Source: Bacteroidales bacterium
GTDB taxonomy: Bacteria; Bacteroidota; Bacteroidia; Bacteroidales; VadinHA17
Assembly: GCA_029932855.1 (NCBI GenBank)
Contig: JAOZPG010000004.1
Coordinates: 49,148-113,147 of the forward strand
Length of the DNA stretch: 64,000 nucleotides
Reading direction: 5' to 3'
The notes under the pieces are model-generated. The model was not told the DNA's origin. It saw only the letters and a program-made list of their open reading frames with translations, and made no database searches. This document shows positions 1 to 64,000 of the stretch, in pieces; positions within the stretch are counted from its first letter, which is position 1, and each line of letters begins with the position of its first letter. The position numbers were made by a program, and so were the translations under genes.

Positions 1-1
1 T

Positions 2-1735
2 AACGGAATTACTGCACTTTACATAGATAAATCCGGGAACCTGTGGATAGGTTCAGACAGAAAGAAAGGGCTTACTTATTATGATATTAGAAAAGATGAG
101 TTTAAAATTATTGAACTCAAGGTAAAAGTTGCACCTACAAGCATTACCGGGGATAATATGGGAAATATCTGGTTTGGATCAACAAGTGGTGTATATGCCT
201 GGGATGGAGACAGCATAATTTGTCATCTTACTGAAAAAACCGGTCTGCTTACAAACATCATCAAATTCGTGGTGGCGGATGATAATAATGATGTGTATAT
301 AGGCAGCAACAAAGGACTCAACCGTTATAGCCAGAAGGAGAATAAAATATATACCTATGGAAGGAAGAATGGTTTTACAGGCATTGAGTCGAGAGATAAT
401 GCCGTATATAAAGATGATGATGGTAGTATATGGTTTGGGACTGCCAACGGGATTATAAAGCTTGATCCCTCTAAACTGAGGTCCGGGAAGATTGAACCTC
501 TTACCCATATTGCTTCAATGAGGGTAAATTATGAAAAAAGGGCCATGATTCCTGGCTTAAAACTCAGCCATAAGGAAAAATCAATAATATTTGATTATTA
601 CAGTGTTTGCCTTATTAACCCTGAAGCGGTTGAATATCAGGTAATGCTTAAAGGAGCAGATGAAGATTGGCAACCTGTAACAGAGCAGACTGAAGCCATA
701 TATTCTGCACTGGCCCCGGGAAAGTACGAGTTTATGGTAAAGGCAAGAAACAGCTTTGGCAGCTGGAACAAGGAGGCTGTTAGTTATGAGTTTAGCATTT
801 TGCCTCCCTTTTACCTCAGATGGTGGTTTATACTTGCTGTTACTATACTTGTTGTGGCCCTGGTCTTTATGTATATTGGAATTCGTGAGCGTAATCTGAG
901 AAAAGAAAACAGGATACTTGAAGAAAAAGTTGCGAAACGTACCGAAGAGCTTGTACAGAAAAACATTCTTATTGAGCAAAAAAACAAGGATATTACCGAT
1001 AGTATTCGTTATGCCAGCCGCATACAATCGGCAATAATGCCTCCCGATGATTCACTTGATAATTCTTTTATATTGTTCAAGCCAAAAGATATTGTAAGCG
1101 GAGATTTCTACTGGTTGGCACGTACCGGCACAAAGCAGTTTGTTGCAGCGGTTGACTGTACGGGACACGGAGTGCCGGGAGCTTTTATGTCTATCATAGG
1201 GCACGATTCTCTTAATAAGATTGTTAAAGAATACGGATATAGCGACCCTGCTGAGATATTAAATTACCTGAATGATGAGCTTGTTAAAACTTTGCAGAAG
1301 CAGGCAGAGGACGGAGAGGTTAAAGATGGTATGGATCTGGCACTTCTTGTTTATGACACTGAGAAAATGGAGCTGGATTATGCAGGTGCTTATAATCCAC
1401 TATACCTGATAAGAAATAAAGAGCTTCTGGTCACCAGGGCCGACAGGTTTGCAATTGGCCGGACAAGTTCTGAGTCGGGAAAAAAATTCACAAGTCATAA
1501 AATAAAACTGCAAAAAGGGGATACAACATATATATTTTCGGATGGCTATGCCGACCAGTTTGGAGGAGCAGAAGGAAAAAAATTCATGATCAGGAAACTT
1601 AAACAATTGCTGGTTGACATCCAGGATTTGAGCATGAAAAAGCAAAAACAAAAGCTTGAAGAAACTTTCGAAGACTGGAGGGGGAATAATGAGCAGATAG
1701 ATGATGTAATAATTATCGGTACCCGGTACCAATAA
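2..1735 (+). CDS. Sensor protein: beta-propeller / Y_Y_Y domain, TM helix, coiled coil, PP2C (SpoIIE/RsbU-type) phosphatase; 5' end cut by window edge
   Basis: The reading frame is open from base 2, upstream of the tracked ATG at 158. Propeller-like repeats (NLWIGS, NIWFGS, SIWFGT) and a Y_Y_Y-like segment (YEFMVKARNSFGSW) are followed by a TM helix (WWFILAVTILVVALVFMYI). PP2C motifs follow: SGDFYW, DCTGHGVPGAFMS, DGMD, SDGYADQ, QIDDV. Confidence 0.8.
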   Translation, partial: NGITALYIDKSGNLWIGSDRKKGLTYYDIRKDEFKIIELKVKVAPTSITGDNMGNIWFGSTSGVYAWDGDSIICHLTEKTGLLTNIIKFVVADDNNDVYIGSNKGLNRYSQKENKIYTYGRKNGFTGIESRDNAVYKDDDGSIWFGTANGIIKLDPSKLRSGKIEPLTHIASMRVNYEKRAMIPGLKLSHKEKSIIFDYYSVCLINPEAVEYQVMLKGADEDWQPVTEQTEAIYSALAPGKYEFMVKARNSFGSWNKEAVSYEFSILPPFYLRWWFILAVTILVVALVFMYIGIRERNLRKENRILEEKVAKRTEELVQKNILIEQKNKDITDSIRYASRIQSAIMPPDDSLDNSFILFKPKDIVSGDFYWLARTGTKQFVAAVDCTGHGVPGAFMSIIGHDSLNKIVKEYGYSDPAEILNYLNDELVKTLQKQAEDGEVKDGMDLALLVYDTEKMELDYAGAYNPLYLIRNKELLVTRADRFAIGRTSSESGKKFTSHKIKLQKGDTTYIFSDGYADQFGGAEGKKFMIRKLKQLLVDIQDLSMKKQKQKLEETFEDWRGNNEQIDDVIIIGTRYQ

Positions 1736-1746
1736 TATTGCAGATA

Positions 1747-3453
1747 TCAATATCCTACGGCATTTCCTCCACGACGCTTATCGGCTGAGCCATAATACAT
1801 ACCATTTTCGGGATCGATATAGATCATCTGTACACCCCCGAAGAACAAGTCTATCCCATCATATACCCTGAGGCTGTGTCCCATTTCCTCCAGCTTCTTT
1901 CTTACTTCAGGTTTTATTCCCGATTCTAAATAAAGGAAATCTTCACTATCCCTTAGAAAAAAACGGGGAGCAAGATTAGCTTCTTCAACATTCATGTTAT
2001 AATCTATTATGTTTATTACTACTTCAATAAGGGTACTTATAATTCTTGCAGCACCGGGAGAGCCGGCTATCAGGAATGGATTTCCGTCTTTTATTATGAT
2101 AGTAGGCATAATTGAGCTTCTCGATTGCTTCCCATCTTTAAATAAGTTTATACTTTTTTTATTGTAATATGAAAAATTGGTCATTGCACAGTTAAACAAT
2201 ACCCCCTCAACAGTCTGACCCGATCCGAAAAATAAACCTAAGGTTTGGGTAAGGGCTACAGAATTACCATCTTTATCAATTATAGAAATATGTGTAGTGT
2301 GCCCGTCATACATTGACTCATCATCATCTGTCATGTGTTTGTCGCTTTCTTTAAGGAATGGGAATGGATTTCCTTCTACTACATCACGGTATCTTGGAGG
2401 ATCCAGTTTATCCATATTTATATGTTCAAAACGTTCCCTGGCATATTCTTTGGAAAGCAAAGCTGAAATTGGGATATTGGCTATCCTGGGGTCTCCCAGG
2501 TAGGCCGTCCTGTCGGCGTAAACAAAAAGTATTGCTTCAGCCATCAAATGTAATATCTTTGCCGATTCGCTATAATGGGGAGCATTTTGGAGATCATAAT
2601 TTTCAATTATATTTAATGCTTCTATCAGGCTTAAACCCGACTGGGGAGCATTAGCTGAAAGGATGTCGTAATTCCTGTATGTTCCGTGAAGCGGTTTTGT
2701 AAATTGAGCTTCATATGAGGAAAAATCATTTAAAGAAAGTACACCACCACGATCGGCAACACCCTTAACCATCGAAGCTGCAAGTGGTCCTTCATAGAAA
2801 GCTTCAGGCCCCTGACTGGCGATTATTGATAATGTTCTTGCCAGTTCTTTTTGTACAATCAGGTCACCTTCCATAAGAGGAAATCCATCTTCAAGGAATA
2901 TTTTCATTGTGGCCGTATCAGTGCTTATAGCATCTATCCTGTCAAGGATGAGCCTGGCAAGTGTGGGGTCAACAGCAAATCCTTCAGATGCTAACCTGAC
3001 TGCCGGTTCAAGAACCTTTGCAAAAGGCAGGCTGCCAAACTTTTCATGAGCCATGGCTAATCCGGCTACGGTACCCGGAACGCAAATTGATTTTGCAGTA
3101 AAAGCGTCTTTTTTACCTGAATAACCTGCCTGAGATGCATTTTCAGATGCCCTGGCATAGTAATTTATATAATAAGATTCATGTCTTTCTTTAAGGTAAA
3201 CAAGCATTCCGCCGCCACCTCCAAGGCCGGAGCCATCCGGTTCAACTACCCCAATGGCAAAAGCAGCTGCAACTGCTGCATCTATGGCATTCCCTCCGCT
3301 TTTTAGCATTTCTAAAGCAGCTTCAGTAGCAAGAGGATGAGCAGTCGCAACCATTCCATTTTTCCCAAAAGGAATTTCCTGGGAAACGGCATCAGTAATA
3401 AATCCTGCCAGTACTATAAGCAGAAGAAGCAAAGCTGTTTTTAATTTTTTCAT
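1747..3453 (-). CDS. ggt: Gamma-glutamyltranspeptidase (GGT/CapD family), secreted
   Basis: Signal peptide MKKLKTALLLLLIVLAGF. GGT-family collinearity includes GSGLGGGGGM and the autoprocessing/catalytic Thr context DGHTTHISIIDKDGN. The ATG at 3453 is preferred over the TTG at 3486. Confidence 0.9.
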   Translation of the reverse strand: MKKLKTALLLLLIVLAGFITDAVSQEIPFGKNGMVATAHPLATEAALEMLKSGGNAIDAAVAAAFAIGVVEPDGSGLGGGGGMLVYLKERHESYYINYYARASENASQAGYSGKKDAFTAKSICVPGTVAGLAMAHEKFGSLPFAKVLEPAVRLASEGFAVDPTLARLILDRIDAISTDTATMKIFLEDGFPLMEGDLIVQKELARTLSIIASQGPEAFYEGPLAASMVKGVADRGGVLSLNDFSSYEAQFTKPLHGTYRNYDILSANAPQSGLSLIEALNIIENYDLQNAPHYSESAKILHLMAEAILFVYADRTAYLGDPRIANIPISALLSKEYARERFEHINMDKLDPPRYRDVVEGNPFPFLKESDKHMTDDDESMYDGHTTHISIIDKDGNSVALTQTLGLFFGSGQTVEGVLFNCAMTNFSYYNKKSINLFKDGKQSRSSIMPTIIIKDGNPFLIAGSPGAARIISTLIEVVINIIDYNMNVEEANLAPRFFLRDSEDFLYLESGIKPEVRKKLEEMGHSLRVYDGIDLFFGGVQMIYIDPENGMYYGSADKRRGGNAVGY

Positions 3454-3813
3454 AACAATGAAATTAGATAAAATAATCTTAAGCAAAACGGGTATGAATA
3501 ATTATCTGTAAAAATATATATCAGTTTTTTCAAAAGATATGCCAAATATTGTATGCATATGAACATGAACAAGATGGAGCTAATGGTCCTGGAATAATGA
3601 GACAAAAAGACCCATTAAAGGGGATTACATTACTCAATAGCTTATTAGCAATTAGAAGTCTATAGTCTTAAATTTATTTTTTAAAATAAATAATTAGCTT
3701 TATAAATACAGTATATTACTGGCTGTTAAGCATACATATTAGTATTCATTAGTTTGTCAGCTCCAAACAATGGTACGTTTTTTGGTTATCATGCTACTTT
3801 ATTTATTGAATTT

Positions 3814-4761
3814 ATGTGTCAAAAAATTTCATTAGTAATTCTTCTGATTATACTCGGTAGTTCCCGGCTTATTTTATCTCAGGAGTTTATCGCCGGGGAA
3901 ATGGATAGTGATGATAGTTATGTAGAATATCTTCAGGGTGATTTGCCCTTAATTATTTCAGTTCCTCACGGCGGATATATGAAACCTGATGATATTCCCG
4001 AGCGGGTGGGAAGGTTTGCAAAGAACCAGGATATATACACTATAGAGATAGCCTATAGAATGATAAGAAAGATACATGAATTATCAGGCAAATATCCTTA
4101 TGTTGTTATTAACCATTTACACAGAACCCGTTTGGATGCCAATAGAAATATAGAGGAAGCGGCCAACGGTAATAAGAAGGCCGAAAAAGTATGGTATGAA
4201 TATCATAACAGGATAAAAAGTATAAGAGAGGAAATAATTAATGAGTATGGAAAGGGTCTTTTTATTGACCTTCATGGACATAGGCATAAAATTGAGCGTA
4301 TTGAGCTGGGTTATGCCTTAAGCGGGGAGGAATTACGTTTGGATGAAGATTTGCTGAATAGTGGTCTGGCCGGTGAGTTCAGCAGTATAAAAAATCTGCT
4401 GGCTGATAATATCCGGGCTTTATCCTTTACCGAAGTTATCAGGGGGGACTATAGTCTTGGCTCCCTGCTTATGGAAAAGGGTCAGGTCACTGTGCCAAGT
4501 AAGGAAATACCTTTTCCCAGGTCTTCGGAGCCATTTTTTAGAGGGGGTTACAATATTTCAACATATGGATCTTCAGGAGGGGGTACAATTGACGGAATAC
4601 AAATAGAAATAGACCTTCATACCCGCAGTGATAAAGAATTGCAGAAGAAAGTTGCTGATGATATTGCACGTAGCTTACTGGAATTTCTTTCAATTCATTA
4701 TTTCCCTGATATTATGAATATCTCTGTCAAAGAAATTTCAATCCCGGATACTTCTTATTAA
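3814..4761 (+). CDS. Secreted N-formylglutamate amidohydrolase (FGase)-fold zinc hydrolase-like protein
   Basis: Signal peptide starts at ATG 3814 (MCQKISLVILLIILGSS). Motifs SVPHGGY..DIPER, LHRTRLDANRN and FIDLHGHRH resemble the FGase-family H / R-x-D-x-NR / DLH pattern. Confidence 0.55.
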   Translation: MCQKISLVILLIILGSSRLILSQEFIAGEMDSDDSYVEYLQGDLPLIISVPHGGYMKPDDIPERVGRFAKNQDIYTIEIAYRMIRKIHELSGKYPYVVINHLHRTRLDANRNIEEAANGNKKAEKVWYEYHNRIKSIREEIINEYGKGLFIDLHGHRHKIERIELGYALSGEELRLDEDLLNSGLAGEFSSIKNLLADNIRALSFTEVIRGDYSLGSLLMEKGQVTVPSKEIPFPRSSEPFFRGGYNISTYGSSGGGTIDGIQIEIDLHTRSDKELQKKVADDIARSLLEFLSIHYFPDIMNISVKEISIPDTSY

Positions 4762-4963
4762 ATGGTAACTTTGAATGAAGGAAGATATATGCCCGGCATA
4801 TGGGCTAAATTAACACAGAGACACTAATTAATTGCACGATTACAATAAGTTAACACATAGGTTATCAGCATATTGATTAGAATGGTATGTATTTTGGAAT
4901 TTAATAGTAAATCTTTTAGAGAGCTATTAATTATTATTGAATGAAAACCTGAATAAGATATAT

Positions 4964-6229
4964 ATGAGTTTTGAGCTGATCATTCTGTTGTTAATGCTTG
5001 CAAGCTTTGCATTAAGTGTGTTTGTTTTGAAGATGCCTGCAGGCGTTTCTCTTATTATTGCCGCATTGGTCGGAGCCCTTGTTGATGGTCATGGGATACC
5101 TGTGTCACATCTGGTGGAAGGAGGTTTTGGCTTTATGGAAGCTATATTGATAATTGCCACTGCTATGATATTTATGAAAATAATGGAGGCAAGTGGTGTC
5201 CTTACCCAGATTAGCCTTGGTATTATAAAAGCTTTTCATAAAAAGCCGACCATTTTAATAATTGTAATAATATTGTTTATTATGTTCCCGGGAATGTTAA
5301 CCGGCCTGTCTTCAACATGCGTTCTTACTACAGGTGTCCTGGTTGCCCCGATTCTTTTAGCAATTGGTGTTCCAAGGCTGGCTGCAGGATCGCTTATTGC
5401 CATGGCTGCTGTTTTCGGAGAAGTTGCTCCCCCAATAAGTATTCCTGTAATGATAATTGGAGGCGGGGTAGACATGCCTTATATAGGGTTTACGGTCCCT
5501 TTATTACTTGTTTCTTTGCCAGCTGCATTATTTACTGCCATATATTTCAGAATAAAATTTGTGAAGAAGATAGATATAGAAGAAGTATTAAAAAAACTCA
5601 GCTCACTGGATAAAAAGAAAAGAGGATTTGTAGTATATATACCTTTGATTTTTGTTATTTTTTATATGATTGGAGAAATAGTTTTTCATGATTATGTTTT
5701 ACATCTGGGAGTTCCTCTGATATTTACCATAGGAGCGATCCTGGGTATTATTTTTTCTCCTAAGACTCCCCTGATAAAAGTTTCAAGGGAAGCTTTGAGA
5801 ATGGCCTTACCCGTAATTGTAATTCTTGTTGGGGTTGGCATGTTTCTTCAGATATTAACTCTTACAGGAGTGAGGGGATACCTTGCTGTTTCAGCACTTC
5901 AGCTACCGGATGCGGTTAAATATATGGCTGCATCATTAATGCCATTTATGGGCTCTGCATATGCGTCGGCATCAGTTATCGGCGTTCCGCTTGTTTATGT
6001 GTTTATTGGGAAAAGTGCCATAGTTGTTACCGCATCCCTGGTTATGATGGCATCTCTGGGAGACCTAATGCCACCTCCTTCCCTTCTATGTGCATATGCT
6101 GCCCAGACAGTACAGGAAGAAAACCATTTTAAAATTTTGAAACAAAGTCTTATCCCTATAGCTTTTTCAATGATAACAGCACTAATTGTTTTAATTTTTG
6201 CAGAGGAAATATCAAGCTTTATTTTCTAA
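4964..6229 (+). CDS. Polytopic permease, DctM-like (TRAP large-subunit / ion-transporter superfamily), no DctP/DctQ partner nearby
   Basis: About 12 predicted TM helices over ~420 aa. The central segment (IMEASGV....GMLTGLSSTCVLTTGVLVAPILLAIGVP) parallels the DctM pattern. The ATG at 4964 is preferred over the TTG at 4937. Confidence 0.5.
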   Translation: MSFELIILLLMLASFALSVFVLKMPAGVSLIIAALVGALVDGHGIPVSHLVEGGFGFMEAILIIATAMIFMKIMEASGVLTQISLGIIKAFHKKPTILIIVIILFIMFPGMLTGLSSTCVLTTGVLVAPILLAIGVPRLAAGSLIAMAAVFGEVAPPISIPVMIIGGGVDMPYIGFTVPLLLVSLPAALFTAIYFRIKFVKKIDIEEVLKKLSSLDKKKRGFVVYIPLIFVIFYMIGEIVFHDYVLHLGVPLIFTIGAILGIIFSPKTPLIKVSREALRMALPVIVILVGVGMFLQILTLTGVRGYLAVSALQLPDAVKYMAASLMPFMGSAYASASVIGVPLVYVFIGKSAIVVTASLVMMASLGDLMPPPSLLCAYAAQTVQEENHFKILKQSLIPIAFSMITALIVLIFAEEISSFIF

Positions 6230-6395
6230 TTAATTTTTTCTATGCTTTATATTATATATACAATAATCTTGCTTTATGTCACAGTTATACTTGGCATAGA
6301 GTTTTATAATGAAAAGAAATGGAAGATGCAGATTGCTATAGCTTTTGTTCTTCTGATATTTGTTCTTAGAATATTGCAAATCAAATAGATGGAAC

Positions 6396-7523
6396 ATGAT
6401 TAAGAAACATCATATTTCAGCCTTTATAATTGTAGTTTTTACAGTCTTAATAGCAATTATTGCTTCTGCGGAGTTTCGCAAACAAAAAATTCCTGAAGCT
6501 TTATACCCGAGCAAAGGTTTAAGCAGCAAAGGAATGTTAAGCGATTATTTTGCCGGAATAAAGGATACGAATGGAGATACGGAAGTATATTTTTTCGACA
6601 GCGGAAAACCTGGAGCAACTGTTTTCCTTGCAGGAGGGACTCATCCAAATGAGCCGGCAGGCTATATGGCCAGTGTTGTTATTCTGGAGAACCTTATTCC
6701 TGAAAAGGGCAGGGTGATAATCATTCCACGACTAAACAATTCAGGATTTACATGTACAGATCCCATGGAAGCATATCCACACGGATTTACTATAGAAACA
6801 GGAACTACAAGCCGCAGGTTCAGGTTTGGATCCAGGGGAGCAAATCCTCTTGACCAGTGGCCTGATCCACTTGTATATGTTCATAAACCTTCAGGTCAGC
6901 AATATTCCGGACTGGAATCCAGGAATCTTAACCGGTCATATCCGGGTGATCCGGATGGTACTTTTACAGAAAAAGTGGCATTTGCGATTATTCAGTTACT
7001 TAAAGAAGAGAATGTTGATATAGCATATGATCTTCACGAGGCCGCACCTGAGATTCCTATAATAAATGCTATTGTATATCATGAAAAAGCAGAAGATATT
7101 ACAATGTATTCTATTCTTGAACTTGAAATGGAAGGGCTTCAGTATGCTCCGGAATTATCTCCCAAAAATTTTCATGGTTTAAGTCACCGCGAATGGGGAG
7201 ATTATACACAGGCATATGCTTTTTTGATGGAAACAAGCAGCCCCGTTCAGGGCAGGCTTAGAGGAAAAACAAATGAAGAGCTGGTTCTTAAGGGACTTAG
7301 CAAAAATTATAAAACAGCAAAAGAAACAGAGGCATTAAGAATAGTTTACCGCGATGAAGGGGAACCTCTTGAACACAGGGTAGGAAGACATATGTCGGGA
7401 TTTTTGGCAATAATCGATTCATATAATGAGCTTAATCCTGAAAAACAGGTGAAGGTATCAGGATTGCCTGACCATAGTGATCTTGTTGAGAACGGGATAG
7501 GGAAATATTTAAATAATAAATAG
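6396..7523 (+). CDS. Succinylglutamate desuccinylase/aspartoacylase-like (M14-type) zinc hydrolase, signal-anchored
   Basis: N-terminal hydrophobic anchor (ISAFIIVVFTVLIAIIASA). An HxxE zinc motif sits in FLAGGTHPNEPAGY, with a downstream His in YDLHEAAPE. This is typical of the AstE/AspA M14-like family. Confidence 0.6.
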   Translation: MIKKHHISAFIIVVFTVLIAIIASAEFRKQKIPEALYPSKGLSSKGMLSDYFAGIKDTNGDTEVYFFDSGKPGATVFLAGGTHPNEPAGYMASVVILENLIPEKGRVIIIPRLNNSGFTCTDPMEAYPHGFTIETGTTSRRFRFGSRGANPLDQWPDPLVYVHKPSGQQYSGLESRNLNRSYPGDPDGTFTEKVAFAIIQLLKEENVDIAYDLHEAAPEIPIINAIVYHEKAEDITMYSILELEMEGLQYAPELSPKNFHGLSHREWGDYTQAYAFLMETSSPVQGRLRGKTNEELVLKGLSKNYKTAKETEALRIVYRDEGEPLEHRVGRHMSGFLAIIDSYNELNPEKQVKVSGLPDHSDLVENGIGKYLNNK

Positions 7524-7533
7524 TTTTAAAATT

Positions 7534-8085
7534 ATGAAGAAGCAAACATTTAAGTTTATAGGATTAATTGCGTTTAGCGTAATAATGTTTTCATTTACAT
7601 TTGATTCAGTGCAGTTTGAACAGCCGGTTTTAATCACTTCAGCTGGTCAGAGTGCTGATGTTAAATTAGTAAAACTGCTTGCATCCAGGCAAAAGCTGGA
7701 TGCTGAGACCATACTTATGGCCAGGCCTGCAGATCTGGGAAATATAAAAACATTAATCATTGTTCCGGGTTTTAGTTCAAAAGGACTTGGAGCTGCAGGT
7801 ATCAGTCAGAAAGATGAGATGAAACGTGTTGAGGCCCTGGTGAAGGCTGCAAATGAAAGTGGCATACCAATAGTAATGATGCATATAGGCGGTAAGGCCC
7901 GCCGGGGAGGGCAGTCGGATGGTTTTTGCAGATTAATTGCTGAGAACAGCAAGACTATGATCGTTGTTGAGCAGGGAAATGAAGATGAGTTTTTTACAAA
8001 AATATCGGAAGATAAAGAAATTCCTATGGTGTCTGTAGAAAAAATAAGTCAGGCTGCCGAACCATTAGGCAAATTATTCAAATAA
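7534..8085 (+). CDS. Signal-anchored 183-aa protein of unknown function, first gene upstream of pgsB in the same operon
   Basis: The ORF starts with ATG and has an N-terminal hydrophobic segment (FIGLIAFSVIMFSF). The rest shows an alternating alpha/beta-like pattern. It lies 10 bp after the upstream gene and 16 bp before pgsB. I recognise no catalytic motif. Confidence 0.6.
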   Translation: MKKQTFKFIGLIAFSVIMFSFTFDSVQFEQPVLITSAGQSADVKLVKLLASRQKLDAETILMARPADLGNIKTLIIVPGFSSKGLGAAGISQKDEMKRVEALVKAANESGIPIVMMHIGGKARRGGQSDGFCRLIAENSKTMIVVEQGNEDEFFTKISEDKEIPMVSVEKISQAAEPLGKLFK

Positions 8086-8101
8086 ATTCCCGTCCAGAAA
8101 C

Positions 8102-9250
8102 ATGATTTATGCATATATTCTTATCTGCATTTTATTTGCATGGCTGATTATTGAAGCAATCAGGACAGAACAGAGTATAAGAAAGATAGACCTAAAAATT
8201 CATGTTAATGGTACCAGGGGTAAATCGAGTATTACAAAATATATCTTAGCGGCACTCCAGGGTTCCGGTATCAGGTCACTGGGAAAAGTTACGGGCGAGC
8301 TTCCTACACTGATTTATTTTGATGGTAATCATCTTCCTATAAAAAGATTCTTTCCGGCCAGGGTCAACGAACAGTTCAGGATAATAAGAAAGGCCAGCAG
8401 GCTGGAGGCCAAGGCTCTTGTTCTTGAGTGTATGTCGATAGATCCGGCCCTGCAAAAGCTTGAAAGCAGGTTTTTCAAGCCGGATATATATATTGTTTCC
8501 AATATAAGAGATGATCACAGGGAAAAGATAGCTGCCGGCCGGGAGGAGAGAGCTGAATCTTATTGCCAGGCAATACCTGAGAATTGCAAGTTGGTAACTG
8601 CTGATATTGAGAATATTGATTATATAAAAAGGGAGGCAGAGAAAAAAAACTGCAGACTGATAATTCCGCAAGAACTAGATGAAGAGATATTGAAGACACT
8701 TCCTTTTGGAGTATTTGCCGATAATATTCAAATTGCACTAGAAGTGGCTGAACTGGCGGGTATAGGCAGGGATAAAGCCCTGAATTCTATTTTAACAAGT
8801 CTTGATAAGGCTGAAAAATATTTAAAACAATCGAAAGCAGCTAAGAAAACTTATAATTTCCTCAATGCCTTTTCAGTAAATGATACTGATTCAGCCAATG
8901 AATACCTTGATTACTGGCTTGACCGTTCAGGACTTAGCGGGAATTATGCTTTTATTTTCAATACCAGGGCAGACAGGCCGACCAGGACCCAATTATTTAC
9001 TGAATGGATCAAAGAGCGACAGGAGCAATGTAAGCTGGTAGTTATTACGGGTGATCATAAAGAATGGGCTTACAGACAACTAAAATGTCTCAGGCCGGAT
9101 ACTGAACTTATGAAGATAAGGTCAATCAATATAAATACTTTACCGGCTCTGATAGAAGGCCTTGATTTAGCACTTGATCTTATAATCGGAATAGGAAATA
9201 TTGGAGGAGATGGATACCGGATATTGAAAGAATTTAAAAGTGCATCATGA
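8102..9250 (+). CDS. pgsB: Poly-gamma-glutamate synthase, Mur-ligase-like subunit PgsB/CapB
   Basis: An N-terminal TM helix precedes the P-loop HVNGTRGKSS. The protein is collinear with Bacillus PgsB through ECMSIDP, NIRDDH, FADNIQIALEVA, NAFSVND, NTRADRPTRTQ and GIGNIGG. Its 382 aa length is similar to PgsB. Confidence 0.9.
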   Translation: MIYAYILICILFAWLIIEAIRTEQSIRKIDLKIHVNGTRGKSSITKYILAALQGSGIRSLGKVTGELPTLIYFDGNHLPIKRFFPARVNEQFRIIRKASRLEAKALVLECMSIDPALQKLESRFFKPDIYIVSNIRDDHREKIAAGREERAESYCQAIPENCKLVTADIENIDYIKREAEKKNCRLIIPQELDEEILKTLPFGVFADNIQIALEVAELAGIGRDKALNSILTSLDKAEKYLKQSKAAKKTYNFLNAFSVNDTDSANEYLDYWLDRSGLSGNYAFIFNTRADRPTRTQLFTEWIKERQEQCKLVVITGDHKEWAYRQLKCLRPDTELMKIRSININTLPALIEGLDLALDLIIGIGNIGGDGYRILKEFKSAS

Positions 9251-9672
9251 TAATTGAATTATTCCTGATAGGTTTAATAGTTGGATTCCTGTTTTATGAA
9301 TTTGTGGGGATATCTCCCGGAGGTGTGGTTGCTCCGGCTTATTTTGCCTTATTTATTTTTCAGCCTGAAAAGATTCTTGTTACCCTGGTGCTCTCGCTGA
9401 TTATTTTTTATATAATGAAATTTCTTTCTTCCCGCTTAATATTATTTGGAAGGAGAAAACTGCTTATTGCTCTGGTTCTTGGTTTTCTCTTAAAGCTTGC
9501 CATAGATTTTCTAATACAACCACTGCCGGTAATAAAGATAGATCTGCAATCTATTGGCTATATTATTCCCGGACTTATTGCCCATGAAATGTCACGCCAA
9601 AAAGTTTTTCCTACGATATTTTCTATTGCCATAGTAACGCTTATTACCTACTTAATTGCCTTGATGTTGTGA
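9247..9672 (+). CDS. pgsC: Poly-gamma-glutamate synthase membrane subunit PgsC/CapC
   Basis: A 141-aa protein with 4 TM helices. It is collinear with Bacillus PgsC (GGVVAPAY, LFGRRK, LKLAIDF, IIPGLIA). An ATGA start/stop overlap joins it to pgsB. Confidence 0.9.
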   Translation: MIIELFLIGLIVGFLFYEFVGISPGGVVAPAYFALFIFQPEKILVTLVLSLIIFYIMKFLSSRLILFGRRKLLIALVLGFLLKLAIDFLIQPLPVIKIDLQSIGYIIPGLIAHEMSRQKVFPTIFSIAIVTLITYLIALML

Positions 9673-10757
9673 TGGGGAAATCCTTAAATACAAGATTGTT
9701 TGTGGTCTTTTGCATTTTCCTTGCGGGCTTTATGCTTACTAATCACAAATTTATAAGAAACCGGTCTTTTTATTATAGCAGGTCTATGCATAAGGCTGTT
9801 GAGTTGTCACAAGCATGGTTTGATATTATTGCACGGGAAAAGGGAAAAAGAGGAATAATTTCGGATGTAAATTCGAAAGTATTGAATAATCATATGATTG
9901 GAGATGATTATACTTATATTACTACTACCCTTGGGTCTCTAAGTTCCAAGGAGATATCTACGAATCCTGATTTTGCTGCCTTAATAGTGCGCCTCCTTAA
10001 AGAGGCTGGTATTGAACCCGGGGATAAAGTGGGACTGATCATGTCAGGTTCTTTCCCGGCTCTTGCTGTTTCTTCCCTGGCAGCATTACAAGTTATGGGA
10101 TTAGAGACTGTTCTTATGAGTTCATTAGGGGCATCGACTTATGGGGCTAATCAGGAAATGGCTACATGGATTGACATTGAGAGTTGGCTTTCACAGTACG
10201 GTGGATTAAAATACAGATCGGTTGTAGTTACGCTGGGAGCTGAAAATGATGCCGGTGAGGGATTGTCAGATGAAGGGCTAAGCATAATGAGAAATGCTAT
10301 TTCCCGGAATCAATATAATCTGTATATTCCTGGTTCACTTGAGGAATCAATCCGGCATAAGTTTGATATTTTTTCTTCTGCAGGCATTGACATTCTTATT
10401 AATATCGGAGGTAACCAGTCTGCCCTGGGAGGATGCACTCATGCTTCCGGTCTTCCAAACGGGCTGTACAAAGATCTAGTGCTGTGTAATGATCCGGACC
10501 GTGGCCTGATACAGGAAATGATTGCAAAAGATGTGCCTGTAATAAACTTATTGAATATAAAGGACCTGGCTTCAAACTATGGAATTGACCTCTTACCCGG
10601 TGTTACTTATTCTGGTTCAACAAAATTGTTTATTGAGCAGGAAGTAAATAAAAATGCTGTTTTAATAACTTTACTGGTTGGGATCTTAAGTATAATAATC
10701 CTTTTTCCTTTAAAGAATTTTTTTAGAGAGACTGTAAATAATGCAAATAAATTTTAA
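9669..10757 (+). CDS. Third PGA-locus membrane protein, not PgsA/CapA; probably the 'poly-gamma-glutamate system protein' family of PgsA-less loci
   Basis: Its start overlaps the pgsC stop (GTGA; an alternative ATG lies at 9672). TM helices sit at both ends around a ~300-aa domain. I recognise no CapA metallophosphatase motifs. The family assignment rests on position and architecture. Confidence 0.5.
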   Translation: MMGKSLNTRLFVVFCIFLAGFMLTNHKFIRNRSFYYSRSMHKAVELSQAWFDIIAREKGKRGIISDVNSKVLNNHMIGDDYTYITTTLGSLSSKEISTNPDFAALIVRLLKEAGIEPGDKVGLIMSGSFPALAVSSLAALQVMGLETVLMSSLGASTYGANQEMATWIDIESWLSQYGGLKYRSVVVTLGAENDAGEGLSDEGLSIMRNAISRNQYNLYIPGSLEESIRHKFDIFSSAGIDILINIGGNQSALGGCTHASGLPNGLYKDLVLCNDPDRGLIQEMIAKDVPVINLLNIKDLASNYGIDLLPGVTYSGSTKLFIEQEVNKNAVLITLLVGILSIIILFPLKNFFRETVNNANKF

Positions 10758-10758
10758 G

Positions 10759-12015
10759 ATGTTAAAAAAGATATTTATAACTTTTTCTGTTCTGACACTG
10801 TTTGCATTGTCAGAAGCGGATAGTCAGACATATACCGGGGACATTGAAGTATATATAAATACATTTATAGACAATATGCCGGGCCGGGACGGGAATGATT
10901 ATACGATCCCTGGAGAAAATGAACTTACTATCTGGGCTGACATGTTAAGTGATCTGCTGGATGATGAGCTAACAAATGCAAGGCAGAAAGCCTCGCAAAT
11001 TAATTATCAGATCGTTGAATTTGCAGATAACAGTGTAACGCCTAATGCCTCATACTATGTAATTGAAGAAAAAGCAGACAGGCAGCATTACTGGGGCACA
11101 TATATAATTAACCGCTTTCCTTTACGTAGTCAGTTAGTTATACAGGCCCCTCATCCGCTTTATGATTTTAATACCGGAAAGCAGGGGATATTCTGTTTTA
11201 AGAGACTGGGGGCCCAGGCCTTTTTTATAAGTGGGACACATAGATGTAACAGCGACAATGCATCTCCATGCTCGGGAACAACAAGCGCATGTAGTGCCAG
11301 CCCGGCTTCCTACAGGCTTTCTGATAATCCTCATAATCTGCAATCTGTTTTTCAGAAAACAACTGAGATAATATATGATAAGATGAGTAATACTTATTTT
11401 GTTCAGCTTCATGGTTTTGCAAAGGGAGCAGGTGATCCATATCTTATTATGAGCAATGGAACCAGGGATACACCTGATCCTGACTATATCCCGGTTTTGA
11501 AGAATGAGCTTTACAGAATTGACAACACTCTTACATTTAAGATTGCGCATATAGATATCTCCTGGTCAAGACTTTTGGCGTTTACAAATGTGCAGGGCCG
11601 TTATATCAATAACTCCATTTTTCCCTGCAGCCAGAATGCAACACAAAGCAGTGGGAGGTTTATACATTTAGAACAGGAAAGGGAAAGACTCAGAGCAAAT
11701 ATTTTTGGTTGGCTTAAAATGTATGAGGCCCTGGGCAATACTTTTCCTGAAAGCTCATCTTATTCGGAAGGATTGTCAGTGAATCAGGGGGATGACATTA
11801 TTATTTATACAAGGCCTTCCCTGGGATTAATAAATATCAAAGCATCTGCTCCTTTTACATATTCAGTTTATAATCTTTCAGGAAAATGTATTTATCATGC
11901 CTCTTCAACGGAAGAGCTTGCCAGTATAGGAACAGAAAGCCTGATTCCGGGACTTTATCTCGTGAAGGTAAGGACCAATAAATCAGTCGGTACACAAAAA
12001 GTCATAATAGAGTAA
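10759..12015 (+). CDS. T9SS-exported protein with FGase/PghP-like zinc-hydrolase-fold N-domain (candidate PGA depolymerase)
   Basis: Signal peptide MLKKIFITFSVLTLFALS. Motifs IQAPHPLYDFNTGKQG and VQLHGF echo the PHGG / LHG pattern of the 3814 gene. The C-terminus is a Por/T9SS sorting domain (SVYNLSGKCIY....GLYLVKVRT....QKVIIE). An alternative ATG lies at 10741. Confidence 0.55.
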   Translation: MLKKIFITFSVLTLFALSEADSQTYTGDIEVYINTFIDNMPGRDGNDYTIPGENELTIWADMLSDLLDDELTNARQKASQINYQIVEFADNSVTPNASYYVIEEKADRQHYWGTYIINRFPLRSQLVIQAPHPLYDFNTGKQGIFCFKRLGAQAFFISGTHRCNSDNASPCSGTTSACSASPASYRLSDNPHNLQSVFQKTTEIIYDKMSNTYFVQLHGFAKGAGDPYLIMSNGTRDTPDPDYIPVLKNELYRIDNTLTFKIAHIDISWSRLLAFTNVQGRYINNSIFPCSQNATQSSGRFIHLEQERERLRANIFGWLKMYEALGNTFPESSSYSEGLSVNQGDDIIIYTRPSLGLINIKASAPFTYSVYNLSGKCIYHASSTEELASIGTESLIPGLYLVKVRTNKSVGTQKVIIE

Positions 12016-12016
12016 G

Positions 12017-13555
12017 CTATATCGCTCCCTGGTATGCAGCATAACCAGGATTTTGTTCATCCCTGATATTTGGATTTGCATCCATTTCCGGTTGAGGAAT
12101 AGGATACACAACCTTGTGGAAATTCTCATCATTACGACCATTAACCGGATCGATGCTAAGCGGAACGGGATGAGAGCTGTCTCGTGTAAATGATCTGCCT
12201 TTTCTAAGATAGTCGTAAAGTTCATGACCTTCAAGAGCCAGTTCTCTTCGCCTTTCATTAAATATTTCAGTTTTAAGAGCAGGTCCCGTAAGGCTTGTAA
12301 GTGTTGAGTCTGTACGTGCCTGGAAAACTTTATTCAGGTATGTGAGTGCTTCTGTATCATGACCATCAAGCTCAGAGTATGCTTCTGCTGCAATAAGCAG
12401 TATCTCAGGCAGACGAATATAAGCTACATCGTGGACCAAAGGGGATTCAACACCCGGATATTTATGATAAGCCCTTGCAGAATATTCGGGATCACCAGGC
12501 TGGCTCGATGGAGAACTGGTTTTATCTTCCTTAAACAATTCATTTCTGATATCTTCATCGGCAAACAGGTTAATAAATGCATTTGAAGCTCCATAGTCAC
12601 CATAGCCAACAGAATTCACATCTATACGTCCCTCGGAATTTACAGACCTGACAGAATAATAAGCAATACAACTTGTACCAAGGTTATCATTCAGATCGTA
12701 ATAGAGTTCAAAGACTGCTTCACTGTTAAACCTTTCTATCAGGCTTCTGATATATTCAGGTTTTTCTATCATGTTTCCACCAAGAGATTCTGCCATCAGG
12801 GCTGCATCAGCAGCTAACTGCCAGTCTTCATTATACAAATATACCTTTGCCAGTATACCCCAGAGGGCTTGTTCTGTAAGATACTGTTTGTTGACTTTGC
12901 TTTTATCAATAAGCTCTATTGAACTATTGAGTAACTCAATAACATAGTCATAACAGTTATCAAGGCTTTCTCTTCCCGGAGGATTTTCAATGGCATTGGA
13001 ATTATCAAGATTGCTTTTCAGCAGGGGAACACCCATGCTGTACAGATCATCATCCCTGGCCATCCATGGAGGGTAGCAAAAAGCCTTTAGCAGTTCAAGA
13101 TAAGAGATTGCCTTAATGGCCTTTGCCTGGGCAAGCATATGATCTTTAATATTATTATCTCCTTCCAGATCGGGAATAACCGAAATAACAGAGTTGCAGT
13201 TTGCAATGGTTTTGTATGAATAATTCCATAAATAACCAGCATAACCAGCTCTTGAAGATATTTCTCCATATTTATATTCAAGGTCAAAACGCCTATTGGG
13301 ATTCTCAACAAAATGAAAGAAATCGGCTGCTTTCAATGATCCTCTAAGGGGAACGGTTCTACCTAGGAAAGATCCTTCGGAAAGAAGGTCATACAAAGCC
13401 GTTATAGTCATCTGTGCATATTCCACATCCGAGAATAATTGTTCGGCAGTAAGAGCATTGTCGGGATACCTGTCAAGAAAATCTTCACAGCCTGAAGATA
13501 CTAACAGGAGCAGGCTAATTAATGCAGCAAGTATTTTTGTATTTAAAGTCTTCAT
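12017..13555 (-). CDS. SusD/RagB-family outer-membrane lipoprotein
   Basis: Lipobox LLLVSSGCEDF. SusD-like TPR-rich composition and a conserved C-terminal region (ERRRELALEGHELYDYLR). It lies immediately downstream of the SusC-like gene. Confidence 0.85.
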   Translation of the reverse strand: MKTLNTKILAALISLLLLVSSGCEDFLDRYPDNALTAEQLFSDVEYAQMTITALYDLLSEGSFLGRTVPLRGSLKAADFFHFVENPNRRFDLEYKYGEISSRAGYAGYLWNYSYKTIANCNSVISVIPDLEGDNNIKDHMLAQAKAIKAISYLELLKAFCYPPWMARDDDLYSMGVPLLKSNLDNSNAIENPPGRESLDNCYDYVIELLNSSIELIDKSKVNKQYLTEQALWGILAKVYLYNEDWQLAADAALMAESLGGNMIEKPEYIRSLIERFNSEAVFELYYDLNDNLGTSCIAYYSVRSVNSEGRIDVNSVGYGDYGASNAFINLFADEDIRNELFKEDKTSSPSSQPGDPEYSARAYHKYPGVESPLVHDVAYIRLPEILLIAAEAYSELDGHDTEALTYLNKVFQARTDSTLTSLTGPALKTEIFNERRRELALEGHELYDYLRKGRSFTRDSSHPVPLSIDPVNGRNDENFHKVVYPIPQPEMDANPNIRDEQNPGYAAYQGAI

Positions 13556-13571
13556 TTTTTCTTAATAAATA

Positions 13572-16500
13572 TTAAAAACTAAGGTTTACTCCAAAACTGA
13601 ATGTTTGAGGAGGCGGGAAATCATAAACATACCTGTAACCATTAACCCTTATCTCGGGATCAAAATTTGGCATTTCTGTAAGTACGAACAGATTCTCTGC
13701 CTGGAAATATATCTTACAGGCAGATATTTTCAGCTTGCTTACCATGTTTGAGGGGATTCTGTAGCTAAGCTTTATATTTTTCATCTTAAAGTAGTCTCCA
13801 TCATATGCATAGCGGGTGGAAAAGCCACTTGAGTTAGCAGTGCTTCCATTCCACCTTATGGGATTAGCTGCTGAAGTGTTATGAGGTGTCCAGCTATCCA
13901 GCTGGGAAGTTTCTGCGTTAAGATTTGCCTGTTGTCCGTCTGTCTGAGTGTATCTGCTGGCACAATAATCGAGGGTGTAGAAATCCAGACCAAAAGAGAA
14001 AAGCATATCCAGGTCAAAGTTCCTGTATTTAAGAAGTGAAGAAATACCCCCGTAATATTTAGGTTCACGGGTTCCTATGATTTGTCTGGTTGCTTCTCCA
14101 TAACTATAAGTAATTTGCTTCTCCCCGGTTGTCTCATCAATATGAAACCAGGTGGGACTACCGGTTTCGGGATCAACCCCGGCATATTCAGGAAGGTATA
14201 AAGAGCCTTCAGCATAGCCGACTCTGTCGATATTGGTCGTGCCCACATTATCATTAGGAAGTTCAGTTATGATATTTGTAAGAGTTGACAGGTTTAGAAC
14301 CAGGTTCCATGATAATTGATTCATGCGAATGATATTGGCATCAAGGTTATACTCGAAGCCATAATTCTTCATAGCTCCCATATTTACAGTGGCCTGAGTA
14401 AATCCTGTTGTCCGGGAGATTTCACGGTCAAACAGGAGGTCTTTTGCCTGACGGTTATAGTATTCTGCACTAAAAAATATCCTCCCGTCAAGAACTTTTA
14501 TTTCCACGCCAAGGTTTATGTTATTGCTTTGTTCCCAGCTAAGTCCCATGTTGGCAACATTTGTAACCCTGGCACCAGACATATTAAAATAATCATTTCC
14601 AAGGGTATAGTTTCCAAGGTATTCAAACAGACCACCAGGGAGTGTTCCGTTAATACCATAACTGGCACGTATCTTTGCATCATCCAGCCAGGCAAAATCC
14701 ATAAATCTTTCTTCAGAGAGTCTCCATGAACCGGAAACCGAATAAAAATGTCCCCATCGGCTTTCGGGGCCAAACCTTGAAGAAGCATCGGCCCTGTAGC
14801 TTAGCTGAGCATAATATTTATTCTTATAATTATAATTCAGCCTTGATAAAGCTGAAAGCAGGGCATCATCATATGATCTGCCTGTAGCTTCTGTTGGAAT
14901 AGTGCCGGCGCTGAGAATAGGAGTAAGATTTGTTGCATAATTTGTTGATACTGCACCAAGCAAATTTGTATGAGTCCATTCTGCTTCCCATCCTGCAAGG
15001 GCAGAAAAGTTATGCTTCTCATTTATACTTTTGTCAAAATTCATTATAGTTGATGAAGTGAGCCTTCGTCTTTGAGTCTCCAGATCCTGCCTTCTGCCAC
15101 TATATCCGGCAGCAGTTCCGATATCTTTGTTTTCCCATCGTATTTCGTGATTTGGACGGTTATCATAACCAAATGTGGATTTAAGAAAGAGGTCGTCACT
15201 AAAATTTAATTGCAGCCATGCTGTTCCCATGGTCCTGTAGCTGTATGAATTATATATATTCATATCCATTATTGCTATAGGGTTATATCCATTAAGCATA
15301 TTTCCCGGAAGCTGTGTGTTTGGCTCTCCATCAATATATACAGGTACAACAGAAGGGATATTTGCTGCTGCCCTAAGGGGATTGGCATACAGATTTCCCT
15401 GCAGGGGGCCATTCTGATTATAATATGACATTGCCATATTAATGCCAAGCCATATTGTTTTATTTGTTTTCGAGATTAAATTCAAACGGCCGGAGAAACG
15501 AGTAAGATCAGAACCTATAATTGTACCTGTTTGCTTGAAATATTCTCCGGATGTGAAAAAAGTAAGACCGTTCTGACCACCGGATGCAGACAGATTTACT
15601 TTTTGTGTGCCACCGGGTTGTGAAACCACATCATACCAATTGGTATTGGGGTATTTATCATAACCGTCTCCCCAGAAGTCGTACTCAGTGCCATTTATAG
15701 CATAGGCGGAATTAAAACTCGCCCTTGCCATATCAAGGTAATAGTTATAAGTATTCTCATTATCATAACTGTTCTTAATGTATTCAATGGGACTTAGTCC
15801 CGTAAAAATGGCATCCATGGCCATTACCCTGTGTAGTTCACCGGTAACCCATAGTTCTGCAAACTCATCCTTATTTGCCATGGGTTTAGTATATAGTCCG
15901 TTTGCAATACCTACCTGTACATCGAGATTAAACTTTGTTTGGCCTTCCTTACCCTGTTTGGTGGTTATTAATATTACTCCGTTTGCTGCCCGTGATCCGT
16001 AAAGTGCAGAAGCAGCAGCATCTTTTAGAACGGTAATGCTTTCAATATCACTGGGATTAATGCTTGCCATGGCGTTGCCATCTGTTGCGCTGAACTGGAC
16101 CAGGTCGCTCATATTTACTGCTATCCCATCAATAACATATAAGGGAGAGAGAGAAGCGTTAACCGAACCTGTTCCCCTTATTCTTACAACTTCCCCGTCG
16201 CCGGGCTGACCGGATGTGGCGATGGCAACACCAGTAGTATTGGCAGCAAGAGCGGCAGTAAATGAAGAAACAGGCCTGCTTTCCAGTTTATCAGCTTTTA
16301 CAACACTGGCCGAGCCGGTAAAAGATTCTCTCTTGGTTGTTCCGTATGCTACTACCATTACCTCGGACAGCTTTTTTGAATCTTCCATCAGGATAACAGA
16401 TATATCCTGTTCGCCATTAATCTTAAGTTCTTTGGTTTTCATTCCCACATATGAGAAAACCAGTATGTCACCTATGGAAACTTCAATTGAGAAATGACCG

Positions 16501-16730
16501 TCAACATCTGTTGTAACTCCTGTTGTAGGATTACTCTTATTTACTATTGATACTCCAATAAGAACCTGTCCGTCTTTATCACTAACAGTTCCCGAAACAA
16601 TAAGTTGCTGTTTGTTTTTTTCAGACAGAGATGCTAATTCTCCGGTTGAATAGGAATAACCCGGAACAGTAAGAAAATAAAAGAGAGATAATATTATCAG
16701 CCTCAAATTTAACTTAATAGTACTCTTCAT
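13572..16730 (-). CDS. SusC/RagA-family TonB-dependent outer-membrane transporter
   Basis: Signal peptide, then a carboxypeptidase-regulatory-like N-domain (VSGTVSDKDGQVLIGVSIV....TTDVDGHFSI). A plug region follows (VVAYGTTKRESFTGSA, NPSDIESITVLKDAAASALYGSRAANGVILITTK). The protein is 1052 aa and ends with a terminal Phe. Confidence 0.9.
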   Translation of the reverse strand: MKSTIKLNLRLIILSLFYFLTVPGYSYSTGELASLSEKNKQQLIVSGTVSDKDGQVLIGVSIVNKSNPTTGVTTDVDGHFSIEVSIGDILVFSYVGMKTKELKINGEQDISVILMEDSKKLSEVMVVAYGTTKRESFTGSASVVKADKLESRPVSSFTAALAANTTGVAIATSGQPGDGEVVRIRGTGSVNASLSPLYVIDGIAVNMSDLVQFSATDGNAMASINPSDIESITVLKDAAASALYGSRAANGVILITTKQGKEGQTKFNLDVQVGIANGLYTKPMANKDEFAELWVTGELHRVMAMDAIFTGLSPIEYIKNSYDNENTYNYYLDMARASFNSAYAINGTEYDFWGDGYDKYPNTNWYDVVSQPGGTQKVNLSASGGQNGLTFFTSGEYFKQTGTIIGSDLTRFSGRLNLISKTNKTIWLGINMAMSYYNQNGPLQGNLYANPLRAAANIPSVVPVYIDGEPNTQLPGNMLNGYNPIAIMDMNIYNSYSYRTMGTAWLQLNFSDDLFLKSTFGYDNRPNHEIRWENKDIGTAAGYSGRRQDLETQRRRLTSSTIMNFDKSINEKHNFSALAGWEAEWTHTNLLGAVSTNYATNLTPILSAGTIPTEATGRSYDDALLSALSRLNYNYKNKYYAQLSYRADASSRFGPESRWGHFYSVSGSWRLSEERFMDFAWLDDAKIRASYGINGTLPGGLFEYLGNYTLGNDYFNMSGARVTNVANMGLSWEQSNNINLGVEIKVLDGRIFFSAEYYNRQAKDLLFDREISRTTGFTQATVNMGAMKNYGFEYNLDANIIRMNQLSWNLVLNLSTLTNIITELPNDNVGTTNIDRVGYAEGSLYLPEYAGVDPETGSPTWFHIDETTGEKQITYSYGEATRQIIGTREPKYYGGISSLLKYRNFDLDMLFSFGLDFYTLDYCASRYTQTDGQQANLNAETSQLDSWTPHNTSAANPIRWNGSTANSSGFSTRYAYDGDYFKMKNIKLSYRIPSNMVSKLKISACKIYFQAENLFVLTEMPNFDPEIRVNGYRYVYDFPPPQTFSFGVNLSF

Positions 16731-17326
16731 TTCATATTTTGTTTAATAAGATTTATCAAGGACTTTTTATTGCTTAATCTGCTATTCAATAACTGTGCTA
16801 AGAATTGATAGTTGTTTATCCACATTCAGGTATTCAGGTATTCTAAGTTTGCTAGTCCCCTGATGATAAACTTATTATAAAAATATGAAACAAAAAAAAC
16901 TAATCTGACTTAATCATAAAACTTATTCTGGCGATATTATCTGACCGGTATTTTGTGACAATAAAGCACAATCAACGTGCTGTTTGATCGCACTTTTTCC
17001 ACTTGCCAAAGGCTTATTATATATTTTCTTATTTAGAGTATATCCAAATAACTTATTTGATAATTTATATCATGCCGGGAAATAATAGCCTGAATATACT
17101 GTATAATCATTCATTGAACCCCACAATAGCATATGTTAATTCGAAAGTATATGTATTTAGCAACTGACACGGCTTATTGGATTTGGTTTTGGTATGATTA
17201 TGGCTTAACAGGAAGAGAAAAAGCAGAAAGTTTAAACTTTAAGCTGCTTTCAGTTAGTATTAAAAATATTCTTAACTTGTATTGAGTTTATTCAAAATCC
17301 AATAATATTTAATTAAATATGCTATT

Positions 17327-20300
17327 ATGAAAGATTTTTACAAAATGAAGTTTTTTGCAGTCTTATTGCTATTGGGAACTATTAGTCTGGCTAATGCCCA
17401 GACCATTATTTATGTTTCTGACGGTGGCACCGGAGATGGCTCGACATGGGCACTGGCTACCGGCAACATACAGGATGCAATTGAGTCTGCTTCAGCGGGA
17501 ACAGAAATATGGGTTCAGGCAGGTACCTATTATGTGCCGGGAGACACAATGTTTGTTCTTAAAGAGGGTGTTAGTTTGTACGGAGGTTTTACAGGGACAG
17601 AGGATAATACTCTTCAAAGAACGGATTTTAGAATGGGAGGAGGAAATGAAACTATTTTAAGTGCTGATATTGATAAAAATGCCGTTAACGATGCCTCAAA
17701 TGCAACCAGGGTAATGTATGGTGTGGATATTACATCGGCAACAAGCCTTGATGGCTTCACTATCAGGGATGGATTTGCAGATGGTTCAGGAGATGACGGA
17801 GGGGGTTTACGTATTAACGGGGGAGATATGAATATTTCTAACTGTACATTTGCTTATAATTATTGTGATGACAATGGAGCAGGATTATATTTGTATAATT
17901 CGGCCACTCCCGATGTAAACAATTGTTTTTTTACTGCTAATTACGCAGATGACAAGGGAGGTGGTGCATATACTGCCACTGCCTGTAATGCACATTTTAT
18001 AAACTGCGTTTTTGAAAATAATTCTGCTGATACTGATGCAGGTGCATTCAGGACATACAAGTCATCTCCTGTATTGACTAATTGTACTTTTGTCAGGAAT
18101 GCCCTTGCCGGCGGAGATGGTTCAGCATTTGATGCCAATAATTCTTTATCCTCACCAACATTAATAAACTGTGTGTTTTGGGGAAATGTTGAAGCAGGTG
18201 TGCCGGATGAAGATCTTAGTCTTACCACAAGTGCTACGGTAACACTTATAAATTGTGCTTTTCAGGGGACTTTTTCCGCCGCCGGTGCAACTGCAAGCGG
18301 AACGATAGACATAAGCGCTACAGATCCCCTGTTTGTGAATACAGCGGGTACTGCAGGATATGCTGGTTATGATGCAGCGGCAGACTGGAATATACAGGCT
18401 GCTTCAGTACTTGTTAATGCAGGTATCGCAGATGGTGCTCCTGCCCTTGATGTTAATTCAGGATTAAGGGATGCTAGTCCTGACGTTGGAGCTTATGAAT
18501 ACGGAGCTTCAAGCTGGGACTACATAATTGATGTTGTTGTGCTTAGCGGAGAAGGATATGTTACTCCTGAAACCGGATATGTGGCTGCGGGTAATAACGT
18601 GGATTTTATTATTACTCCGGGTGCCGGTTATGAAATCAGTGCTGCTACTTATAATAGTACAGACGTATTCGGGTCGCTGGTTGATAATGCTAATAATACT
18701 TTTACATATACGGCTCAGGCTGTAGCTGCTAACGGATTACTTGAAATTACATTTTTTCAAGCTGCCCCTGAATATACCGTAACGGCATCAGCAGGAACAA
18801 ACGGTACCATAGATCCTTCAGGAGATACTCTTGTTACAGAATTTGATGAGACTGTATTTACAATTACTCCTGATGTAGGTTATAAGCTGGCAACATTTAC
18901 AGTGAATTCAACGGATGCCAGCGGAGATCTTGTGGCAATAGCAGGAGGAGCCTATACTTATACATTGTCCTCTGTTAATGCCAATACCATTATTGAAGCT
19001 ACTTTTTCAGAAATAGTAGCAAGCATAAGGTATATTAAAACCGGGGGAACCGGTGATGGTTCTTCGTGGGCAAATGCCGGGGGAAGTATACAGGATGCTT
19101 TGCTGGCCAGCTCTTTTGGAGATGAAGTTTGGGTGGCAGCAGGTACATACCTGACACCAGGCGAAGTTATTGATTCTTCATATACTCTTGTTGACGGTGT
19201 TAGCCTCTATGGTGGCTTTGCAGGAACTGAATCATCAAAAGACGACAGAAACAGCTTCAGGATGGGCCAGTCAAATGAAACAAAACTAAGTGCTGACCTT
19301 GATGGTAACGGGTTTCTTACCGGAGGCAATGGGCACAGGGTAGTATATGGGGAATTTATTTCATCAGCCACAACGATTGATGGATTTACAATAAGCGGAG
19401 GTTTTTCTGATGCAAGTGGAAGCAACGGGGCAGGTATGAAATTAAAGGCTTCTTCACCTAACATAATTAACTGTACCTTTTTCGATAATTACTGTGATGA
19501 TGGCTCAGCCCTTTATCTTTACAGGAGTGGAGATGATGTTTCAAGTCCTGTAGTTGAGAATTGTTATTTCTTAAAGGGTTTTGCAAATGATGACGGAGGG
19601 GCTGTTTATAATGCATCGGGAACTCTTGCAAAATTTATTAATTGTGTATTTGCAAATAACATGGCAAATGATGAAGGAGGTGCTATAAGGAATTTTGAGT
19701 GTTCACCTGAATTTTATAATTGCACTTTTGTTTATAATGCCCTTCCTGAATCCGATCCTAATGGAGGAGGAACATACGGACCTGCTATCAGGAATTACCA
19801 GGGATCTTCATCGCCATATATGAATACCGAACCTAAAATAGTTAATAGTGTTTTCTGGAGAAACCAGGACGGTTCTGGTGAACATAGTTATGATATTAGC
19901 AATACAGGCAATATGGCCACCGCCGGGGCTAATGCTACTGTTATTAATTGTGCATTTATGGATTCTCTGAGTAGTTCATGTATTATGGTTGATACTCTTG
20001 ATATAGGACCTGCTGACGGATCAATTTTAAATCCAGGATTTATTGATATAAGCGGAACCCCGGGATACCAGGGTTATAATGCAGCTTCAGACTGGAACCT
20101 GACGGAGACTTCGGTTCTAATCGCTAAAGGAACAAATACAGAAGAAGGTGTTCCCACTACCGATATCAATGGCTTTGACAGGGGTCCGGAAGTTGATATT
20201 GGAGCATATGAATATGGTAGTGCTTCCGGAATAAAACAGTATAAAGCGCTTTCCGGTTTTGAAGCCTTGTTGTATCCAAATCCGTCTTCCGGAAGATTTG

Positions 20301-20497
20301 TTATTGAAGTAGTGGATATAAGCATCACTGAGGTCCAAATAATTGATATTACCGGACGCCTTATTGAAAGGCTTGAAAATCTGGATAAGCAGGAATTTAT
20401 AAATATCGATATTAGCGAGAGTGCAAAAGGTTTGTACTTTGTTAAAATGCTGAATAAAAAAGCAGAGACATGTGTCAGGAAGCTTACTATAAAGTAG
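17327..20497 (+). CDS. Secreted, internally duplicated right-handed beta-helix (Pmp/pectin-lyase-like) protein with Ig-like repeats and T9SS C-terminal domain
   Basis: Signal peptide present. Two homologous ~400-aa modules begin GGTGDGS(T/S)WA...IQDA....(I/V)WV(Q/A)AGTY...GVSLYGGF(T/A)GTE. NCxF/NCVF beta-helix rungs are present. The central B-repeat-like segments read YTVTASAGTNGTIDP. The CTD reads LYPNPSSGRFVIE...GLYFVKM. Confidence 0.8.
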   Translation: MKDFYKMKFFAVLLLLGTISLANAQTIIYVSDGGTGDGSTWALATGNIQDAIESASAGTEIWVQAGTYYVPGDTMFVLKEGVSLYGGFTGTEDNTLQRTDFRMGGGNETILSADIDKNAVNDASNATRVMYGVDITSATSLDGFTIRDGFADGSGDDGGGLRINGGDMNISNCTFAYNYCDDNGAGLYLYNSATPDVNNCFFTANYADDKGGGAYTATACNAHFINCVFENNSADTDAGAFRTYKSSPVLTNCTFVRNALAGGDGSAFDANNSLSSPTLINCVFWGNVEAGVPDEDLSLTTSATVTLINCAFQGTFSAAGATASGTIDISATDPLFVNTAGTAGYAGYDAAADWNIQAASVLVNAGIADGAPALDVNSGLRDASPDVGAYEYGASSWDYIIDVVVLSGEGYVTPETGYVAAGNNVDFIITPGAGYEISAATYNSTDVFGSLVDNANNTFTYTAQAVAANGLLEITFFQAAPEYTVTASAGTNGTIDPSGDTLVTEFDETVFTITPDVGYKLATFTVNSTDASGDLVAIAGGAYTYTLSSVNANTIIEATFSEIVASIRYIKTGGTGDGSSWANAGGSIQDALLASSFGDEVWVAAGTYLTPGEVIDSSYTLVDGVSLYGGFAGTESSKDDRNSFRMGQSNETKLSADLDGNGFLTGGNGHRVVYGEFISSATTIDGFTISGGFSDASGSNGAGMKLKASSPNIINCTFFDNYCDDGSALYLYRSGDDVSSPVVENCYFLKGFANDDGGAVYNASGTLAKFINCVFANNMANDEGGAIRNFECSPEFYNCTFVYNALPESDPNGGGTYGPAIRNYQGSSSPYMNTEPKIVNSVFWRNQDGSGEHSYDISNTGNMATAGANATVINCAFMDSLSSSCIMVDTLDIGPADGSILNPGFIDISGTPGYQGYNAASDWNLTETSVLIAKGTNTEEGVPTTDINGFDRGPEVDIGAYEYGSASGIKQYKALSGFEALLYPNPSSGRFVIEVVDISITEVQIIDITGRLIERLENLDKQEFINIDISESAKGLYFVKMLNKKAETCVRKLTIK

Positions 20498-20521
20498 ATT
20501 GAGAGTTTAGTAATTAGTAAT

Positions 20522-20560
20522 AAGCTGTGGGCATTATGCTCACAGCTTATTATTATTTTT
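20522..20560 (+). terminator. Rho-independent terminator-like hairpin after the beta-helix gene
   Basis: Arms AAGCTGTGGGCA and TGCTCACAGCTT pair over 12 bp with one mismatch around a TTA loop. A T-rich tract (ATTATTATTTTT) follows. Confidence 0.6.
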
Positions 20561-20630
20561 ACCTGTTTCTTTATATTAGTTTCTGAGTGTATAATAAATA
20601 TAAGTTTAGCTTCATGTTTAATTTATAACT

Positions 20631-21614
20631 ATGATGATAAGAATGAAAAAGATATTATTCTGGACAGTGACATTTCTGTTTATTTCTCTTAGTCAAAGCA
20701 ATGCTGTTAAGCCACAGGATCCGGTTGTCGATAAGGAGAAGATAAGGATTGTAATAACAGATTCAGGTCTTGGAGGTTTATCTGTAATGGATGATATTGC
20801 AAAGAAAATGGAGGGATCGGGCTATTATAAAACAGCTGAGCTGATATTTGTAAATGCATTATTTAATGCAGAAAGGGGTTATAATGCATTGTCCTCACGA
20901 GAGGAAAAAATATTACAACTCAACCTGGTTTTATCAGGTATTGAGACTAAGTTTCATCCGGATATTATATTAATAGCATGTAATACCCTTTCGGTTATCT
21001 TTAAAGAAACAGAATTTATAAAAAAAAGCGATACTCCGGTTGTTGGAATAGTTGAATCCGGGGTTGATTTGATAGCCGGAAGGTTGAGTAAGGATGATAA
21101 TTCAGCAGTGATTATAACGGGAACAATAACCACTATTAGTGAGAATAATCATAAGGAAAGTTTGCTGAGAAAAGGTTTTCAGTCAGATAGGATAATTACC
21201 CAGGCATGTCCTGAATTACAGTCTTACATTGAAAAAGATCCTTATGGTGAGGACACAGGAATGTTAATTTCTGTTTATATTGAAGAAGCATTGGCCCGGT
21301 TACCGGAATATGCTGATAATATTTATCTGAGCCTCAATTGCAGTCATTTTGGCTATTCAGAGAAACTTTGGCAGCAGGCATTTTATGATGCCGGAGCAGA
21401 TCTTAGGGAAATATTGAATCCAAACTATACTATATCAAATGGATTATTCCCTGACAGGAACAGGAACAGGTTTGGTAAAACAGAAATAAGCCAGGTAGTC
21501 TATTCAAAAGTAGTAATTAAGAATAAAGGATCGATGTATGTTTTTTTTATTGATAAATCGCCCGAACTGGCAAAAGCCCTGAATAATTATATACTTGAAG
21601 AAGATCTTTTTTAA
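20631..21614 (+). CDS. Asp/Glu-racemase family protein (glutamate racemase-like) with N-terminal Sec signal peptide
   Basis: MKKILFWTVTFLFISLSQSNA precedes VKPQDP. MurI-like motifs are ITDSGLGGLSV, LIACNTLS (first catalytic Cys), PVVGIVE and LSLNCSHFGY (second Cys plus His). The usual D-x4-PYG segment is not conserved. Confidence 0.65.
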   Translation: MMIRMKKILFWTVTFLFISLSQSNAVKPQDPVVDKEKIRIVITDSGLGGLSVMDDIAKKMEGSGYYKTAELIFVNALFNAERGYNALSSREEKILQLNLVLSGIETKFHPDIILIACNTLSVIFKETEFIKKSDTPVVGIVESGVDLIAGRLSKDDNSAVIITGTITTISENNHKESLLRKGFQSDRIITQACPELQSYIEKDPYGEDTGMLISVYIEEALARLPEYADNIYLSLNCSHFGYSEKLWQQAFYDAGADLREILNPNYTISNGLFPDRNRNRFGKTEISQVVYSKVVIKNKGSMYVFFIDKSPELAKALNNYILEEDLF

Positions 21615-21658
21615 TTTTAACAAGTTATAATTAGATACATACCGCTTATTATGTTATT

Positions 21659-23194
21659 ATGATCTTTTACTGGAGGTATAAGAAAATATTTCAGATTGGC
21701 TTAACAGCCATAATATTTGTTATATCAATTTTTGCTGCCAGTTTTTATTTCTTTGGTAAATGGGAAAACAGCTTAATTGAGGAAAATAAAAATATATGTG
21801 CAGTTTATGCAAATAAGATAGCACTTGAAATTGAAGACAGTGACAGTCTCAAAAAATGTTTAACAGACCTCAGGTCAGGCAGTGATATACTAAAAGGATT
21901 TTCCGATAAGGTAGAGGAATCAGTATCAGGTTTAATGAAGACCTATATGGCTGAGGTTGAAGGACTGGAGGGCGGCTTATATTTAGAAGACATTAATGAT
22001 TTTGTTGGTTATGCTTTTCCAACTTCAGATCCTCCCGTTCCGGTTTATGGTCCTCCGCCCAGGTCCTATAATATAATCAGGGACCAGGCCATTAAAACGA
22101 TTAGCAGCAAACAGCCAATTGTAAATATTCATGCTTTTGACCCTGCCGTATTCCCTTTGGCTACCTGTCCCATTAGTTTTGGGGATATTATTATAGGATC
22201 GGTTTGGGTCAGGGTACACATTGAACGTAAACTGCCGGTGGCAAAGCTGAGAAGAGTAGTAAACTTGCTGACAATCATTTCTCTTGTAGGTTTTGTTACT
22301 ATGGCATTATTTACACTATTTCTCAGCAATGGTATCAAAACGATACGTAAAGAATTAATTGATGTTAAGAAAAATCCCGGTTACAGACTTAATTTGAGAG
22401 GGGGATGGTTTGGCTTTATTCCTGCCAGCATTAATGAGATGCTGGATCTTATTGAGAAGGAATATGATCATCAGAGAAAGCTGGAGAAAGAACTTGAACA
22501 AAAGGAAAAACTGGCATCTCTGGGAAAAATGATTGCTGGTGTAGCTCACGAGGTTAAAACTCCGCTTTCTATCGTAAAGATGCGTGTACAGATGTGGGAG
22601 AAGGTTATTATGGAGAACAGGGAGATATGTGAAAAGATTGACCAGGAATCATTCAATCTTGTAATTAATGAGATCAACAGGTTGTCAAAACTACTAAACC
22701 GCCTGGTGATTTTTTCCAGGCCAATAGATGAAAAGCTTAAACCAGTCAAACTTAACATGGTGCTGGAGGAAGTAATAAGTCTTATAAACTTTGAGAGTAA
22801 GAAAAAGGGGATAAGGATAAAAAGTGATATAAAAAATGATCTGCCACAAATTATGGCTGATGCAAATTCACTGAAACAGGTTTTTATTAATGTACTTACA
22901 AATTCAATTGAGTCGATTGAGAAGAACGGAGAGATATGGATTACGACGAAATATTCTATAAAGGAAGAGTTTGTGATAATTGATATTTCTGATACCGGCA
23001 AAGGTATCCCTGACGATATCCGGGATTATATATTTGATCCTTTCTTTACATCAAAGGAATCGGGAACAGGTCTTGGGCTATCAATCTCTCATGAGATTGT
23101 TGTGGCTCACCATGGGAGCATTTCATTTTCTAAAAACAATGGGGGAGGGACTAAATGCATTATTCTTTTACCTGTTAATAAAGAAAGAGAGTAA
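21659..23194 (+). CDS. Sensor histidine kinase with ~190-aa periplasmic sensor between two TM helices
   Basis: H-box GVAHEVKTPLS, N-box NVLTNSIES, G-boxes DTGKGIP and GTGLGLSISHEIV. Confidence 0.9.
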   Translation: MIFYWRYKKIFQIGLTAIIFVISIFAASFYFFGKWENSLIEENKNICAVYANKIALEIEDSDSLKKCLTDLRSGSDILKGFSDKVEESVSGLMKTYMAEVEGLEGGLYLEDINDFVGYAFPTSDPPVPVYGPPPRSYNIIRDQAIKTISSKQPIVNIHAFDPAVFPLATCPISFGDIIIGSVWVRVHIERKLPVAKLRRVVNLLTIISLVGFVTMALFTLFLSNGIKTIRKELIDVKKNPGYRLNLRGGWFGFIPASINEMLDLIEKEYDHQRKLEKELEQKEKLASLGKMIAGVAHEVKTPLSIVKMRVQMWEKVIMENREICEKIDQESFNLVINEINRLSKLLNRLVIFSRPIDEKLKPVKLNMVLEEVISLINFESKKKGIRIKSDIKNDLPQIMADANSLKQVFINVLTNSIESIEKNGEIWITTKYSIKEEFVIIDISDTGKGIPDDIRDYIFDPFFTSKESGTGLGLSISHEIVVAHHGSISFSKNNGGGTKCIILLPVNKERE

Positions 23195-23197
23195 ATA

Positions 23198-24565
23198 ATG
23201 GATAAAAAGGAGAAAATAATTTTGGTTGTTGATGATGAATCCTCAATAAGACGCAATATTAGTGACCTGCTTACTCCACTGGGGTATAAAATATTGCTGG
23301 CTAAAGATGGAACTTCTGCAATTAAAATCTTTTCAGAAAGATTACCCGGCCTGGTAATCCTGGATATAAATATGCCGGATATTAATGGACTGATTGTTTT
23401 GGAGCAGATAAAGGCTATTAATAAGGATGTGCAGGTTATAGTCTTTACAGCTTTTGGAACCAGTGAAAGGGCTATAAAGGCTATGAAAGGTGGTGCCTAT
23501 GATTATATTGAGAAGCCTTTTGAACTGGACGAGTTCCTCTTGATAGTGGAAAGGGCTTTCCAGTATAACAGCCTTCTGGCGGAAGTAAAAAAGCTACGAA
23601 CATTGGTAGATAACTCGGATTCCTTTACACAAGGGACTTCAATTATTGGAAAAAGTCAGAAGATGCAGGAGATATTTAAATTAATTGGAAGGGTGGCGAA
23701 TGATGATGCAACAATATTGATACAGGGAGAAAGCGGAACGGGAAAAGAATTAATAGCAGATGCCATACAGCGTCATTCAGGCCTTCATGATAAACCATAT
23801 GTAAAAATAAATTGTGGGGCCTTGTCGGAGTCATTACTGGAAAGTGAGATATTTGGGCATGAAAAGGGAGCTTTTACCGGGGCTTTCACACAACGTAAAG
23901 GGCTTTTTGAGATTGCTGAAGGAGGAACGGTTTTCCTTGACGAAATAAACAGTATGCCGCATTCGCTGCAGGTGAAACTTTTAAGGGTTTTACAGAAACA
24001 ACCATTCTTCAGGGTTGGAGGGGATAAAGCTGTAGATGTTAATGTGAGGATACTGGCTTCTTCAAATAAGGATATAAAAGCTGAGGTGGAAAAAGGTAAT
24101 TTCAGGGAGGATCTTTATTACAGACTGAACGTGATTAGCATAAATGTCCCTCCACTCAGGGAGAGAGATGGAGACATGATACTCCTGGTGCATCATTTTA
24201 TACAGAAATATAGCAAGGATAAAAAAGTTGTTATTTCTCCCCAAAGTATTAAAAAATTAAAAAATTATAATTGGCCGGGCAATATCAGGGAACTGGAGAA
24301 TGTTATTCATAGTGCAATAGTTACGGCAACAAGTGATATTATAGATATTGAAAAATTGCCCGAACATACTGTGAAAGATATGAATAGGATAGATTATATA
24401 AAGATGATTGATGAAGGGATGTCTCTTAATGAGCTTATAGAATCTGTTGAGAAAAAGATTATTAATGATTCGCTTCTAAAATTTGATAATAATCAATCAA
24501 AAACGGCTGATTATCTTAAAATAAACCGCAGATTTCTTTATTCAAGATTGAAGAAGTGGTCGTAA
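23198..24565 (+). CDS. Sigma-54-dependent response regulator (NtrC family: REC, AAA+, Fis-type HTH)
   Basis: REC domain (DDESSIR, LVILDINMPDINGL), Walker A GESGTGKE, the sigma-54 contact loop GAFTGA, and a C-terminal HTH (TADYLKINRRFLYSRLKK). Confidence 0.9.
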   Translation: MDKKEKIILVVDDESSIRRNISDLLTPLGYKILLAKDGTSAIKIFSERLPGLVILDINMPDINGLIVLEQIKAINKDVQVIVFTAFGTSERAIKAMKGGAYDYIEKPFELDEFLLIVERAFQYNSLLAEVKKLRTLVDNSDSFTQGTSIIGKSQKMQEIFKLIGRVANDDATILIQGESGTGKELIADAIQRHSGLHDKPYVKINCGALSESLLESEIFGHEKGAFTGAFTQRKGLFEIAEGGTVFLDEINSMPHSLQVKLLRVLQKQPFFRVGGDKAVDVNVRILASSNKDIKAEVEKGNFREDLYYRLNVISINVPPLRERDGDMILLVHHFIQKYSKDKKVVISPQSIKKLKNYNWPGNIRELENVIHSAIVTATSDIIDIEKLPEHTVKDMNRIDYIKMIDEGMSLNELIESVEKKIINDSLLKFDNNQSKTADYLKINRRFLYSRLKKWS

Positions 24566-24593
24566 ACATGATATACATTATTAAAACTAAATT

Positions 24594-25406
24594 ATGGAAA
24601 AAAGAAGAATTCCTATACTATTGTTTTTAATTGCTGCATTGAGCCTTTTAATGGGATGTGAAAGAATAACCAAACCTGTTGAGGAAGAGGAGGAGCCACC
24701 GGTAAACAAGTTATTGGAAGTTATAGAAGAAGACAATATATGGGGAGGAAGGGTAATTACTGAGGTCGACAGGGTAATGAGTCTCTTGCGTTCAACAAAA
24801 TATACACTTACAAATTATGTAGTGAACGTAGATGGCGGCTATCTTGCTGTTGATTGCTCGAAATACGTGGAAGCAATACTTAAGGAAGTATCCCTGGCTC
24901 ATTATAGTGAGATTCCTAAAAGCAGTTCCAGTGGCCTGACTTCCCTGGCCAAGGATTATTATAATCATTTTAGCAGTCTTCCCCTACAGGAGAATGGTAC
25001 AGGCAGCTGGATCAGGATAGAAAAAATAGAAGATGCAAGACCCGGGGATATAATTTCATATATTCATGATGTAGAGGGTGCAACAACCGGCCATGTGATG
25101 ATCATTTGTTCTTATCCTGTAATTTCAAATTACAGCCCTGCGGATTATTGTTTGTTAATTAATGATGCTGCCAATAGCGGGCATTTTGAAGATACCCGTA
25201 ATAATGAAGGTATTTATACTGAAGATTATTCATATATGGCCTATCTGCATTTTGATAATGGTGAAATAAAATATTCGGGAGTAGGCATAGGTAATATGTG
25301 GTTTCATTTTGGGGATAACAGTTATTATAGATGGAGTTCGGCAGATGGCAATCAGGTGAACAAAAGAATTGCAATAGGAAGGATGGTAGATATTCCTGCA
25401 AATTAG
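24594..25406 (+). CDS. Lipoprotein with papain-like (NlpC/P60- or CHAP-type) Cys/His hydrolase signature, putative
   Basis: Lipobox LSLLMGCE. Candidate catalytic Cys in VDCSKYVEAIL. About 65 aa downstream lies ARPGDIISY......TGHVMII, matching the usual pGDl...GHVgI pattern. It is the last gene of the racemase-kinase-regulator unit. Confidence 0.4.
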   Translation: MEKRRIPILLFLIAALSLLMGCERITKPVEEEEEPPVNKLLEVIEEDNIWGGRVITEVDRVMSLLRSTKYTLTNYVVNVDGGYLAVDCSKYVEAILKEVSLAHYSEIPKSSSSGLTSLAKDYYNHFSSLPLQENGTGSWIRIEKIEDARPGDIISYIHDVEGATTGHVMIICSYPVISNYSPADYCLLINDAANSGHFEDTRNNEGIYTEDYSYMAYLHFDNGEIKYSGVGIGNMWFHFGDNSYYRWSSADGNQVNKRIAIGRMVDIPAN

Positions 25407-25441
25407 AACTTTTGTGAATCGTAAATGTTTTGGGGAGTCTG

Positions 25442-27675
25442 TTAAAATAATTTAAAGCCAATTACGAGGGCATCGTCAGTCTGTTCGGTATTGCTTTTCC
25501 ATTTTTCAAAGTTCTCATTCAGAATATCATATTGCCCGGCCATAGGCTTTTGGTGTATGCTTAGTAAGAGCTCCCGGAAATTTTTGCTCATAAACTTTTT
25601 GCCCCTGGGCCCTCCCATCTGATCCTGAAAACCATCTGAGAAGATATAGAAAACATCATCTTTTTTAACTTCGATCACCCTATTGGTAAAGGAAGATTGC
25701 TCCCTGATGGCTTGTGCAGAAACAGGGAACCTGTCGGCTTTAATTATTTCCACTTCATTGTTGCGAATATGGTAAAGCGGATTATAAGCTCCGGCATACT
25801 CCAGCATATTATTTTCCATATCGAAAGTACAGACAGCAATATCCATCCCGTCTTTTATTTCATCCTTCTGAATTTTTCTGAAAAAGTAGGAAAGGTTATC
25901 CCTTAGCTTTGAAAGTATTTCTGAAGGTTTGGTTATACCCTCATGAATAACTGTCCTTTGCAGAAATTCTATCCCCAGAAGGGATATGAATGAACCTGGA
26001 ACCCCATGGCCGGTACAGTCGGCAGCTATAATAACCAGTTTGTTTCCTTCCTTATGAAACCAGTAGAAATCACCCGATACTATATCTTTGGGTTTATAAA
26101 ACACAAAAGAGTCCTTACAATATTTTTTTAGCTCATCTTTGTCAGGAAGAGCTGATTTCTGTATGCGTAATGAATATCTGATACTGTCGGTAAGTTCTTT
26201 CTGTTTTTGTTTTATTTCTTCGTAAAGCTTAGTAAGTTCTTCCCTGTTGGCTTTTATTGTCGCCACCATAGAATTGAAATTGCCGGTAAGAGAGCGGAAC
26301 TCATCTTTGGTAACAAGATCAAGTTTAATATCAAGATTATCTTTTTCAACTTCCCTTGTGCCTGAGATTAATATATTTATAGGTTTCAGGAAGTGAGAAG
26401 ACATCAACAGAGCATAAAGGATTATCAATAAAGCAACAATAATAAGTAAGGCCAGCATTTTCCTGTTGTAAATGCCTAAGGGTTTAAAGGCTTCCTTAAC
26501 ATCCAATTTTGTTACCAGTACCCAGTCAAGGCCTTCCAGTTTCAGGGGGGCATATGAACTAAGTACTTTCTTTCCTCTGTAGTCTTCTGTTATTTTTGTT
26601 TCATCATAACCTTTTTGTGCCATGGAGATTGCTTCGGTTTTTACCGGCAGGGTCATGAAAGTGGTTGATAGTGAAGTTATTTTTCTGTAAGTCTCTTTAT
26701 CATAACTGTCTTTATTATTTTCAAGGAATTTCTCCGGGTTTTCAAGGTAAAATCTCGATAAGCTTCTCATAAGGTAATCATCCCCAACCACATAACTTTC
26801 ACCTGTTTTGCCGAAGCTTTCCCAGTTATGATTATGAGTCATAAACTCATCCAGACTTTTATTGCTAAGGCTTAAAATGAGTGTTGCAATTGTTTCATCC
26901 CCTTTAAAAACCGGTGCTGCCAGGAATAGTCTTGGCTGCATAAATGAAGGAAGAAAATATTCAAAATCCGAAATGATAGATTTACCCTTATCAAGTTTTT
27001 TTGCAGACATGAATATTCTGCTAAGTACACTATTACTGTATTGAGGATCTTTAAGGTTTGCGGCTATATCAATTCCTTCTTGAAAGAAGATACCACATGT
27101 CCGGTATTATTATCTACGTAATAGAAATTATCTATCTTAAATTTTTTAATTGCCTCAAGGGTGGAATTATAGAACTGCTTCTTTAGTTTGTTGTACGTAC
27201 TGTCCTGAAATTTCTCAACCCTCAGCAGGTAACCAGGTTGAAAGCTTTACGTTTTTTTATCGTCAGGAAACCATTTTCCCGGTTCTTTCCCGGGTCGGAG
27301 TATTTCGGGGATTTTATAATATACTGAATCGGTATAATAATCCTTCAGTTTTTGAAGGTCTTCATTGCTTACATTCCTTGCAACATAATTATCGTATGTG
27401 TCAAGGAATCTTTCAATCAGTGTTACCTGTACAAAAGCCTGACTAAAATATTCCTGTTCTCCCTTTAATGAATTAAGGTAGTTTTCTACATAATCGATTT
27501 CAATGTTGCGTGTGATTCGTATTTCATCGAAGATCTCTTTTTTAAGAGTTTTCTTCATGAAAAAATAATTGAGAATAAGTACAAGCAGGACAGGGATTAT
27601 ACTTATGAGTAAAAAATTAAGAATTAATTTTCCCCGTATAGTTTTCATTTTTTCTGAGTTGGTGGTAATACTCAA
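25442..27675 (-). pseudogene. Disrupted sensor phosphatase gene (TM, dCache-like, TM, HAMP, coiled coil, PP2C/SpoIIE)
   Basis: ORFs 27247..27675 and 25442..27010 are the N- and C-terminal parts of one protein. After the TAA at 27247-27249 the same frame stays open (SFQPGYLL...FYYVDNNTGHVVSSFKKELI) to a TAG at 27064-27066. The downstream frame (..IDIAANLKDPQYSNSVLSRIFMSAKK..) is reached only by a 1-nt shift near 27070-27080. Confidence 0.6.
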
Positions 27676-27921
27676 AATTAAAGATATTTTTTATAATTAT
27701 TGTAATAACAGGCTTCCTCCCTAAAAACCGCAGTCTTTTAAATCAGAGAATCCGGCAAAATGAATATATGTTTGATATGAATATTTTGCTATGAAAAGAT
27801 CAAAATTCACGGAGTTATGAATTGTTTTCACAATGAGGTAAACAGGAACAAGAGAAAGAGTAGAAGAAGTATGCAGAAAAACGGCTATTAGCGAGGCTGG
27901 TTTTTATAACTGGAAGAAGAA

Positions 27922-28527
27922 CTATATTGCTGCTGAGTTTCTGGCTTTGGTTTTATCCCATTTTGGGGAGTTTAAAAGTTGATGAACAGCATCGTCAGGA
28001 GTTTTTGCTTTTGTCCAGAGTTGATGATGCTCGTTACGTAGCAGGTTTTCGGAACTCATCTTTTCAAAAAAGCTACACAGCCGGTCGTAATAGCCATTGA
28101 TGTTTAGAATAACTATGGGGACATCAATGATCCCCAGCTGTTTAAGTGTCATCGCTTCGGTAAGTTCCTCAAGGGTTCCTATTCCTCCGGGCAGGATTAT
28201 TATACCATCGGTGTTGGTCATAATAATGTTTTTGCGTTCTGCCATGGTATTAACCACAAGCATATCTTTAACCCCTGTATGCATCCATCCCTCATCCACC
28301 ATAAATTGGGGGATAATTCCACGGATTTTTCCATTTTTCTCAAGTACTCTGTCGGCTAGCTGTCCCATCAGTCCGGCACCTCCGCCTCCATATTGTATGA
28401 GCAGATTATTTTTTATCAGCAAATCTGCAAGTTCATCTGCAGCTTTCCGGAATTCTTTTTTAGCCTTACTGCTGGAGGCACAAAAAACAGAAACTTTTGA
28501 TATCATGTGTTGACTATTAGTATTCAT
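27922..28527 (-). CDS. LOG-family (TIGR00730-type) nucleotide phosphoribohydrolase
   Basis: Motifs VSVFCASS, YGGGGAGLMG and PGGIGTLEE. The start is uncertain, with ATGs at 28527 and 28506; the TTG at 28554 is unlikely. Confidence 0.8.
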   Translation of the reverse strand: MNTNSQHMISKVSVFCASSSKAKKEFRKAADELADLLIKNNLLIQYGGGGAGLMGQLADRVLEKNGKIRGIIPQFMVDEGWMHTGVKDMLVVNTMAERKNIIMTNTDGIIILPGGIGTLEELTEAMTLKQLGIIDVPIVILNINGYYDRLCSFFEKMSSENLLRNEHHQLWTKAKTPDDAVHQLLNSPKWDKTKARNSAAI

Positions 28528-28589
28528 TGTGATTTTAATAAAATTCCGGGACAAAAAATAATAAATGATAACAATCCAGAATTTGTGTC

Positions 28590-28621
28590 ATAAAAAAAGG
28601 GAGTCCTGAAAGAACGCCCTT
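28590..28621 (-). terminator. Terminator-like hairpin downstream of trxA
   Basis: On the minus strand the sequence is AAGGGCGTTCT-TTC-AGGACTCCCTT followed by T7. On the plus strand this reads as the A7 run at 28592-28598. Confidence 0.45.
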
Positions 28622-28642
28622 GAGATATTTGTTGCATAGATC

Positions 28643-28957
28643 TTACAAAAGGGGTTCCAGCTTGGTCAGATAATGTCCTTTGGGGACAGCACCTACCTGC
28701 TTATCCACAAGCTCTCCGTTTTTAAAAAAAAGTACAGTAGGGATATTGCGTATACCATATTTCATAGTTGTAGCAGGATTAGCATCGACATCCAGTTTCC
28801 CAACTACTACTTTCCCATCATAGTCTTCAGAGATCTCGCTTAAGGGTGGACCAACCATTCTGCAGGGACCGCACCATTCGGCCCAGAGGTCAATAATTAC
28901 AGGCTTGTCTGATTTCAAAACCAGTTCTTCAAAAGTGCTGTCTGTAATTTCAATCAT
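28643..28957 (-). CDS. trxA: Thioredoxin
   Basis: A 104-aa protein with WAEWCGPCR and the canonical thioredoxin layout. Confidence 0.95.
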   Translation of the reverse strand: MIEITDSTFEELVLKSDKPVIIDLWAEWCGPCRMVGPPLSEISEDYDGKVVVGKLDVDANPATTMKYGIRNIPTVLFFKNGELVDKQVGAVPKGHYLTKLEPLL

Positions 28958-28986
28958 TTCAATAAGTGTTTATAGTTAATAATTAT

Positions 28987-31900
28987 TTATTTCAATGTAA
29001 TCTCTACCCCGGGTCTGCTGTCCACAAATTCCAGTAGGTCATCAGTAATTTTTATAGTCTTGTGTCGTGATAATAATCCCAGGGAAATATTATTCGCGGG
29101 GTCAAAGATATTAAAATTGAATAAAACATTTCCACGGGCCGATGAAACTTTTTCCAGTCCGGATATGAAATCGGGATCTATGGCATCTATGGGAATGTTC
29201 AGTATTATTGACTTTATTAGTTTGTCCCTGCATTCTCCCAGTAAATACATGGCTTTAACCTTGAACTCATATTCTCCCTCTCTGTAGTATGAAGCCTGTA
29301 CCTTTCCTTTTACCAGCAGTGCCAGGTCTTTACGGAAATACTTACTGTATTCAAGATAATCTGAGTTAAACAGGGCTATTCTGAAAGATCCTTTTTTATC
29401 TTGTATGGTAAAGAATCCATATGGCTTTCCTGTTTTTGAGGTTCCTGTTTTGAAGTCGGAAATTATTCCCGCGAAAGAAAGTTCCCTGCCAAGCATATCC
29501 TTAAGTTCGCCTATTTCTCCCAGGCTAATATTACATAAGCTTTTTATTTCAAACTTATAGTCATCCAGAGGATGTGCCGACATATATATGCCTACAAGCT
29601 CTTTTTCCTTATTAAGTCTTTCCAGCTTGGGCCATGGCGTGGCTTCAGGGATCACAGGAGTAGTATATTCCTGGTCCTGTGTGCCACCGAAAAGTGACTG
29701 CTGCGAGGTATTTCTTTCATGACTTACCCGGTTCCCGTATTTAATAAGGTTTTCTATAAAACTGTTTCCCTTGTTATCAATTGCAAAGAATTGTTCTCTT
29801 GTTACTTCTTTAAAACAATCAAAAGCTCCGGCAAGGGCACATGCCTCGAGACTTTTCTTATTAACAGCTCCAAAATCAATCCTTTCCGCCAGGTCAAATA
29901 TATTTTTAAAGGGACCGTTTTTCTTTCTCTCCTCAATTATATTTATGGATGCATTTTTCCCCATTCCTTTTATTGCTTCCAGTCCGAATCTTATATTACC
30001 ATCTTTCACAACAGTGAATTTAAGTTTACTTTCGTTGATATCGGGACCGAAAACAGAGATGCCCATTCTGTTACATTCATCCATAAAGATGGTAATCTTC
30101 TTAAGATCCTTAATATTTCTGCTCAGTACAGCAGACATATATTCACTGGGATAATGAGTTTTTAGGTAAGCTTCCCTGTACGAAACATTAGCATAGCAGG
30201 TGGAGTGAGATTTATTGAATGCATATTTTGCAAATTCCTCCCAGTCGTGCCATACATGCTCGGCTATTTTAAGATCTATATTATTGTTTTTGCATCCCTT
30301 CAGGAATTTTTCCTTGAGAGCATCCATTACATTCTTCTGCTTCTTACCCATGGCTTTTCGAAGCTTATCTGCTTCTCCTCTGGTAAATCCGGCCATTGCC
30401 CTTGACAGCTGCATTACCTGTTCCTGGTAAACGGTAATGCCATAGGTTTCTTTAAGATATTCCTCCATTACAGGTATATCGTAAACTATCTTTGATTTAC
30501 CATGCTTACGGCTGATGAACTTAGGGATATAATCCATGGGACCCGGACGATAAAGGGCGTTCATTGCTATAAGATCTTCAAAACGGTTTGGCTTAAGGGC
30601 TTTAAGGTGCTTGCGCATTCCTTCAGACTCGAACTGGAAAAGACCTATTGTCTCACCCTTGCTGTAGAGCTCATATGTTTTAGGATCATCCAGGGGTATG
30701 GAATCAATATCCAGATCAACTCCTTTAGATTCTTTTACATTTTCAACAGCATCCCTTATTATCGACAGGGTTTTGAGTCCCAGAAAATCCATTTTAAGCA
30801 TGCCTACCTCTTCCACAAATTCTCCGTCATATTGTGTTACAAGTAGCTCGGCATCTTTTTGTGTACATAGGGGGATATTGTCAATAAGGTCTTCCTTTCC
30901 AATAATAATACCGCAGGCATGCAGTCCTGTATGCCTTACAGAGCCCTCAAGTATTTCGGCATATTTTAGGGTTCTTATCACCAGGGGATTATCAGAGTTT
31001 TTTGCTTCCCGTAGTTCCTTAGAGTCCTTGTAAGCGGATGAGAATGTAGTTCCGGGTTTTTCAGGAATAAGTTTTGCCAGGCGATCGGCCTCAGGAAGTG
31101 GTAGTTTTTCAACCCTGGCAACATCCCTGATAGCCATTTTTACAGCCATTGATCCGAATGTAATAATATGGGCCACCCTTTTGGATCCGTATTTCTTAAC
31201 AACCCATTTTAAGACTTCATCTCTTCCGTCTTCGTCAAAGTCAATATCTATATCAGGGAGGCTTATTCTGTCAGGGTTGAGAAAACGTTCAAAAAGCAAT
31301 CCGTATCTTAGGGGATCTATCTCTGTTATTCTTAGGCAATAGGCTACCACAGAGCCTGCAGCCGACCCTCGTCCGGGACCAACTGAGACGCCCATGTCTC
31401 GGGCTGCAGCAATAAGATCCTGAACAATCAGGAAATAACCCGGGTATCCCATTTTTTTGATGACCCCAAGTTCGAAATCTATTCTATCCCGTATTTCTCT
31501 GGTAATTTCTTTATACCTTAATTCAGCACCTTTGTAGCTTAAATGCTTCAGGTATTCATCAGGGTCGGTAAAGCTTTCCGGCAAGGGAAAATCAGGCATA
31601 AAAGGAGCATGGTTAATATCATAATTCTCAATCTTCTCAGCCAGCTCTATTGTATTGTCCAGGGCTTCAGGAATATCAGAAAATAATTCACCCATTTCCT
31701 CACGGGTTTTGAAGAACTCTTGTTTTGTATATTTTAGCCTGTTGGGATCATCAAGGTCTTTACCCGTATTCAGGCAGATAAGCCTGTCGTGAGCTTCAGC
31801 ATCTTCAGCATTTACAAAATGAACATCATTGGTGGCTATAAGTTTTATATCATGTTTCTTTGCCAGGATGACGATTTTTTCATTAACAATCTTTTGTTTG

Positions 31901-32469
31901 GCAAATGTATCAGAATCCACTGCGGGATCCCCTGTTTCATGTCTTTGAAGTTCGAGATAATAATCTTCTGCAAATAGCTTTTTAAACCATAGTATGACCT
32001 CTTCGGCATCTTCCATGGTCTTTTTCATAATTGCCTGAGGCACTTCACCTCCAAGGCATGCCGATGAAGCGATTATCCCTTCATGGTACTTCTCCAGTAA
32101 TTCTTTATCTATCCTTGGCTTGTAATAATGGCCTTCAATATATGAGAGAGAGACCATTCGCGACAGATTTTTATAACCTGTTTTATTTTTTGCCAGCAAT
32201 ATCAGGTGATCGCCCCCCCGATCTTCTTTATTAACATGATCATGCCTGCTTCTCCTGGCTACATATACTTCACATCCGATTATAGGCTTAATGCCATTAG
32301 CTCGGCATAAATTATAGAAATGCTTGGCACCAAATAAATTACCATGATCTGTTATTGCGAGTGAGCTCATGCCATCATCATGAGCTTTCTTAACCAGGCG
32401 TGGAATACTTGCAGCTCCGTCAAGGATAGAATATTGAGTGTGAACATGTAAATGAGTAAAGTCTCTCAT
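28987..32469 (-). CDS. dnaE: DNA polymerase III alpha subunit
   Basis: PHP domain HLHVHTQYSILDGA; polymerase core (GPGRGSAAGS, DIDIDF, LKMDFLGL); OB-fold tail; 1160 aa. Confidence 0.97.
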   Translation of the reverse strand: MRDFTHLHVHTQYSILDGAASIPRLVKKAHDDGMSSLAITDHGNLFGAKHFYNLCRANGIKPIIGCEVYVARRSRHDHVNKEDRGGDHLILLAKNKTGYKNLSRMVSLSYIEGHYYKPRIDKELLEKYHEGIIASSACLGGEVPQAIMKKTMEDAEEVILWFKKLFAEDYYLELQRHETGDPAVDSDTFAKQKIVNEKIVILAKKHDIKLIATNDVHFVNAEDAEAHDRLICLNTGKDLDDPNRLKYTKQEFFKTREEMGELFSDIPEALDNTIELAEKIENYDINHAPFMPDFPLPESFTDPDEYLKHLSYKGAELRYKEITREIRDRIDFELGVIKKMGYPGYFLIVQDLIAAARDMGVSVGPGRGSAAGSVVAYCLRITEIDPLRYGLLFERFLNPDRISLPDIDIDFDEDGRDEVLKWVVKKYGSKRVAHIITFGSMAVKMAIRDVARVEKLPLPEADRLAKLIPEKPGTTFSSAYKDSKELREAKNSDNPLVIRTLKYAEILEGSVRHTGLHACGIIIGKEDLIDNIPLCTQKDAELLVTQYDGEFVEEVGMLKMDFLGLKTLSIIRDAVENVKESKGVDLDIDSIPLDDPKTYELYSKGETIGLFQFESEGMRKHLKALKPNRFEDLIAMNALYRPGPMDYIPKFISRKHGKSKIVYDIPVMEEYLKETYGITVYQEQVMQLSRAMAGFTRGEADKLRKAMGKKQKNVMDALKEKFLKGCKNNNIDLKIAEHVWHDWEEFAKYAFNKSHSTCYANVSYREAYLKTHYPSEYMSAVLSRNIKDLKKITIFMDECNRMGISVFGPDINESKLKFTVVKDGNIRFGLEAIKGMGKNASINIIEERKKNGPFKNIFDLAERIDFGAVNKKSLEACALAGAFDCFKEVTREQFFAIDNKGNSFIENLIKYGNRVSHERNTSQQSLFGGTQDQEYTTPVIPEATPWPKLERLNKEKELVGIYMSAHPLDDYKFEIKSLCNISLGEIGELKDMLGRELSFAGIISDFKTGTSKTGKPYGFFTIQDKKGSFRIALFNSDYLEYSKYFRKDLALLVKGKVQASYYREGEYEFKVKAMYLLGECRDKLIKSIILNIPIDAIDPDFISGLEKVSSARGNVLFNFNIFDPANNISLGLLSRHKTIKITDDLLEFVDSRPGVEITLK

Positions 32470-32687
32470 TAGTTACCGGGCTGTGTTTCAGATAATTAGA
32501 ATGTAAGACAGGTCTTATAAGACCTCAGCATAAAGGTATCTAAAACACAAGTATTAAAAGTGAATGTTAATAAATAATTGAAATGTTTTTAATAAAGAGC
32601 TTAACAGGGATATGATCTTGCTGATTTTCACTATCCTTTGAAAGATATTTATATTTCATAAATGCTTTTTTAAGGAGAATTTAATTG

Positions 32688-32695
32688 TATCTTTG
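32688..32695 (+). promoter_or_regulatory. Candidate Bacteroidota -7 promoter box (TAnnTTTG) for rpsP
   Basis: TATCTTTG lies ~52 bp upstream of the rpsP ATG. No clean -33 TTTG element is present. Confidence 0.35.
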
Positions 32696-32746
32696 CAGCC
32701 ACAAAATTTTTAAGTAAGCATATTTAATTAATTAAAAAGCGAACCA

Positions 32747-33529
32747 ATGCCAGTAAAAATCAGATTACAAAGACATGGGAAAAAGGGTAAACCTTATTTC
32801 CACATTGTGATAGCTGATAGCAGGGCGCCACGGGATGGCAAGTTCATTGAAAGGATTGGGAGTTATAACCCCAACACAAATCCTGCTACTATCGAGATTA
32901 ATTTCGATGGTGCATTGAACTGGCTGCAAAAGGGCGCTCAACCTACAGATACCTGTAGGGCTATCCTGTCATACAAAGGGATACTTTACAAAAACCATTT
33001 ATTAAATGGTGTAAAGAAAGGGGCTTTTTCGGAAGAAGAAGCAGAGAAGCGTTTTCAGGAATGGGTAAAAGAAAAGGAAGGGAAGGTACAGTCTAAGATC
33101 GATAGCCTGAACAAAGCTGCTGAGAGCGAGATTAAGAAAAAGCTTGAGGCAGAAAGTAAACTTAATGAAAAACGTGCAGAAGAAATAGCTAAAAGAAATT
33201 CAGATCTTGCTGAAGAGATAGCTAAAGCTGAAGCCGGGGAAGCAGTAGCTGCAGAGGAAGCTAAAGAAGAAGTAAAAGAGGAGAAGGCAGAAGCCAAAGC
33301 AGAGGAAACTAAAGAAGAAGTGAAAGAGGAGAAGGCAGAAGCCAAGGCAGAGGAAGCTAAAGAAGAAGTAAAAGAGGAGAAGGCAGAAGCCAAAGCAGAG
33401 GAAACTAAAGAAGAAGTGAAAGAGGAGAAGGCAGAAGCCAAGGCAGAGGAAGCTAAAGAGGAAGTGAAAGAGGAGAAGGCAGAAGCCAAGGCAGAGGAAG
33501 CTAAAAAAGACAAGCCGGAAGATAAGTAA
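32747..33529 (+). CDS. rpsP: 30S ribosomal protein S16 with long Lys/Glu/Ala-rich repetitive C-terminal tail
   Basis: N-terminus [42 protein letters not shown] is canonical S16. The tail holds five copies of [15 protein letters not shown](T/A). Confidence 0.95.
33251..33505 (+). repeat. Tandem repeat of 48 bp, ~5.3 copies (two identical 96-bp super-units), inside rpsP
   Basis: The unit is GCAGAGGAA(G/A)CTAAAGAAGAAGT(A/G)AAAGAGGAGAAGGCAGAAGCCAA(A/G). Segments 33251-33346 and 33347-33442 are identical by direct reading. Confidence 0.95.
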
Positions 33530-34047
33530 TGGCTTCAGAGAATAACATTCTCTTTGGCAAACTTACAAGGACCCATGGCTACCAGGGGCAGTTAATTCTT
33601 AGAGCAAGTATAGATGCCGGCCTGGATAAAGATAAAGTGGAATCGGTATTCCTGATGATAGATGGAATACCGGTTCCTTTTTTTGTTGAAGAATTATCTG
33701 AAAAGAATTTCCCATTATTTATTATAAGGTTTGAGGGCATTGATAAGGAGGATTTAGCATTAAAACTGGTGGGCACAGAAGTTTATATAAGCGAATCTCA
33801 TATTATTAATGAGAGATCAGATGAATTAAGTTTTAGGAATTTTTTGGGATTTATACTGGAAGATCAGGATAAACATATTATTGGAGAGATAACAGATTTT
33901 CTTGATATCCCCGGTAATTCCCTCTTCGCTGTAAAGCATGAGGGGAAAGAAGTATGGATACCTGTGAACCCCGGGTTAATACTTGGAATTGAAACAGAGA
34001 ATAAGATCATCAAACTGGAAATACGTGAAGGCTTGATAAATATTTAA
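33529..34047 (+). CDS. rimM: 16S rRNA processing protein RimM
   Basis: It sits directly after rpsP with a TAATG overlap. N-terminus GKLTRTHGYQGQL. A PRC-barrel-like C-terminus is present. Length is 172 aa. Confidence 0.85.
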   Translation: MASENNILFGKLTRTHGYQGQLILRASIDAGLDKDKVESVFLMIDGIPVPFFVEELSEKNFPLFIIRFEGIDKEDLALKLVGTEVYISESHIINERSDELSFRNFLGFILEDQDKHIIGEITDFLDIPGNSLFAVKHEGKEVWIPVNPGLILGIETENKIIKLEIREGLINI

Positions 34048-34139
34048 TTTTTTCCATCAGCTCTTCTATAAATTCACTTATTATTGCAACATATGCTTCC
34101 GGGGTTCGTCTTTAATATATATAAATCAAAAATATTATT

Positions 34140-34856
34140 ATGATAAAAGGGAAAGTTAGCATTCTATTAGTATTCCTGTTTTCAGGATTACTGGCCCTAC
34201 CTGCTATTGGAGGATCAGACAAGGAAGAAAAAAGAAAAGTAGAGAGTTTTAATGAACTGGGTCTGGCAATCTCGGCAGATGTGCTTATCTACCAGTCCGA
34301 TAAAACGGAACTTACAATTATTGGTAGTCCTTCGGTTATTGAACATATAGAGACAGAGGTTTTGGGAGGAGAACTGAGAATAAGATATGATAAAAACTGG
34401 TTATTCAGGAACAGATACGACAGGGTAAAAATAATACTAAGTTCGCCAAGCTGGGAAATAATATCTGTTTCCGGTTCAGGAACAGTAAAGAATGCCAATA
34501 ATATCAAGGAGACTGAAATAGAACTGGCTGTAAGCGGAAGTGGACTAATAAAATTAAACGGACTGATCTCATCTGAAATATTAGCAAGGATATCAGGATC
34601 GGGAGATATTTTTGTTGCAGGGACAAAAACTGCCGGGAAACTTGGTATTCACATCAGTGGATCAGGGGATGTAAATGCAAGTGGACTGGAAACGGAAAAT
34701 GTGTCAGTGAAGATAAGCGGTTCGGGGGATGCCTCAGTAAATGTTAAAGAAAGGCTGGAGGTGTCTATATCCGGAAGCGGAGATGTGGATTATTATGGCG
34801 ATGCCATTGTTGATGCACGAATAAGCGGCTCCGGGGATGTAAATAAGAAGGATTAG
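34140..34856 (+). CDS. Secreted DUF2807 / head-GIN-domain (adhesin-head-like beta-solenoid) protein
   Basis: Signal peptide, then repeated ISGSGD(V/I/A) rungs about every 20 aa. Confidence 0.7.
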   Translation: MIKGKVSILLVFLFSGLLALPAIGGSDKEEKRKVESFNELGLAISADVLIYQSDKTELTIIGSPSVIEHIETEVLGGELRIRYDKNWLFRNRYDRVKIILSSPSWEIISVSGSGTVKNANNIKETEIELAVSGSGLIKLNGLISSEILARISGSGDIFVAGTKTAGKLGIHISGSGDVNASGLETENVSVKISGSGDASVNVKERLEVSISGSGDVDYYGDAIVDARISGSGDVNKKD

Positions 34857-34872
34857 CTTATACAGGAATTAA

Positions 34873-35448
34873 TTATTTCCTGATTATTCGGATTACATTT
34901 CCTTCTCCGATCTTAATTATTGATGAAGGTTTGGGATGGCTTGAATGATGTTGTGAAACTTTACATACATAGTCAACCCTTTCCTTTATCCTGGTATCAA
35001 CAGATTCAAAATTGTCGGGGTGCTTCATTCCTGATATGTTTGCTGATGTGGATACCAGGGGTTTCGAGAATTCTCTGATGAGATCACGGCAAAAACCGCT
35101 CTGGCATATTCTTATACCAATTGAACCGTCGGGTGCAATAAGATTTCCTGCAAGTCCGCTTGCATCAGGATAAATAATGGTTAAGGGCTCAGTGGCAGCA
35201 GCAATCAGCTTTTGGGCAATACCGGGTACTTTTTTCACATACTCTTCTATCATAGCAGGAGAGTCTACGACAAGCAGTATGCTTTTATGGTCTTCTCTTT
35301 CCTTGATGTTGTAGATCTTCTTTACAGCATCAGTATTTGTTGCATCACACCCAAGTCCCCATATAGTATCTGTAGGATACAGTATTGTTCCGCCTGAGTT
35401 TAATATCTTAAGGGCTTTTTCAATATGTGTCTTGTAATTTTTGTCCAC
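34873..35448 (-). CDS. tsaC: L-threonylcarbamoyladenylate synthase (TsaC/YrdC family)
   Basis: Motifs LYPTDTIWGLGCDA and STSANISG in a 191-aa protein. Confidence 0.85.
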   Translation of the reverse strand: MDKNYKTHIEKALKILNSGGTILYPTDTIWGLGCDATNTDAVKKIYNIKEREDHKSILLVVDSPAMIEEYVKKVPGIAQKLIAAATEPLTIIYPDASGLAGNLIAPDGSIGIRICQSGFCRDLIREFSKPLVSTSANISGMKHPDNFESVDTRIKERVDYVCKVSQHHSSHPKPSSIIKIGEGNVIRIIRK

Positions 35449-36494
35449 TACTTATCTATTTTGCCGTGTAATGAATAGACTTTTTGTTTTCTGTAAAAAG
35501 ACAGATTTCTTTTTTCCGGTACCCCATGCAGGTTAATATAATCTTCAATAGCATTCCACATTCTTTCCGAAGACCGGCCATCTGTATACGGATGGTATTC
35601 AGAGATAGTTTCTTTTCTTTTTATTTCAAACTCATCCTGTTCCCTGATTTTCCTGAAGGCAGTGATCAGGTCAGCGGCATTGTATATATTAAGCCATTTT
35701 ATATTTTTTGATCTCGACCTGTAGCTCAAAGCCGGCTTATTAAGCAAAACAAATTCATATACTATGGAGGAAGTGTCTGAAATAATATAATCACTGACAA
35801 TCAGTAAGCTGCTAATATTCTTTTGATCATAGATCTTTACATTCTTTTTGCCTGCAAAGCTTTTCCTGTAGCTATTCATCATGTCTCGGTTCATTTTATC
35901 ATGAAATTTGATAAACAGGAAAAGATCTTCATCTTTCGTTAGCTTCTGGAGTTCAGGCAGGAGATCTTTTGCTGATGTCAGGGAAGGGGAAAAGGTAGGG
36001 GCATAGATAACAGTATCTTTATAATCTTTTAATTCCGGAAAGTAAGTCTCTTTTATTTTTTGAATTTCCCTTACATTAAAAAAACTGTCAAGCTTGGACC
36101 AGCCTGTTTCAACTACACTGAAGTCTTTGTACTTTTTAGCCAGCTTATTGAATTTTTTTGTAAAATATGGGCCCTGGGTAAGGTAGAGGTCAAAATAATG
36201 TCTGATCCTGAAGTGTCCCTTTTTTTCACCTGCAAGCCCGTGGAACACCTGTACTTTTAATCCTCTTAAATAGTGGGGAATTGAGTTTGTAGGTACCAAG
36301 ATAACATCAGCCCTGAAGTCAGATAGTTCCTGCATACTTATGCTTATAGTAATTTCAGGATCAGGATCTAGCTGAGATTGAATAGTTTGCGGAATATACC
36401 ATAATTGTTCATATCCTCTTTGTAATCCGGTTTTATAAAGAGGATATAATATCTCGTAGGAATAAGGTAGTTCGCAATAAAGAATAGCCTTCAT
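35448..36494 (-). CDS. CDP-glycerol glycerophosphotransferase (TagB/TagF)-family transferase
   Basis: The C-terminal region IISDTSSIVYEFVLLNKP plus the YHPYTDG context is typical of the Glyphos_transf family. The ATG at 36494 is preferred over the TTG at 36506. Confidence 0.65.
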   Translation of the reverse strand: MKAILYCELPYSYEILYPLYKTGLQRGYEQLWYIPQTIQSQLDPDPEITISISMQELSDFRADVILVPTNSIPHYLRGLKVQVFHGLAGEKKGHFRIRHYFDLYLTQGPYFTKKFNKLAKKYKDFSVVETGWSKLDSFFNVREIQKIKETYFPELKDYKDTVIYAPTFSPSLTSAKDLLPELQKLTKDEDLFLFIKFHDKMNRDMMNSYRKSFAGKKNVKIYDQKNISSLLIVSDYIISDTSSIVYEFVLLNKPALSYRSRSKNIKWLNIYNAADLITAFRKIREQDEFEIKRKETISEYHPYTDGRSSERMWNAIEDYINLHGVPEKRNLSFYRKQKVYSLHGKIDK

Positions 36495-36499
36495 GATTT

Positions 36500-37186
36500 T
36501 TAACAAAACAGCTTGTTTGCGTTATTTAGGTCTTCTTCAAAATCAATTTCCAGGCAGTTATACTGTGAGATATCAACTGCTTTTACCTGCATTGAGTCTT
36601 TTTGTATTGCCAGTTCCAGTCCCCGTTCAAAATAATCATTATCCTCGCATTCATCAAGACGCCTGATAAATGCATTCAGGTCTTTATTGGCAATATAATT
36701 TATGCCGACTGCTTCTCCAAGTCCGTTTTTAACGACTTTAGATATCTCATTTATATAATTATTCCTGTCGAGAGTATATTTTACTTCTTCATCCCCTACT
36801 TCAGAGTTGTTTACTGCAACAAAAGAAACATCTTGTGCTATATATGAAAGCAGGTATTCAATTATTTTCTCATCAAATACAACATCGCCATTAAGCCAGA
36901 GTATTGATGATTTCGGGTATTTTTTTATTCCTTTGAGCAGACTTTTAGAGGTGTTTGTCTGGTCGAATCTCTGGTTATAGATAAAACTCAGGTCAGGAAA
37001 GCTTTCCATAATAAGGTCTTTCTTAAAGCCTACTATAACATTTATATCATCAATAGAGAAATAGCTGGTTAGCTTCTCAACCTGCTGCTGCATAATTGTT
37101 TGACCTGATTTTAACGGTGTGAGAGCTTTTGGAAACGGATTGCCTAGTCTTGAACCTATGCCGGCTGCCAGAATAATAATTTTCAT
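36500..37186 (-). CDS. Nucleotidyltransferase (LicC/MobA-like, NDP- or CDP-alcohol/sugar forming)
   Basis: N-terminus MKIIILAAGIGSRLG..PKALTPL is the glycine-rich NTP-transferase loop. Length is 228 aa. Confidence 0.7.
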   Translation of the reverse strand: MKIIILAAGIGSRLGNPFPKALTPLKSGQTIMQQQVEKLTSYFSIDDINVIVGFKKDLIMESFPDLSFIYNQRFDQTNTSKSLLKGIKKYPKSSILWLNGDVVFDEKIIEYLLSYIAQDVSFVAVNNSEVGDEEVKYTLDRNNYINEISKVVKNGLGEAVGINYIANKDLNAFIRRLDECEDNDYFERGLELAIQKDSMQVKAVDISQYNCLEIDFEEDLNNANKLFC

Positions 37187-37211
37187 GATTTATTTATTTT
37201 GTCTTTAGGCT

Positions 37212-37973
37212 TTAACTAAGCCTCCCAAGTTGCCGTATTTTTATATGTTTACGATAACTGGAATAAGCATTCATATAGCAGACTGTTAGTCCGTATTGCC
37301 CTTCCAGGAATCCCAGCTTTAAGAAATAGGATTTAAAAAATCTCCAAAAGGGATGGATAATTATTTTTATTATTCCTGATTTTTTCCCCAGTTTGATATA
37401 TTCCCGGGCATTAATATTTGAAAAATTCTCAATCTTCTGCCGGTGTTTTTCCATGGAATCATTTACATAATGCAGAAGATCACCTTTCAACCATTGCTTG
37501 TTTGCCCCATTGTTCAGTCTAAAGATATCATGGGGGTTAATACCCTTCCATTCACCTTTTTGCCTGTTAAACAACCTGATCCTCCTGTCGGGATAAACCC
37601 CGGAATGCTTCATCCATCTCCCATAGTAATTATTTCTGCGGTTAATAGTATAACCGTCAGCCTGGAAATCTTCTTTTATTCTTAGTATTGATTTTTGTAA
37701 TTCTTCCGAAAGCAATTCATCACCATCAAGAGACAGGATGATGTCATTTGATGCTTGCTTCATAGCCCAGTTTTTCTGCTCTTTATAACCCTCAAACTCA
37801 TGTTCAATGAACTTTGCTTTATATGACTGGCATATCTCTTTGGTTTTATCCTTGGAATATGAATCAACAACAAGGATCTCATCAACTACCTGTTGTAAGG
37901 ATTCAAGACATTGTCCTATATATTTTTCTTCATTCAGGGTTATTATAACAGCAGAAATTTTTTGCATCTCCAT
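37212..37973 (-). CDS. Family 2 glycosyltransferase
   Basis: ISAVIITLNEEKYI, VVDSYSKD and a DGDE (DxD-like) motif in a 253-aa protein. Confidence 0.8.
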   Translation of the reverse strand: MEMQKISAVIITLNEEKYIGQCLESLQQVVDEILVVDSYSKDKTKEICQSYKAKFIEHEFEGYKEQKNWAMKQASNDIILSLDGDELLSEELQKSILRIKEDFQADGYTINRRNNYYGRWMKHSGVYPDRRIRLFNRQKGEWKGINPHDIFRLNNGANKQWLKGDLLHYVNDSMEKHRQKIENFSNINAREYIKLGKKSGIIKIIIHPFWRFFKSYFLKLGFLEGQYGLTVCYMNAYSSYRKHIKIRQLGRLS

Positions 37974-38056
37974 TAGTATTGGTAAGATTTTTGGGGTTTT
38001 ATATATTTAAACAGAGAAACGTACAGAAAATTGCAGGATAAACCATAATAATATAC

Positions 38057-39076
38057 CTAAAAAATCCTTTTTCTATAAACTAGTTTCTTATCATAATCCT
38101 GTCCCAGGAATATCCTTTTTTTAATATTTTCAAGATTATTAAGGGCTCCAGAAAAAATAGTAATTCCTTTATCAAATATAATTTCGGGATAAAAATTCAG
38201 GATCTCGAGCGGGAAATTACGGGGGAGTTCAATAATTTCTTTATCCAGCTTGTCTTTATATTCAGTTTCTTCCCTGGGGTGGGCTTTAAGATAGATTTCA
38301 TATCCCGAAGCATGTTCATTAAGGATCTTATTGTAAAGAGATATTTTATAATCTTCGCTTATAAAATTGTCTTCAGATAAGGGTTGGGTAATAAGTATTA
38401 GTTTCTTATTGTCATTAAGGGAGAGTGTATTGCCCTGGAAGAATATATTCAGCAGTTCCTGTTTTCTGTTATTACTTAACTTGTCAATTATATTTTGCAA
38501 ATTAAGTTTTACCCCTTTCTTTCTTACTGCCTGGGGTAGTTTTTCGGGATATTTAACTTCAATTCTTTCAATTTGTTCATCCCTGCCTTCTCCCTGGGGA
38601 GTCTTAAGTATAAACTTTCGCTTAAGGGCTTTTAGGTTATTGACCCTTGGGTTATAATTGCGCATTCCATCTTCAAGCTGAACAAATACATTTTCTTTAA
38701 ACCTGTTGAGGAAGTAGAATGAATTCATACCCAGGCTGTAAAACAGGTTTATTTCAGAGTTTCTGATAAAATCGGATTGTTTGTTTATATCTGAGTTATT
38801 TTCAACAAACTTTATGATAGTCTTGTTTCTTATAAAGTTCCTTTGGATATAATTTGTTTCTGATCTGAGTTTTCGTCTTATGGCAAAGAATGGGATATAG
38901 CAATAATCTGAGAAAAAGTTTTTCTCAACCAGTTGCCGGGCCATTAAAGGGAGGTTTGGTGTGTGGTCATTTACTATAAGCAATGATTTTATTCCCTGAC
39001 TCTGTGCTTCAATATTCTTCAGGCTGCTTACATATAAATGATATAATGTTCCACATACGTAAACTTTATTGGTCAT
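38057..39076 (-). CDS. GT52-like glycosyltransferase (putative sialyltransferase)
   Basis: It is collinear with the Neisseria Lst-type layout: VYVCGTLYHLY (N-terminal), LEDGMRNY (D/E-D-G), LILITQPLSED, YLKAHPRE (HP motif) and IFSGALNN. The ATG at 39076 is preferred over the TTG at 39163. Confidence 0.55.
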   Translation of the reverse strand: MTNKVYVCGTLYHLYVSSLKNIEAQSQGIKSLLIVNDHTPNLPLMARQLVEKNFFSDYCYIPFFAIRRKLRSETNYIQRNFIRNKTIIKFVENNSDINKQSDFIRNSEINLFYSLGMNSFYFLNRFKENVFVQLEDGMRNYNPRVNNLKALKRKFILKTPQGEGRDEQIERIEVKYPEKLPQAVRKKGVKLNLQNIIDKLSNNRKQELLNIFFQGNTLSLNDNKKLILITQPLSEDNFISEDYKISLYNKILNEHASGYEIYLKAHPREETEYKDKLDKEIIELPRNFPLEILNFYPEIIFDKGITIFSGALNNLENIKKRIFLGQDYDKKLVYRKRIF

Positions 39077-39356
39077 AATTTCTTTCTTGTTTTTCCTTTC
39101 TTTCCAGTTTGCGAATATATCCTTTATATGTTTAGAATTCAAATCAAAATAATTGGTTAACAATATAATAAATGAACTTTTTGTGCTAAAAACCAGTATT
39201 TTTGTGATAGCGTTATGAAATATTATACTTTAGTTGGATAATATTCTGTATAGTAATATAAAGGAATATGGGCTGGTTTATATCAATAATATGCCAGGAC
39301 AGGTACCTGCTATAAGTTTTTCTGATTAAGATTATACATAAGTAAAAATGTAAAAT

Positions 39357-40232
39357 ATGAATTATAAAAGTCCGAAAGTAATTGCAGAGATTGGTTGTAA
39401 CCATAAGGGAGACATGGAAATTGCCAGGGAGTTGGTAAAAGTTGCGAAGCTATACGGTAATGCAGATATTGTTAAATTTCAAAAAAGAAACAATAAAGAT
39501 CTGCTTACTGAAGAACAATATAATGCACCTCACCCCAATCCGGTAAATGCATACGGGGATAGTTATGGCGCCCACCGTGAGTTCCTTGAGTTTACTGTGG
39601 AGCAGCATGCAGAATTAAAGAAATGTTGTGAAGGTTTTGGGATAGAGTATTCGAGTTCGGTATGGGAGCTTACATCGGCAAGGGAGATAGCATCATTAGA
39701 ACCCAGGATGATAAAAATCCCTTCTGCCTGTAATAATAATATGGAAATGATGAAATGGCTGGCTGAAAACTACAAGGGGGAGATACATGTTTCTACAGGA
39801 ATGACGACCAGAGATGAAGTTGATGATATAGTGAAGCTTTTTGAAAAGCATAAGAGGGCTAAAGACCTTATCATTTATGGTTGTACATCGGGATACCCTG
39901 TCCCTTTTGAAGATGTGGCCCTGCTGGAAATTCTTAGACTCAGAGAAAAATATGAATCCAGGGTAAAGGCAATTGGCTTCAGTGGACATCATCTGGGAAT
40001 TGCTGTTGATATAGCGGCATACACACTGGGAGCAGAATATATTGAAAGGCATTATACTCTCGATCGTACATGGAAAGGAACCGATCATGCAGCCTCACTG
40101 GAGCCTGAAGGGTTAAGGAAACTGGTAAGAGATCTTAAAGCAAGTTATAAGGCGCTGAATTATAAGGATAAAGAAATACTGGACATTGAGAAGGTACAAA
40201 GAGATAAATTAAAATACCGGAAGAATGACTAA
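39357..40232 (+). CDS. neuB: NeuB-family sialic acid (Neu5Ac/KDN, probably 9-phosphate-forming) synthase, lacking C-terminal SAF domain
   Basis: VIAEIGCNHKGDMEIA matches the NeuB EIGxNHxG motif. The body is TIM-barrel-like with HHLG and ERHYTLD. At 291 aa it has no antifreeze-like/SAF tail. Confidence 0.75.
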   Translation: MNYKSPKVIAEIGCNHKGDMEIARELVKVAKLYGNADIVKFQKRNNKDLLTEEQYNAPHPNPVNAYGDSYGAHREFLEFTVEQHAELKKCCEGFGIEYSSSVWELTSAREIASLEPRMIKIPSACNNNMEMMKWLAENYKGEIHVSTGMTTRDEVDDIVKLFEKHKRAKDLIIYGCTSGYPVPFEDVALLEILRLREKYESRVKAIGFSGHHLGIAVDIAAYTLGAEYIERHYTLDRTWKGTDHAASLEPEGLRKLVRDLKASYKALNYKDKEILDIEKVQRDKLKYRKND

Positions 40233-41376
40233 AACAATAGCTTTTATTCCTGTTCGTGGCGGAAGCAAATCAATACCGGGGAAAAATATAAAATTTTTCT
40301 GCGGAAAGCCTTTGATTTACTGGGTGCTAAATGAGCTAAACCGGTCTGAAAATATAGATAGTATTGTTGTAGCAACAGACTCTGCCCTGATAAAAGAAAA
40401 GGTTTTAAGTTTTAATTTTTCAAAACTGGCAGTTTACGACAGAGATGAAAAAAATGCTACTGATACAGCATCTACAGAAAGTGTTATGCTTGAGTATATT
40501 GAGAGGGCCAAACTGAATGACGATATTATTTTTATGTTGGTTCAGGCTACATCTCCTTTTACACAAAAACAGCAGTTTGAAGAAGCACTCATTCAGTTCT
40601 CAAAGCAAAATGTTGACTCTGTCCTTTCATGTTCAAGACTTAAGCGTTTCTTTTGGGATCCCGACGGGAAACCCCTTAATTATGATTATAAAAACAGGCC
40701 AAGAAGGCAGGATTTTGATGGCCAACTAGTAGAGAATGGAGCTTTTTATATTAATACGGTTGTAAATATCAAGGAAAACAAAAACAGGCTTTCAGGTAAT
40801 ATAGCTATTTATGAGATGCCTGAATATGCCGCTGTTGAAATAGACGAGGAGGAGGACTGGATACTTGCTGAAAAGATAATGTACAAATATATTTTGCCGC
40901 AGAGAAAGACAGCTAAAATAAAGTTATTTCTTACGGATGTTGACGGGGTACTTACAGATGCAGGAATGTACTATTCAGAGAATGGAGATGAGCAAAAGAA
41001 ATTTAATACCAAAGACGGGAAGGGCATAGAATTACTGAGGAACAATGGTATAAAGACAGGAATAATAACCTCTGAGAATACGAATATTGTTGATAGAAGG
41101 GCAAAAAAGCTTAAGATAGACTACCTGGTACAGGGAGCAAGCAACAATAAGCTTGAAAAGGTGAAGGAAATATGTGCTAAGGAGAATATAGGACTTGAAA
41201 ACATAGCATATATTGGTGATGATATTAATGATCTGGAACTTTTAGAGAAAGTGGGCTTAAAAGCCTGTCCCAATGATGCTGTGGATAAAGTTAAGACTAT
41301 TGGCGGAATAAATATTCTGGAAACAAAAGGAGGATCAGGTGCTGTCCGGGAGTTTATCGATAAGTTTATCATTTAG
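40225..41376 (+). CDS. neuA: Fusion of CMP-sialic acid (N-acylneuraminate/KDN) cytidylyltransferase and KdsC-type HAD phosphatase
   Basis: The N-domain carries AFIPVRGGSKSIPGKNI. The C-domain carries LFLTDVDGVLTD, ITSENT and GDDINDL, the HAD IIIA/KdsC motifs I-IV. Confidence 0.85.
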   Translation: MTKTIAFIPVRGGSKSIPGKNIKFFCGKPLIYWVLNELNRSENIDSIVVATDSALIKEKVLSFNFSKLAVYDRDEKNATDTASTESVMLEYIERAKLNDDIIFMLVQATSPFTQKQQFEEALIQFSKQNVDSVLSCSRLKRFFWDPDGKPLNYDYKNRPRRQDFDGQLVENGAFYINTVVNIKENKNRLSGNIAIYEMPEYAAVEIDEEEDWILAEKIMYKYILPQRKTAKIKLFLTDVDGVLTDAGMYYSENGDEQKKFNTKDGKGIELLRNNGIKTGIITSENTNIVDRRAKKLKIDYLVQGASNNKLEKVKEICAKENIGLENIAYIGDDINDLELLEKVGLKACPNDAVDKVKTIGGINILETKGGSGAVREFIDKFII

Positions 41377-41377
41377 T

Positions 41378-42550
41378 ATGAGATTCATAACCAGGATCAG
41401 AAGAAGAAGAAACAGGAAGCTTATAAAGCGGGGAAAGATCAGACTTCCGCTTATAAAAAAATACAAAACCGGGAACAAGATCATTGAATTAAGTCATACG
41501 GCAGCTTTCCTGTTGTCTAATGCCGGTGATGCCATATTGTCTGTAAACCTTAAGGACCTGTTTCAGGATCAATATGCAAAGCTTAAATGGAATAATCTTC
41601 ATGTACACAATATTGTTGACCAAAAAGCTGTAGATAAAATTAACAGGACCGGAGCTTTAATAATTGGGGGAGGAGGCCTTCTCCTGAAAGATACCAATAC
41701 GAATATGCTTAGTGGCTGGCAATGGAACTGTTCGGTTGAAGTCCTGAAAAAGATACAGGTGCCCATAGTTGTTTTTGCTGTAGGTTACAATCGTTTTCGC
41801 GGACAGGAAGATTTCTCCACGGTATTTAATAAGCATGTTCAGCTGCTTACTGAAAAATCTATCTATATTGGCCTGAGGAACCAGGGGAGCATTAATGCTT
41901 TTAAGAAATATATTCCTGAAAGCCTGTATCATAAAGTACGGTTTCAGCCTTGTATGACAACAGTTATCTCAAAGTTATATCCGGGGATTTTTGATTTTGA
42001 TAAGAAAGAAAATTTCATTGCTCTGAATTGTGCATTTGATAGGACCAGCCTACGTTTTGGAGAGAGAGAGGATGAGATACTATCATCCATTGCCAGGGCT
42101 TGTAAAACAATATCTGAGAAATTTCCTGTAAGATATTATGCTCATACCCTCAGAGATCAGAGGATGCTTCCATACCTTGATAAAGCCGGACTTGATTATA
42201 AGCTCACAGACTTGAATGAAGTACATCCCAGGCGAATAATAAAGGAATATTCAAAGCCAGCATTGGTAATTGGTATGCGCGGACATGCACAAATGATTCC
42301 TTTTGGTTGTAATACCCCTATCCTTTCACTGGTTTCACATGATAAGCTACAATGGTTCCTTGATGATATAAATCATCCTGAATGGGGAGTTGACATAAGA
42401 TCTGCTGACCTGGAATCACAAATTGTGAAAAGGTCTTTTGAGATTCTGGACAATCCGGATATTATCCGCCGGCAACTACTTACCAAACAGGATCATCTCT
42501 GGGAAATTTCTAAAAAGAATGTAAAAGATATCTTTCTTAAGATTTCTTAA
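41378..42550 (+). CDS. Polysaccharide pyruvyl transferase family protein
   Basis: ALIIGGGGLL and GMRGHAQMIPFGCNTPILSL are typical of PS_pyruv_trans. The ATG at 41378 lies 1 nt after the neuA stop, whereas the tracked GTG at 41339 overlaps neuA. Confidence 0.6.
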   Translation: MRFITRIRRRRNRKLIKRGKIRLPLIKKYKTGNKIIELSHTAAFLLSNAGDAILSVNLKDLFQDQYAKLKWNNLHVHNIVDQKAVDKINRTGALIIGGGGLLLKDTNTNMLSGWQWNCSVEVLKKIQVPIVVFAVGYNRFRGQEDFSTVFNKHVQLLTEKSIYIGLRNQGSINAFKKYIPESLYHKVRFQPCMTTVISKLYPGIFDFDKKENFIALNCAFDRTSLRFGEREDEILSSIARACKTISEKFPVRYYAHTLRDQRMLPYLDKAGLDYKLTDLNEVHPRRIIKEYSKPALVIGMRGHAQMIPFGCNTPILSLVSHDKLQWFLDDINHPEWGVDIRSADLESQIVKRSFEILDNPDIIRRQLLTKQDHLWEISKKNVKDIFLKIS

Positions 42551-42688
42551 GATATGAGACTGATACAAAAACCGTAAAATAGTTACTTTTATGTTTGATT
42601 AAAGAGATGCTTAATATAAGCTGAAGAGACTGATAATTAAGCTTTGTATTCGATGATGCTAGCCTGATTTATCTATGAGCTAACAAAT

Positions 42689-43507
42689 ATGTTTGATGAT
42701 TTGTATAAATATCTGCTGACAGGATTTATTTTATTTTCTGTTTTATACACTGCTTTAGGGCGGGAAGAGATAGCAAACGGAGCCGGCAGTGAGCTGACAG
42801 CAGACAGCCTGGTCTCGGTAAATGCTCAGCTCAGAAGTTTTGATGACGGAACGCCTGTTATATATGCTCATATTTTTAATCCCGGATTAGATATTGGTAC
42901 TACCAGCGATACACTTGGATTTTTTAGTATTATAATGAGGAGGGATGATTCCCTGCTGATTACCGATATTGCTTTTAAGAAAGAATATTTTTCACTGCCG
43001 GACTTCTGGCCTTCAGACTTTTATTCGGGGCAAATATATTTAAAGAAGCAGGTTTACAGGATAGAACAGGTATCAATTCACAGTATGCCGGGTTATGAGC
43101 AATTAAAAAGAGAGACAGTCTCTTCTATTGGACCCAAAACCCCTGAAGAAAAAAGAATTGAATATATTCAGAGAGCTACAGGCGAGGAAGCTTTTAAGTA
43201 TAATAAGATATATGTTGGTTTTAGTTTCAGCATGAAAACGAAAGAGCAGAAAAGTCTTGAGAAATTACAGATTATACTGGCAGAGCAAAGGAAAATGGCA
43301 CAGATCAGACTTAAGTTCAATGAAAATAATATTGGAGAACTAACCGGACTTAATGGGATTGAGTTGAAGAATTTCATGAGGCATTGTAATTTCAGCGAGG
43401 AGTTTCTTCTCAATGCCAGTGAATATGATGTATTACACAGGGCTAAAAGAATTTTTAGGAAATATGAAAGAAGCACCCGTTTACAACGATATAGTCCTGG
43501 CACATAA
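42689..43507 (+). CDS. Membrane-anchored carboxypeptidase-regulatory-like domain protein, function unknown
   Basis: N-terminal TM helix. The pattern VNAQLRSFDDGTPVIYAHIF....GTTSDTLGFFSI matches the CarboxypepD_reg beta-sandwich pattern. Confidence 0.5.
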   Translation: MFDDLYKYLLTGFILFSVLYTALGREEIANGAGSELTADSLVSVNAQLRSFDDGTPVIYAHIFNPGLDIGTTSDTLGFFSIIMRRDDSLLITDIAFKKEYFSLPDFWPSDFYSGQIYLKKQVYRIEQVSIHSMPGYEQLKRETVSSIGPKTPEEKRIEYIQRATGEEAFKYNKIYVGFSFSMKTKEQKSLEKLQIILAEQRKMAQIRLKFNENNIGELTGLNGIELKNFMRHCNFSEEFLLNASEYDVLHRAKRIFRKYERSTRLQRYSPGT

Positions 43508-44417
43508 TAGGATAAAGCCTTTTATTCACAGGACACCCGTTTTAACTTCCTCTGCTCTCGACAAAATATTCGACAGGGAATTATTTTTCAAATGTGAAAA
43601 TTTCCAAAAGGTTGGAGCTTTTAAATACAGGGGAGCCAGCAATGCTGTTTTGAGTCTTGATAAGCAGGCCCTTACAAAGGGTGTGGCTACGCATTCATCA
43701 GGAAATCATGGGGCAGCACTGGCACTGGCAGCTAAAATCCAGGGAGTGCCGGCCTATATTGTTATGCCCAACAATGCCCCGACAGTGAAAAAAGAAGCGG
43801 TTGCTGCCTATGGAGCCGCTATCAGCTATTGTGAGCCAACACTCCAGGCACGTGAAGAAGGACTCAGGGGAGTTATTGAAAAAACGGGAGCTTCGTTTAT
43901 ACATCCTTTTGATAATTCAGATGTTATAGCCGGGCAGGGCACTGCAGCTAAAGAGTTATTTGAAGATCATCCGGGGCTGGATGCCGTTATTGCTCCCGTT
44001 GGTGGTGGAGGTCTTATATCCGGGACAGGCATTGTTGTTAAAGAGCTAAACAGATCATGCAGAATAATAGCTGCCGAGCCGGAAGGGGCTGATGATGCTT
44101 TTCGTTCTTTTTATGCTAATGAACTTTTGTCATCAGTTGATCCGGATACTATTGCAGACGGATTGCTCACTTCGCTCAGTCCGCTGACATACAGTATTAT
44201 AAAAGCTAAGCTTGATGATATTCTCACAGTGAGCGAAAGCAATATCGTTAAAGCGATGAAACTTATATGGACCAGGATGAAGATTATCGTTGAACCTTCA
44301 TCTGCTGTTAGCCTGGCTGTATTGCTTCAGCATCCGGAGAAGATAGCTGAAAGAAAAATTGGGATAATAATCTCGGGAGGAAATGTGGATCTTGATTCTG
44401 TTAAAGAGTGGTTTTAG
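43464..44417 (+). CDS. PLP-dependent serine/threonine dehydratase family (serine racemase / hydroxyaspartate ammonia-lyase-like)
   Basis: Motifs HRTPVLTS, FKYRGA (PLP Lys), HSSGNHG and GGGGLISG. The ATG at 43464 gives the canonical N-terminus. Confidence 0.85.
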   Translation: MKEAPVYNDIVLAHNRIKPFIHRTPVLTSSALDKIFDRELFFKCENFQKVGAFKYRGASNAVLSLDKQALTKGVATHSSGNHGAALALAAKIQGVPAYIVMPNNAPTVKKEAVAAYGAAISYCEPTLQAREEGLRGVIEKTGASFIHPFDNSDVIAGQGTAAKELFEDHPGLDAVIAPVGGGGLISGTGIVVKELNRSCRIIAAEPEGADDAFRSFYANELLSSVDPDTIADGLLTSLSPLTYSIIKAKLDDILTVSESNIVKAMKLIWTRMKIIVEPSSAVSLAVLLQHPEKIAERKIGIIISGGNVDLDSVKEWF

Positions 44418-44433
44418 CCAGACCGGACTATTC

Positions 44434-45573
44434 TTAATGTTTGCCGGGGGATTGTGAGCTTTGGAGTTCCAGTGTTGATACAAGGGGATAATGATCAGAA
44501 AGCCTGGTTTTTACTGTTCTGAAACAGTTTGTATGAATATTCTTACTGTGAAGTATGTAATCGATCCTGAAAGAGGGAAATATCTGTTCATAGGTCTTTC
44601 CAAAGCCCTTCCCTGCTTCAACGAAGGAGTCTGTAAGTCCGGTTTTTATAGTACGATACACAAATGATACAGGAGTATCGTTAAAATCGCCACAAACAAT
44701 AACAGGATACTTGCTGTTATTAATATGCAATTTAAGTTGTTTTGCCTGTTTAGCCCTTTGAATGTATGCAGTTTTCATTCTGAGAGAAATTTCCTGCAGC
44801 TTATAAATAGATTTTTCATTCAGATTATGCTCAAAGTCCGTTATAAGAGCTAAATTTTTTGAACCCAGCCTGAAAGATTGCAGATGGTTGTTGTAAACCC
44901 TTACAGTATCACCCGAGATTACCATATCAACATAAATACACCTGCTCCCGGTTTTGCTAAAAGAAACTTCTCCCTTATTAATGATAGGATAGGCAGAAAA
45001 AATAATATTTCCGTAGTTCCTTGTTTTCGAAGGATTGCCAATGAATTTATAATAACTGTAAGGATTTCTCCCAAGATCTCTGCTTAGCGTTTCAAGACTC
45101 AGTCCATTATTGCCCGGGACCAGTACTTCCTGTAAACAAATAATATCTGCTTCTTGTTCGAGTATCAGCTTCCTGAAATCATTATATGAGCCACTTCCCC
45201 TGTTAGCCTCATAAAAGTTAAATAATTTTACATTAAAAGTTAAGATCTTTACTGTCTTCCTGTTTTCTTGTCTATCCCGGGATAACACAATATCATCATT
45301 GCCTTTCGTCCCCCTGAACTGATAATGATTTCTTATATGAATTGTTCCTGATAATATTACCACCAGTATCAGTAGGGCTGTTTTTCTGTTCCTGAATGTC
45401 CAGTATATGAGGAGACCCAGATTGGCAATAAGGAAATAGGGATAAAATAAACCGAATATACTGAGCAACCATAGCTTTTCAGGGCTTATCCATACAGATA
45501 GATAGGAAAGGATAATACCTGCAATGAAAAGGATGCTTAAAGCAGTGATCAGTCTATGAATGCTTCTTTTCAA
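44434..45573 (-). CDS. Membrane-anchored endonuclease/exonuclease/phosphatase (EEP) family protein
   Basis: Three N-terminal TM helices. EEP motifs are ILTFNV, ADIICLQEV, GDFNDTP and SDHYPL. The only available start is a TTG. Confidence 0.8.
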   Translation of the reverse strand: MKRSIHRLITALSILFIAGIILSYLSVWISPEKLWLLSIFGLFYPYFLIANLGLLIYWTFRNRKTALLILVVILSGTIHIRNHYQFRGTKGNDDIVLSRDRQENRKTVKILTFNVKLFNFYEANRGSGSYNDFRKLILEQEADIICLQEVLVPGNNGLSLETLSRDLGRNPYSYYKFIGNPSKTRNYGNIIFSAYPIINKGEVSFSKTGSRCIYVDMVISGDTVRVYNNHLQSFRLGSKNLALITDFEHNLNEKSIYKLQEISLRMKTAYIQRAKQAKQLKLHINNSKYPVIVCGDFNDTPVSFVYRTIKTGLTDSFVEAGKGFGKTYEQIFPSFRIDYILHSKNIHTNCFRTVKTRLSDHYPLVSTLELQSSQSPGKH

Positions 45574-45638
45574 ATAATTATGGTTTATAAAAAAACAAGT
45601 TTAACATATTGTCCCTTGTAAAGAGCTGTTAATAAATA

Positions 45639-46535
45639 TTATTGTTTATTGTTATTACTCATTTTAAAAAGGATTTCCTTTTCTTTTTTTGTCAGGCTTT
45701 CATATCCGGCTTTGGATATTTTCTCGAGTATCCTGTCCACATTTTTTTGTTCCTCGGCCTTTACTGCATTATAGTCCATGTCCTTATCAGCTGTCTTTTT
45801 TTTGTAACTTACCTTCATTTTGCTCCTGGGCTTGAAAAGTCTGAATACACTATCCATAACCTTATTAAAACCTTTTGCCATATCCTTGCCCTTTTTGAAT
45901 TGAGATACATATATAAAACCGAAGAGTGCTCCTCCTATATGTGCAATGCTTCCACCGGGATTTTCAGCAAAATCCAGTAATGACGAAAATACCAAAGCTG
46001 CAATGGCGATATATTTTATTTTAACGGGACCAATAAGTACCAGCCTGATTATATAATTAGGGACATATGCCGCAATGGCAATTACAATGGCCATTACAGA
46101 TGCAGAGGCTCCAAGTGTCAGAGAATGTCTGAGAATGGGCTCAAAAACCGGGAACAGGTTAAATGCAAGTATATTGAGTAAGGCTCCGGATAGGCCTCCC
46201 AGCAGATAAAGGCTTACAAGCTTTTTCTGGTCAAAATATTCAAGAAATATTTCCCCGAACCAATAAAGCCATAAAAGATTGAATAGTATATGTAAGAACC
46301 TTTCATGTAAAAACATATAAGTGAAAGGTGTCCAGAACCTTGTTAATAATTCGGGAAGATAGGTGGGCAGAGCCAGCCAGTCTAATACCAGCAGTTCAGC
46401 ATCCTGAATATTAAAAAGAAAGAGGAAGATGAATATTATCTTTACCATGAGGAAAACCCCAAGGTTGATATAGATAAGCTTATGAAGTGAGCTTCCTCTT
46501 TTATATGATTTTTTTATTTCTTCAACCAGATTCAT
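45639..46535 (-). CDS. Rhomboid-family intramembrane serine protease
   Basis: Multi-TM protein with GASASVMAIV (catalytic Ser) and AHIGGALFG (catalytic His). Confidence 0.8.
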   Translation of the reverse strand: MNLVEEIKKSYKRGSSLHKLIYINLGVFLMVKIIFIFLFLFNIQDAELLVLDWLALPTYLPELLTRFWTPFTYMFLHERFLHILFNLLWLYWFGEIFLEYFDQKKLVSLYLLGGLSGALLNILAFNLFPVFEPILRHSLTLGASASVMAIVIAIAAYVPNYIIRLVLIGPVKIKYIAIAALVFSSLLDFAENPGGSIAHIGGALFGFIYVSQFKKGKDMAKGFNKVMDSVFRLFKPRSKMKVSYKKKTADKDMDYNAVKAEEQKNVDRILEKISKAGYESLTKKEKEILFKMSNNNKQ

Positions 46536-46541
46536 GTTTTG

Positions 46542-47285
46542 TCAATAGAATGTTTTTTTATTTTTAGCCCAGTATCTGATGAGGATGAATCCAAATATCA
46601 TGCCGCCCAGGTGTGCAAAATGGGCAATGTGACTTCCCGGTTGAGCAAAGGCCAGAACGAGTTCAAGGCTGCCATAAAAGATAACGAAATATTTGGCTTT
46701 TATTGGTATGGGAGGGAATAATAACATCAGCTGGGTATTTGGGAACAGCATTCCAAATCCCAGCAAAACGCCATATACCGCACCTGAGGCTCCCACCGTT
46801 CTTACGTTCATCAGTGTATTCATTTTTCCCATCAGGGGATTAACAAAATTCTTGCTTTGTTCCCAGGCATTATAACCCTCTTGCAATACGCTTTCAATTT
46901 GTTCGGGACTGAGCTGTGACTTTACAGAAGCAAATTCCAGGTAATTAACAAATGTATGTACAATAGCCGCTCCCAGGCCTGTAACAAAATAAAAAATAAA
47001 AAAACGCTTGCCACCCCAAACACCTTCCAGTACTCTCCCAAACATCCACAGGGCGAACATATTAAAGAATATATGACTGATACTTCCATGCATAAACATG
47101 TGGCTTACAAACTGGTAAGGCCTGAAATGCTCAGAGGCAGGAAGATACAGGGCAAGATATTTATTCAGGTCTATACCAAAAGATCCTGCTAAAACATATG
47201 TTGCCAGAAAGAACAGGATATTTAATATTATCAGGTTCTTTACAACCGGGGGTGTTCCTCCCAAAGATGATCTGAAGTTATTCAC
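46542..47285 (-). CDS. Rhomboid-family intramembrane serine protease
   Basis: Motifs HMFMHGSISHIFFNM, GASGAVYGVL and AHLGGMIFG. The start codon is GTG. Confidence 0.85.
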   Translation of the reverse strand: MNNFRSSLGGTPPVVKNLIILNILFFLATYVLAGSFGIDLNKYLALYLPASEHFRPYQFVSHMFMHGSISHIFFNMFALWMFGRVLEGVWGGKRFFIFYFVTGLGAAIVHTFVNYLEFASVKSQLSPEQIESVLQEGYNAWEQSKNFVNPLMGKMNTLMNVRTVGASGAVYGVLLGFGMLFPNTQLMLLFPPIPIKAKYFVIFYGSLELVLAFAQPGSHIAHFAHLGGMIFGFILIRYWAKNKKTFY

Positions 47286-47430
47286 TTAATATATTTATTT
47301 TCATGTTTCCGGAGATAGGCCGGCATTTTGTTAAAGAATCACTTGCTTCATGTTTATCAATAGCCGGACCAAAGTTATAATAATTATAAAATAATATTTA
47401 TTCGGTCATGATGTCAGGCACCGGCAATTA

Positions 47431-49278
47431 CTATTTGAGTTTATTTTCCACTTCAGACATATTTATGATAGTAATGATGGCTTTCCCCCCCGGGGAATAG
47501 TTTGGGGAGCTGCATGAAAACAAGCTGTCAACAATGTCCTTCATTTCTTCCTGGCTCAGGGATCTTCCATAGGGCATGGCTGAAGCCTGTGCCAGCGATT
47601 GTGCAAGTCGTTCCCTGTGATTCTTTTCCAGGCTTGATCCCGTATCCTTATATTCATTAAGCAATAACTCAAGTGCTCCTGCCGGATCATCAATTTTGCT
47701 TTCTGTTGGTGTAGCATTGATCATAAGTGAATTATTGCCAAGGTCACTAATATCAAATCCCATTTTGTTCAGTTCGGGTATAAGTTCTTTAAGAAGTATA
47801 TAGTCGGCAGGATTCAGTTCCATGGAATGGGGAAACATATTCTTTTGTGCATAGCTTTGCAATGATTTGTCCTGCTTCAGGAAATGTTCATAAAGTATTC
47901 TTTCATGTGCCCTTTTCTGGTCTATGATCATCAGTCCCGATTTTACGGGTGAAAGAATATACTTTGCCTTTAGCTGCAAAAGATTTTGCTTTGCCTGTTC
48001 GTTAAGTTTAAAAAGCCCGGCCCGGCCCACGGTTTTTTCATTATCATGTATTTTAGTACCTTCTTCCTGCCTGCCATGCCTGTTTGCCATGAAACTTTCC
48101 CTGTACATCTCTTCCCAGTTTTCCAGAGCTTTAGTTTGTTTGTTATGCCAGCTGGCCTTTTGGTCATTATCAAAAGGATTAAAAGCCGGATTTATATCTA
48201 CCTGTGGGGTATCGGTTATTGTATCTTTTTTTAGTACGGGGATATCAATGCTGCCCTCGGTGTTGAAATCAATTGAGGGAATCACATTAAACTTGCCGAG
48301 AGCTTCCCTGATGCTGGCATTTAATATCTGCCATACTGCCTGTTCATCTTCAAATTTAATTTCTGTTTTGGTCGGATGTATGTTTATATCTATCTTATCG
48401 GTAGCTATTTCGAAATACAGGAAGTAAGAAGGTATAGTGTCGGGAGCCAGTATGTCTTCATAAGCCCGCGTAACTGCCTTATGGAAATAAGGGTGCTTCA
48501 TGTACCTGTCATTAACGAAAAAGAATTGTTCACCGAATGTTTTCCGGGCAAATTCAGGTTTTCCGATATGACCACTGATATTAATAATGCTGGTTTTTGT
48601 TGTAACGGGAACGAGGTTGGGAAGTATCCCCCTGCCAAAAACAGCAGCTATCCTTTGAGCCATGGAAGCTACAGGAGGAAGGATATATATTTCTGAGTTA
48701 TTATGATGAAGCGAAAAGGAGATATGGGGAAGTGTTAATGCTATTCTCTGGAATTCAATTACAAGATGCCTGAGCTCGGTAGAGTTTGATTTAAGGAATT
48801 TCCTTCTTACAGGTATATTGAAAAAGAGGTTTTTAACAATGATGTTTGTTCCCGGCTGACAGGCGACGGTTTCCTGGCTCTCAACCACAGAAGCACTTAT
48901 CTTAATATGGGTTCCCAGCTTGTCTTCCTGCCGGCGGCTTTTAAGTTCAACCTGTGCAACCGCTGCTATGGATGCCAGTGCTTCACCTCTGAATCCCAGT
49001 GTTCGTATTGCAAAAAGATCGTTTGCTTCTTTAATCTTTGAGGTGGCATGTCTTTCAAAACACATCCTTGCATCAGTGTCAGACATGCCGCAGCCATTAT
49101 CAATTATCTGTACCCTTGATTTACCGGCTTCTTTTATAAGAAGCTTTATTTCTGTGCTTCCTGCATCAACAGAGTTTTCGATAAGTTCTTTTACCAGTGA
49201 GGCCGGGCGCTGAATAACCTCGCCTGCAGCTATCTGGTTGGCAACGGAATCAGGTAATAATTGAATTATATCTGCCAT
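47431..49278 (-). CDS. mutL: DNA mismatch repair protein MutL
   Basis: N-terminus IQLLPDSVANQIAAGEVIQRPASLVKELIENSVDAG and GFRGEALASI in a 615-aa protein. Confidence 0.95.
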   Translation of the reverse strand: MADIIQLLPDSVANQIAAGEVIQRPASLVKELIENSVDAGSTEIKLLIKEAGKSRVQIIDNGCGMSDTDARMCFERHATSKIKEANDLFAIRTLGFRGEALASIAAVAQVELKSRRQEDKLGTHIKISASVVESQETVACQPGTNIIVKNLFFNIPVRRKFLKSNSTELRHLVIEFQRIALTLPHISFSLHHNNSEIYILPPVASMAQRIAAVFGRGILPNLVPVTTKTSIINISGHIGKPEFARKTFGEQFFFVNDRYMKHPYFHKAVTRAYEDILAPDTIPSYFLYFEIATDKIDINIHPTKTEIKFEDEQAVWQILNASIREALGKFNVIPSIDFNTEGSIDIPVLKKDTITDTPQVDINPAFNPFDNDQKASWHNKQTKALENWEEMYRESFMANRHGRQEEGTKIHDNEKTVGRAGLFKLNEQAKQNLLQLKAKYILSPVKSGLMIIDQKRAHERILYEHFLKQDKSLQSYAQKNMFPHSMELNPADYILLKELIPELNKMGFDISDLGNNSLMINATPTESKIDDPAGALELLLNEYKDTGSSLEKNHRERLAQSLAQASAMPYGRSLSQEEMKDIVDSLFSCSSPNYSPGGKAIITIINMSEVENKLK

Positions 49279-49337
49279 AAATGGTTTAATACATTTAATT
49301 TGAAGGGAACAAGGACTTTATAGGTGATGTTTACAGG

Positions 49338-49622
49338 TTACCTGAAAAAAATCAGCCAGGCTACAAGGACAAGGAATACTATTAATATTACAAGGCGAAT
49401 ATTTGATTGCCTTTCAGCCTTTCTTTGTGTTCTCCTGTACAAACCACTCATTTGCCCTTTCCTTATCCTGGGTGTATAGATATCATCATTTTCAATACCC
49501 ATTTCTTTCTCAATCTGCCTGTTTCGTTGCTCACGTTCTTCCTTCCTTTCATCGTAATACATAGGCTGATAGTTGAACTTTTTGTGCCCTCTTGTTCCAA
49601 AAAAGCTTGGTAATTGCGACAT
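49338..49622 (-). CDS. Small basic protein with C-terminal TM helix, unknown function
   Basis: A 94-aa ATG-started ORF with a charged N-region and a hydrophobic tail (IRLVILIVFLVLVAWLIFF). It lies directly upstream of mutL on the same strand. Confidence 0.5.
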   Translation of the reverse strand: MSQLPSFFGTRGHKKFNYQPMYYDERKEEREQRNRQIEKEMGIENDDIYTPRIRKGQMSGLYRRTQRKAERQSNIRLVILIVFLVLVAWLIFFR

Positions 49623-49761
49623 AACTTATTGTTTATACGACAAATTTACCTATAATTTTTCTCTATGCTGAACTATTCATAAATTTATCGTCACAGAGGA
49701 TTAAAAATTCACAGACTAAGGCATGTGTAGCATAAAAACCAGAAAATACTGCATCGTTTTA

Positions 49762-49791
49762 AAGCTGTTCTGCAGCTATATTAAGCCAGAT
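49762..49791 (-). terminator. Hairpin downstream of the K+ channel gene (weak terminator candidate)
   Basis: A perfect 9-bp stem (CAGCTATAT / ATATAGCTG) encloses a 12-nt loop, 15 nt past the stop. No clear U-tract follows. Confidence 0.3.
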
Positions 49792-49805
49792 GAATATAGC
49801 TGTTT

Positions 49806-50624
49806 TCAGTTATCCAGTTTTTCACCACAGTGTTTGCAGTATTTTGCCTCAGGGTCATGATCCTCCTTAAGGCAATTCGGACAGACTAATGCTTTTGTGG
49901 TTTTGGAGAATTTTATCTTTGTCATTTCTGCTGTAACTATTCCTGTTGGCACGGCAATGATACCATATCCCAGTATCATTACCAGGCTTGCTATGAACTG
50001 GCCCAGGTTTGTGACAGGAGCGATATCTCCATAGCCAACCGTGGTTAAGGTTACTACAGCCCAGTATATTCCTTTTGGAATGCTTGTGAAGCCATGCTCT
50101 CTCCCCTCAACAAGGTACATCAGGGTACCGATTACAATTACAATTGTAAATACTGCAAAAAGGAAAACAGAGATCTTGGTCTTACTGGCTTTCATAGCCC
50201 TTAAAAGAGTGTCGGCCTCGCTGGTGTAACGTGTAAGTTTAAAAAGCCTGAAAATACGCAGGAGGCGTATTCCCCTTATAAGCAGTAGCCCCTGTGCCCC
50301 GGCTAAGAAAATGCCTATAAAGCTTGGTAAAATTGCCAGCAGGTCGATTATACCATAAAAACTGAAAATATATTTTGAAGCTCTTTTAATCACCCATATT
50401 CGTAAAAAGTACTCGATTGTAAAGAAGAAAGTGATTACCCACTCCAGTATGTATAACTCTTCGCCAAACTGCAATTGAATACCTGTAATACTTTCCAGCA
50501 TCACAGCAGCAATGCTAATTACTATGATGATAAGCAGGAAAACATCAAAAGCTTTTCCTGAGGGAGTATCCGACTCGAAGATAATATCGTAGATTTTGTT
50601 CCTGGTCCCTGTGTTCATGAGCAT
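49806..50624 (-). CDS. Voltage-gated-type (6TM) potassium channel with C-terminal zinc ribbon
   Basis: S4 helix with Arg/Lys at every third position (RGIRLLRIFRLFKLTR). Selectivity filter TTVGYGD. C-terminal CPNC...CKHC. Confidence 0.85.
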   Translation of the reverse strand: MLMNTGTRNKIYDIIFESDTPSGKAFDVFLLIIIVISIAAVMLESITGIQLQFGEELYILEWVITFFFTIEYFLRIWVIKRASKYIFSFYGIIDLLAILPSFIGIFLAGAQGLLLIRGIRLLRIFRLFKLTRYTSEADTLLRAMKASKTKISVFLFAVFTIVIVIGTLMYLVEGREHGFTSIPKGIYWAVVTLTTVGYGDIAPVTNLGQFIASLVMILGYGIIAVPTGIVTAEMTKIKFSKTTKALVCPNCLKEDHDPEAKYCKHCGEKLDN

Positions 50625-50781
50625 AAAGGAACAAAAAAACAGAATAAGGAAAAAACAAGTTCTCCGGTTTCTGATTCAAAATGCCAGAATCTTTGTACTT
50701 TTATAGTAATACCCCCAAAGGGTATATATGAGCTTTTTCAGGAAATTGTAATAAACAGCTAATCATTTATTAAAGTTCATT

Positions 50782-52320
50782 ATGTTGGTAAAGACTTATG
50801 GCAGTGCTGTTCATGGTATAGGGGCTACCACTGTTACCGTTGAGGTTAACGTAAGCAGGGGGATTCGTTTCTATCTCGTAGGACTTCCCGATAATGCTGT
50901 GAAAGAGAGCCAGCATCGTATGGTATCTGCCTTTGTGTCCAGCGGACTTAAATGGCCGGGGAAGCAGATAGTAATAAATATGGCTCCTGCTGATATTAAG
51001 AAGGAAGGATCGGCTTATGACCTTAGCCTGGCAGTTGGTGTCCTGGCGGCAACGGGTCAGGTGAATTCTGAAAAACTTGGAGATTACCTGATAATGGGAG
51101 AGTTATCGCTTGACGGAGGGCTTCAGTCAATAAGAGGTGTTTTGCCCATTGCCTTGCAGGCGAAAAAAGAAGGCTTTAAAGGACTGATACTGCCTTCAAA
51201 GAATGCCAGGGAAGCGGCAGTGGTTAATGGGCTTAAGGTTTTTGGTGCAGACTGCCTGGCCGATGTTGCAGCTTTTCTTAACGGTGAGCCAATTCTTGAC
51301 AGGACCATGGTAGAGATGGAAGATATTTTTAAGAGCAGTGCCAATGTATATGAGCTGGACTTTGCAGATGTTAAGGGCCAGGAGAATGTGAAAAGAGCAC
51401 TTGAGATAGCTGCTGCGGGGGGACATAATGCCCTGATGATAGGGCCTCCCGGTTCGGGAAAGACCATGCTTGCCAAGCGCCTGCCTACAATAATACCACC
51501 ATTAAGACTGGAAGAGGCTCTTGAGACGACCAAGATACATTCTGTGGCAGGAAAGATGGAAATGAACAGCTCACTGATCACTAAAAGGCCTTTCAGGTCG
51601 CCACATCACACAATATCTGATGTGGCCCTTGTTGGGGGAGGCTCCTGGCCACAACCAGGAGAAATCTCACTGGCTCATAACGGGGTACTTTTCCTTGATG
51701 AGCTTCCCGAATTCAAACGTAGTGTACTGGAGGTTTTGCGGCAGCCAATAGAAGACAGGATAATAACAATCTCACGGGCCGGCTATAGTGTTGAATACCC
51801 GGCAGGATTCATGCTTATAGCGGCAATGAACCCCTGTCCCTGTGGCTATTATAATCATCCTGACAAAGAATGTGTCTGTAGTCCGGGAAGTATACAGAAA
51901 TACCTTAATAAAATATCCGGTCCCCTGCTTGACCGCATTGACCTGCATATTGAAGTAGTGCCTGTTCATTTCGATAGACTTTCAGAGACGAAAGTAGTGG
52001 AGAGCAGTGAGACAGTTAGGGCGAGGGTTATTAAAGCCAGGGATATACAGGCCAAAAGATTTAATAATATTGAATCGGTTTTTTGCAATGCCCAGATGAG
52101 CTCAAACTTGTTGAAGCAATACTGCAGCATAGACAATGCCGGAGCCCGGTTGCTCCGGACAGCCATGGATAAGCTTGGCCTTTCGGCACGGGCATACGAT
52201 AGAATACTAAAGGTGTCGAGAACCATAGCCGATATTGAGGGCAGCAAAAGTATTGAAAGTAATCACCTGGCCGAAGCCATACAATATCGCAGCCTCGACA
52301 GGGAAGGCTGGGGAGGTTAA
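50782..52320 (+). CDS. comM: YifB/ComM-family Mg-chelatase-like AAA+ ATPase
   Basis: Lon-like N-domain, Walker [18 protein letters not shown], and the zinc-motif-like PCPCGY....C.C. Length is 512 aa. Confidence 0.9.
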
Positions 52321-52446
52321 CACAGTTTATCTCGTATAAGTCGGGGTTACACAGCTTGCTGCTGACAACATTTATATACCTAAGAATTATGTAGGTTTAT
52401 TTTATTGAGCCTGATTTTTTCTTATGGTAAATAAAAATAAAAAAAT

Positions 52447-52454
52447 TAGATTTG
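52447..52454 (+). promoter_or_regulatory. Candidate -7 promoter box (TAnnTTTG)
   Basis: TAGATTTG lies 32 bp upstream of the ATG at 52486. Confidence 0.3.
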
Positions 52455-52485
52455 TATTGTATAGGTATATAAAGTTTTGGTAAGG

Positions 52486-53601
52486 ATGAATACCATAGAT
52501 CATCGTTTTATTTACGGACTGTTCCAGGATATGATCAAATATAAGATCAATTATGGATACAGGGGAGAATTTACACGGAGCGTATCGGATGGCCTCATTG
52601 CTTTTGCTCAAAGCATTTTTAATATTTCAGGAGTAAGCAGAAGAACAAAAAAGCGTGCTTTCTACATATTGGTTGAATGTGTTCAGAATATAACGCGTCA
52701 CCAGGAACTGCCTGATGAATCACTATCTGCCGGAGACGGGATATTCCTGATCCAGAGTGCAGGGGAGAAGTTTAATATATCACAGGGTAATATGATATTG
52801 AATGAACAGGTTTCCTCTCTTGGTCAAAAGCTTGACAAAGTAAATCAACTGGAAACTTCTGAGCTGAAGAATTATTATCAGAAAGTATTAATAGACCAGG
52901 AGATATCCAGCAAGGGTGGTGCCGGATTGGGACTTATAGAGATAGCAAGAAAATCGGGTAATAAGATAGCCTACAAGTTTAAGGAGATAGATGATAAGTT
53001 CTCATTTTTTTTCATGGATACACTTATCAGTGATCCTGCATTAACAAGTGCAGGCGGGAAGGAGTCTTTTTATGGAATTGATATTACGGAGAGGTTAATG
53101 TCAAAACTTGGTGAGAGCAGTATTAACCTGGTTTATTGCAGCCAGTTCTCAGACCAGGGCGCTTTCGACATGATAGACATAATAGAAAACCTGAAGCTTA
53201 ATAAGGACCAGTCATCTCTTGTAAAAAAGCGAACCTATTCCATACTGGTAGAGATACTGCAGAATATTTCACAGCATGGAACTGAGATGGATGGGAAAAC
53301 AGGTATCTTAATGATGGGTTCGGATGGAAAAGTTACAAAGATCATAACCGGGAATATGATAAAGAATGAGGAGGGCGAATTGTTGTCACAGCAGATAGAT
53401 TATATTAACTCTCTTGACAAGAAGGGTCTGGAGAAGCTTTTTATTGAAAAGTTGACGAATGAAGATTTTAGTAATCCTTTAAAAAATGGTATGGGACTGA
53501 TAGATATGAGGAATAAGAGTTCAAATCCTCTTATTTATAATATTGATGCCCTGGATAAAAATTATAGTTTTTTCTCTTTACAGGTAAGTATCAGGGAATA
53601 A
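52486..53601 (+). CDS. Tandem duplication of an RsbW/SpoIIAB/SiaB-like GHKL kinase-fold domain
   Basis: Two ~185-aa halves each carry an N-box-like motif (LVECVQNITRH / LVEILQNISQH) and a G-box-like motif (GGAGLGLIEIARKSGN / KNGMGLIDMRNKSSN). Each half ends ..FSFFF/..YSFFSL. Confidence 0.55.
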   Translation: MNTIDHRFIYGLFQDMIKYKINYGYRGEFTRSVSDGLIAFAQSIFNISGVSRRTKKRAFYILVECVQNITRHQELPDESLSAGDGIFLIQSAGEKFNISQGNMILNEQVSSLGQKLDKVNQLETSELKNYYQKVLIDQEISSKGGAGLGLIEIARKSGNKIAYKFKEIDDKFSFFFMDTLISDPALTSAGGKESFYGIDITERLMSKLGESSINLVYCSQFSDQGAFDMIDIIENLKLNKDQSSLVKKRTYSILVEILQNISQHGTEMDGKTGILMMGSDGKVTKIITGNMIKNEEGELLSQQIDYINSLDKKGLEKLFIEKLTNEDFSNPLKNGMGLIDMRNKSSNPLIYNIDALDKNYSFFSLQVSIRE

Positions 53602-53790
53602 TTCCTAAAGGGTTTTGTAATTGTGATGTCGGGGATCTTTTGTCTTTATGTTTTTAGTTTTCATTATTTTTTCTTTTCTTGACATGCATTATGCTAAGAA
53701 TAAAAACGGGTATACTTATCATAATCTCCTTCTGTTTATTTGCAAATAAGCTGATTAAACTATCGGCCTGTTCCATTAAAAAATAATATT

Positions 53791-55104
53791 ATGTTTACAC
53801 GTGAAATCATTATTTCTATTGTATTGTTTGTATCTTTTGTGGTAACAGCCGCAATAGTAGTTTTGCTGGAGGATAAGTATAAACTTATTAAGAAGATAGG
53901 CGCTGTCCTGTCCTGTTATGTTATAGGAGTGATACTTGGAAACTTCGGGATATTTCCGGATACAACAGCTGCTTATGATGCCTTTCTTCATGATTTGGGC
54001 ACGGCTTCTATCCCCTTCGACAGGATAAAGGAACTTTTTGCTGCAGGAGAAGTTACACGCAGTGATGTTACACGTAATGCCATTTCTTTTATGCAGGACC
54101 AGATGGCAACTATATCTGTGCTTATTGCTCTTCCTCTCATATTATTTTCTATGGATATAAGGAAATGGTTTAGCCAGGCAAAACATGCAATGACATCATT
54201 ACTGATAGGTCTTTTTACAGTATTGCTAATGATTTTTATCGGTTATTTCCTGTTCAGGGGCGGACTTGACAGAGCAGGAGATATCGGGGGACTGCTGGTT
54301 GGGGTTTATACCGGGGGGACACCTAATATGGCTGCCATTAAAACTGCACTGGAAATACCTAATGAGATATATATTATGACCCATACATACGAGATGTTCC
54401 TCGGGGCTATTTATCTTATATTCATATTTTCCATTGGACAAAGAACTTTTGAATTATTCCTTCCAAAATATAAAGCTCCCAAGAAAGATAGCACAATTGA
54501 TGTTAAAGAAATGGAACTTGAGAAGAATTTGCAGGAAGATTATGAGTCTTACGAGGGATTTTTCAGGAAAAGTAACATCTTACCATTACTGGCTGCACTT
54601 GGTTTATCAATACTGATACTGGGAGTGAGTTTTGGCCTGGGGCAACTGTTCCCGAATAGCTATATGAATACGGTTGTTGTTCTTTCACTTACCGCGCTGG
54701 CAATTGGGGCATCCTTTATTCCAAAGGTAAAGCAGATCAGAAAAACTTTCCAGCTGGGCATGTTCATCATACTTATTTTCTGTATTTCGGTAGCATCTAT
54801 GGCCGATGTAAGAAAACTGGCAGACATTTCATTAAACCTGTTTTACTTTGTGGGTGTAGCCATGTTCGGATCACATTTACTTCATGCCTTTATTGCAAGG
54901 TTCTTTAAGATAGATGCTGACACTGTAATTATTTCAGGTAGCGCTCTTATCTGTTCTCCTCCATTTGTTCCTGTGGTAGCTGCCTCGCTTAAAAACAGGG
55001 ATGTAATAATGACAGGACTGGCAGTTGGTATTGCAGGTTATGCTGTTGGGAACTTCCTGGGTGTGTTTGTTGCTGAAATTCTTAATAGCGGCATATTAGG
55101 ATAG
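53791..55104 (+). CDS. Polytopic membrane protein (possibly DUF819/YjcL-like), unknown function
   Basis: About 11-12 TM helices and a YTGGTPNMAA motif. The family call is tentative. Confidence 0.45.
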   Translation: MFTREIIISIVLFVSFVVTAAIVVLLEDKYKLIKKIGAVLSCYVIGVILGNFGIFPDTTAAYDAFLHDLGTASIPFDRIKELFAAGEVTRSDVTRNAISFMQDQMATISVLIALPLILFSMDIRKWFSQAKHAMTSLLIGLFTVLLMIFIGYFLFRGGLDRAGDIGGLLVGVYTGGTPNMAAIKTALEIPNEIYIMTHTYEMFLGAIYLIFIFSIGQRTFELFLPKYKAPKKDSTIDVKEMELEKNLQEDYESYEGFFRKSNILPLLAALGLSILILGVSFGLGQLFPNSYMNTVVVLSLTALAIGASFIPKVKQIRKTFQLGMFIILIFCISVASMADVRKLADISLNLFYFVGVAMFGSHLLHAFIARFFKIDADTVIISGSALICSPPFVPVVAASLKNRDVIMTGLAVGIAGYAVGNFLGVFVAEILNSGILG

Positions 55105-55198
55105 ATGTTTTCTCATAAAAAAGACTTCATCTAAGATATCATTTAATAATTTGCTCAAAAGAATGAATAAGAGCTATTCTCCCAAGGGAAATATATTT

Positions 55199-55206
55199 TA
55201 TATTTG
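55199..55206 (+). promoter_or_regulatory. Candidate -7 promoter box (TAnnTTTG) for hppA
   Basis: TATATTTG lies 46 bp upstream of the ATG at 55252. Confidence 0.3.
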
Positions 55207-55251
55207 CCTTCTGAAACGTAATTGAATAAATTATTTAAAACTCAAATTAAA

Positions 55252-57642
55252 ATGAACAAACTAAAAGCTCTGTTTGTATCTCTGTTTATGATAGCTCCTG
55301 CAGTCAGTTTTGCAGGTGAAGCCAACCTGGTTGTGCCGGATGCTATTAAAGATCAGAATATTTTGTATTGGGGTTTCTTAATTACTTTTGCAGGTTTTCT
55401 TTTCGGCCTTTACCAGTTCCTGAGGGTTAGAAAGATCAAGGCTCACAAGTCTATGCTTGATGTTGCAAATGTGATATTTGAAACTGCAAAGACCTATCTC
55501 ATTCAACAAGGGAAGTTCCTTGCTATACTTTTTCTTTTCATCGGATCGGCAGTAGCCTTTTATTTTGGTTTCCTTTCTGAAGCAGATTTCGGAGCAGGAG
55601 GTGTCTTAATGATACTGGGCTGGACAATTATTGGTATTCTGGGATCGTATTCTGTTGCCTGGTTTGGTATAAGGATGAATACCCTGGCCAACTCAAGAAT
55701 GGCCTTTGCCTCACTTGAGAGAAAGCCGATAAAGCTGTTAACCATTCCCCTTAATGCGGGTATGAGCATAGGAGTGGTTCTTATTTCGCTTGAGTTGATA
55801 ATGATGCTTATTATCCTGGTGTTTGTCCCCGGTAAATATGCAGGAGCCAGTTTTATTGGTTTTGCTATTGGAGAATCGTTGGGAGCTTCTGTACTTAGGA
55901 TTGCTGGCGGTATCTTTACAAAGATCGCAGATATAGGTTCAGACCTTATGAAAGTGATCTTTAAGATAGGTGAGGATGATCCCAGGAATCCCGGTACAAT
56001 AGCCGATTGTGTTGGAGATAACGCAGGCGATAGTGTTGGTCCCACAGCAGATGGGTTTGAGACCTACGGAGTAACCGGGGTTGCCCTTATTTCATTTATC
56101 CTTCTTGCAGTAACAAGTGTCGATTATCAGGTGCAATTGCTAACATGGATCTTTATTATGAGGATACTTATGATAATCACTTCAATAGTATCATTCTGGA
56201 TAAATGATGCAATTTCAAAGGCCAGATACAACAATGTTGATGATCTTGATTTTGAAAAACCATTAACCAGCCTGGTATGGATCACTTCTATCCTGTCAAT
56301 TATTGTAACTTTTGTGGCAAGCTATTTTGCTATTGGGGATTTGCCGAATAATTTATGGATCACCTTATCCGTAATAATAAGTGCCGGTACTCTTGGTGCT
56401 GCATTGATACCTGAGTTTACAAAGATATTTACCAGTCCGAAATCGGAACATGTAAAGGAAGTGGTTGAAGCATCCAAGAAAGGTGGAGCTTCACTTAATA
56501 TACTTTCCGGACTTGTTGCAGGTAATTTCAGTGCTTTTTGGCAGGGTATGGTTTTCTTACTGCTTATGTTCATAGCTTATTATACTAGTACATACGGACT
56601 TGATAGTTTAATGATATATCCTTCAATTTTTGCATTTGGACTTGTTGCTTTTGGTATGTTGGGCATGGGACCTGTTACCATTGCGGTTGACAGTTATGGC
56701 CCTGTAACCGATAATGCCCAATCAATATACGAACTTTCATTAATTGAAGAGAATAAGGATATCCTGACTCCTGAGATTGAGAGGGATTTTGGTTTTACAC
56801 CTGACTTTGAAAAATCGAAATACTACCTTGAAGCTAATGACGGGGCCGGTAATACTTTTAAGGCAACTGCCAAGCCCGTGCTTATTGGTACTGCAGTTGT
56901 AGGTGCAACCACAATGATTTTTTCCCTCATACTTGTAATTCAGCATACACTGGAAGTAGAGCCTTCCACTTTACTAAGTTTGCTTAATCCATATACTATC
57001 CTGGGCTTCCTTGCAGGAGGTTCTGTTGTGTATTGGTTTACAGGGGCTTCCATACAGGCTGTTACTACAGGCGCTGGCAGGGCGGTAGAGTTTATTAAGG
57101 AAAATATAAACCTTGATCCAGATGCTCCCAAAAAAGCTGATGTTGAAAAATCCAGGGCGGTTGTAAAAATATGTACAGTATATGCCCAGAAAGGTATGTG
57201 GAATATTTTTATTGCTATCTTTTCTTTTGCGCTGGCTTTTGCTTTTCTGTCTGCTCCTGCCAATTCCAATCTTCCGGTTGCCTTATTTATAAGTTACCTC
57301 TTATCAATTGCATTCTTTGGATTGTTTCAGGCAATATTTATGGCAAATGCCGGTGGATCGTGGGATAATGCGAAGAAGGTTATTGAGGTAGATATGCAGG
57401 AAAAAGGAACCAAACTGCATGAAGCAGCGGTTGTAGGAGATACGGTTGGTGATCCTTACAAGGATACTTCATCTGTAGCTTTAAACCCGATCATTAAGTT
57501 CTCTACACTCTTTGGATTGCTTGCAATGGAGATATCCCTTAATGAACAATTCAGACATGTTGCTCCTTATTTTGGACTTGCATTCCTGGCTGTTGCCTTG
57601 TATTTTGTATATCGTTCATTCTATAAGATGAGAATCAGTTAG
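55252..57642 (+). CDS. hppA: Membrane-bound ion-translocating pyrophosphatase
   Basis: Motifs DCVGDNAGDSVGPTADGFETY and GDTVGDPYKDTSSVALNPIIKF, with about 16 TM helices. The ATG at 55252 is preferred over the TTG at 55222. Confidence 0.95.
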   Translation: MNKLKALFVSLFMIAPAVSFAGEANLVVPDAIKDQNILYWGFLITFAGFLFGLYQFLRVRKIKAHKSMLDVANVIFETAKTYLIQQGKFLAILFLFIGSAVAFYFGFLSEADFGAGGVLMILGWTIIGILGSYSVAWFGIRMNTLANSRMAFASLERKPIKLLTIPLNAGMSIGVVLISLELIMMLIILVFVPGKYAGASFIGFAIGESLGASVLRIAGGIFTKIADIGSDLMKVIFKIGEDDPRNPGTIADCVGDNAGDSVGPTADGFETYGVTGVALISFILLAVTSVDYQVQLLTWIFIMRILMIITSIVSFWINDAISKARYNNVDDLDFEKPLTSLVWITSILSIIVTFVASYFAIGDLPNNLWITLSVIISAGTLGAALIPEFTKIFTSPKSEHVKEVVEASKKGGASLNILSGLVAGNFSAFWQGMVFLLLMFIAYYTSTYGLDSLMIYPSIFAFGLVAFGMLGMGPVTIAVDSYGPVTDNAQSIYELSLIEENKDILTPEIERDFGFTPDFEKSKYYLEANDGAGNTFKATAKPVLIGTAVVGATTMIFSLILVIQHTLEVEPSTLLSLLNPYTILGFLAGGSVVYWFTGASIQAVTTGAGRAVEFIKENINLDPDAPKKADVEKSRAVVKICTVYAQKGMWNIFIAIFSFALAFAFLSAPANSNLPVALFISYLLSIAFFGLFQAIFMANAGGSWDNAKKVIEVDMQEKGTKLHEAAVVGDTVGDPYKDTSSVALNPIIKFSTLFGLLAMEISLNEQFRHVAPYFGLAFLAVALYFVYRSFYKMRIS

Positions 57643-57680
57643 ACAGGCTTGTGAAAACAGGAGAGATATAATTTATATAA

Positions 57681-57720
57681 AAGAAAGTTGTGGCTGATAA
57701 GCTGCAACTTTCTTCTTTTC
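57681..57720. terminator. Bidirectional terminator hairpin between convergent hppA and lpxH
   Basis: A perfect 10-bp stem joins AAGAAAGTTG (57681-57690) to CAACTTTCTT (57705-57714). A CTTTTCTT tract follows, and an A-rich tract precedes the stem. Confidence 0.6.
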
Positions 57721-57744
57721 TTGTCAGGCTACGGATAATGAGCT

Positions 57745-58488
57745 TTATTTAAAACTTTTTAGTTGAAAGCTTTCACCATTAAAAACACCATAGGTGAAAT
57801 TATTTATCCAGTCACCCAGGTAAATAAGTCGGGCTTTGTTTTTCAATTCAATATTAATGGGAAGATGGCGATGTCCAAAGATAAAGAAATCAAATGCTTC
57901 TTTTTCCCATAGCCTGTAGGCATAACGGACAAGCAATTCTTTTTCTTCCCCGAGAAATTCAGCAAGATTCCCGGCCATGCGGCTTCTGGCAGACATTTTA
58001 CTGGCAAGCCAGATAGCAAAGTTAGGATGAAGCCTTGCATACATCCATTGTAAAAACCTGCTTGTAAAGATACGTTTCAGGAATTTATAGCCCTTATCCC
58101 CCGGACCTAGTCCGTCGCCATGAGCCAAAAAGAACTTTTTCCCATTTAGCTTTTTACTTATGGGTGACCTGTGAAGGATTACTCCGGTTTCTTCAGGAAG
58201 ATAATCGAAGACCCATATATCGTGATTGCCGGTGAAGAAGTGAACAGGGATACCTGAATCGGTGATCTCTGATATTTTACCCAGCAGGCGGGTGAATCCC
58301 CTTGGGACAACCCTTTTATATTCGAACCAGAAATCAAAAATGTCTCCCAGCAGATATATCTCGGTAGCATCTTTTCTTACCTGTTCCAGCCAGCTGACAA
58401 AGAGTTTTTCCCTTTTAAGACTTTCTGCATGACTGGGTACACCAAGATGAAGATCTGAGGCAAAATATATGTTTGTTCCCTTTTTCAA
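57745..58488 (-). CDS. lpxH: UDP-2,3-diacylglucosamine diphosphatase
   Basis: Calcineurin-like motifs YFASDLHLG, LGDIFDFW, GNHD and GHRH in a 247-aa protein. The start codon is TTG. Confidence 0.85.
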   Translation of the reverse strand: MKKGTNIYFASDLHLGVPSHAESLKREKLFVSWLEQVRKDATEIYLLGDIFDFWFEYKRVVPRGFTRLLGKISEITDSGIPVHFFTGNHDIWVFDYLPEETGVILHRSPISKKLNGKKFFLAHGDGLGPGDKGYKFLKRIFTSRFLQWMYARLHPNFAIWLASKMSARSRMAGNLAEFLGEEKELLVRYAYRLWEKEAFDFFIFGHRHLPINIELKNKARLIYLGDWINNFTYGVFNGESFQLKSFK

Positions 58489-58500
58489 AATCAGTTAAGA

Positions 58501-59658
58501 TCAGAAACCAAATACCTGTTCCAATTTTATTAAAAGTGCTTTGCCGTGAAGATCAGCGGCAACAATTGAGCCTTCCCTGTCAATGAAATAGTTTGATGGG
58601 ATAGTCTTAACATTAAACAAAGATATGATATTTGAATTGGGATACGACAGGTCACTGACATTTATCCATGGCAGTTCATCAAAATTTATAGCTCTTTCCC
58701 ATGCTTCTTTATTGCTATCCAATGACACCTGGTATATTTCAAATCCTTTTTGATTATATTTATTATACAAGGATTTAAGGACCAGGTTCTCGCTTATGCT
58801 TTGTTTGTTCCAGGAGGCCCAGAACGAAAGAAGCACATATTTCCCTTTTAAAGAGGATAAGGAAATAGTATCACCTGATGGAGATGGTAAAGATATGTCA
58901 AGATTTGTTTGCTCAGCCGAGTTAAACAGAATATCTAATTTCCTCTTATTAAGCCTGGCCATTTCATTGTTGAGATTGGCTTTAAGTGCCCTTGTATGTT
59001 TTGACCCGGGATAATACAGGCTTAAACTGTCTGCTACTATTTTAATAAACTGAATGTCTTTAATATCATTCAAAACATATGTATTGTCATCGTATTGCTG
59101 GTAAAGGGCCTTTACCGAAGCAAGCGACCCGGTGTTTTTTAGAATAAAACCAATAGAGTAGCGGTGCTGCTGCCTCATCACATCATCATAGAGCATATTC
59201 AAAACCCGGCTTAGTGTATCAAAGCCTTCATTGTCAATATTTTTATTGTAAACATTGTTGATAGAATCAAGCCTGCTGATAGTGTGTCTCAGATGATCAT
59301 CAATCAGGAAAAGCAATTCTGTCCCCGGAGATCCGGAAACAGAAACATTCCCTGGCAGTATTTTTTCCATGGAATATAATTTCAGCTTTTCTCCGGGTTC
59401 TGCAAGAAGAGTAATAAAATTATTGTCTGAAAATCCTATATTAAAAAAGTCAGCCTCCCCGGCATCAATACTTATCTTAAATCTCCCCGATTTGCTTAAT
59501 AAAACACTATCTATTAGTTTGACAGAATTGATATCCATCCTTTCAACTGTAATGCTTTGATTTGCAGCTGCAGGGAAATGTCCGGATATTGAAATGCTTT
59601 TATTATTATTACATCCAAGGAGTATTGCCGGTAAAAGGAATATTAGCAGTTTCTTCAT
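58501..59658 (-). CDS. TlpA/AhpC-like thioredoxin-fold lipoprotein lacking the CXXC motif
   Basis: Lipobox LPAILLGCNN. An N-terminal DUF4369-like domain is present. The thioredoxin-fold region FWASWNKQSISE aligns with FWAAWCSPCRRE in the neighbouring paralog. Confidence 0.75.
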   Translation of the reverse strand: MKKLLIFLLPAILLGCNNNKSISISGHFPAAANQSITVERMDINSVKLIDSVLLSKSGRFKISIDAGEADFFNIGFSDNNFITLLAEPGEKLKLYSMEKILPGNVSVSGSPGTELLFLIDDHLRHTISRLDSINNVYNKNIDNEGFDTLSRVLNMLYDDVMRQQHRYSIGFILKNTGSLASVKALYQQYDDNTYVLNDIKDIQFIKIVADSLSLYYPGSKHTRALKANLNNEMARLNKRKLDILFNSAEQTNLDISLPSPSGDTISLSSLKGKYVLLSFWASWNKQSISENLVLKSLYNKYNQKGFEIYQVSLDSNKEAWERAINFDELPWINVSDLSYPNSNIISLFNVKTIPSNYFIDREGSIVAADLHGKALLIKLEQVFGF

Positions 59659-59677
59659 TACCACTTCTTTTTCCTTA

Positions 59678-60850
59678 TTAGTTTTCCTGGCTGAAAAGCT
59701 CTTTAAGCTTAATGCTGAGAGCTTCCCCCCTCAGGTTCTGAGCTATGATCTTTCCTTCCCTGTCAAGAAGAAAGTTGGCTGGTATTCCTTCTATCTGATA
59801 CAGGGGTACTACAGATGAGTTCCAGTATTTCAGGTCGCTTACATGAAGCCATTTGCCCAGTTTGTCATCTGCAATTCCTTTAAGCCAGTTTTCTTTTGTT
59901 TTATCCAGAGAAACCTGAAAAATCTCAAATCCATTGTCTTTGTACTTTTTGTAATTAGCAACCAGGTTAGGGTTTTCCCTGCGACAGGGACTACACCATG
60001 CAGCCCAGAAGTCAAGCAATACAATTTTTCCTTTTGTGTCAGACAAGCGAAGTGTATCGCCGTCAGGATTAGGGAGGGCAATATCGGGAGGAGTTTTTCC
60101 TGTTCCCAGCATATTATTTCTTAATTCGGTAAGCTTGGCACGTTGTTTCATGTCAAGTATGTTCTGATGCAGGCTTTGGACAGGTTCTGATTCAGGGTAT
60201 TTTTCAAATAATATCGAATCCACATTTTCATAATAATTTATATCAGTTGTGGGATCAAGAATATATTGATTAGGACCGACCTGCTGGTATAAGGCTATCA
60301 ATGTTGCAAGAGAACCCGGGTTTTTTTCAATAAAGTTAATAGTGAAGCTTTTCATAGAATCCATTATTGCTTCCGATTTAACATTCAGGTCATCCATTAT
60401 TTCCTGTATGTTAGGACTATTGATGCTGTCGTAATAGGTCTGGCTCAGTTGTGTGAGCTCTTTTATCGAGCCCATCAGCCTTGCGGTATATTCCTGTAAA
60501 AGCCTGGAATCATCAGATCCTTTAACTTCATAATTACTGACCATATCAGTAATATCTGCCTCAATGTTCAATTTTTCACCAGGATGAATAATAAGTGTAA
60601 TATAATTCCTTTGCCCCGAAATAAGCATAAAGAAGTTGGGTGTTTCAAGATCACCGGTAAAAGTAAAATGGCCTTTTTCATCAAGTACAAGCGAATCAAC
60701 TACCTCCAGCTTGTTTTCATTCATTGCCATTAGCTTGATTGTTTCACCGTTTGAATTTTGAAGGTTCCCTTCAATCTTGTAGGATGTTTTATTGCTTGAA
60801 CAAGCAGCGAAACTCATAAGGATAGCTAATCCTATAATTATTTTCTTCAT
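59678..60850 (-). CDS. TlpA-like thiol:disulfide oxidoreductase lipoprotein
   Basis: Lipobox MSFAACSS from the ATG at 60850. The active site is WAAWCSPCR. It has the same two-domain layout as its neighbour. Confidence 0.85.
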   Translation of the reverse strand: MKKIIIGLAILMSFAACSSNKTSYKIEGNLQNSNGETIKLMAMNENKLEVVDSLVLDEKGHFTFTGDLETPNFFMLISGQRNYITLIIHPGEKLNIEADITDMVSNYEVKGSDDSRLLQEYTARLMGSIKELTQLSQTYYDSINSPNIQEIMDDLNVKSEAIMDSMKSFTINFIEKNPGSLATLIALYQQVGPNQYILDPTTDINYYENVDSILFEKYPESEPVQSLHQNILDMKQRAKLTELRNNMLGTGKTPPDIALPNPDGDTLRLSDTKGKIVLLDFWAAWCSPCRRENPNLVANYKKYKDNGFEIFQVSLDKTKENWLKGIADDKLGKWLHVSDLKYWNSSVVPLYQIEGIPANFLLDREGKIIAQNLRGEALSIKLKELFSQEN

Positions 60851-60967
60851 TTTTGGTCTGTTCTTGTATGTTATAAATAAATGATACTCAATTAAGGCGC
60901 GAAGATAATTAAATTTCATGACAATTGAGGGCAGGAGGCCTTTCTGTAATATAAGGCCGGGAGAAGT

Positions 60968-62089
60968 TTAACTTTCTTTAACATTAAAGATCACATTTCT
61001 TTCACTCAGATAGTTTATAATAAAGTTAAAATTGCCGTGGTCTTCACCAAGAAATTCAGGATGATTTACTCCTGCCCGGCTGAATTTGTTTTGAAGCAGG
61101 AGGTTGACTGCTGAAGAACAGGTATAGCCGGTGGTTCTGGCCATGGAGGGAATACTATTCTCTTTGTCGTATCTGTCGAAAAGATTATAAGTATACTGTT
61201 TATTGTTTCCCTCCTGATCTCCGTATACAGTGATTCGCATTACTGTAAAATCCTCTTCACCTGGCTTGAGTTTCCATTTTGGGAACAGGAGGCTGGCAGT
61301 AAGATCTATGGGACGTATCATTTTCCCATTAATATTTATTTCATCATATGAGAAGAAGCCGGATTCCCTAAGTACTTTCAGGTATTCAATGCTTCCGGGG
61401 TATCTCAGGGTCTTTTCTATCATTGAGGGGATCTTCATAGTATGGATCAGTGAACGAAGTCCGTCTGAGTTCCAGGATTCCAGTGTGCCTATACCTTCAA
61501 ATTCCAGTAGCTCTGCATCTGATAAAGCTTGCCTGGTAATTATGTTTCCGTTTTCAACATATCTTGCCGGACGGGTATATTCTTCAATAACATCTATGGG
61601 TGAAAATACAGCCTTGTATTCATATGGCCATTCGCGAATCACCGGCAGGCCTCCCACAAGACATTTAAAACTATCTACTTTCATGGTTTTATTATGATAT
61701 CCCAGGATAATGTTTGACATTCCGGGGGCTATACCACAATCTGTAACTATGCAGAGACCTTTCTTTTTGGCAAGTTCATGCAGGTCAGACGGATCTTCAG
61801 GCATAAAGGATATATCAACCATATTCTTACCTGCTTCTATTATATTCTTCATTAGCTGGTATCCCATAAAACCGGGCACGGCTCCCACTACCAGGTCATA
61901 ATCTTTTACAAGTTTTATTATTATATCATGGTTCGAGATATCCTGTTCTATGAATTTTATATTCTGGCCATGAAGATTTTTATGGGCCTCCGCCTTTATA
62001 TCTACGGCAGTAATATCATAATCTTTTGCAAGGTCCATGGCAATGACACTGCCAACCAGGCCGGTTCCGAGAACTATTATTTTACTCAT
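60968..62089 (-). CDS. Saccharopine dehydrogenase-family NAD(P)-dependent oxidoreductase
   Basis: Rossmann N-terminus MSKIIVLGTGLVGSVIAMDL. Length (373 aa) and layout are typical of the Sacchrp_dh family. Confidence 0.7.
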   Translation of the reverse strand: MSKIIVLGTGLVGSVIAMDLAKDYDITAVDIKAEAHKNLHGQNIKFIEQDISNHDIIIKLVKDYDLVVGAVPGFMGYQLMKNIIEAGKNMVDISFMPEDPSDLHELAKKKGLCIVTDCGIAPGMSNIILGYHNKTMKVDSFKCLVGGLPVIREWPYEYKAVFSPIDVIEEYTRPARYVENGNIITRQALSDAELLEFEGIGTLESWNSDGLRSLIHTMKIPSMIEKTLRYPGSIEYLKVLRESGFFSYDEININGKMIRPIDLTASLLFPKWKLKPGEEDFTVMRITVYGDQEGNNKQYTYNLFDRYDKENSIPSMARTTGYTCSSAVNLLLQNKFSRAGVNHPEFLGEDHGNFNFIINYLSERNVIFNVKES

Positions 62090-62105
62090 TACCTAATAAA
62101 AGTAT

Positions 62106-63581
62106 TTATCCAAGTATTGTTCCTATAATGGTAGCTGATAATAATGAGGCAAGGGTACCGGCGAGTAAAGCTCTCATACCATATTTTGAGAGCAACACCC
62201 TTTGATTTGGTGCCAGTGAGCCTATGCCACCAATCTGTATGCCAATAGAAGCAAAATTGGCAAAGCCGCAAAGCATATAAGTAGCCATAATTATTGATTT
62301 CTGATTTACGAGTTCCCCACTTGCTTTCAGGTCGGAAAGACTTATATAACCGATAAATTCAGTAAGTATGAGTTTCTCGCCAAGTAAGCGGCCAAGCACC
62401 GTTATATCCTCACGGGCAACTCCTATAAGCCACATAAGCGGAGCAAAGAGGTAACCAAGCATGAACTGAAGTGATAACTCATGGTATTTTCCGTCAGTTG
62501 CCTGGGCAATCATATCATTCAGATGCGTGATCTTACCTATCCATACAGTAATAAAATTAAACATGGCAATGAAGGCAATGAACACCAGTAGCATAGCTGC
62601 AACATTGGCGGCAAGCTTCAATCCCTCGGTTGTACCGTTTGATACCGCATCAAGAACATTAGACCCGATCTTGTCGTGGGTAATCTCAATATCCGAGTCA
62701 ATAGCCTCGGTTTGTGGTACAATTATTTTTGAGATAACTATTGCTCCCGGGGCAGCCATTACTGATGCAGCAAGCAGGTGTTTTGCAAATATCAGTCTCT
62801 GGGCAGGGTCATTCCCTCCCAGGAAACCAATATAAGCCGCAAGTACTCCACCTGCCAGGGTTGCCATACCTCCGGCCATGACCAGCAGTATCTCTGATTT
62901 GTTCATCTTCGGAAGATAGGCTTTGATCATCAGAGGAGATTCTGTCTGACCAAGAAAAATATTGCCCGCAACAGAAAGACTTTCCGCCCCTGATAGTTTT
63001 AAAGCTTTTGTCATTAACCAGGCAAGCACATAAACTATTTTTTGAATAATACCCAGGTAGAAAAGGAGGGAAGTAAGGGCAGAGAAAAAGATTATTGTGG
63101 GTAATATCTGGAACGCAAATATCATACCCATCCTGTCAAGATCAAGCAGGTTCCCGAAAAGGAATTCACTACCGGCTTTTGTAAAATCAAGAACCAGTAC
63201 AAAAAGTCGTCCTACAAACTCAAAAGCTTTTCTTATAAATGGGATATACAGTATGCCAACTGCAAGTGATACCTGTATGGCAAGTCCCGTAAATACTATT
63301 TTCCATGAAATAGCAGCCCTGTTGGAGCTAAACAACCAGGCGATAATAATCAAGACAGCCATTCCAAGTAATCCCCTCAGTAGTGTTAGTAAACTGAAAT
63401 GCGGACTATTGTCAATAGCAAGCACCTGTCCCGAACTGTCGATAAGTGAATTCTCAACGGTTTCCACAGCACCTGACAGGGCAGTTGTGTCGGATTGAAT
63501 TAAGCCGGTGGCAGGATTTTGAGCTGAGACAGAAATAAATAGAAGGAGAAATAGTATGAGCAGGGGAAGGACTTTTTTCAT
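62106..63581 (-). CDS. nupC: Concentrative nucleoside transporter (NupC/CNT family) with N-terminal signal-like extension
   Basis: Multi-TM protein with the CNT motifs GNIFLGQTESPL and MAGGMATLAGGVLAAY. Length is 491 aa. Confidence 0.85.
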   Translation of the reverse strand: MKKVLPLLILFLLLFISVSAQNPATGLIQSDTTALSGAVETVENSLIDSSGQVLAIDNSPHFSLLTLLRGLLGMAVLIIIAWLFSSNRAAISWKIVFTGLAIQVSLAVGILYIPFIRKAFEFVGRLFVLVLDFTKAGSEFLFGNLLDLDRMGMIFAFQILPTIIFFSALTSLLFYLGIIQKIVYVLAWLMTKALKLSGAESLSVAGNIFLGQTESPLMIKAYLPKMNKSEILLVMAGGMATLAGGVLAAYIGFLGGNDPAQRLIFAKHLLAASVMAAPGAIVISKIIVPQTEAIDSDIEITHDKIGSNVLDAVSNGTTEGLKLAANVAAMLLVFIAFIAMFNFITVWIGKITHLNDMIAQATDGKYHELSLQFMLGYLFAPLMWLIGVAREDITVLGRLLGEKLILTEFIGYISLSDLKASGELVNQKSIIMATYMLCGFANFASIGIQIGGIGSLAPNQRVLLSKYGMRALLAGTLASLLSATIIGTILG

Positions 63582-64000
63582 TATTTTTTTCTTCGGTTTA
63601 TTTCATTTTGTATTATTGATGCTTTTTCATAATTCTCCAGCCTGATGGCGTCATCAAGCATAGTTTTTAGTTCTGCATCAGGGGTATCCTTAAAATCTTT
63701 ACCCTGGTCTTTTAATGTGGGCTCGGAAGGATAGAAGTCCTGGTGTTCCAGGTCGCTCTCGAACTCATTTTGTTCATCAAGAATGATCCCTGCCTGTTCA
63801 ATTATCTCGCTGGTAGTATAAATAGGACATTTAAACCTCAAAGCCAGGGCAATGGCATCTGATGTACGGGCATCTATTTCTATCTGCCTGTGCCCGTCGC
63901 TGCATGTAAGCCTGGAAAAGAATACTCCTTCATGTAATCTTGAGATATTTACCTCGGTTATTTTTATCTCGTATGATTCTGCAAAACTGTGAAAAAGATC
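63581..64000 (-). CDS. Bifunctional nuclease (DUF151) with C-terminal UVR motif; 5' end beyond window
   Basis: The frame is open to the window end. My translation upstream of the tracked TTG reads ..EIDARTSDAIALALRFKCPIYT.., matching the BFN core. The C-terminus is UVR-like (LDDAIRLENYEKASIIQNEI). Confidence 0.75.
   Translation of the reverse strand, partial: DLFHSFAESYEIKITEVNISRLHEGVFFSRLTCSDGHRQIEIDARTSDAIALALRFKCPIYTTSEIIEQAGIILDEQNEFESDLEHQDFYPSEPTLKDQGKDFKDTPDAELKTMLDDAIRLENYEKASIIQNEINRRKK

Follow-up and report, generated by a model that had tools for sequence, protein, structure and literature searches.

The 64,000-nucleotide stretch of DNA analysed here (the window) raises the question of what a poly-gamma-glutamate (PGA) synthase without PgsA does in a Bacteroidales genome, and which of the neighbouring genes work with it. 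A sequence-only reading had described a packed unit of six genes, and all six open reading frames were confirmed on the plus strand (6360/6396-7523, 7534-8085, 8102-9250, 9247-9672, 9669-10757 and 10741/10759-12015). The junctions were exactly as claimed, with gaps of 10 nt (7523/7534) and 16 nt (8085/8102), 4-nt overlaps at the frames starting at 9247 (ATGA) and 9669 (GTGA), and 1 nt between the TIGR04332 gene and the T9SS gene (10757/10759). The run itself, however, starts further upstream. The permease gene (4937-6229) comes first; 12 nt behind it lies a frame for a 48-aa protein (6242-6388), absent from the earlier gene list, and a further 7 nt separate this frame from the start at 6396. 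Because these two genes adjoin the six, the tightly packed run begins at the permease (4937) and comprises at least eight genes. The assignment to a Bacteroidota-type genome fits the SusC/SusD genes, the two T9SS tails and the nearest relatives, which were Bacteroidota MAGs throughout.

The identity of the synthase was examined with curated family models. PgsB (8102..9250, plus strand), a predicted membrane-anchored, ATP-dependent amide ligase of the Mur-ligase fold, scored 260.7 bits against TIGR04012 (cut-off 222.7) over residues 6-376 of 382, and a Mur_ligase_M domain was detected. Its translation carries the P-loop VNGTRGKSS followed by ECMSIDP, NIRDDH, FADNIQIAL, NAFSVND, RADRPTRTQ and GIGNIGG. 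PgsC (9247..9672, plus strand), its small polytopic membrane partner, scored 117 bits against TIGR04011 (cut-off 96.45) and 117.5 bits against PF14102 (Pfam CapC), with the motifs GGVVAP, FGRRK and IIPGLIA. Every motif from which the sequence-only reading had named these two genes was thus found in the translations, and the family-model scores that it had set as a test lay above the equivalog cut-offs for both.

The third gene (9669..10757, plus strand), which had been held not to encode a CapA/PgsA-type protein, indeed belongs to TIGR04332, 'poly-gamma-glutamate system protein' (283 bits, cut-off 100), a family known from PgsA-less loci. The protein is named 'PgsF' in one preprint. A search with the PGA_cap/CapA model gave no match in any window frame of at least 150 aa. 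Start and stop codons of the pgsB, pgsC and TIGR04332 genes overlap, and a natural PgsC-TIGR04332 fusion protein exists (P0412). The TIGR04332 protein has hydrophobic helices at residues 5-29 and 325-353, and its AlphaFold model (pLDDT 89.8, pTM 0.85) places an alpha/beta domain between these N- and C-terminal membrane helices; comparison with the PDB by fold and by sequence gave no significant match. Within this domain, a Cys256/His258 pair and Cys273 are invariant among homologues, as the residues of an active site might be. At 50% identity the family falls into 1057 clusters. We suggest that this protein occupies the place of PgsA/CapA in the synthase locus. Since the curated HMM scores exceed the trusted cut-offs, the matches of PgsB, PgsC, the TIGR04332 protein and the T9SS domain are not due to chance.

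To see how far the arrangement extends, we compared 80 loci chosen by similarity to the Bacteroidota TIGR04332 protein, with the Fusobacterium and Leptospira type left out. Core genes were counted in the 60 loci whose sequence reaches 7 kb or more upstream of the TIGR04332 gene, and flanking genes in the 24 loci from Bacteroidota in which both flanks are covered. The core consists of permease, AstE-like protein, DUF6305 protein, gamma-glutamyltransferase (GGT), PgsB, PgsC and TIGR04332 protein, each present in at least 56 of the 60 loci. It is collinear in Bacteroidota, Ignavibacteriota, Zixibacteria, Krumholzibacteriota, Marinimicrobia, Lentisphaeria and Calditrichota, and the same genes stand in rearranged order in Bacillota. 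The survey of related genomes that had been proposed therefore revealed conserved synteny from Bacteroidota to Bacillota. In Bacteroidota, where most of the loci came from Bacteroidales, there are usually also SusC/SusD, a glutamate racemase with signal peptide, a histidine kinase with a sigma-54 regulator, and promoters of the sigma-54 type. Directly established are the gene identities (by curated models) and the synteny, as well as the predicted locations and promoter motifs given below. We rejected the idea that the frames are decayed or chance look-alikes without a functional system, and consider it exceedingly improbable: all are intact, the HMM matches run end to end over curated cut-offs, homologous loci keep invariant catalytic residues and synteny across phyla, and nothing was found in its support.

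Several of the genes that accompany the synthase encode proteins that may handle gamma-glutamyl compounds or their products. The GGT (1747..3486, minus strand) scored 472 bits against PF01019 and 469 bits against TIGR00066 (cut-off 358), has a hydrophobic N-terminus that may be a signal or anchor, and occurs in 58 of the 60 loci; it is divergently transcribed in the window and lies between the DUF6305 gene and pgsB in most related loci. The permease (4937..6229, plus strand) has hydrophobic segments along its full length and many predicted membrane helices. It resembles the ion-transporter superfamily (DctM/CitMHS-like; PF06808 DctM 25 bits, CitMHS 22 bits), and a homologue is named 'C4-dicarboxylate ABC transporter permease' at NCBI. 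Among the cluster genes it is the best conserved, with 80-87% identity in Bacteroidales relatives, and it is present in 56/60 loci. The AstE-like protein (6396..7523, plus strand; 57/60 loci) is predicted to be a membrane-anchored or secreted zinc amidohydrolase of the M14-like AstE/AspA family. It scored 38.6 bits against PF24827 (cut-off 25), and its family profile matches the solved AstE/AspA structures 2qj8 and 3cdx with E about 1e-12. Residues H83, E86, H214 and E279 (H-x-x-E...H zinc ligands) are invariant in the family, as are R176, N177 and R180. The secreted N-formylglutamate-amidohydrolase-like protein FGl (3754..4761, plus strand), with a signal-like N-terminus, matched PF05013 (FGase) in its N-terminal third only, at 29.4 bits, barely over the cut-off of 28.9; its family profile had no match in the PDB. 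Of 36 Bacteroidota loci, 28 have FGl, and a second paralogue often follows the response-regulator gene. FGl may be a zinc amidohydrolase with N-acyl-glutamate as its substrate. The extracytoplasmic DUF6305 protein (7534..8085, plus strand; PF19823, 176 bits) occurs in 59/60 loci and carries a signal peptide, and the signals of two Bacillota homologues are of the lipoprotein type (e.g. LTAC). Its invariant positions include G38, Q39, D42, K83, H117, G119, G120, R123 and R124. Beyond PF19823, it resembles only dihydropteroate synthase, weakly and locally. The conserved 48-aa protein (6242..6388, plus strand; MLYIIYTIILLYVTVILGIEFYNEKKWKMQIAIAFVLLIFVLRILQIK) has two hydrophobic stretches in a membrane-hairpin-like arrangement. 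By tblastn with the orthologue of the relative L005, more than 40 loci proved to have it between the permease and the AstE-like gene (41-87% identity); a family search with it gave no match. Signal or anchor sequences are thus found on GGT, AstE-like protein, DUF6305 protein and FGl, and also on the racemase and the T9SS cargo protein described below.

The GGT bears on the kind of product that is made. In Bacillus anthracis, the GGT-family transpeptidase CapD attaches PGA to peptidoglycan. A CapD-like role of the GGT, and its place immediately before pgsB in nearly all related loci, would suit a short oligo-gamma-glutamate, transferred by the GGT to a periplasmic or cell-wall acceptor and trimmed by the zinc hydrolases, instead of a free high-molecular-weight capsule or slime. 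The invariant cysteines and histidine of the TIGR04332 domain, and a cluster that encodes no outer-membrane exporter, point the same way. We nevertheless regard such a product as unlikely: PgsB and PgsC pass equivalog models built on polymer-forming enzymes, Fusobacterium nucleatum, which reportedly has a comparable three-gene cluster, secretes PGA, and a secreted T9SS enzyme and SusCD are more in keeping with a substrate outside the cell than with one in the periplasm.

That T9SS cargo protein, T9N (10759..12015, plus strand), consists of a signal peptide, an alpha/beta domain of about 320 aa and a type A C-terminal sorting domain (TIGR04183, 39.3 bits, cut-off 23; PF18962, 32.8 bits). Its family, with more than 860 homologues found, is uncharacterised; H132, D136, H218, H303, E305, E307 and four Cys are invariant. 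Foldseek matched the catalytic domain of its structure model (pLDDT 85) only to the Francisella REP34 carboxypeptidase (4oko), weakly (E 1.6e-4, TM 0.39), and neither sequence nor profile comparison connected it with PghP, FGase or AstE. The fold match and the invariant His, Asp and Glu residues weakly suggest a candidate metallohydrolase. T9N stands directly after the TIGR04332 gene in the window and in six further loci, drawn from two phyla (L005, L028, L042, L045, L063 and L065); these seven include Ignavibacteriota and Melioribacteraceae. In about ten more loci it lies within 10 kb of that gene. The coupling to T9SS cargo that the sequence-only reading had claimed therefore recurs, but it is not obligate, as T9N is also found without pgs genes (L001, L002, L087, L089). 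In Aureibaculum the order is M14 peptidase-SusC-SusD-T9N, and in L087 (a Polaribacter MAG) and L089 it is SusC-SusD-DAP-dehydrogenase-like-Amidohydro_3-racemase-like-T9N. An SDF-family (sodium:dicarboxylate symporter) transporter also accompanies T9N in SusCD loci of this latter kind, and the flavobacterial loci without pgs genes resemble loci for the catabolism of D-amino acids and glutamate.

Envelope and regulatory genes follow T9N. A SusD-family outer-membrane lipoprotein (12017..13555, minus strand; PF07980 and PF14322, lipobox LVSSGC) is encoded convergently with it, one base separating the stop codons, and L005 has the orthologous gene pair in the same arrangement at 70% identity. Next lies a SusC/RagA TonB-dependent outer-membrane transporter (13572..16730, minus strand; TIGR04056, 784 bits); SusC-type transporters are importers. 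A MurI-like glutamate racemase (20631..21614, plus strand) scored 64 bits against TIGR00067, under the cut-off of 147, and has the motifs DSGLGG, ACNT and NCSH; these and the signal-like N-terminus are kept in most of 32 cluster-linked homologues. As it carries a Sec signal peptide, it is predicted to be periplasmic. A histidine kinase (21659-23194, plus strand; Pfam HisKA, HATPase_c) and an NtrC-type sigma-54-dependent response regulator (23198-24565, plus strand; Pfam Response_reg, Sigma54_activat, HTH_8) come after it. Among the 24 fully flanked Bacteroidota loci, kinase and regulator occur in 21, the racemase in 20 and SusC in 19. A sigma-54-type promoter-like motif, TGGCATATCTTTTGA (3530..3544, minus strand), lies 58 nt upstream of the GGT start and matches 8/10 specified consensus positions; the near-identical TGGCACATCTTTTGA precedes GGT in the closest relatives (L005, L007, L008). 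A weaker one, TGGTATGTATTTTGG (4883..4897, plus strand), lies 54 nt upstream of the permease start and matches 7/10 positions with exact -24/-12 spacing. Both window motifs are imperfect. A better match, TGGCAY-N5-TTTGS, stands at the corresponding place before the permease in 25/59 related loci; of the 300-nt background windows, 5.9% contain one.

T9N, SusC/SusD, racemase and two-component system might instead form a separate locus for acquiring foreign D-glutamate peptides, such as peptidoglycan stem peptides or the PGA of other organisms. On this view the locus just adjoins the pgs operon, and position, not function, would couple it to PGA synthesis. The pgs-free T9N homologues in Aureibaculum, L087 and L089 would agree with this, as would the presence of T9N within 10 kb in only 4 of the 24 fully flanked loci. 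Moreover, 24/36 Bacteroidota loci have a different SusC/SusD pair directly after the TIGR04332 gene, and the window pair differs in type from this usual Bacteroidales pair (24-26% identity). We judge a separate locus quite unlikely, given the direct adjacency of TIGR04332 gene and T9N in seven loci, their 1-nt spacing in the window, the collinear SusCD, racemase and kinase/regulator genes after the synthase (19-21 of 24 loci, several families), and the sigma-54 promoters before the pgs operon in loci having the sigma-54 regulator.

We therefore favour, with a probability of about 0.6, a gamma-PGA synthase coupled to an extracytoplasmic module for gamma-glutamyl turnover and re-uptake; the enzymatic specificities, the polymer itself and the make-then-recover logic we infer from the gene content. 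PgsB would add glutamate through its gamma-carboxyl, with PgsC as membrane partner and the TIGR04332 protein as third, membrane-tethered subunit, and the polymer would arise at the cytoplasmic membrane and leave it on the periplasmic side. The synthase is co-inherited, and here probably largely co-transcribed, with permease, 48-aa protein, AstE-like protein, DUF6305 protein and GGT, a predicted extracytoplasmic or membrane module for processing and salvage. Like Bacillus Ggt and CapD, GGT may remove or transfer gamma-glutamyl units at the amino end. Because gamma-PGA ends, in chemical terms, in an N-acyl-glutamate at its C-terminus, the AstE-like protein and FGl would free glutamate from the carboxyl end, for uptake by the permease. 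Outside the cell, T9N may act on the polymer, SusC/SusD may import the fragments, and the racemase would interconvert D- and L-glutamate in the periplasm. Histidine kinase and sigma-54 activator would drive the operon from the sigma-54 promoters. A locus that makes and degrades a polymer could also serve chain-length control or anchoring instead of recycling.

Comparison with known systems separates what is new from what is not. We found no description of the synthase within a larger cross-phylum cluster of gamma-glutamyl-cleaving enzymes, transporters and regulators, and there appears to be no characterised PGA system from Bacteroidota; a 2013 review lists Fusobacterium nucleatum as the only Gram-negative PGA producer. 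The PgsA-less 'Gram-negative type' trio itself is of a kind already described and automatically annotated, and is named as such by NCBI and JGI in many Bacteroidota MAGs.

Six open reading frames were found between 6396 and 12015, all on the forward strand and with the junctions given by the sequence-only reading. They are separated by 10 nt (7523/7534), 16 nt (8085/8102), and 1 nt ahead of the ATG at 10759, and they overlap by 4 nt at 9247-9250 (pgsB/pgsC) and at 9669-9672 (pgsC and the gene that follows it). If the alternative ATG at 10741 is used, the last gene, which encodes a type IX secretion (T9SS) protein, also overlaps its neighbour. Every residue motif on which the PgsB and PgsC calls had been based was found in the ORF translations, and curated profile models gave the same answer. 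The product of 8102-9250 (+) matched TIGR04012 with 260.7 bits against a cut-off of 222.7, end to end (residues 6-376 of 382) and with the Mur-ligase P-loop VNGTRGKSS intact, and that of 9247-9672 (+) matched TIGR04011 with 117 bits (cut-off 96.45) and PF14102 with 117.5 bits. Since the curated profile scores pass their cut-offs, the two ORFs do not fail the PgsB/PgsC models.

The gene immediately downstream of pgsC on the same strand (9669-10757, +) encodes a member of TIGR04332, the "poly-gamma-glutamate system protein" family (283 bits, cut-off 100). That this third protein is not of the CapA/PgsA type was upheld: it had no CapA-like fold match, and no CapA/PGA_cap domain (PF09587) was detected among window ORFs of at least 150 aa. 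Its AlphaFold model, confident for the domain (pLDDT 89.8), places an alpha/beta domain between terminal membrane helices, in agreement with the helices noted at both ends. A fold search of the PDB with this model gave no significant match (best E 1.6e-3, TM below 0.2), which argues that the protein is unlike CapA or any solved protein, and the family profile found no match among PDB sequences. One homologue, P0412, is a natural fusion of a CapC/PgsC domain (residues 8-124) with a TIGR04332 domain (168-402), which supports physical cooperation of the two. The extensions of other homologues, several of them 546-693 aa long, contained no Pfam domain. The protein had 959 matches in a large protein collection, and an exhaustive search of cluster representatives gave 1057 clusters at 50% identity for the family. 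In Bacteroidota/Bacteroidales MAGs, many of the matches already bear the name "poly-gamma-glutamate system protein" from NCBI or JGI, and the neighbours of one named homologue are annotated as PgsB, PgsC, gamma-glutamyltransferase, and succinylglutamate desuccinylase. Of the retrieved loci in which the three genes could all be detected, nearly all kept the order pgsB-pgsC-TIGR04332. The most economical reading of 8102-10757 is a poly-gamma-glutamate (PGA) synthase of the known PgsA-less type, with polymer production predicted from sequence. The original call is right; at its core it amounts to routine annotation, of a PgsA-less type that was already known.

The tight packing of the six genes held, but the limits set for the unit did not, as two further genes are packed upstream. 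A polytopic permease of the ion-transporter superfamily (4937-6229, +) ends 12 nt before a conserved 48-aa ORF (6242-6388, +), which had escaped the sequence-only reading and lies 7 nt before the ATG at 6396. With the orthologue from the related database locus L005 as query, tblastn placed the small ORF in the same interval, between the permease and AstE-like genes, in more than 40 loci spanning several phyla. Its product has two hydrophobic stretches that resemble a membrane hairpin, and may be either a subunit of the permease or a peptide akin to CapE/PgsE.

The first of the six packed genes (6396-7523, +) encodes a zinc hydrolase of the M14-like AstE/AspA family (PF24827, 38.6 bits; cut-off 25), whose profile matched the solved structures 2qj8 and 3cdx at E about 1e-12. 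Residues H83, E86, H214, and E279, corresponding to the H-x-x-E...H ligands and a downstream Glu, were invariant across 24 sequences. Judged by these sequence features, the protein is a bona fide member of the family. The second gene (7534-8085, +) encodes a DUF6305 protein (PF19823, 176 bits; cut-off 25) with an invariant H-x-G-G-x-x-R-R motif. It is predicted to be extracytoplasmic, having a signal peptide in the window and a lipobox in two Bacillota homologues. A weak local match of DUF6305 to dihydropteroate synthase (E about 2e-4, over a strand-loop-helix segment) was not trusted and is possibly spurious. Upstream of the permease lie a secreted N-formylglutamate-amidohydrolase-like (FGase-like) protein (3754-4761), with a borderline Pfam match and no match of its family profile to PDB sequences, and a divergently transcribed gamma-glutamyltransferase (GGT) gene (1747-3486, -; TIGR00066, 469 bits). 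Kinship among these proteins was also tried: for the T9SS protein with the FGase-like or AstE-like protein, for the latter two with each other, and for DUF6305 with the TIGR04332 protein, the AstE-like protein, or the racemase described below, hhalign aligned only signal-peptide regions.

The conservation of this neighbourhood was assessed in 80 loci from a one-genome-per-species scan, all of which were compared with the window proteins by tblastn. Sixty loci had 7 kb or more of sequence upstream of the TIGR04332 gene; of these, 59 carried DUF6305, 58 GGT, 57 the AstE-like gene, and 56 the permease. The usual order was permease, (48-aa ORF), AstE-like, DUF6305, GGT, PgsB, PgsC, TIGR04332, and it was seen in several Bacteroidota families, Ignavibacteriota, Melioribacteraceae, Zixibacteria, Krumholzibacteriota, Marinimicrobia, Lentisphaeria, and Calditrichota. 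Bacillota (Oscillospiraceae, Peptoniphilaceae) had the same gene set in a rearranged order. The window and its nearest relatives (L005, L007, L008) depart from the usual order only in the GGT gene, which is located upstream on the opposite strand.

We propose, with a probability of roughly 0.6, that the cluster has two halves, a PgsA-less gamma-PGA synthase and a conserved extracytoplasmic module for turnover and uptake of the polymer. The GGT family includes Ggt of Bacillus, which acts on PGA as an exo-gamma-glutamyl hydrolase, and CapD, which anchors and depolymerises the polymer, while the AstE/AspA and FGase families hydrolyse N-acyl-glutamates. Because the carboxyl-terminal residue of gamma-PGA is itself an N-acyl-glutamate, we infer that the AstE-like and FGase-like proteins are plausible exo-acting gamma-glutamyl carboxypeptidases. 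The anchoring activity within the GGT family fits a different outcome as well, in which short gamma-glutamyl chains are moved onto an envelope acceptor; we hold this outcome to be unlikely. In Bacteroidota, the proposed two-part cluster would have gained an outer-membrane importer, a secreted enzyme, and a sigma-54 circuit as additions to its turnover module.

These additions were counted in Bacteroidota loci whose sequence covers both flanks (24 loci). SusD and SusC genes (12017-16730, -; TIGR04056, 784 bits for SusC; SusD Pfam models matched) lie convergent with the T9SS gene. SusC was tied to the pgs core in 19 of the 24 loci, with SusD next to it wherever the sequence reached far enough. 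The adjacent pair, with linked hydrolases and a regulator, gives the window the layout of a SusC/SusD utilisation locus. One base separates the stop codon of the T9SS gene (+) from that of SusD (-) at 12015/12017, which leaves no intergenic room for a terminator between the convergent units. A MurI-like racemase with a Sec-type signal peptide is encoded at 20631-21614 (+). It scored 64 bits with TIGR00067, below the cut-off of 147, and retains the MurI motifs DSGLGG, ACNT, and NCSH, including both catalytic cysteines. The gene was present in 20 of the 24 loci, and most of 32 cluster-linked homologues kept both the motifs and the signal-like N-terminus, whereas cytoplasmic MurI has no signal peptide. 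A periplasmic glutamate racemase, if it is one, would be unusual. Downstream of it, the genes for a histidine kinase and for a sigma-54 activator of the NtrC type (21659-24565) form a pair that recurred in 21 of the 24 loci. The FGase-like gene was found in most Bacteroidota loci; many had a second paralogue after the regulator, at the site that the T9SS gene holds in L004 and L006. Between SusC and the racemase, the window encodes a second T9SS cargo (17327-20497, +; 1056 aa) with choice-of-anchor Q and InlB B-repeat-like domains, and a 55% identical homologue lies at the same place in L005.

In 25 of 59 loci, a sigma-54-type motif, TGGCAY-N5-TTTGS, preceded the permease gene by either 25-55 nt or 113-127 nt; of background 300-nt windows, 5.9% contained it. 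The motif-bearing loci (for example L009, L011, L013, and L040) were almost all from Bacteroidota, and most had the sigma-54 regulator. The window has a weak version upstream of the permease (4883-4897, +; 7 of 10 positions) and a better one upstream of GGT (3530-3544, -; 8 of 10 positions), the latter common to L005, L007, and L008. As predicted sites, these motifs match the cluster's own sigma-54-dependent response regulator. Sigma-70 promoter-like sites (60 versus 54 expected) and intrinsic-terminator-like sites (14 versus 12.5 expected) occurred at chance level in the scan, which is uninformative on operon limits.

Two features of the wider window were also recorded. SpoIIE/PP2C-output sensor proteins flank the glutamate-related island at 158-1735 (+) and 25442-27010 (-), one with Y_Y_Y/Reg_prop domains and the other with dCache and HAMP. 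A surface-glycan cluster at 35448-42550 encodes a NeuB sialic-acid synthase, a CMP-sugar cytidylyltransferase-HAD fusion, a GT52/polysialyltransferase-like protein, a pyruvyl transferase, a GT2, and a glycerophosphotransferase-like protein. Its gene content suggests a capsule or glycan of the sialic-acid (nonulosonic acid) type in the same genome.

The last of the six packed genes (10759-12015, +) encodes a protein with a T9SS type A sorting domain (TIGR04183, 39.3 bits; cut-off 23), whose profile aligned with solved T9SS C-terminal domains (8glk_D, E 3e-9). The N-terminus is a signal peptide (MLKKIFITFSVLTLFALS), and the T9SS machinery genes are located outside the window. The N-terminal 340 residues had no family match. 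The protein's family has more than 860 members, of Bacteroidota type and about 415 aa long, each with a terminal sorting domain. In the confident AlphaFold model (pLDDT 85), the sole solved-structure match of the catalytic domain was 4oko, REP34 of Francisella tularensis (Foldseek E 1.6e-4, probability 0.99); the fit was weak (TM 0.29-0.39, rmsd 12 A, identity 11%), and no kinship was detected at the sequence level. REP34, reportedly characterized as a zinc carboxypeptidase by Feld et al. in 2014, is like the window protein a secreted alpha/beta protein, and the T9SS tail is on the window protein. His132, Asp136, His218, His303, Glu305, Glu307, and four cysteines were invariant in the family and fit a secreted metallohydrolase. 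On these grounds, we infer that the T9SS protein is a candidate secreted hydrolase. Neither it nor the FGase-like protein matched the PghP family (PF05908), even at E up to 10; either may have this activity without belonging to the family. PHROG families gave no match relevant to PGA hydrolases, a fold search of the T9SS protein model against viral structures gave only C-terminal-domain and Ig-like matches, and BLASTP found nothing between the T9SS and FGase-like proteins. Kinship of the T9SS protein to PghP, FGase, or AstE was not demonstrable by sequence or profile.

The proposed coupling of the PGA operon to T9SS cargo stood as a recurrent linkage of genes. A gene of this T9SS family directly follows the TIGR04332 gene in the window and in six other loci (L005, L028, L042, L045, L063, and L065, Ignavibacteriota and Melioribacteraceae included), and lies within 10 kb in about ten more. 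The family also occurs without pgs genes. In Aureibaculum, it follows an M14 peptidase, SusC, and SusD. In two flavobacterial loci, L087 (a Polaribacter MAG, 457-10361) and L089 (1-9245), the order is SusC, SusD, DAP-dehydrogenase-like, Amidohydro_3, a 509-aa racemase-like gene, and the T9SS gene, followed in L087 by a transporter gene of the SDF (sodium:dicarboxylate symporter) family. From their gene content, these pgs-free contexts look like systems for uptake and catabolism of peptides with D-amino acids and glutamate, and the racemase-like and T9SS genes together look like a utilisation module for D-glutamate or D-amino-acid peptides. L005 has a 486-aa gene after its T9SS gene (12442-13902) that is 40% identical to the 509-aa racemase-like gene. 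Such contexts invite the view that the window holds a nutrient locus for foreign D-glutamate peptides that is merely adjacent to the pgs genes. The immediate succession of TIGR04332 and T9SS genes recurs in the six further loci, and we hold this view to be unlikely as well.

A more ambitious form of the turnover proposal, which we offer tentatively, is that PgsA-less systems, instead of being three-gene synthases, are obligate eight-gene "polyglutamate cycle" modules comprising the synthase, GGT, AstE-like carboxypeptidase, DUF6305, permease, and microprotein. Controlled by sigma-54, such modules would first make an extracytoplasmic gamma-glutamyl polymer and later recover it, using it to buffer nitrogen and carbon. 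The Bacteroidota extension would then be the first SusCD/T9SS "utilisation locus" for a polyamide made by the same locus, adding a periplasmic glutamate racemase and, in the T9SS protein, a new family of secreted gamma-glutamyl hydrolases. If polymer is indeed made and recovered in this way, a polyamide joins the substrates of SusCD/T9SS systems, and anaerobic communities may use PGA to store glutamate, whether shared or private.

In the literature searchable outside subscription journals, the eight-gene core, its SusCD/T9SS/racemase/sigma-54 extension, and the small ORF were undescribed; no mention of TIGR04332 or DUF6305 was found, nor any work joining pgsB with Bacteroidetes, and a paper on gamma-PGA in the rhizosphere had no bearing on Bacteroidota. 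To our knowledge, gamma-PGA biology is known almost wholly from Bacillus, with one demonstrated Gram-negative producer. The cluster bears on polyglutamate production by abundant FCB-group bacteria of sediments, digesters, and guts, on the replacement of PgsA, and on how a diderm cell handles the polymer. It provides a testable parts list, in which a third subunit without a solved relative stands beside DUF6305, the 48-aa membrane protein, and the strongly conserved permease. It also suggests how the genes may be regulated, by a sigma-54 activator for which matching promoters are predicted. The candidate gamma-glutamyl hydrolases are of biotechnological interest for tailoring PGA chain length.

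Among known systems, the three-gene PGA cluster of Fusobacterium nucleatum (pgsB-pgsC-third gene) was reportedly described by Candela et al. in 2009, and its third gene is of the family modelled as TIGR04332. The window shares with this type the same three families in the same order, overlapping genes, and the lack of CapA/PgsA, but its host is from another phylum. The window trio sits in a core with the permease, 48-aa, AstE-like, DUF6305, and GGT genes, which in Bacteroidota (mostly Bacteroidales) is joined to SusCD, the putative periplasmic racemase, the sigma-54 two-component system, and a T9SS cargo gene; the likeness to Fusobacterium, which is not represented among the 80 retrieved loci, is drawn on the trio alone. 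A 2025 Cloacimonadota preprint calls the third gene 'PgsF' and CapB-CapC-PgsF the 'typical gene organization' of Gram-negative producers, and CapsuleFinder predicted PGA systems in most phyla.

With pgsBCAE-pgdS of Bacillus subtilis and capBCADE of Bacillus anthracis, the cluster shares the PgsB ligase and its PgsC partner. It also shares cleavage enzymes in or next to the operon, the GGT-family CapD in B. anthracis and the hydrolase PgdS in B. subtilis, so that synthesis and cleavage are co-located in both. A very small membrane peptide is likewise present, CapE/PgsE in Bacillus and the 48-aa ORF here, the likeness being one of size and the ORF lying beside the permease rather than the synthase. 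The PgsA/CapA subunit of Bacillus, in contrast, is replaced by an unrelated protein without a PDB match, the zinc enzymes proposed as hydrolases are M14-like or FGase-like whereas PgdS is of the NlpC/P60 type, and the SusCD and T9SS components are diderm-envelope extras.

The combination of SusCD with secreted or periplasmic hydrolases, an inner-membrane permease, and a sensor/regulator resembles the SusC/SusD polysaccharide utilisation loci and their relatives, such as RagAB of Porphyromonas gingivalis, which handles peptides. The regulator here is an NtrC-type sigma-54 activator, whereas those loci use a hybrid two-component system or an ECF sigma/anti-sigma pair, and the presumed substrate is a polyamide instead of a glycan. 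Unlike those loci, the cluster itself encodes the synthase of its presumed substrate.
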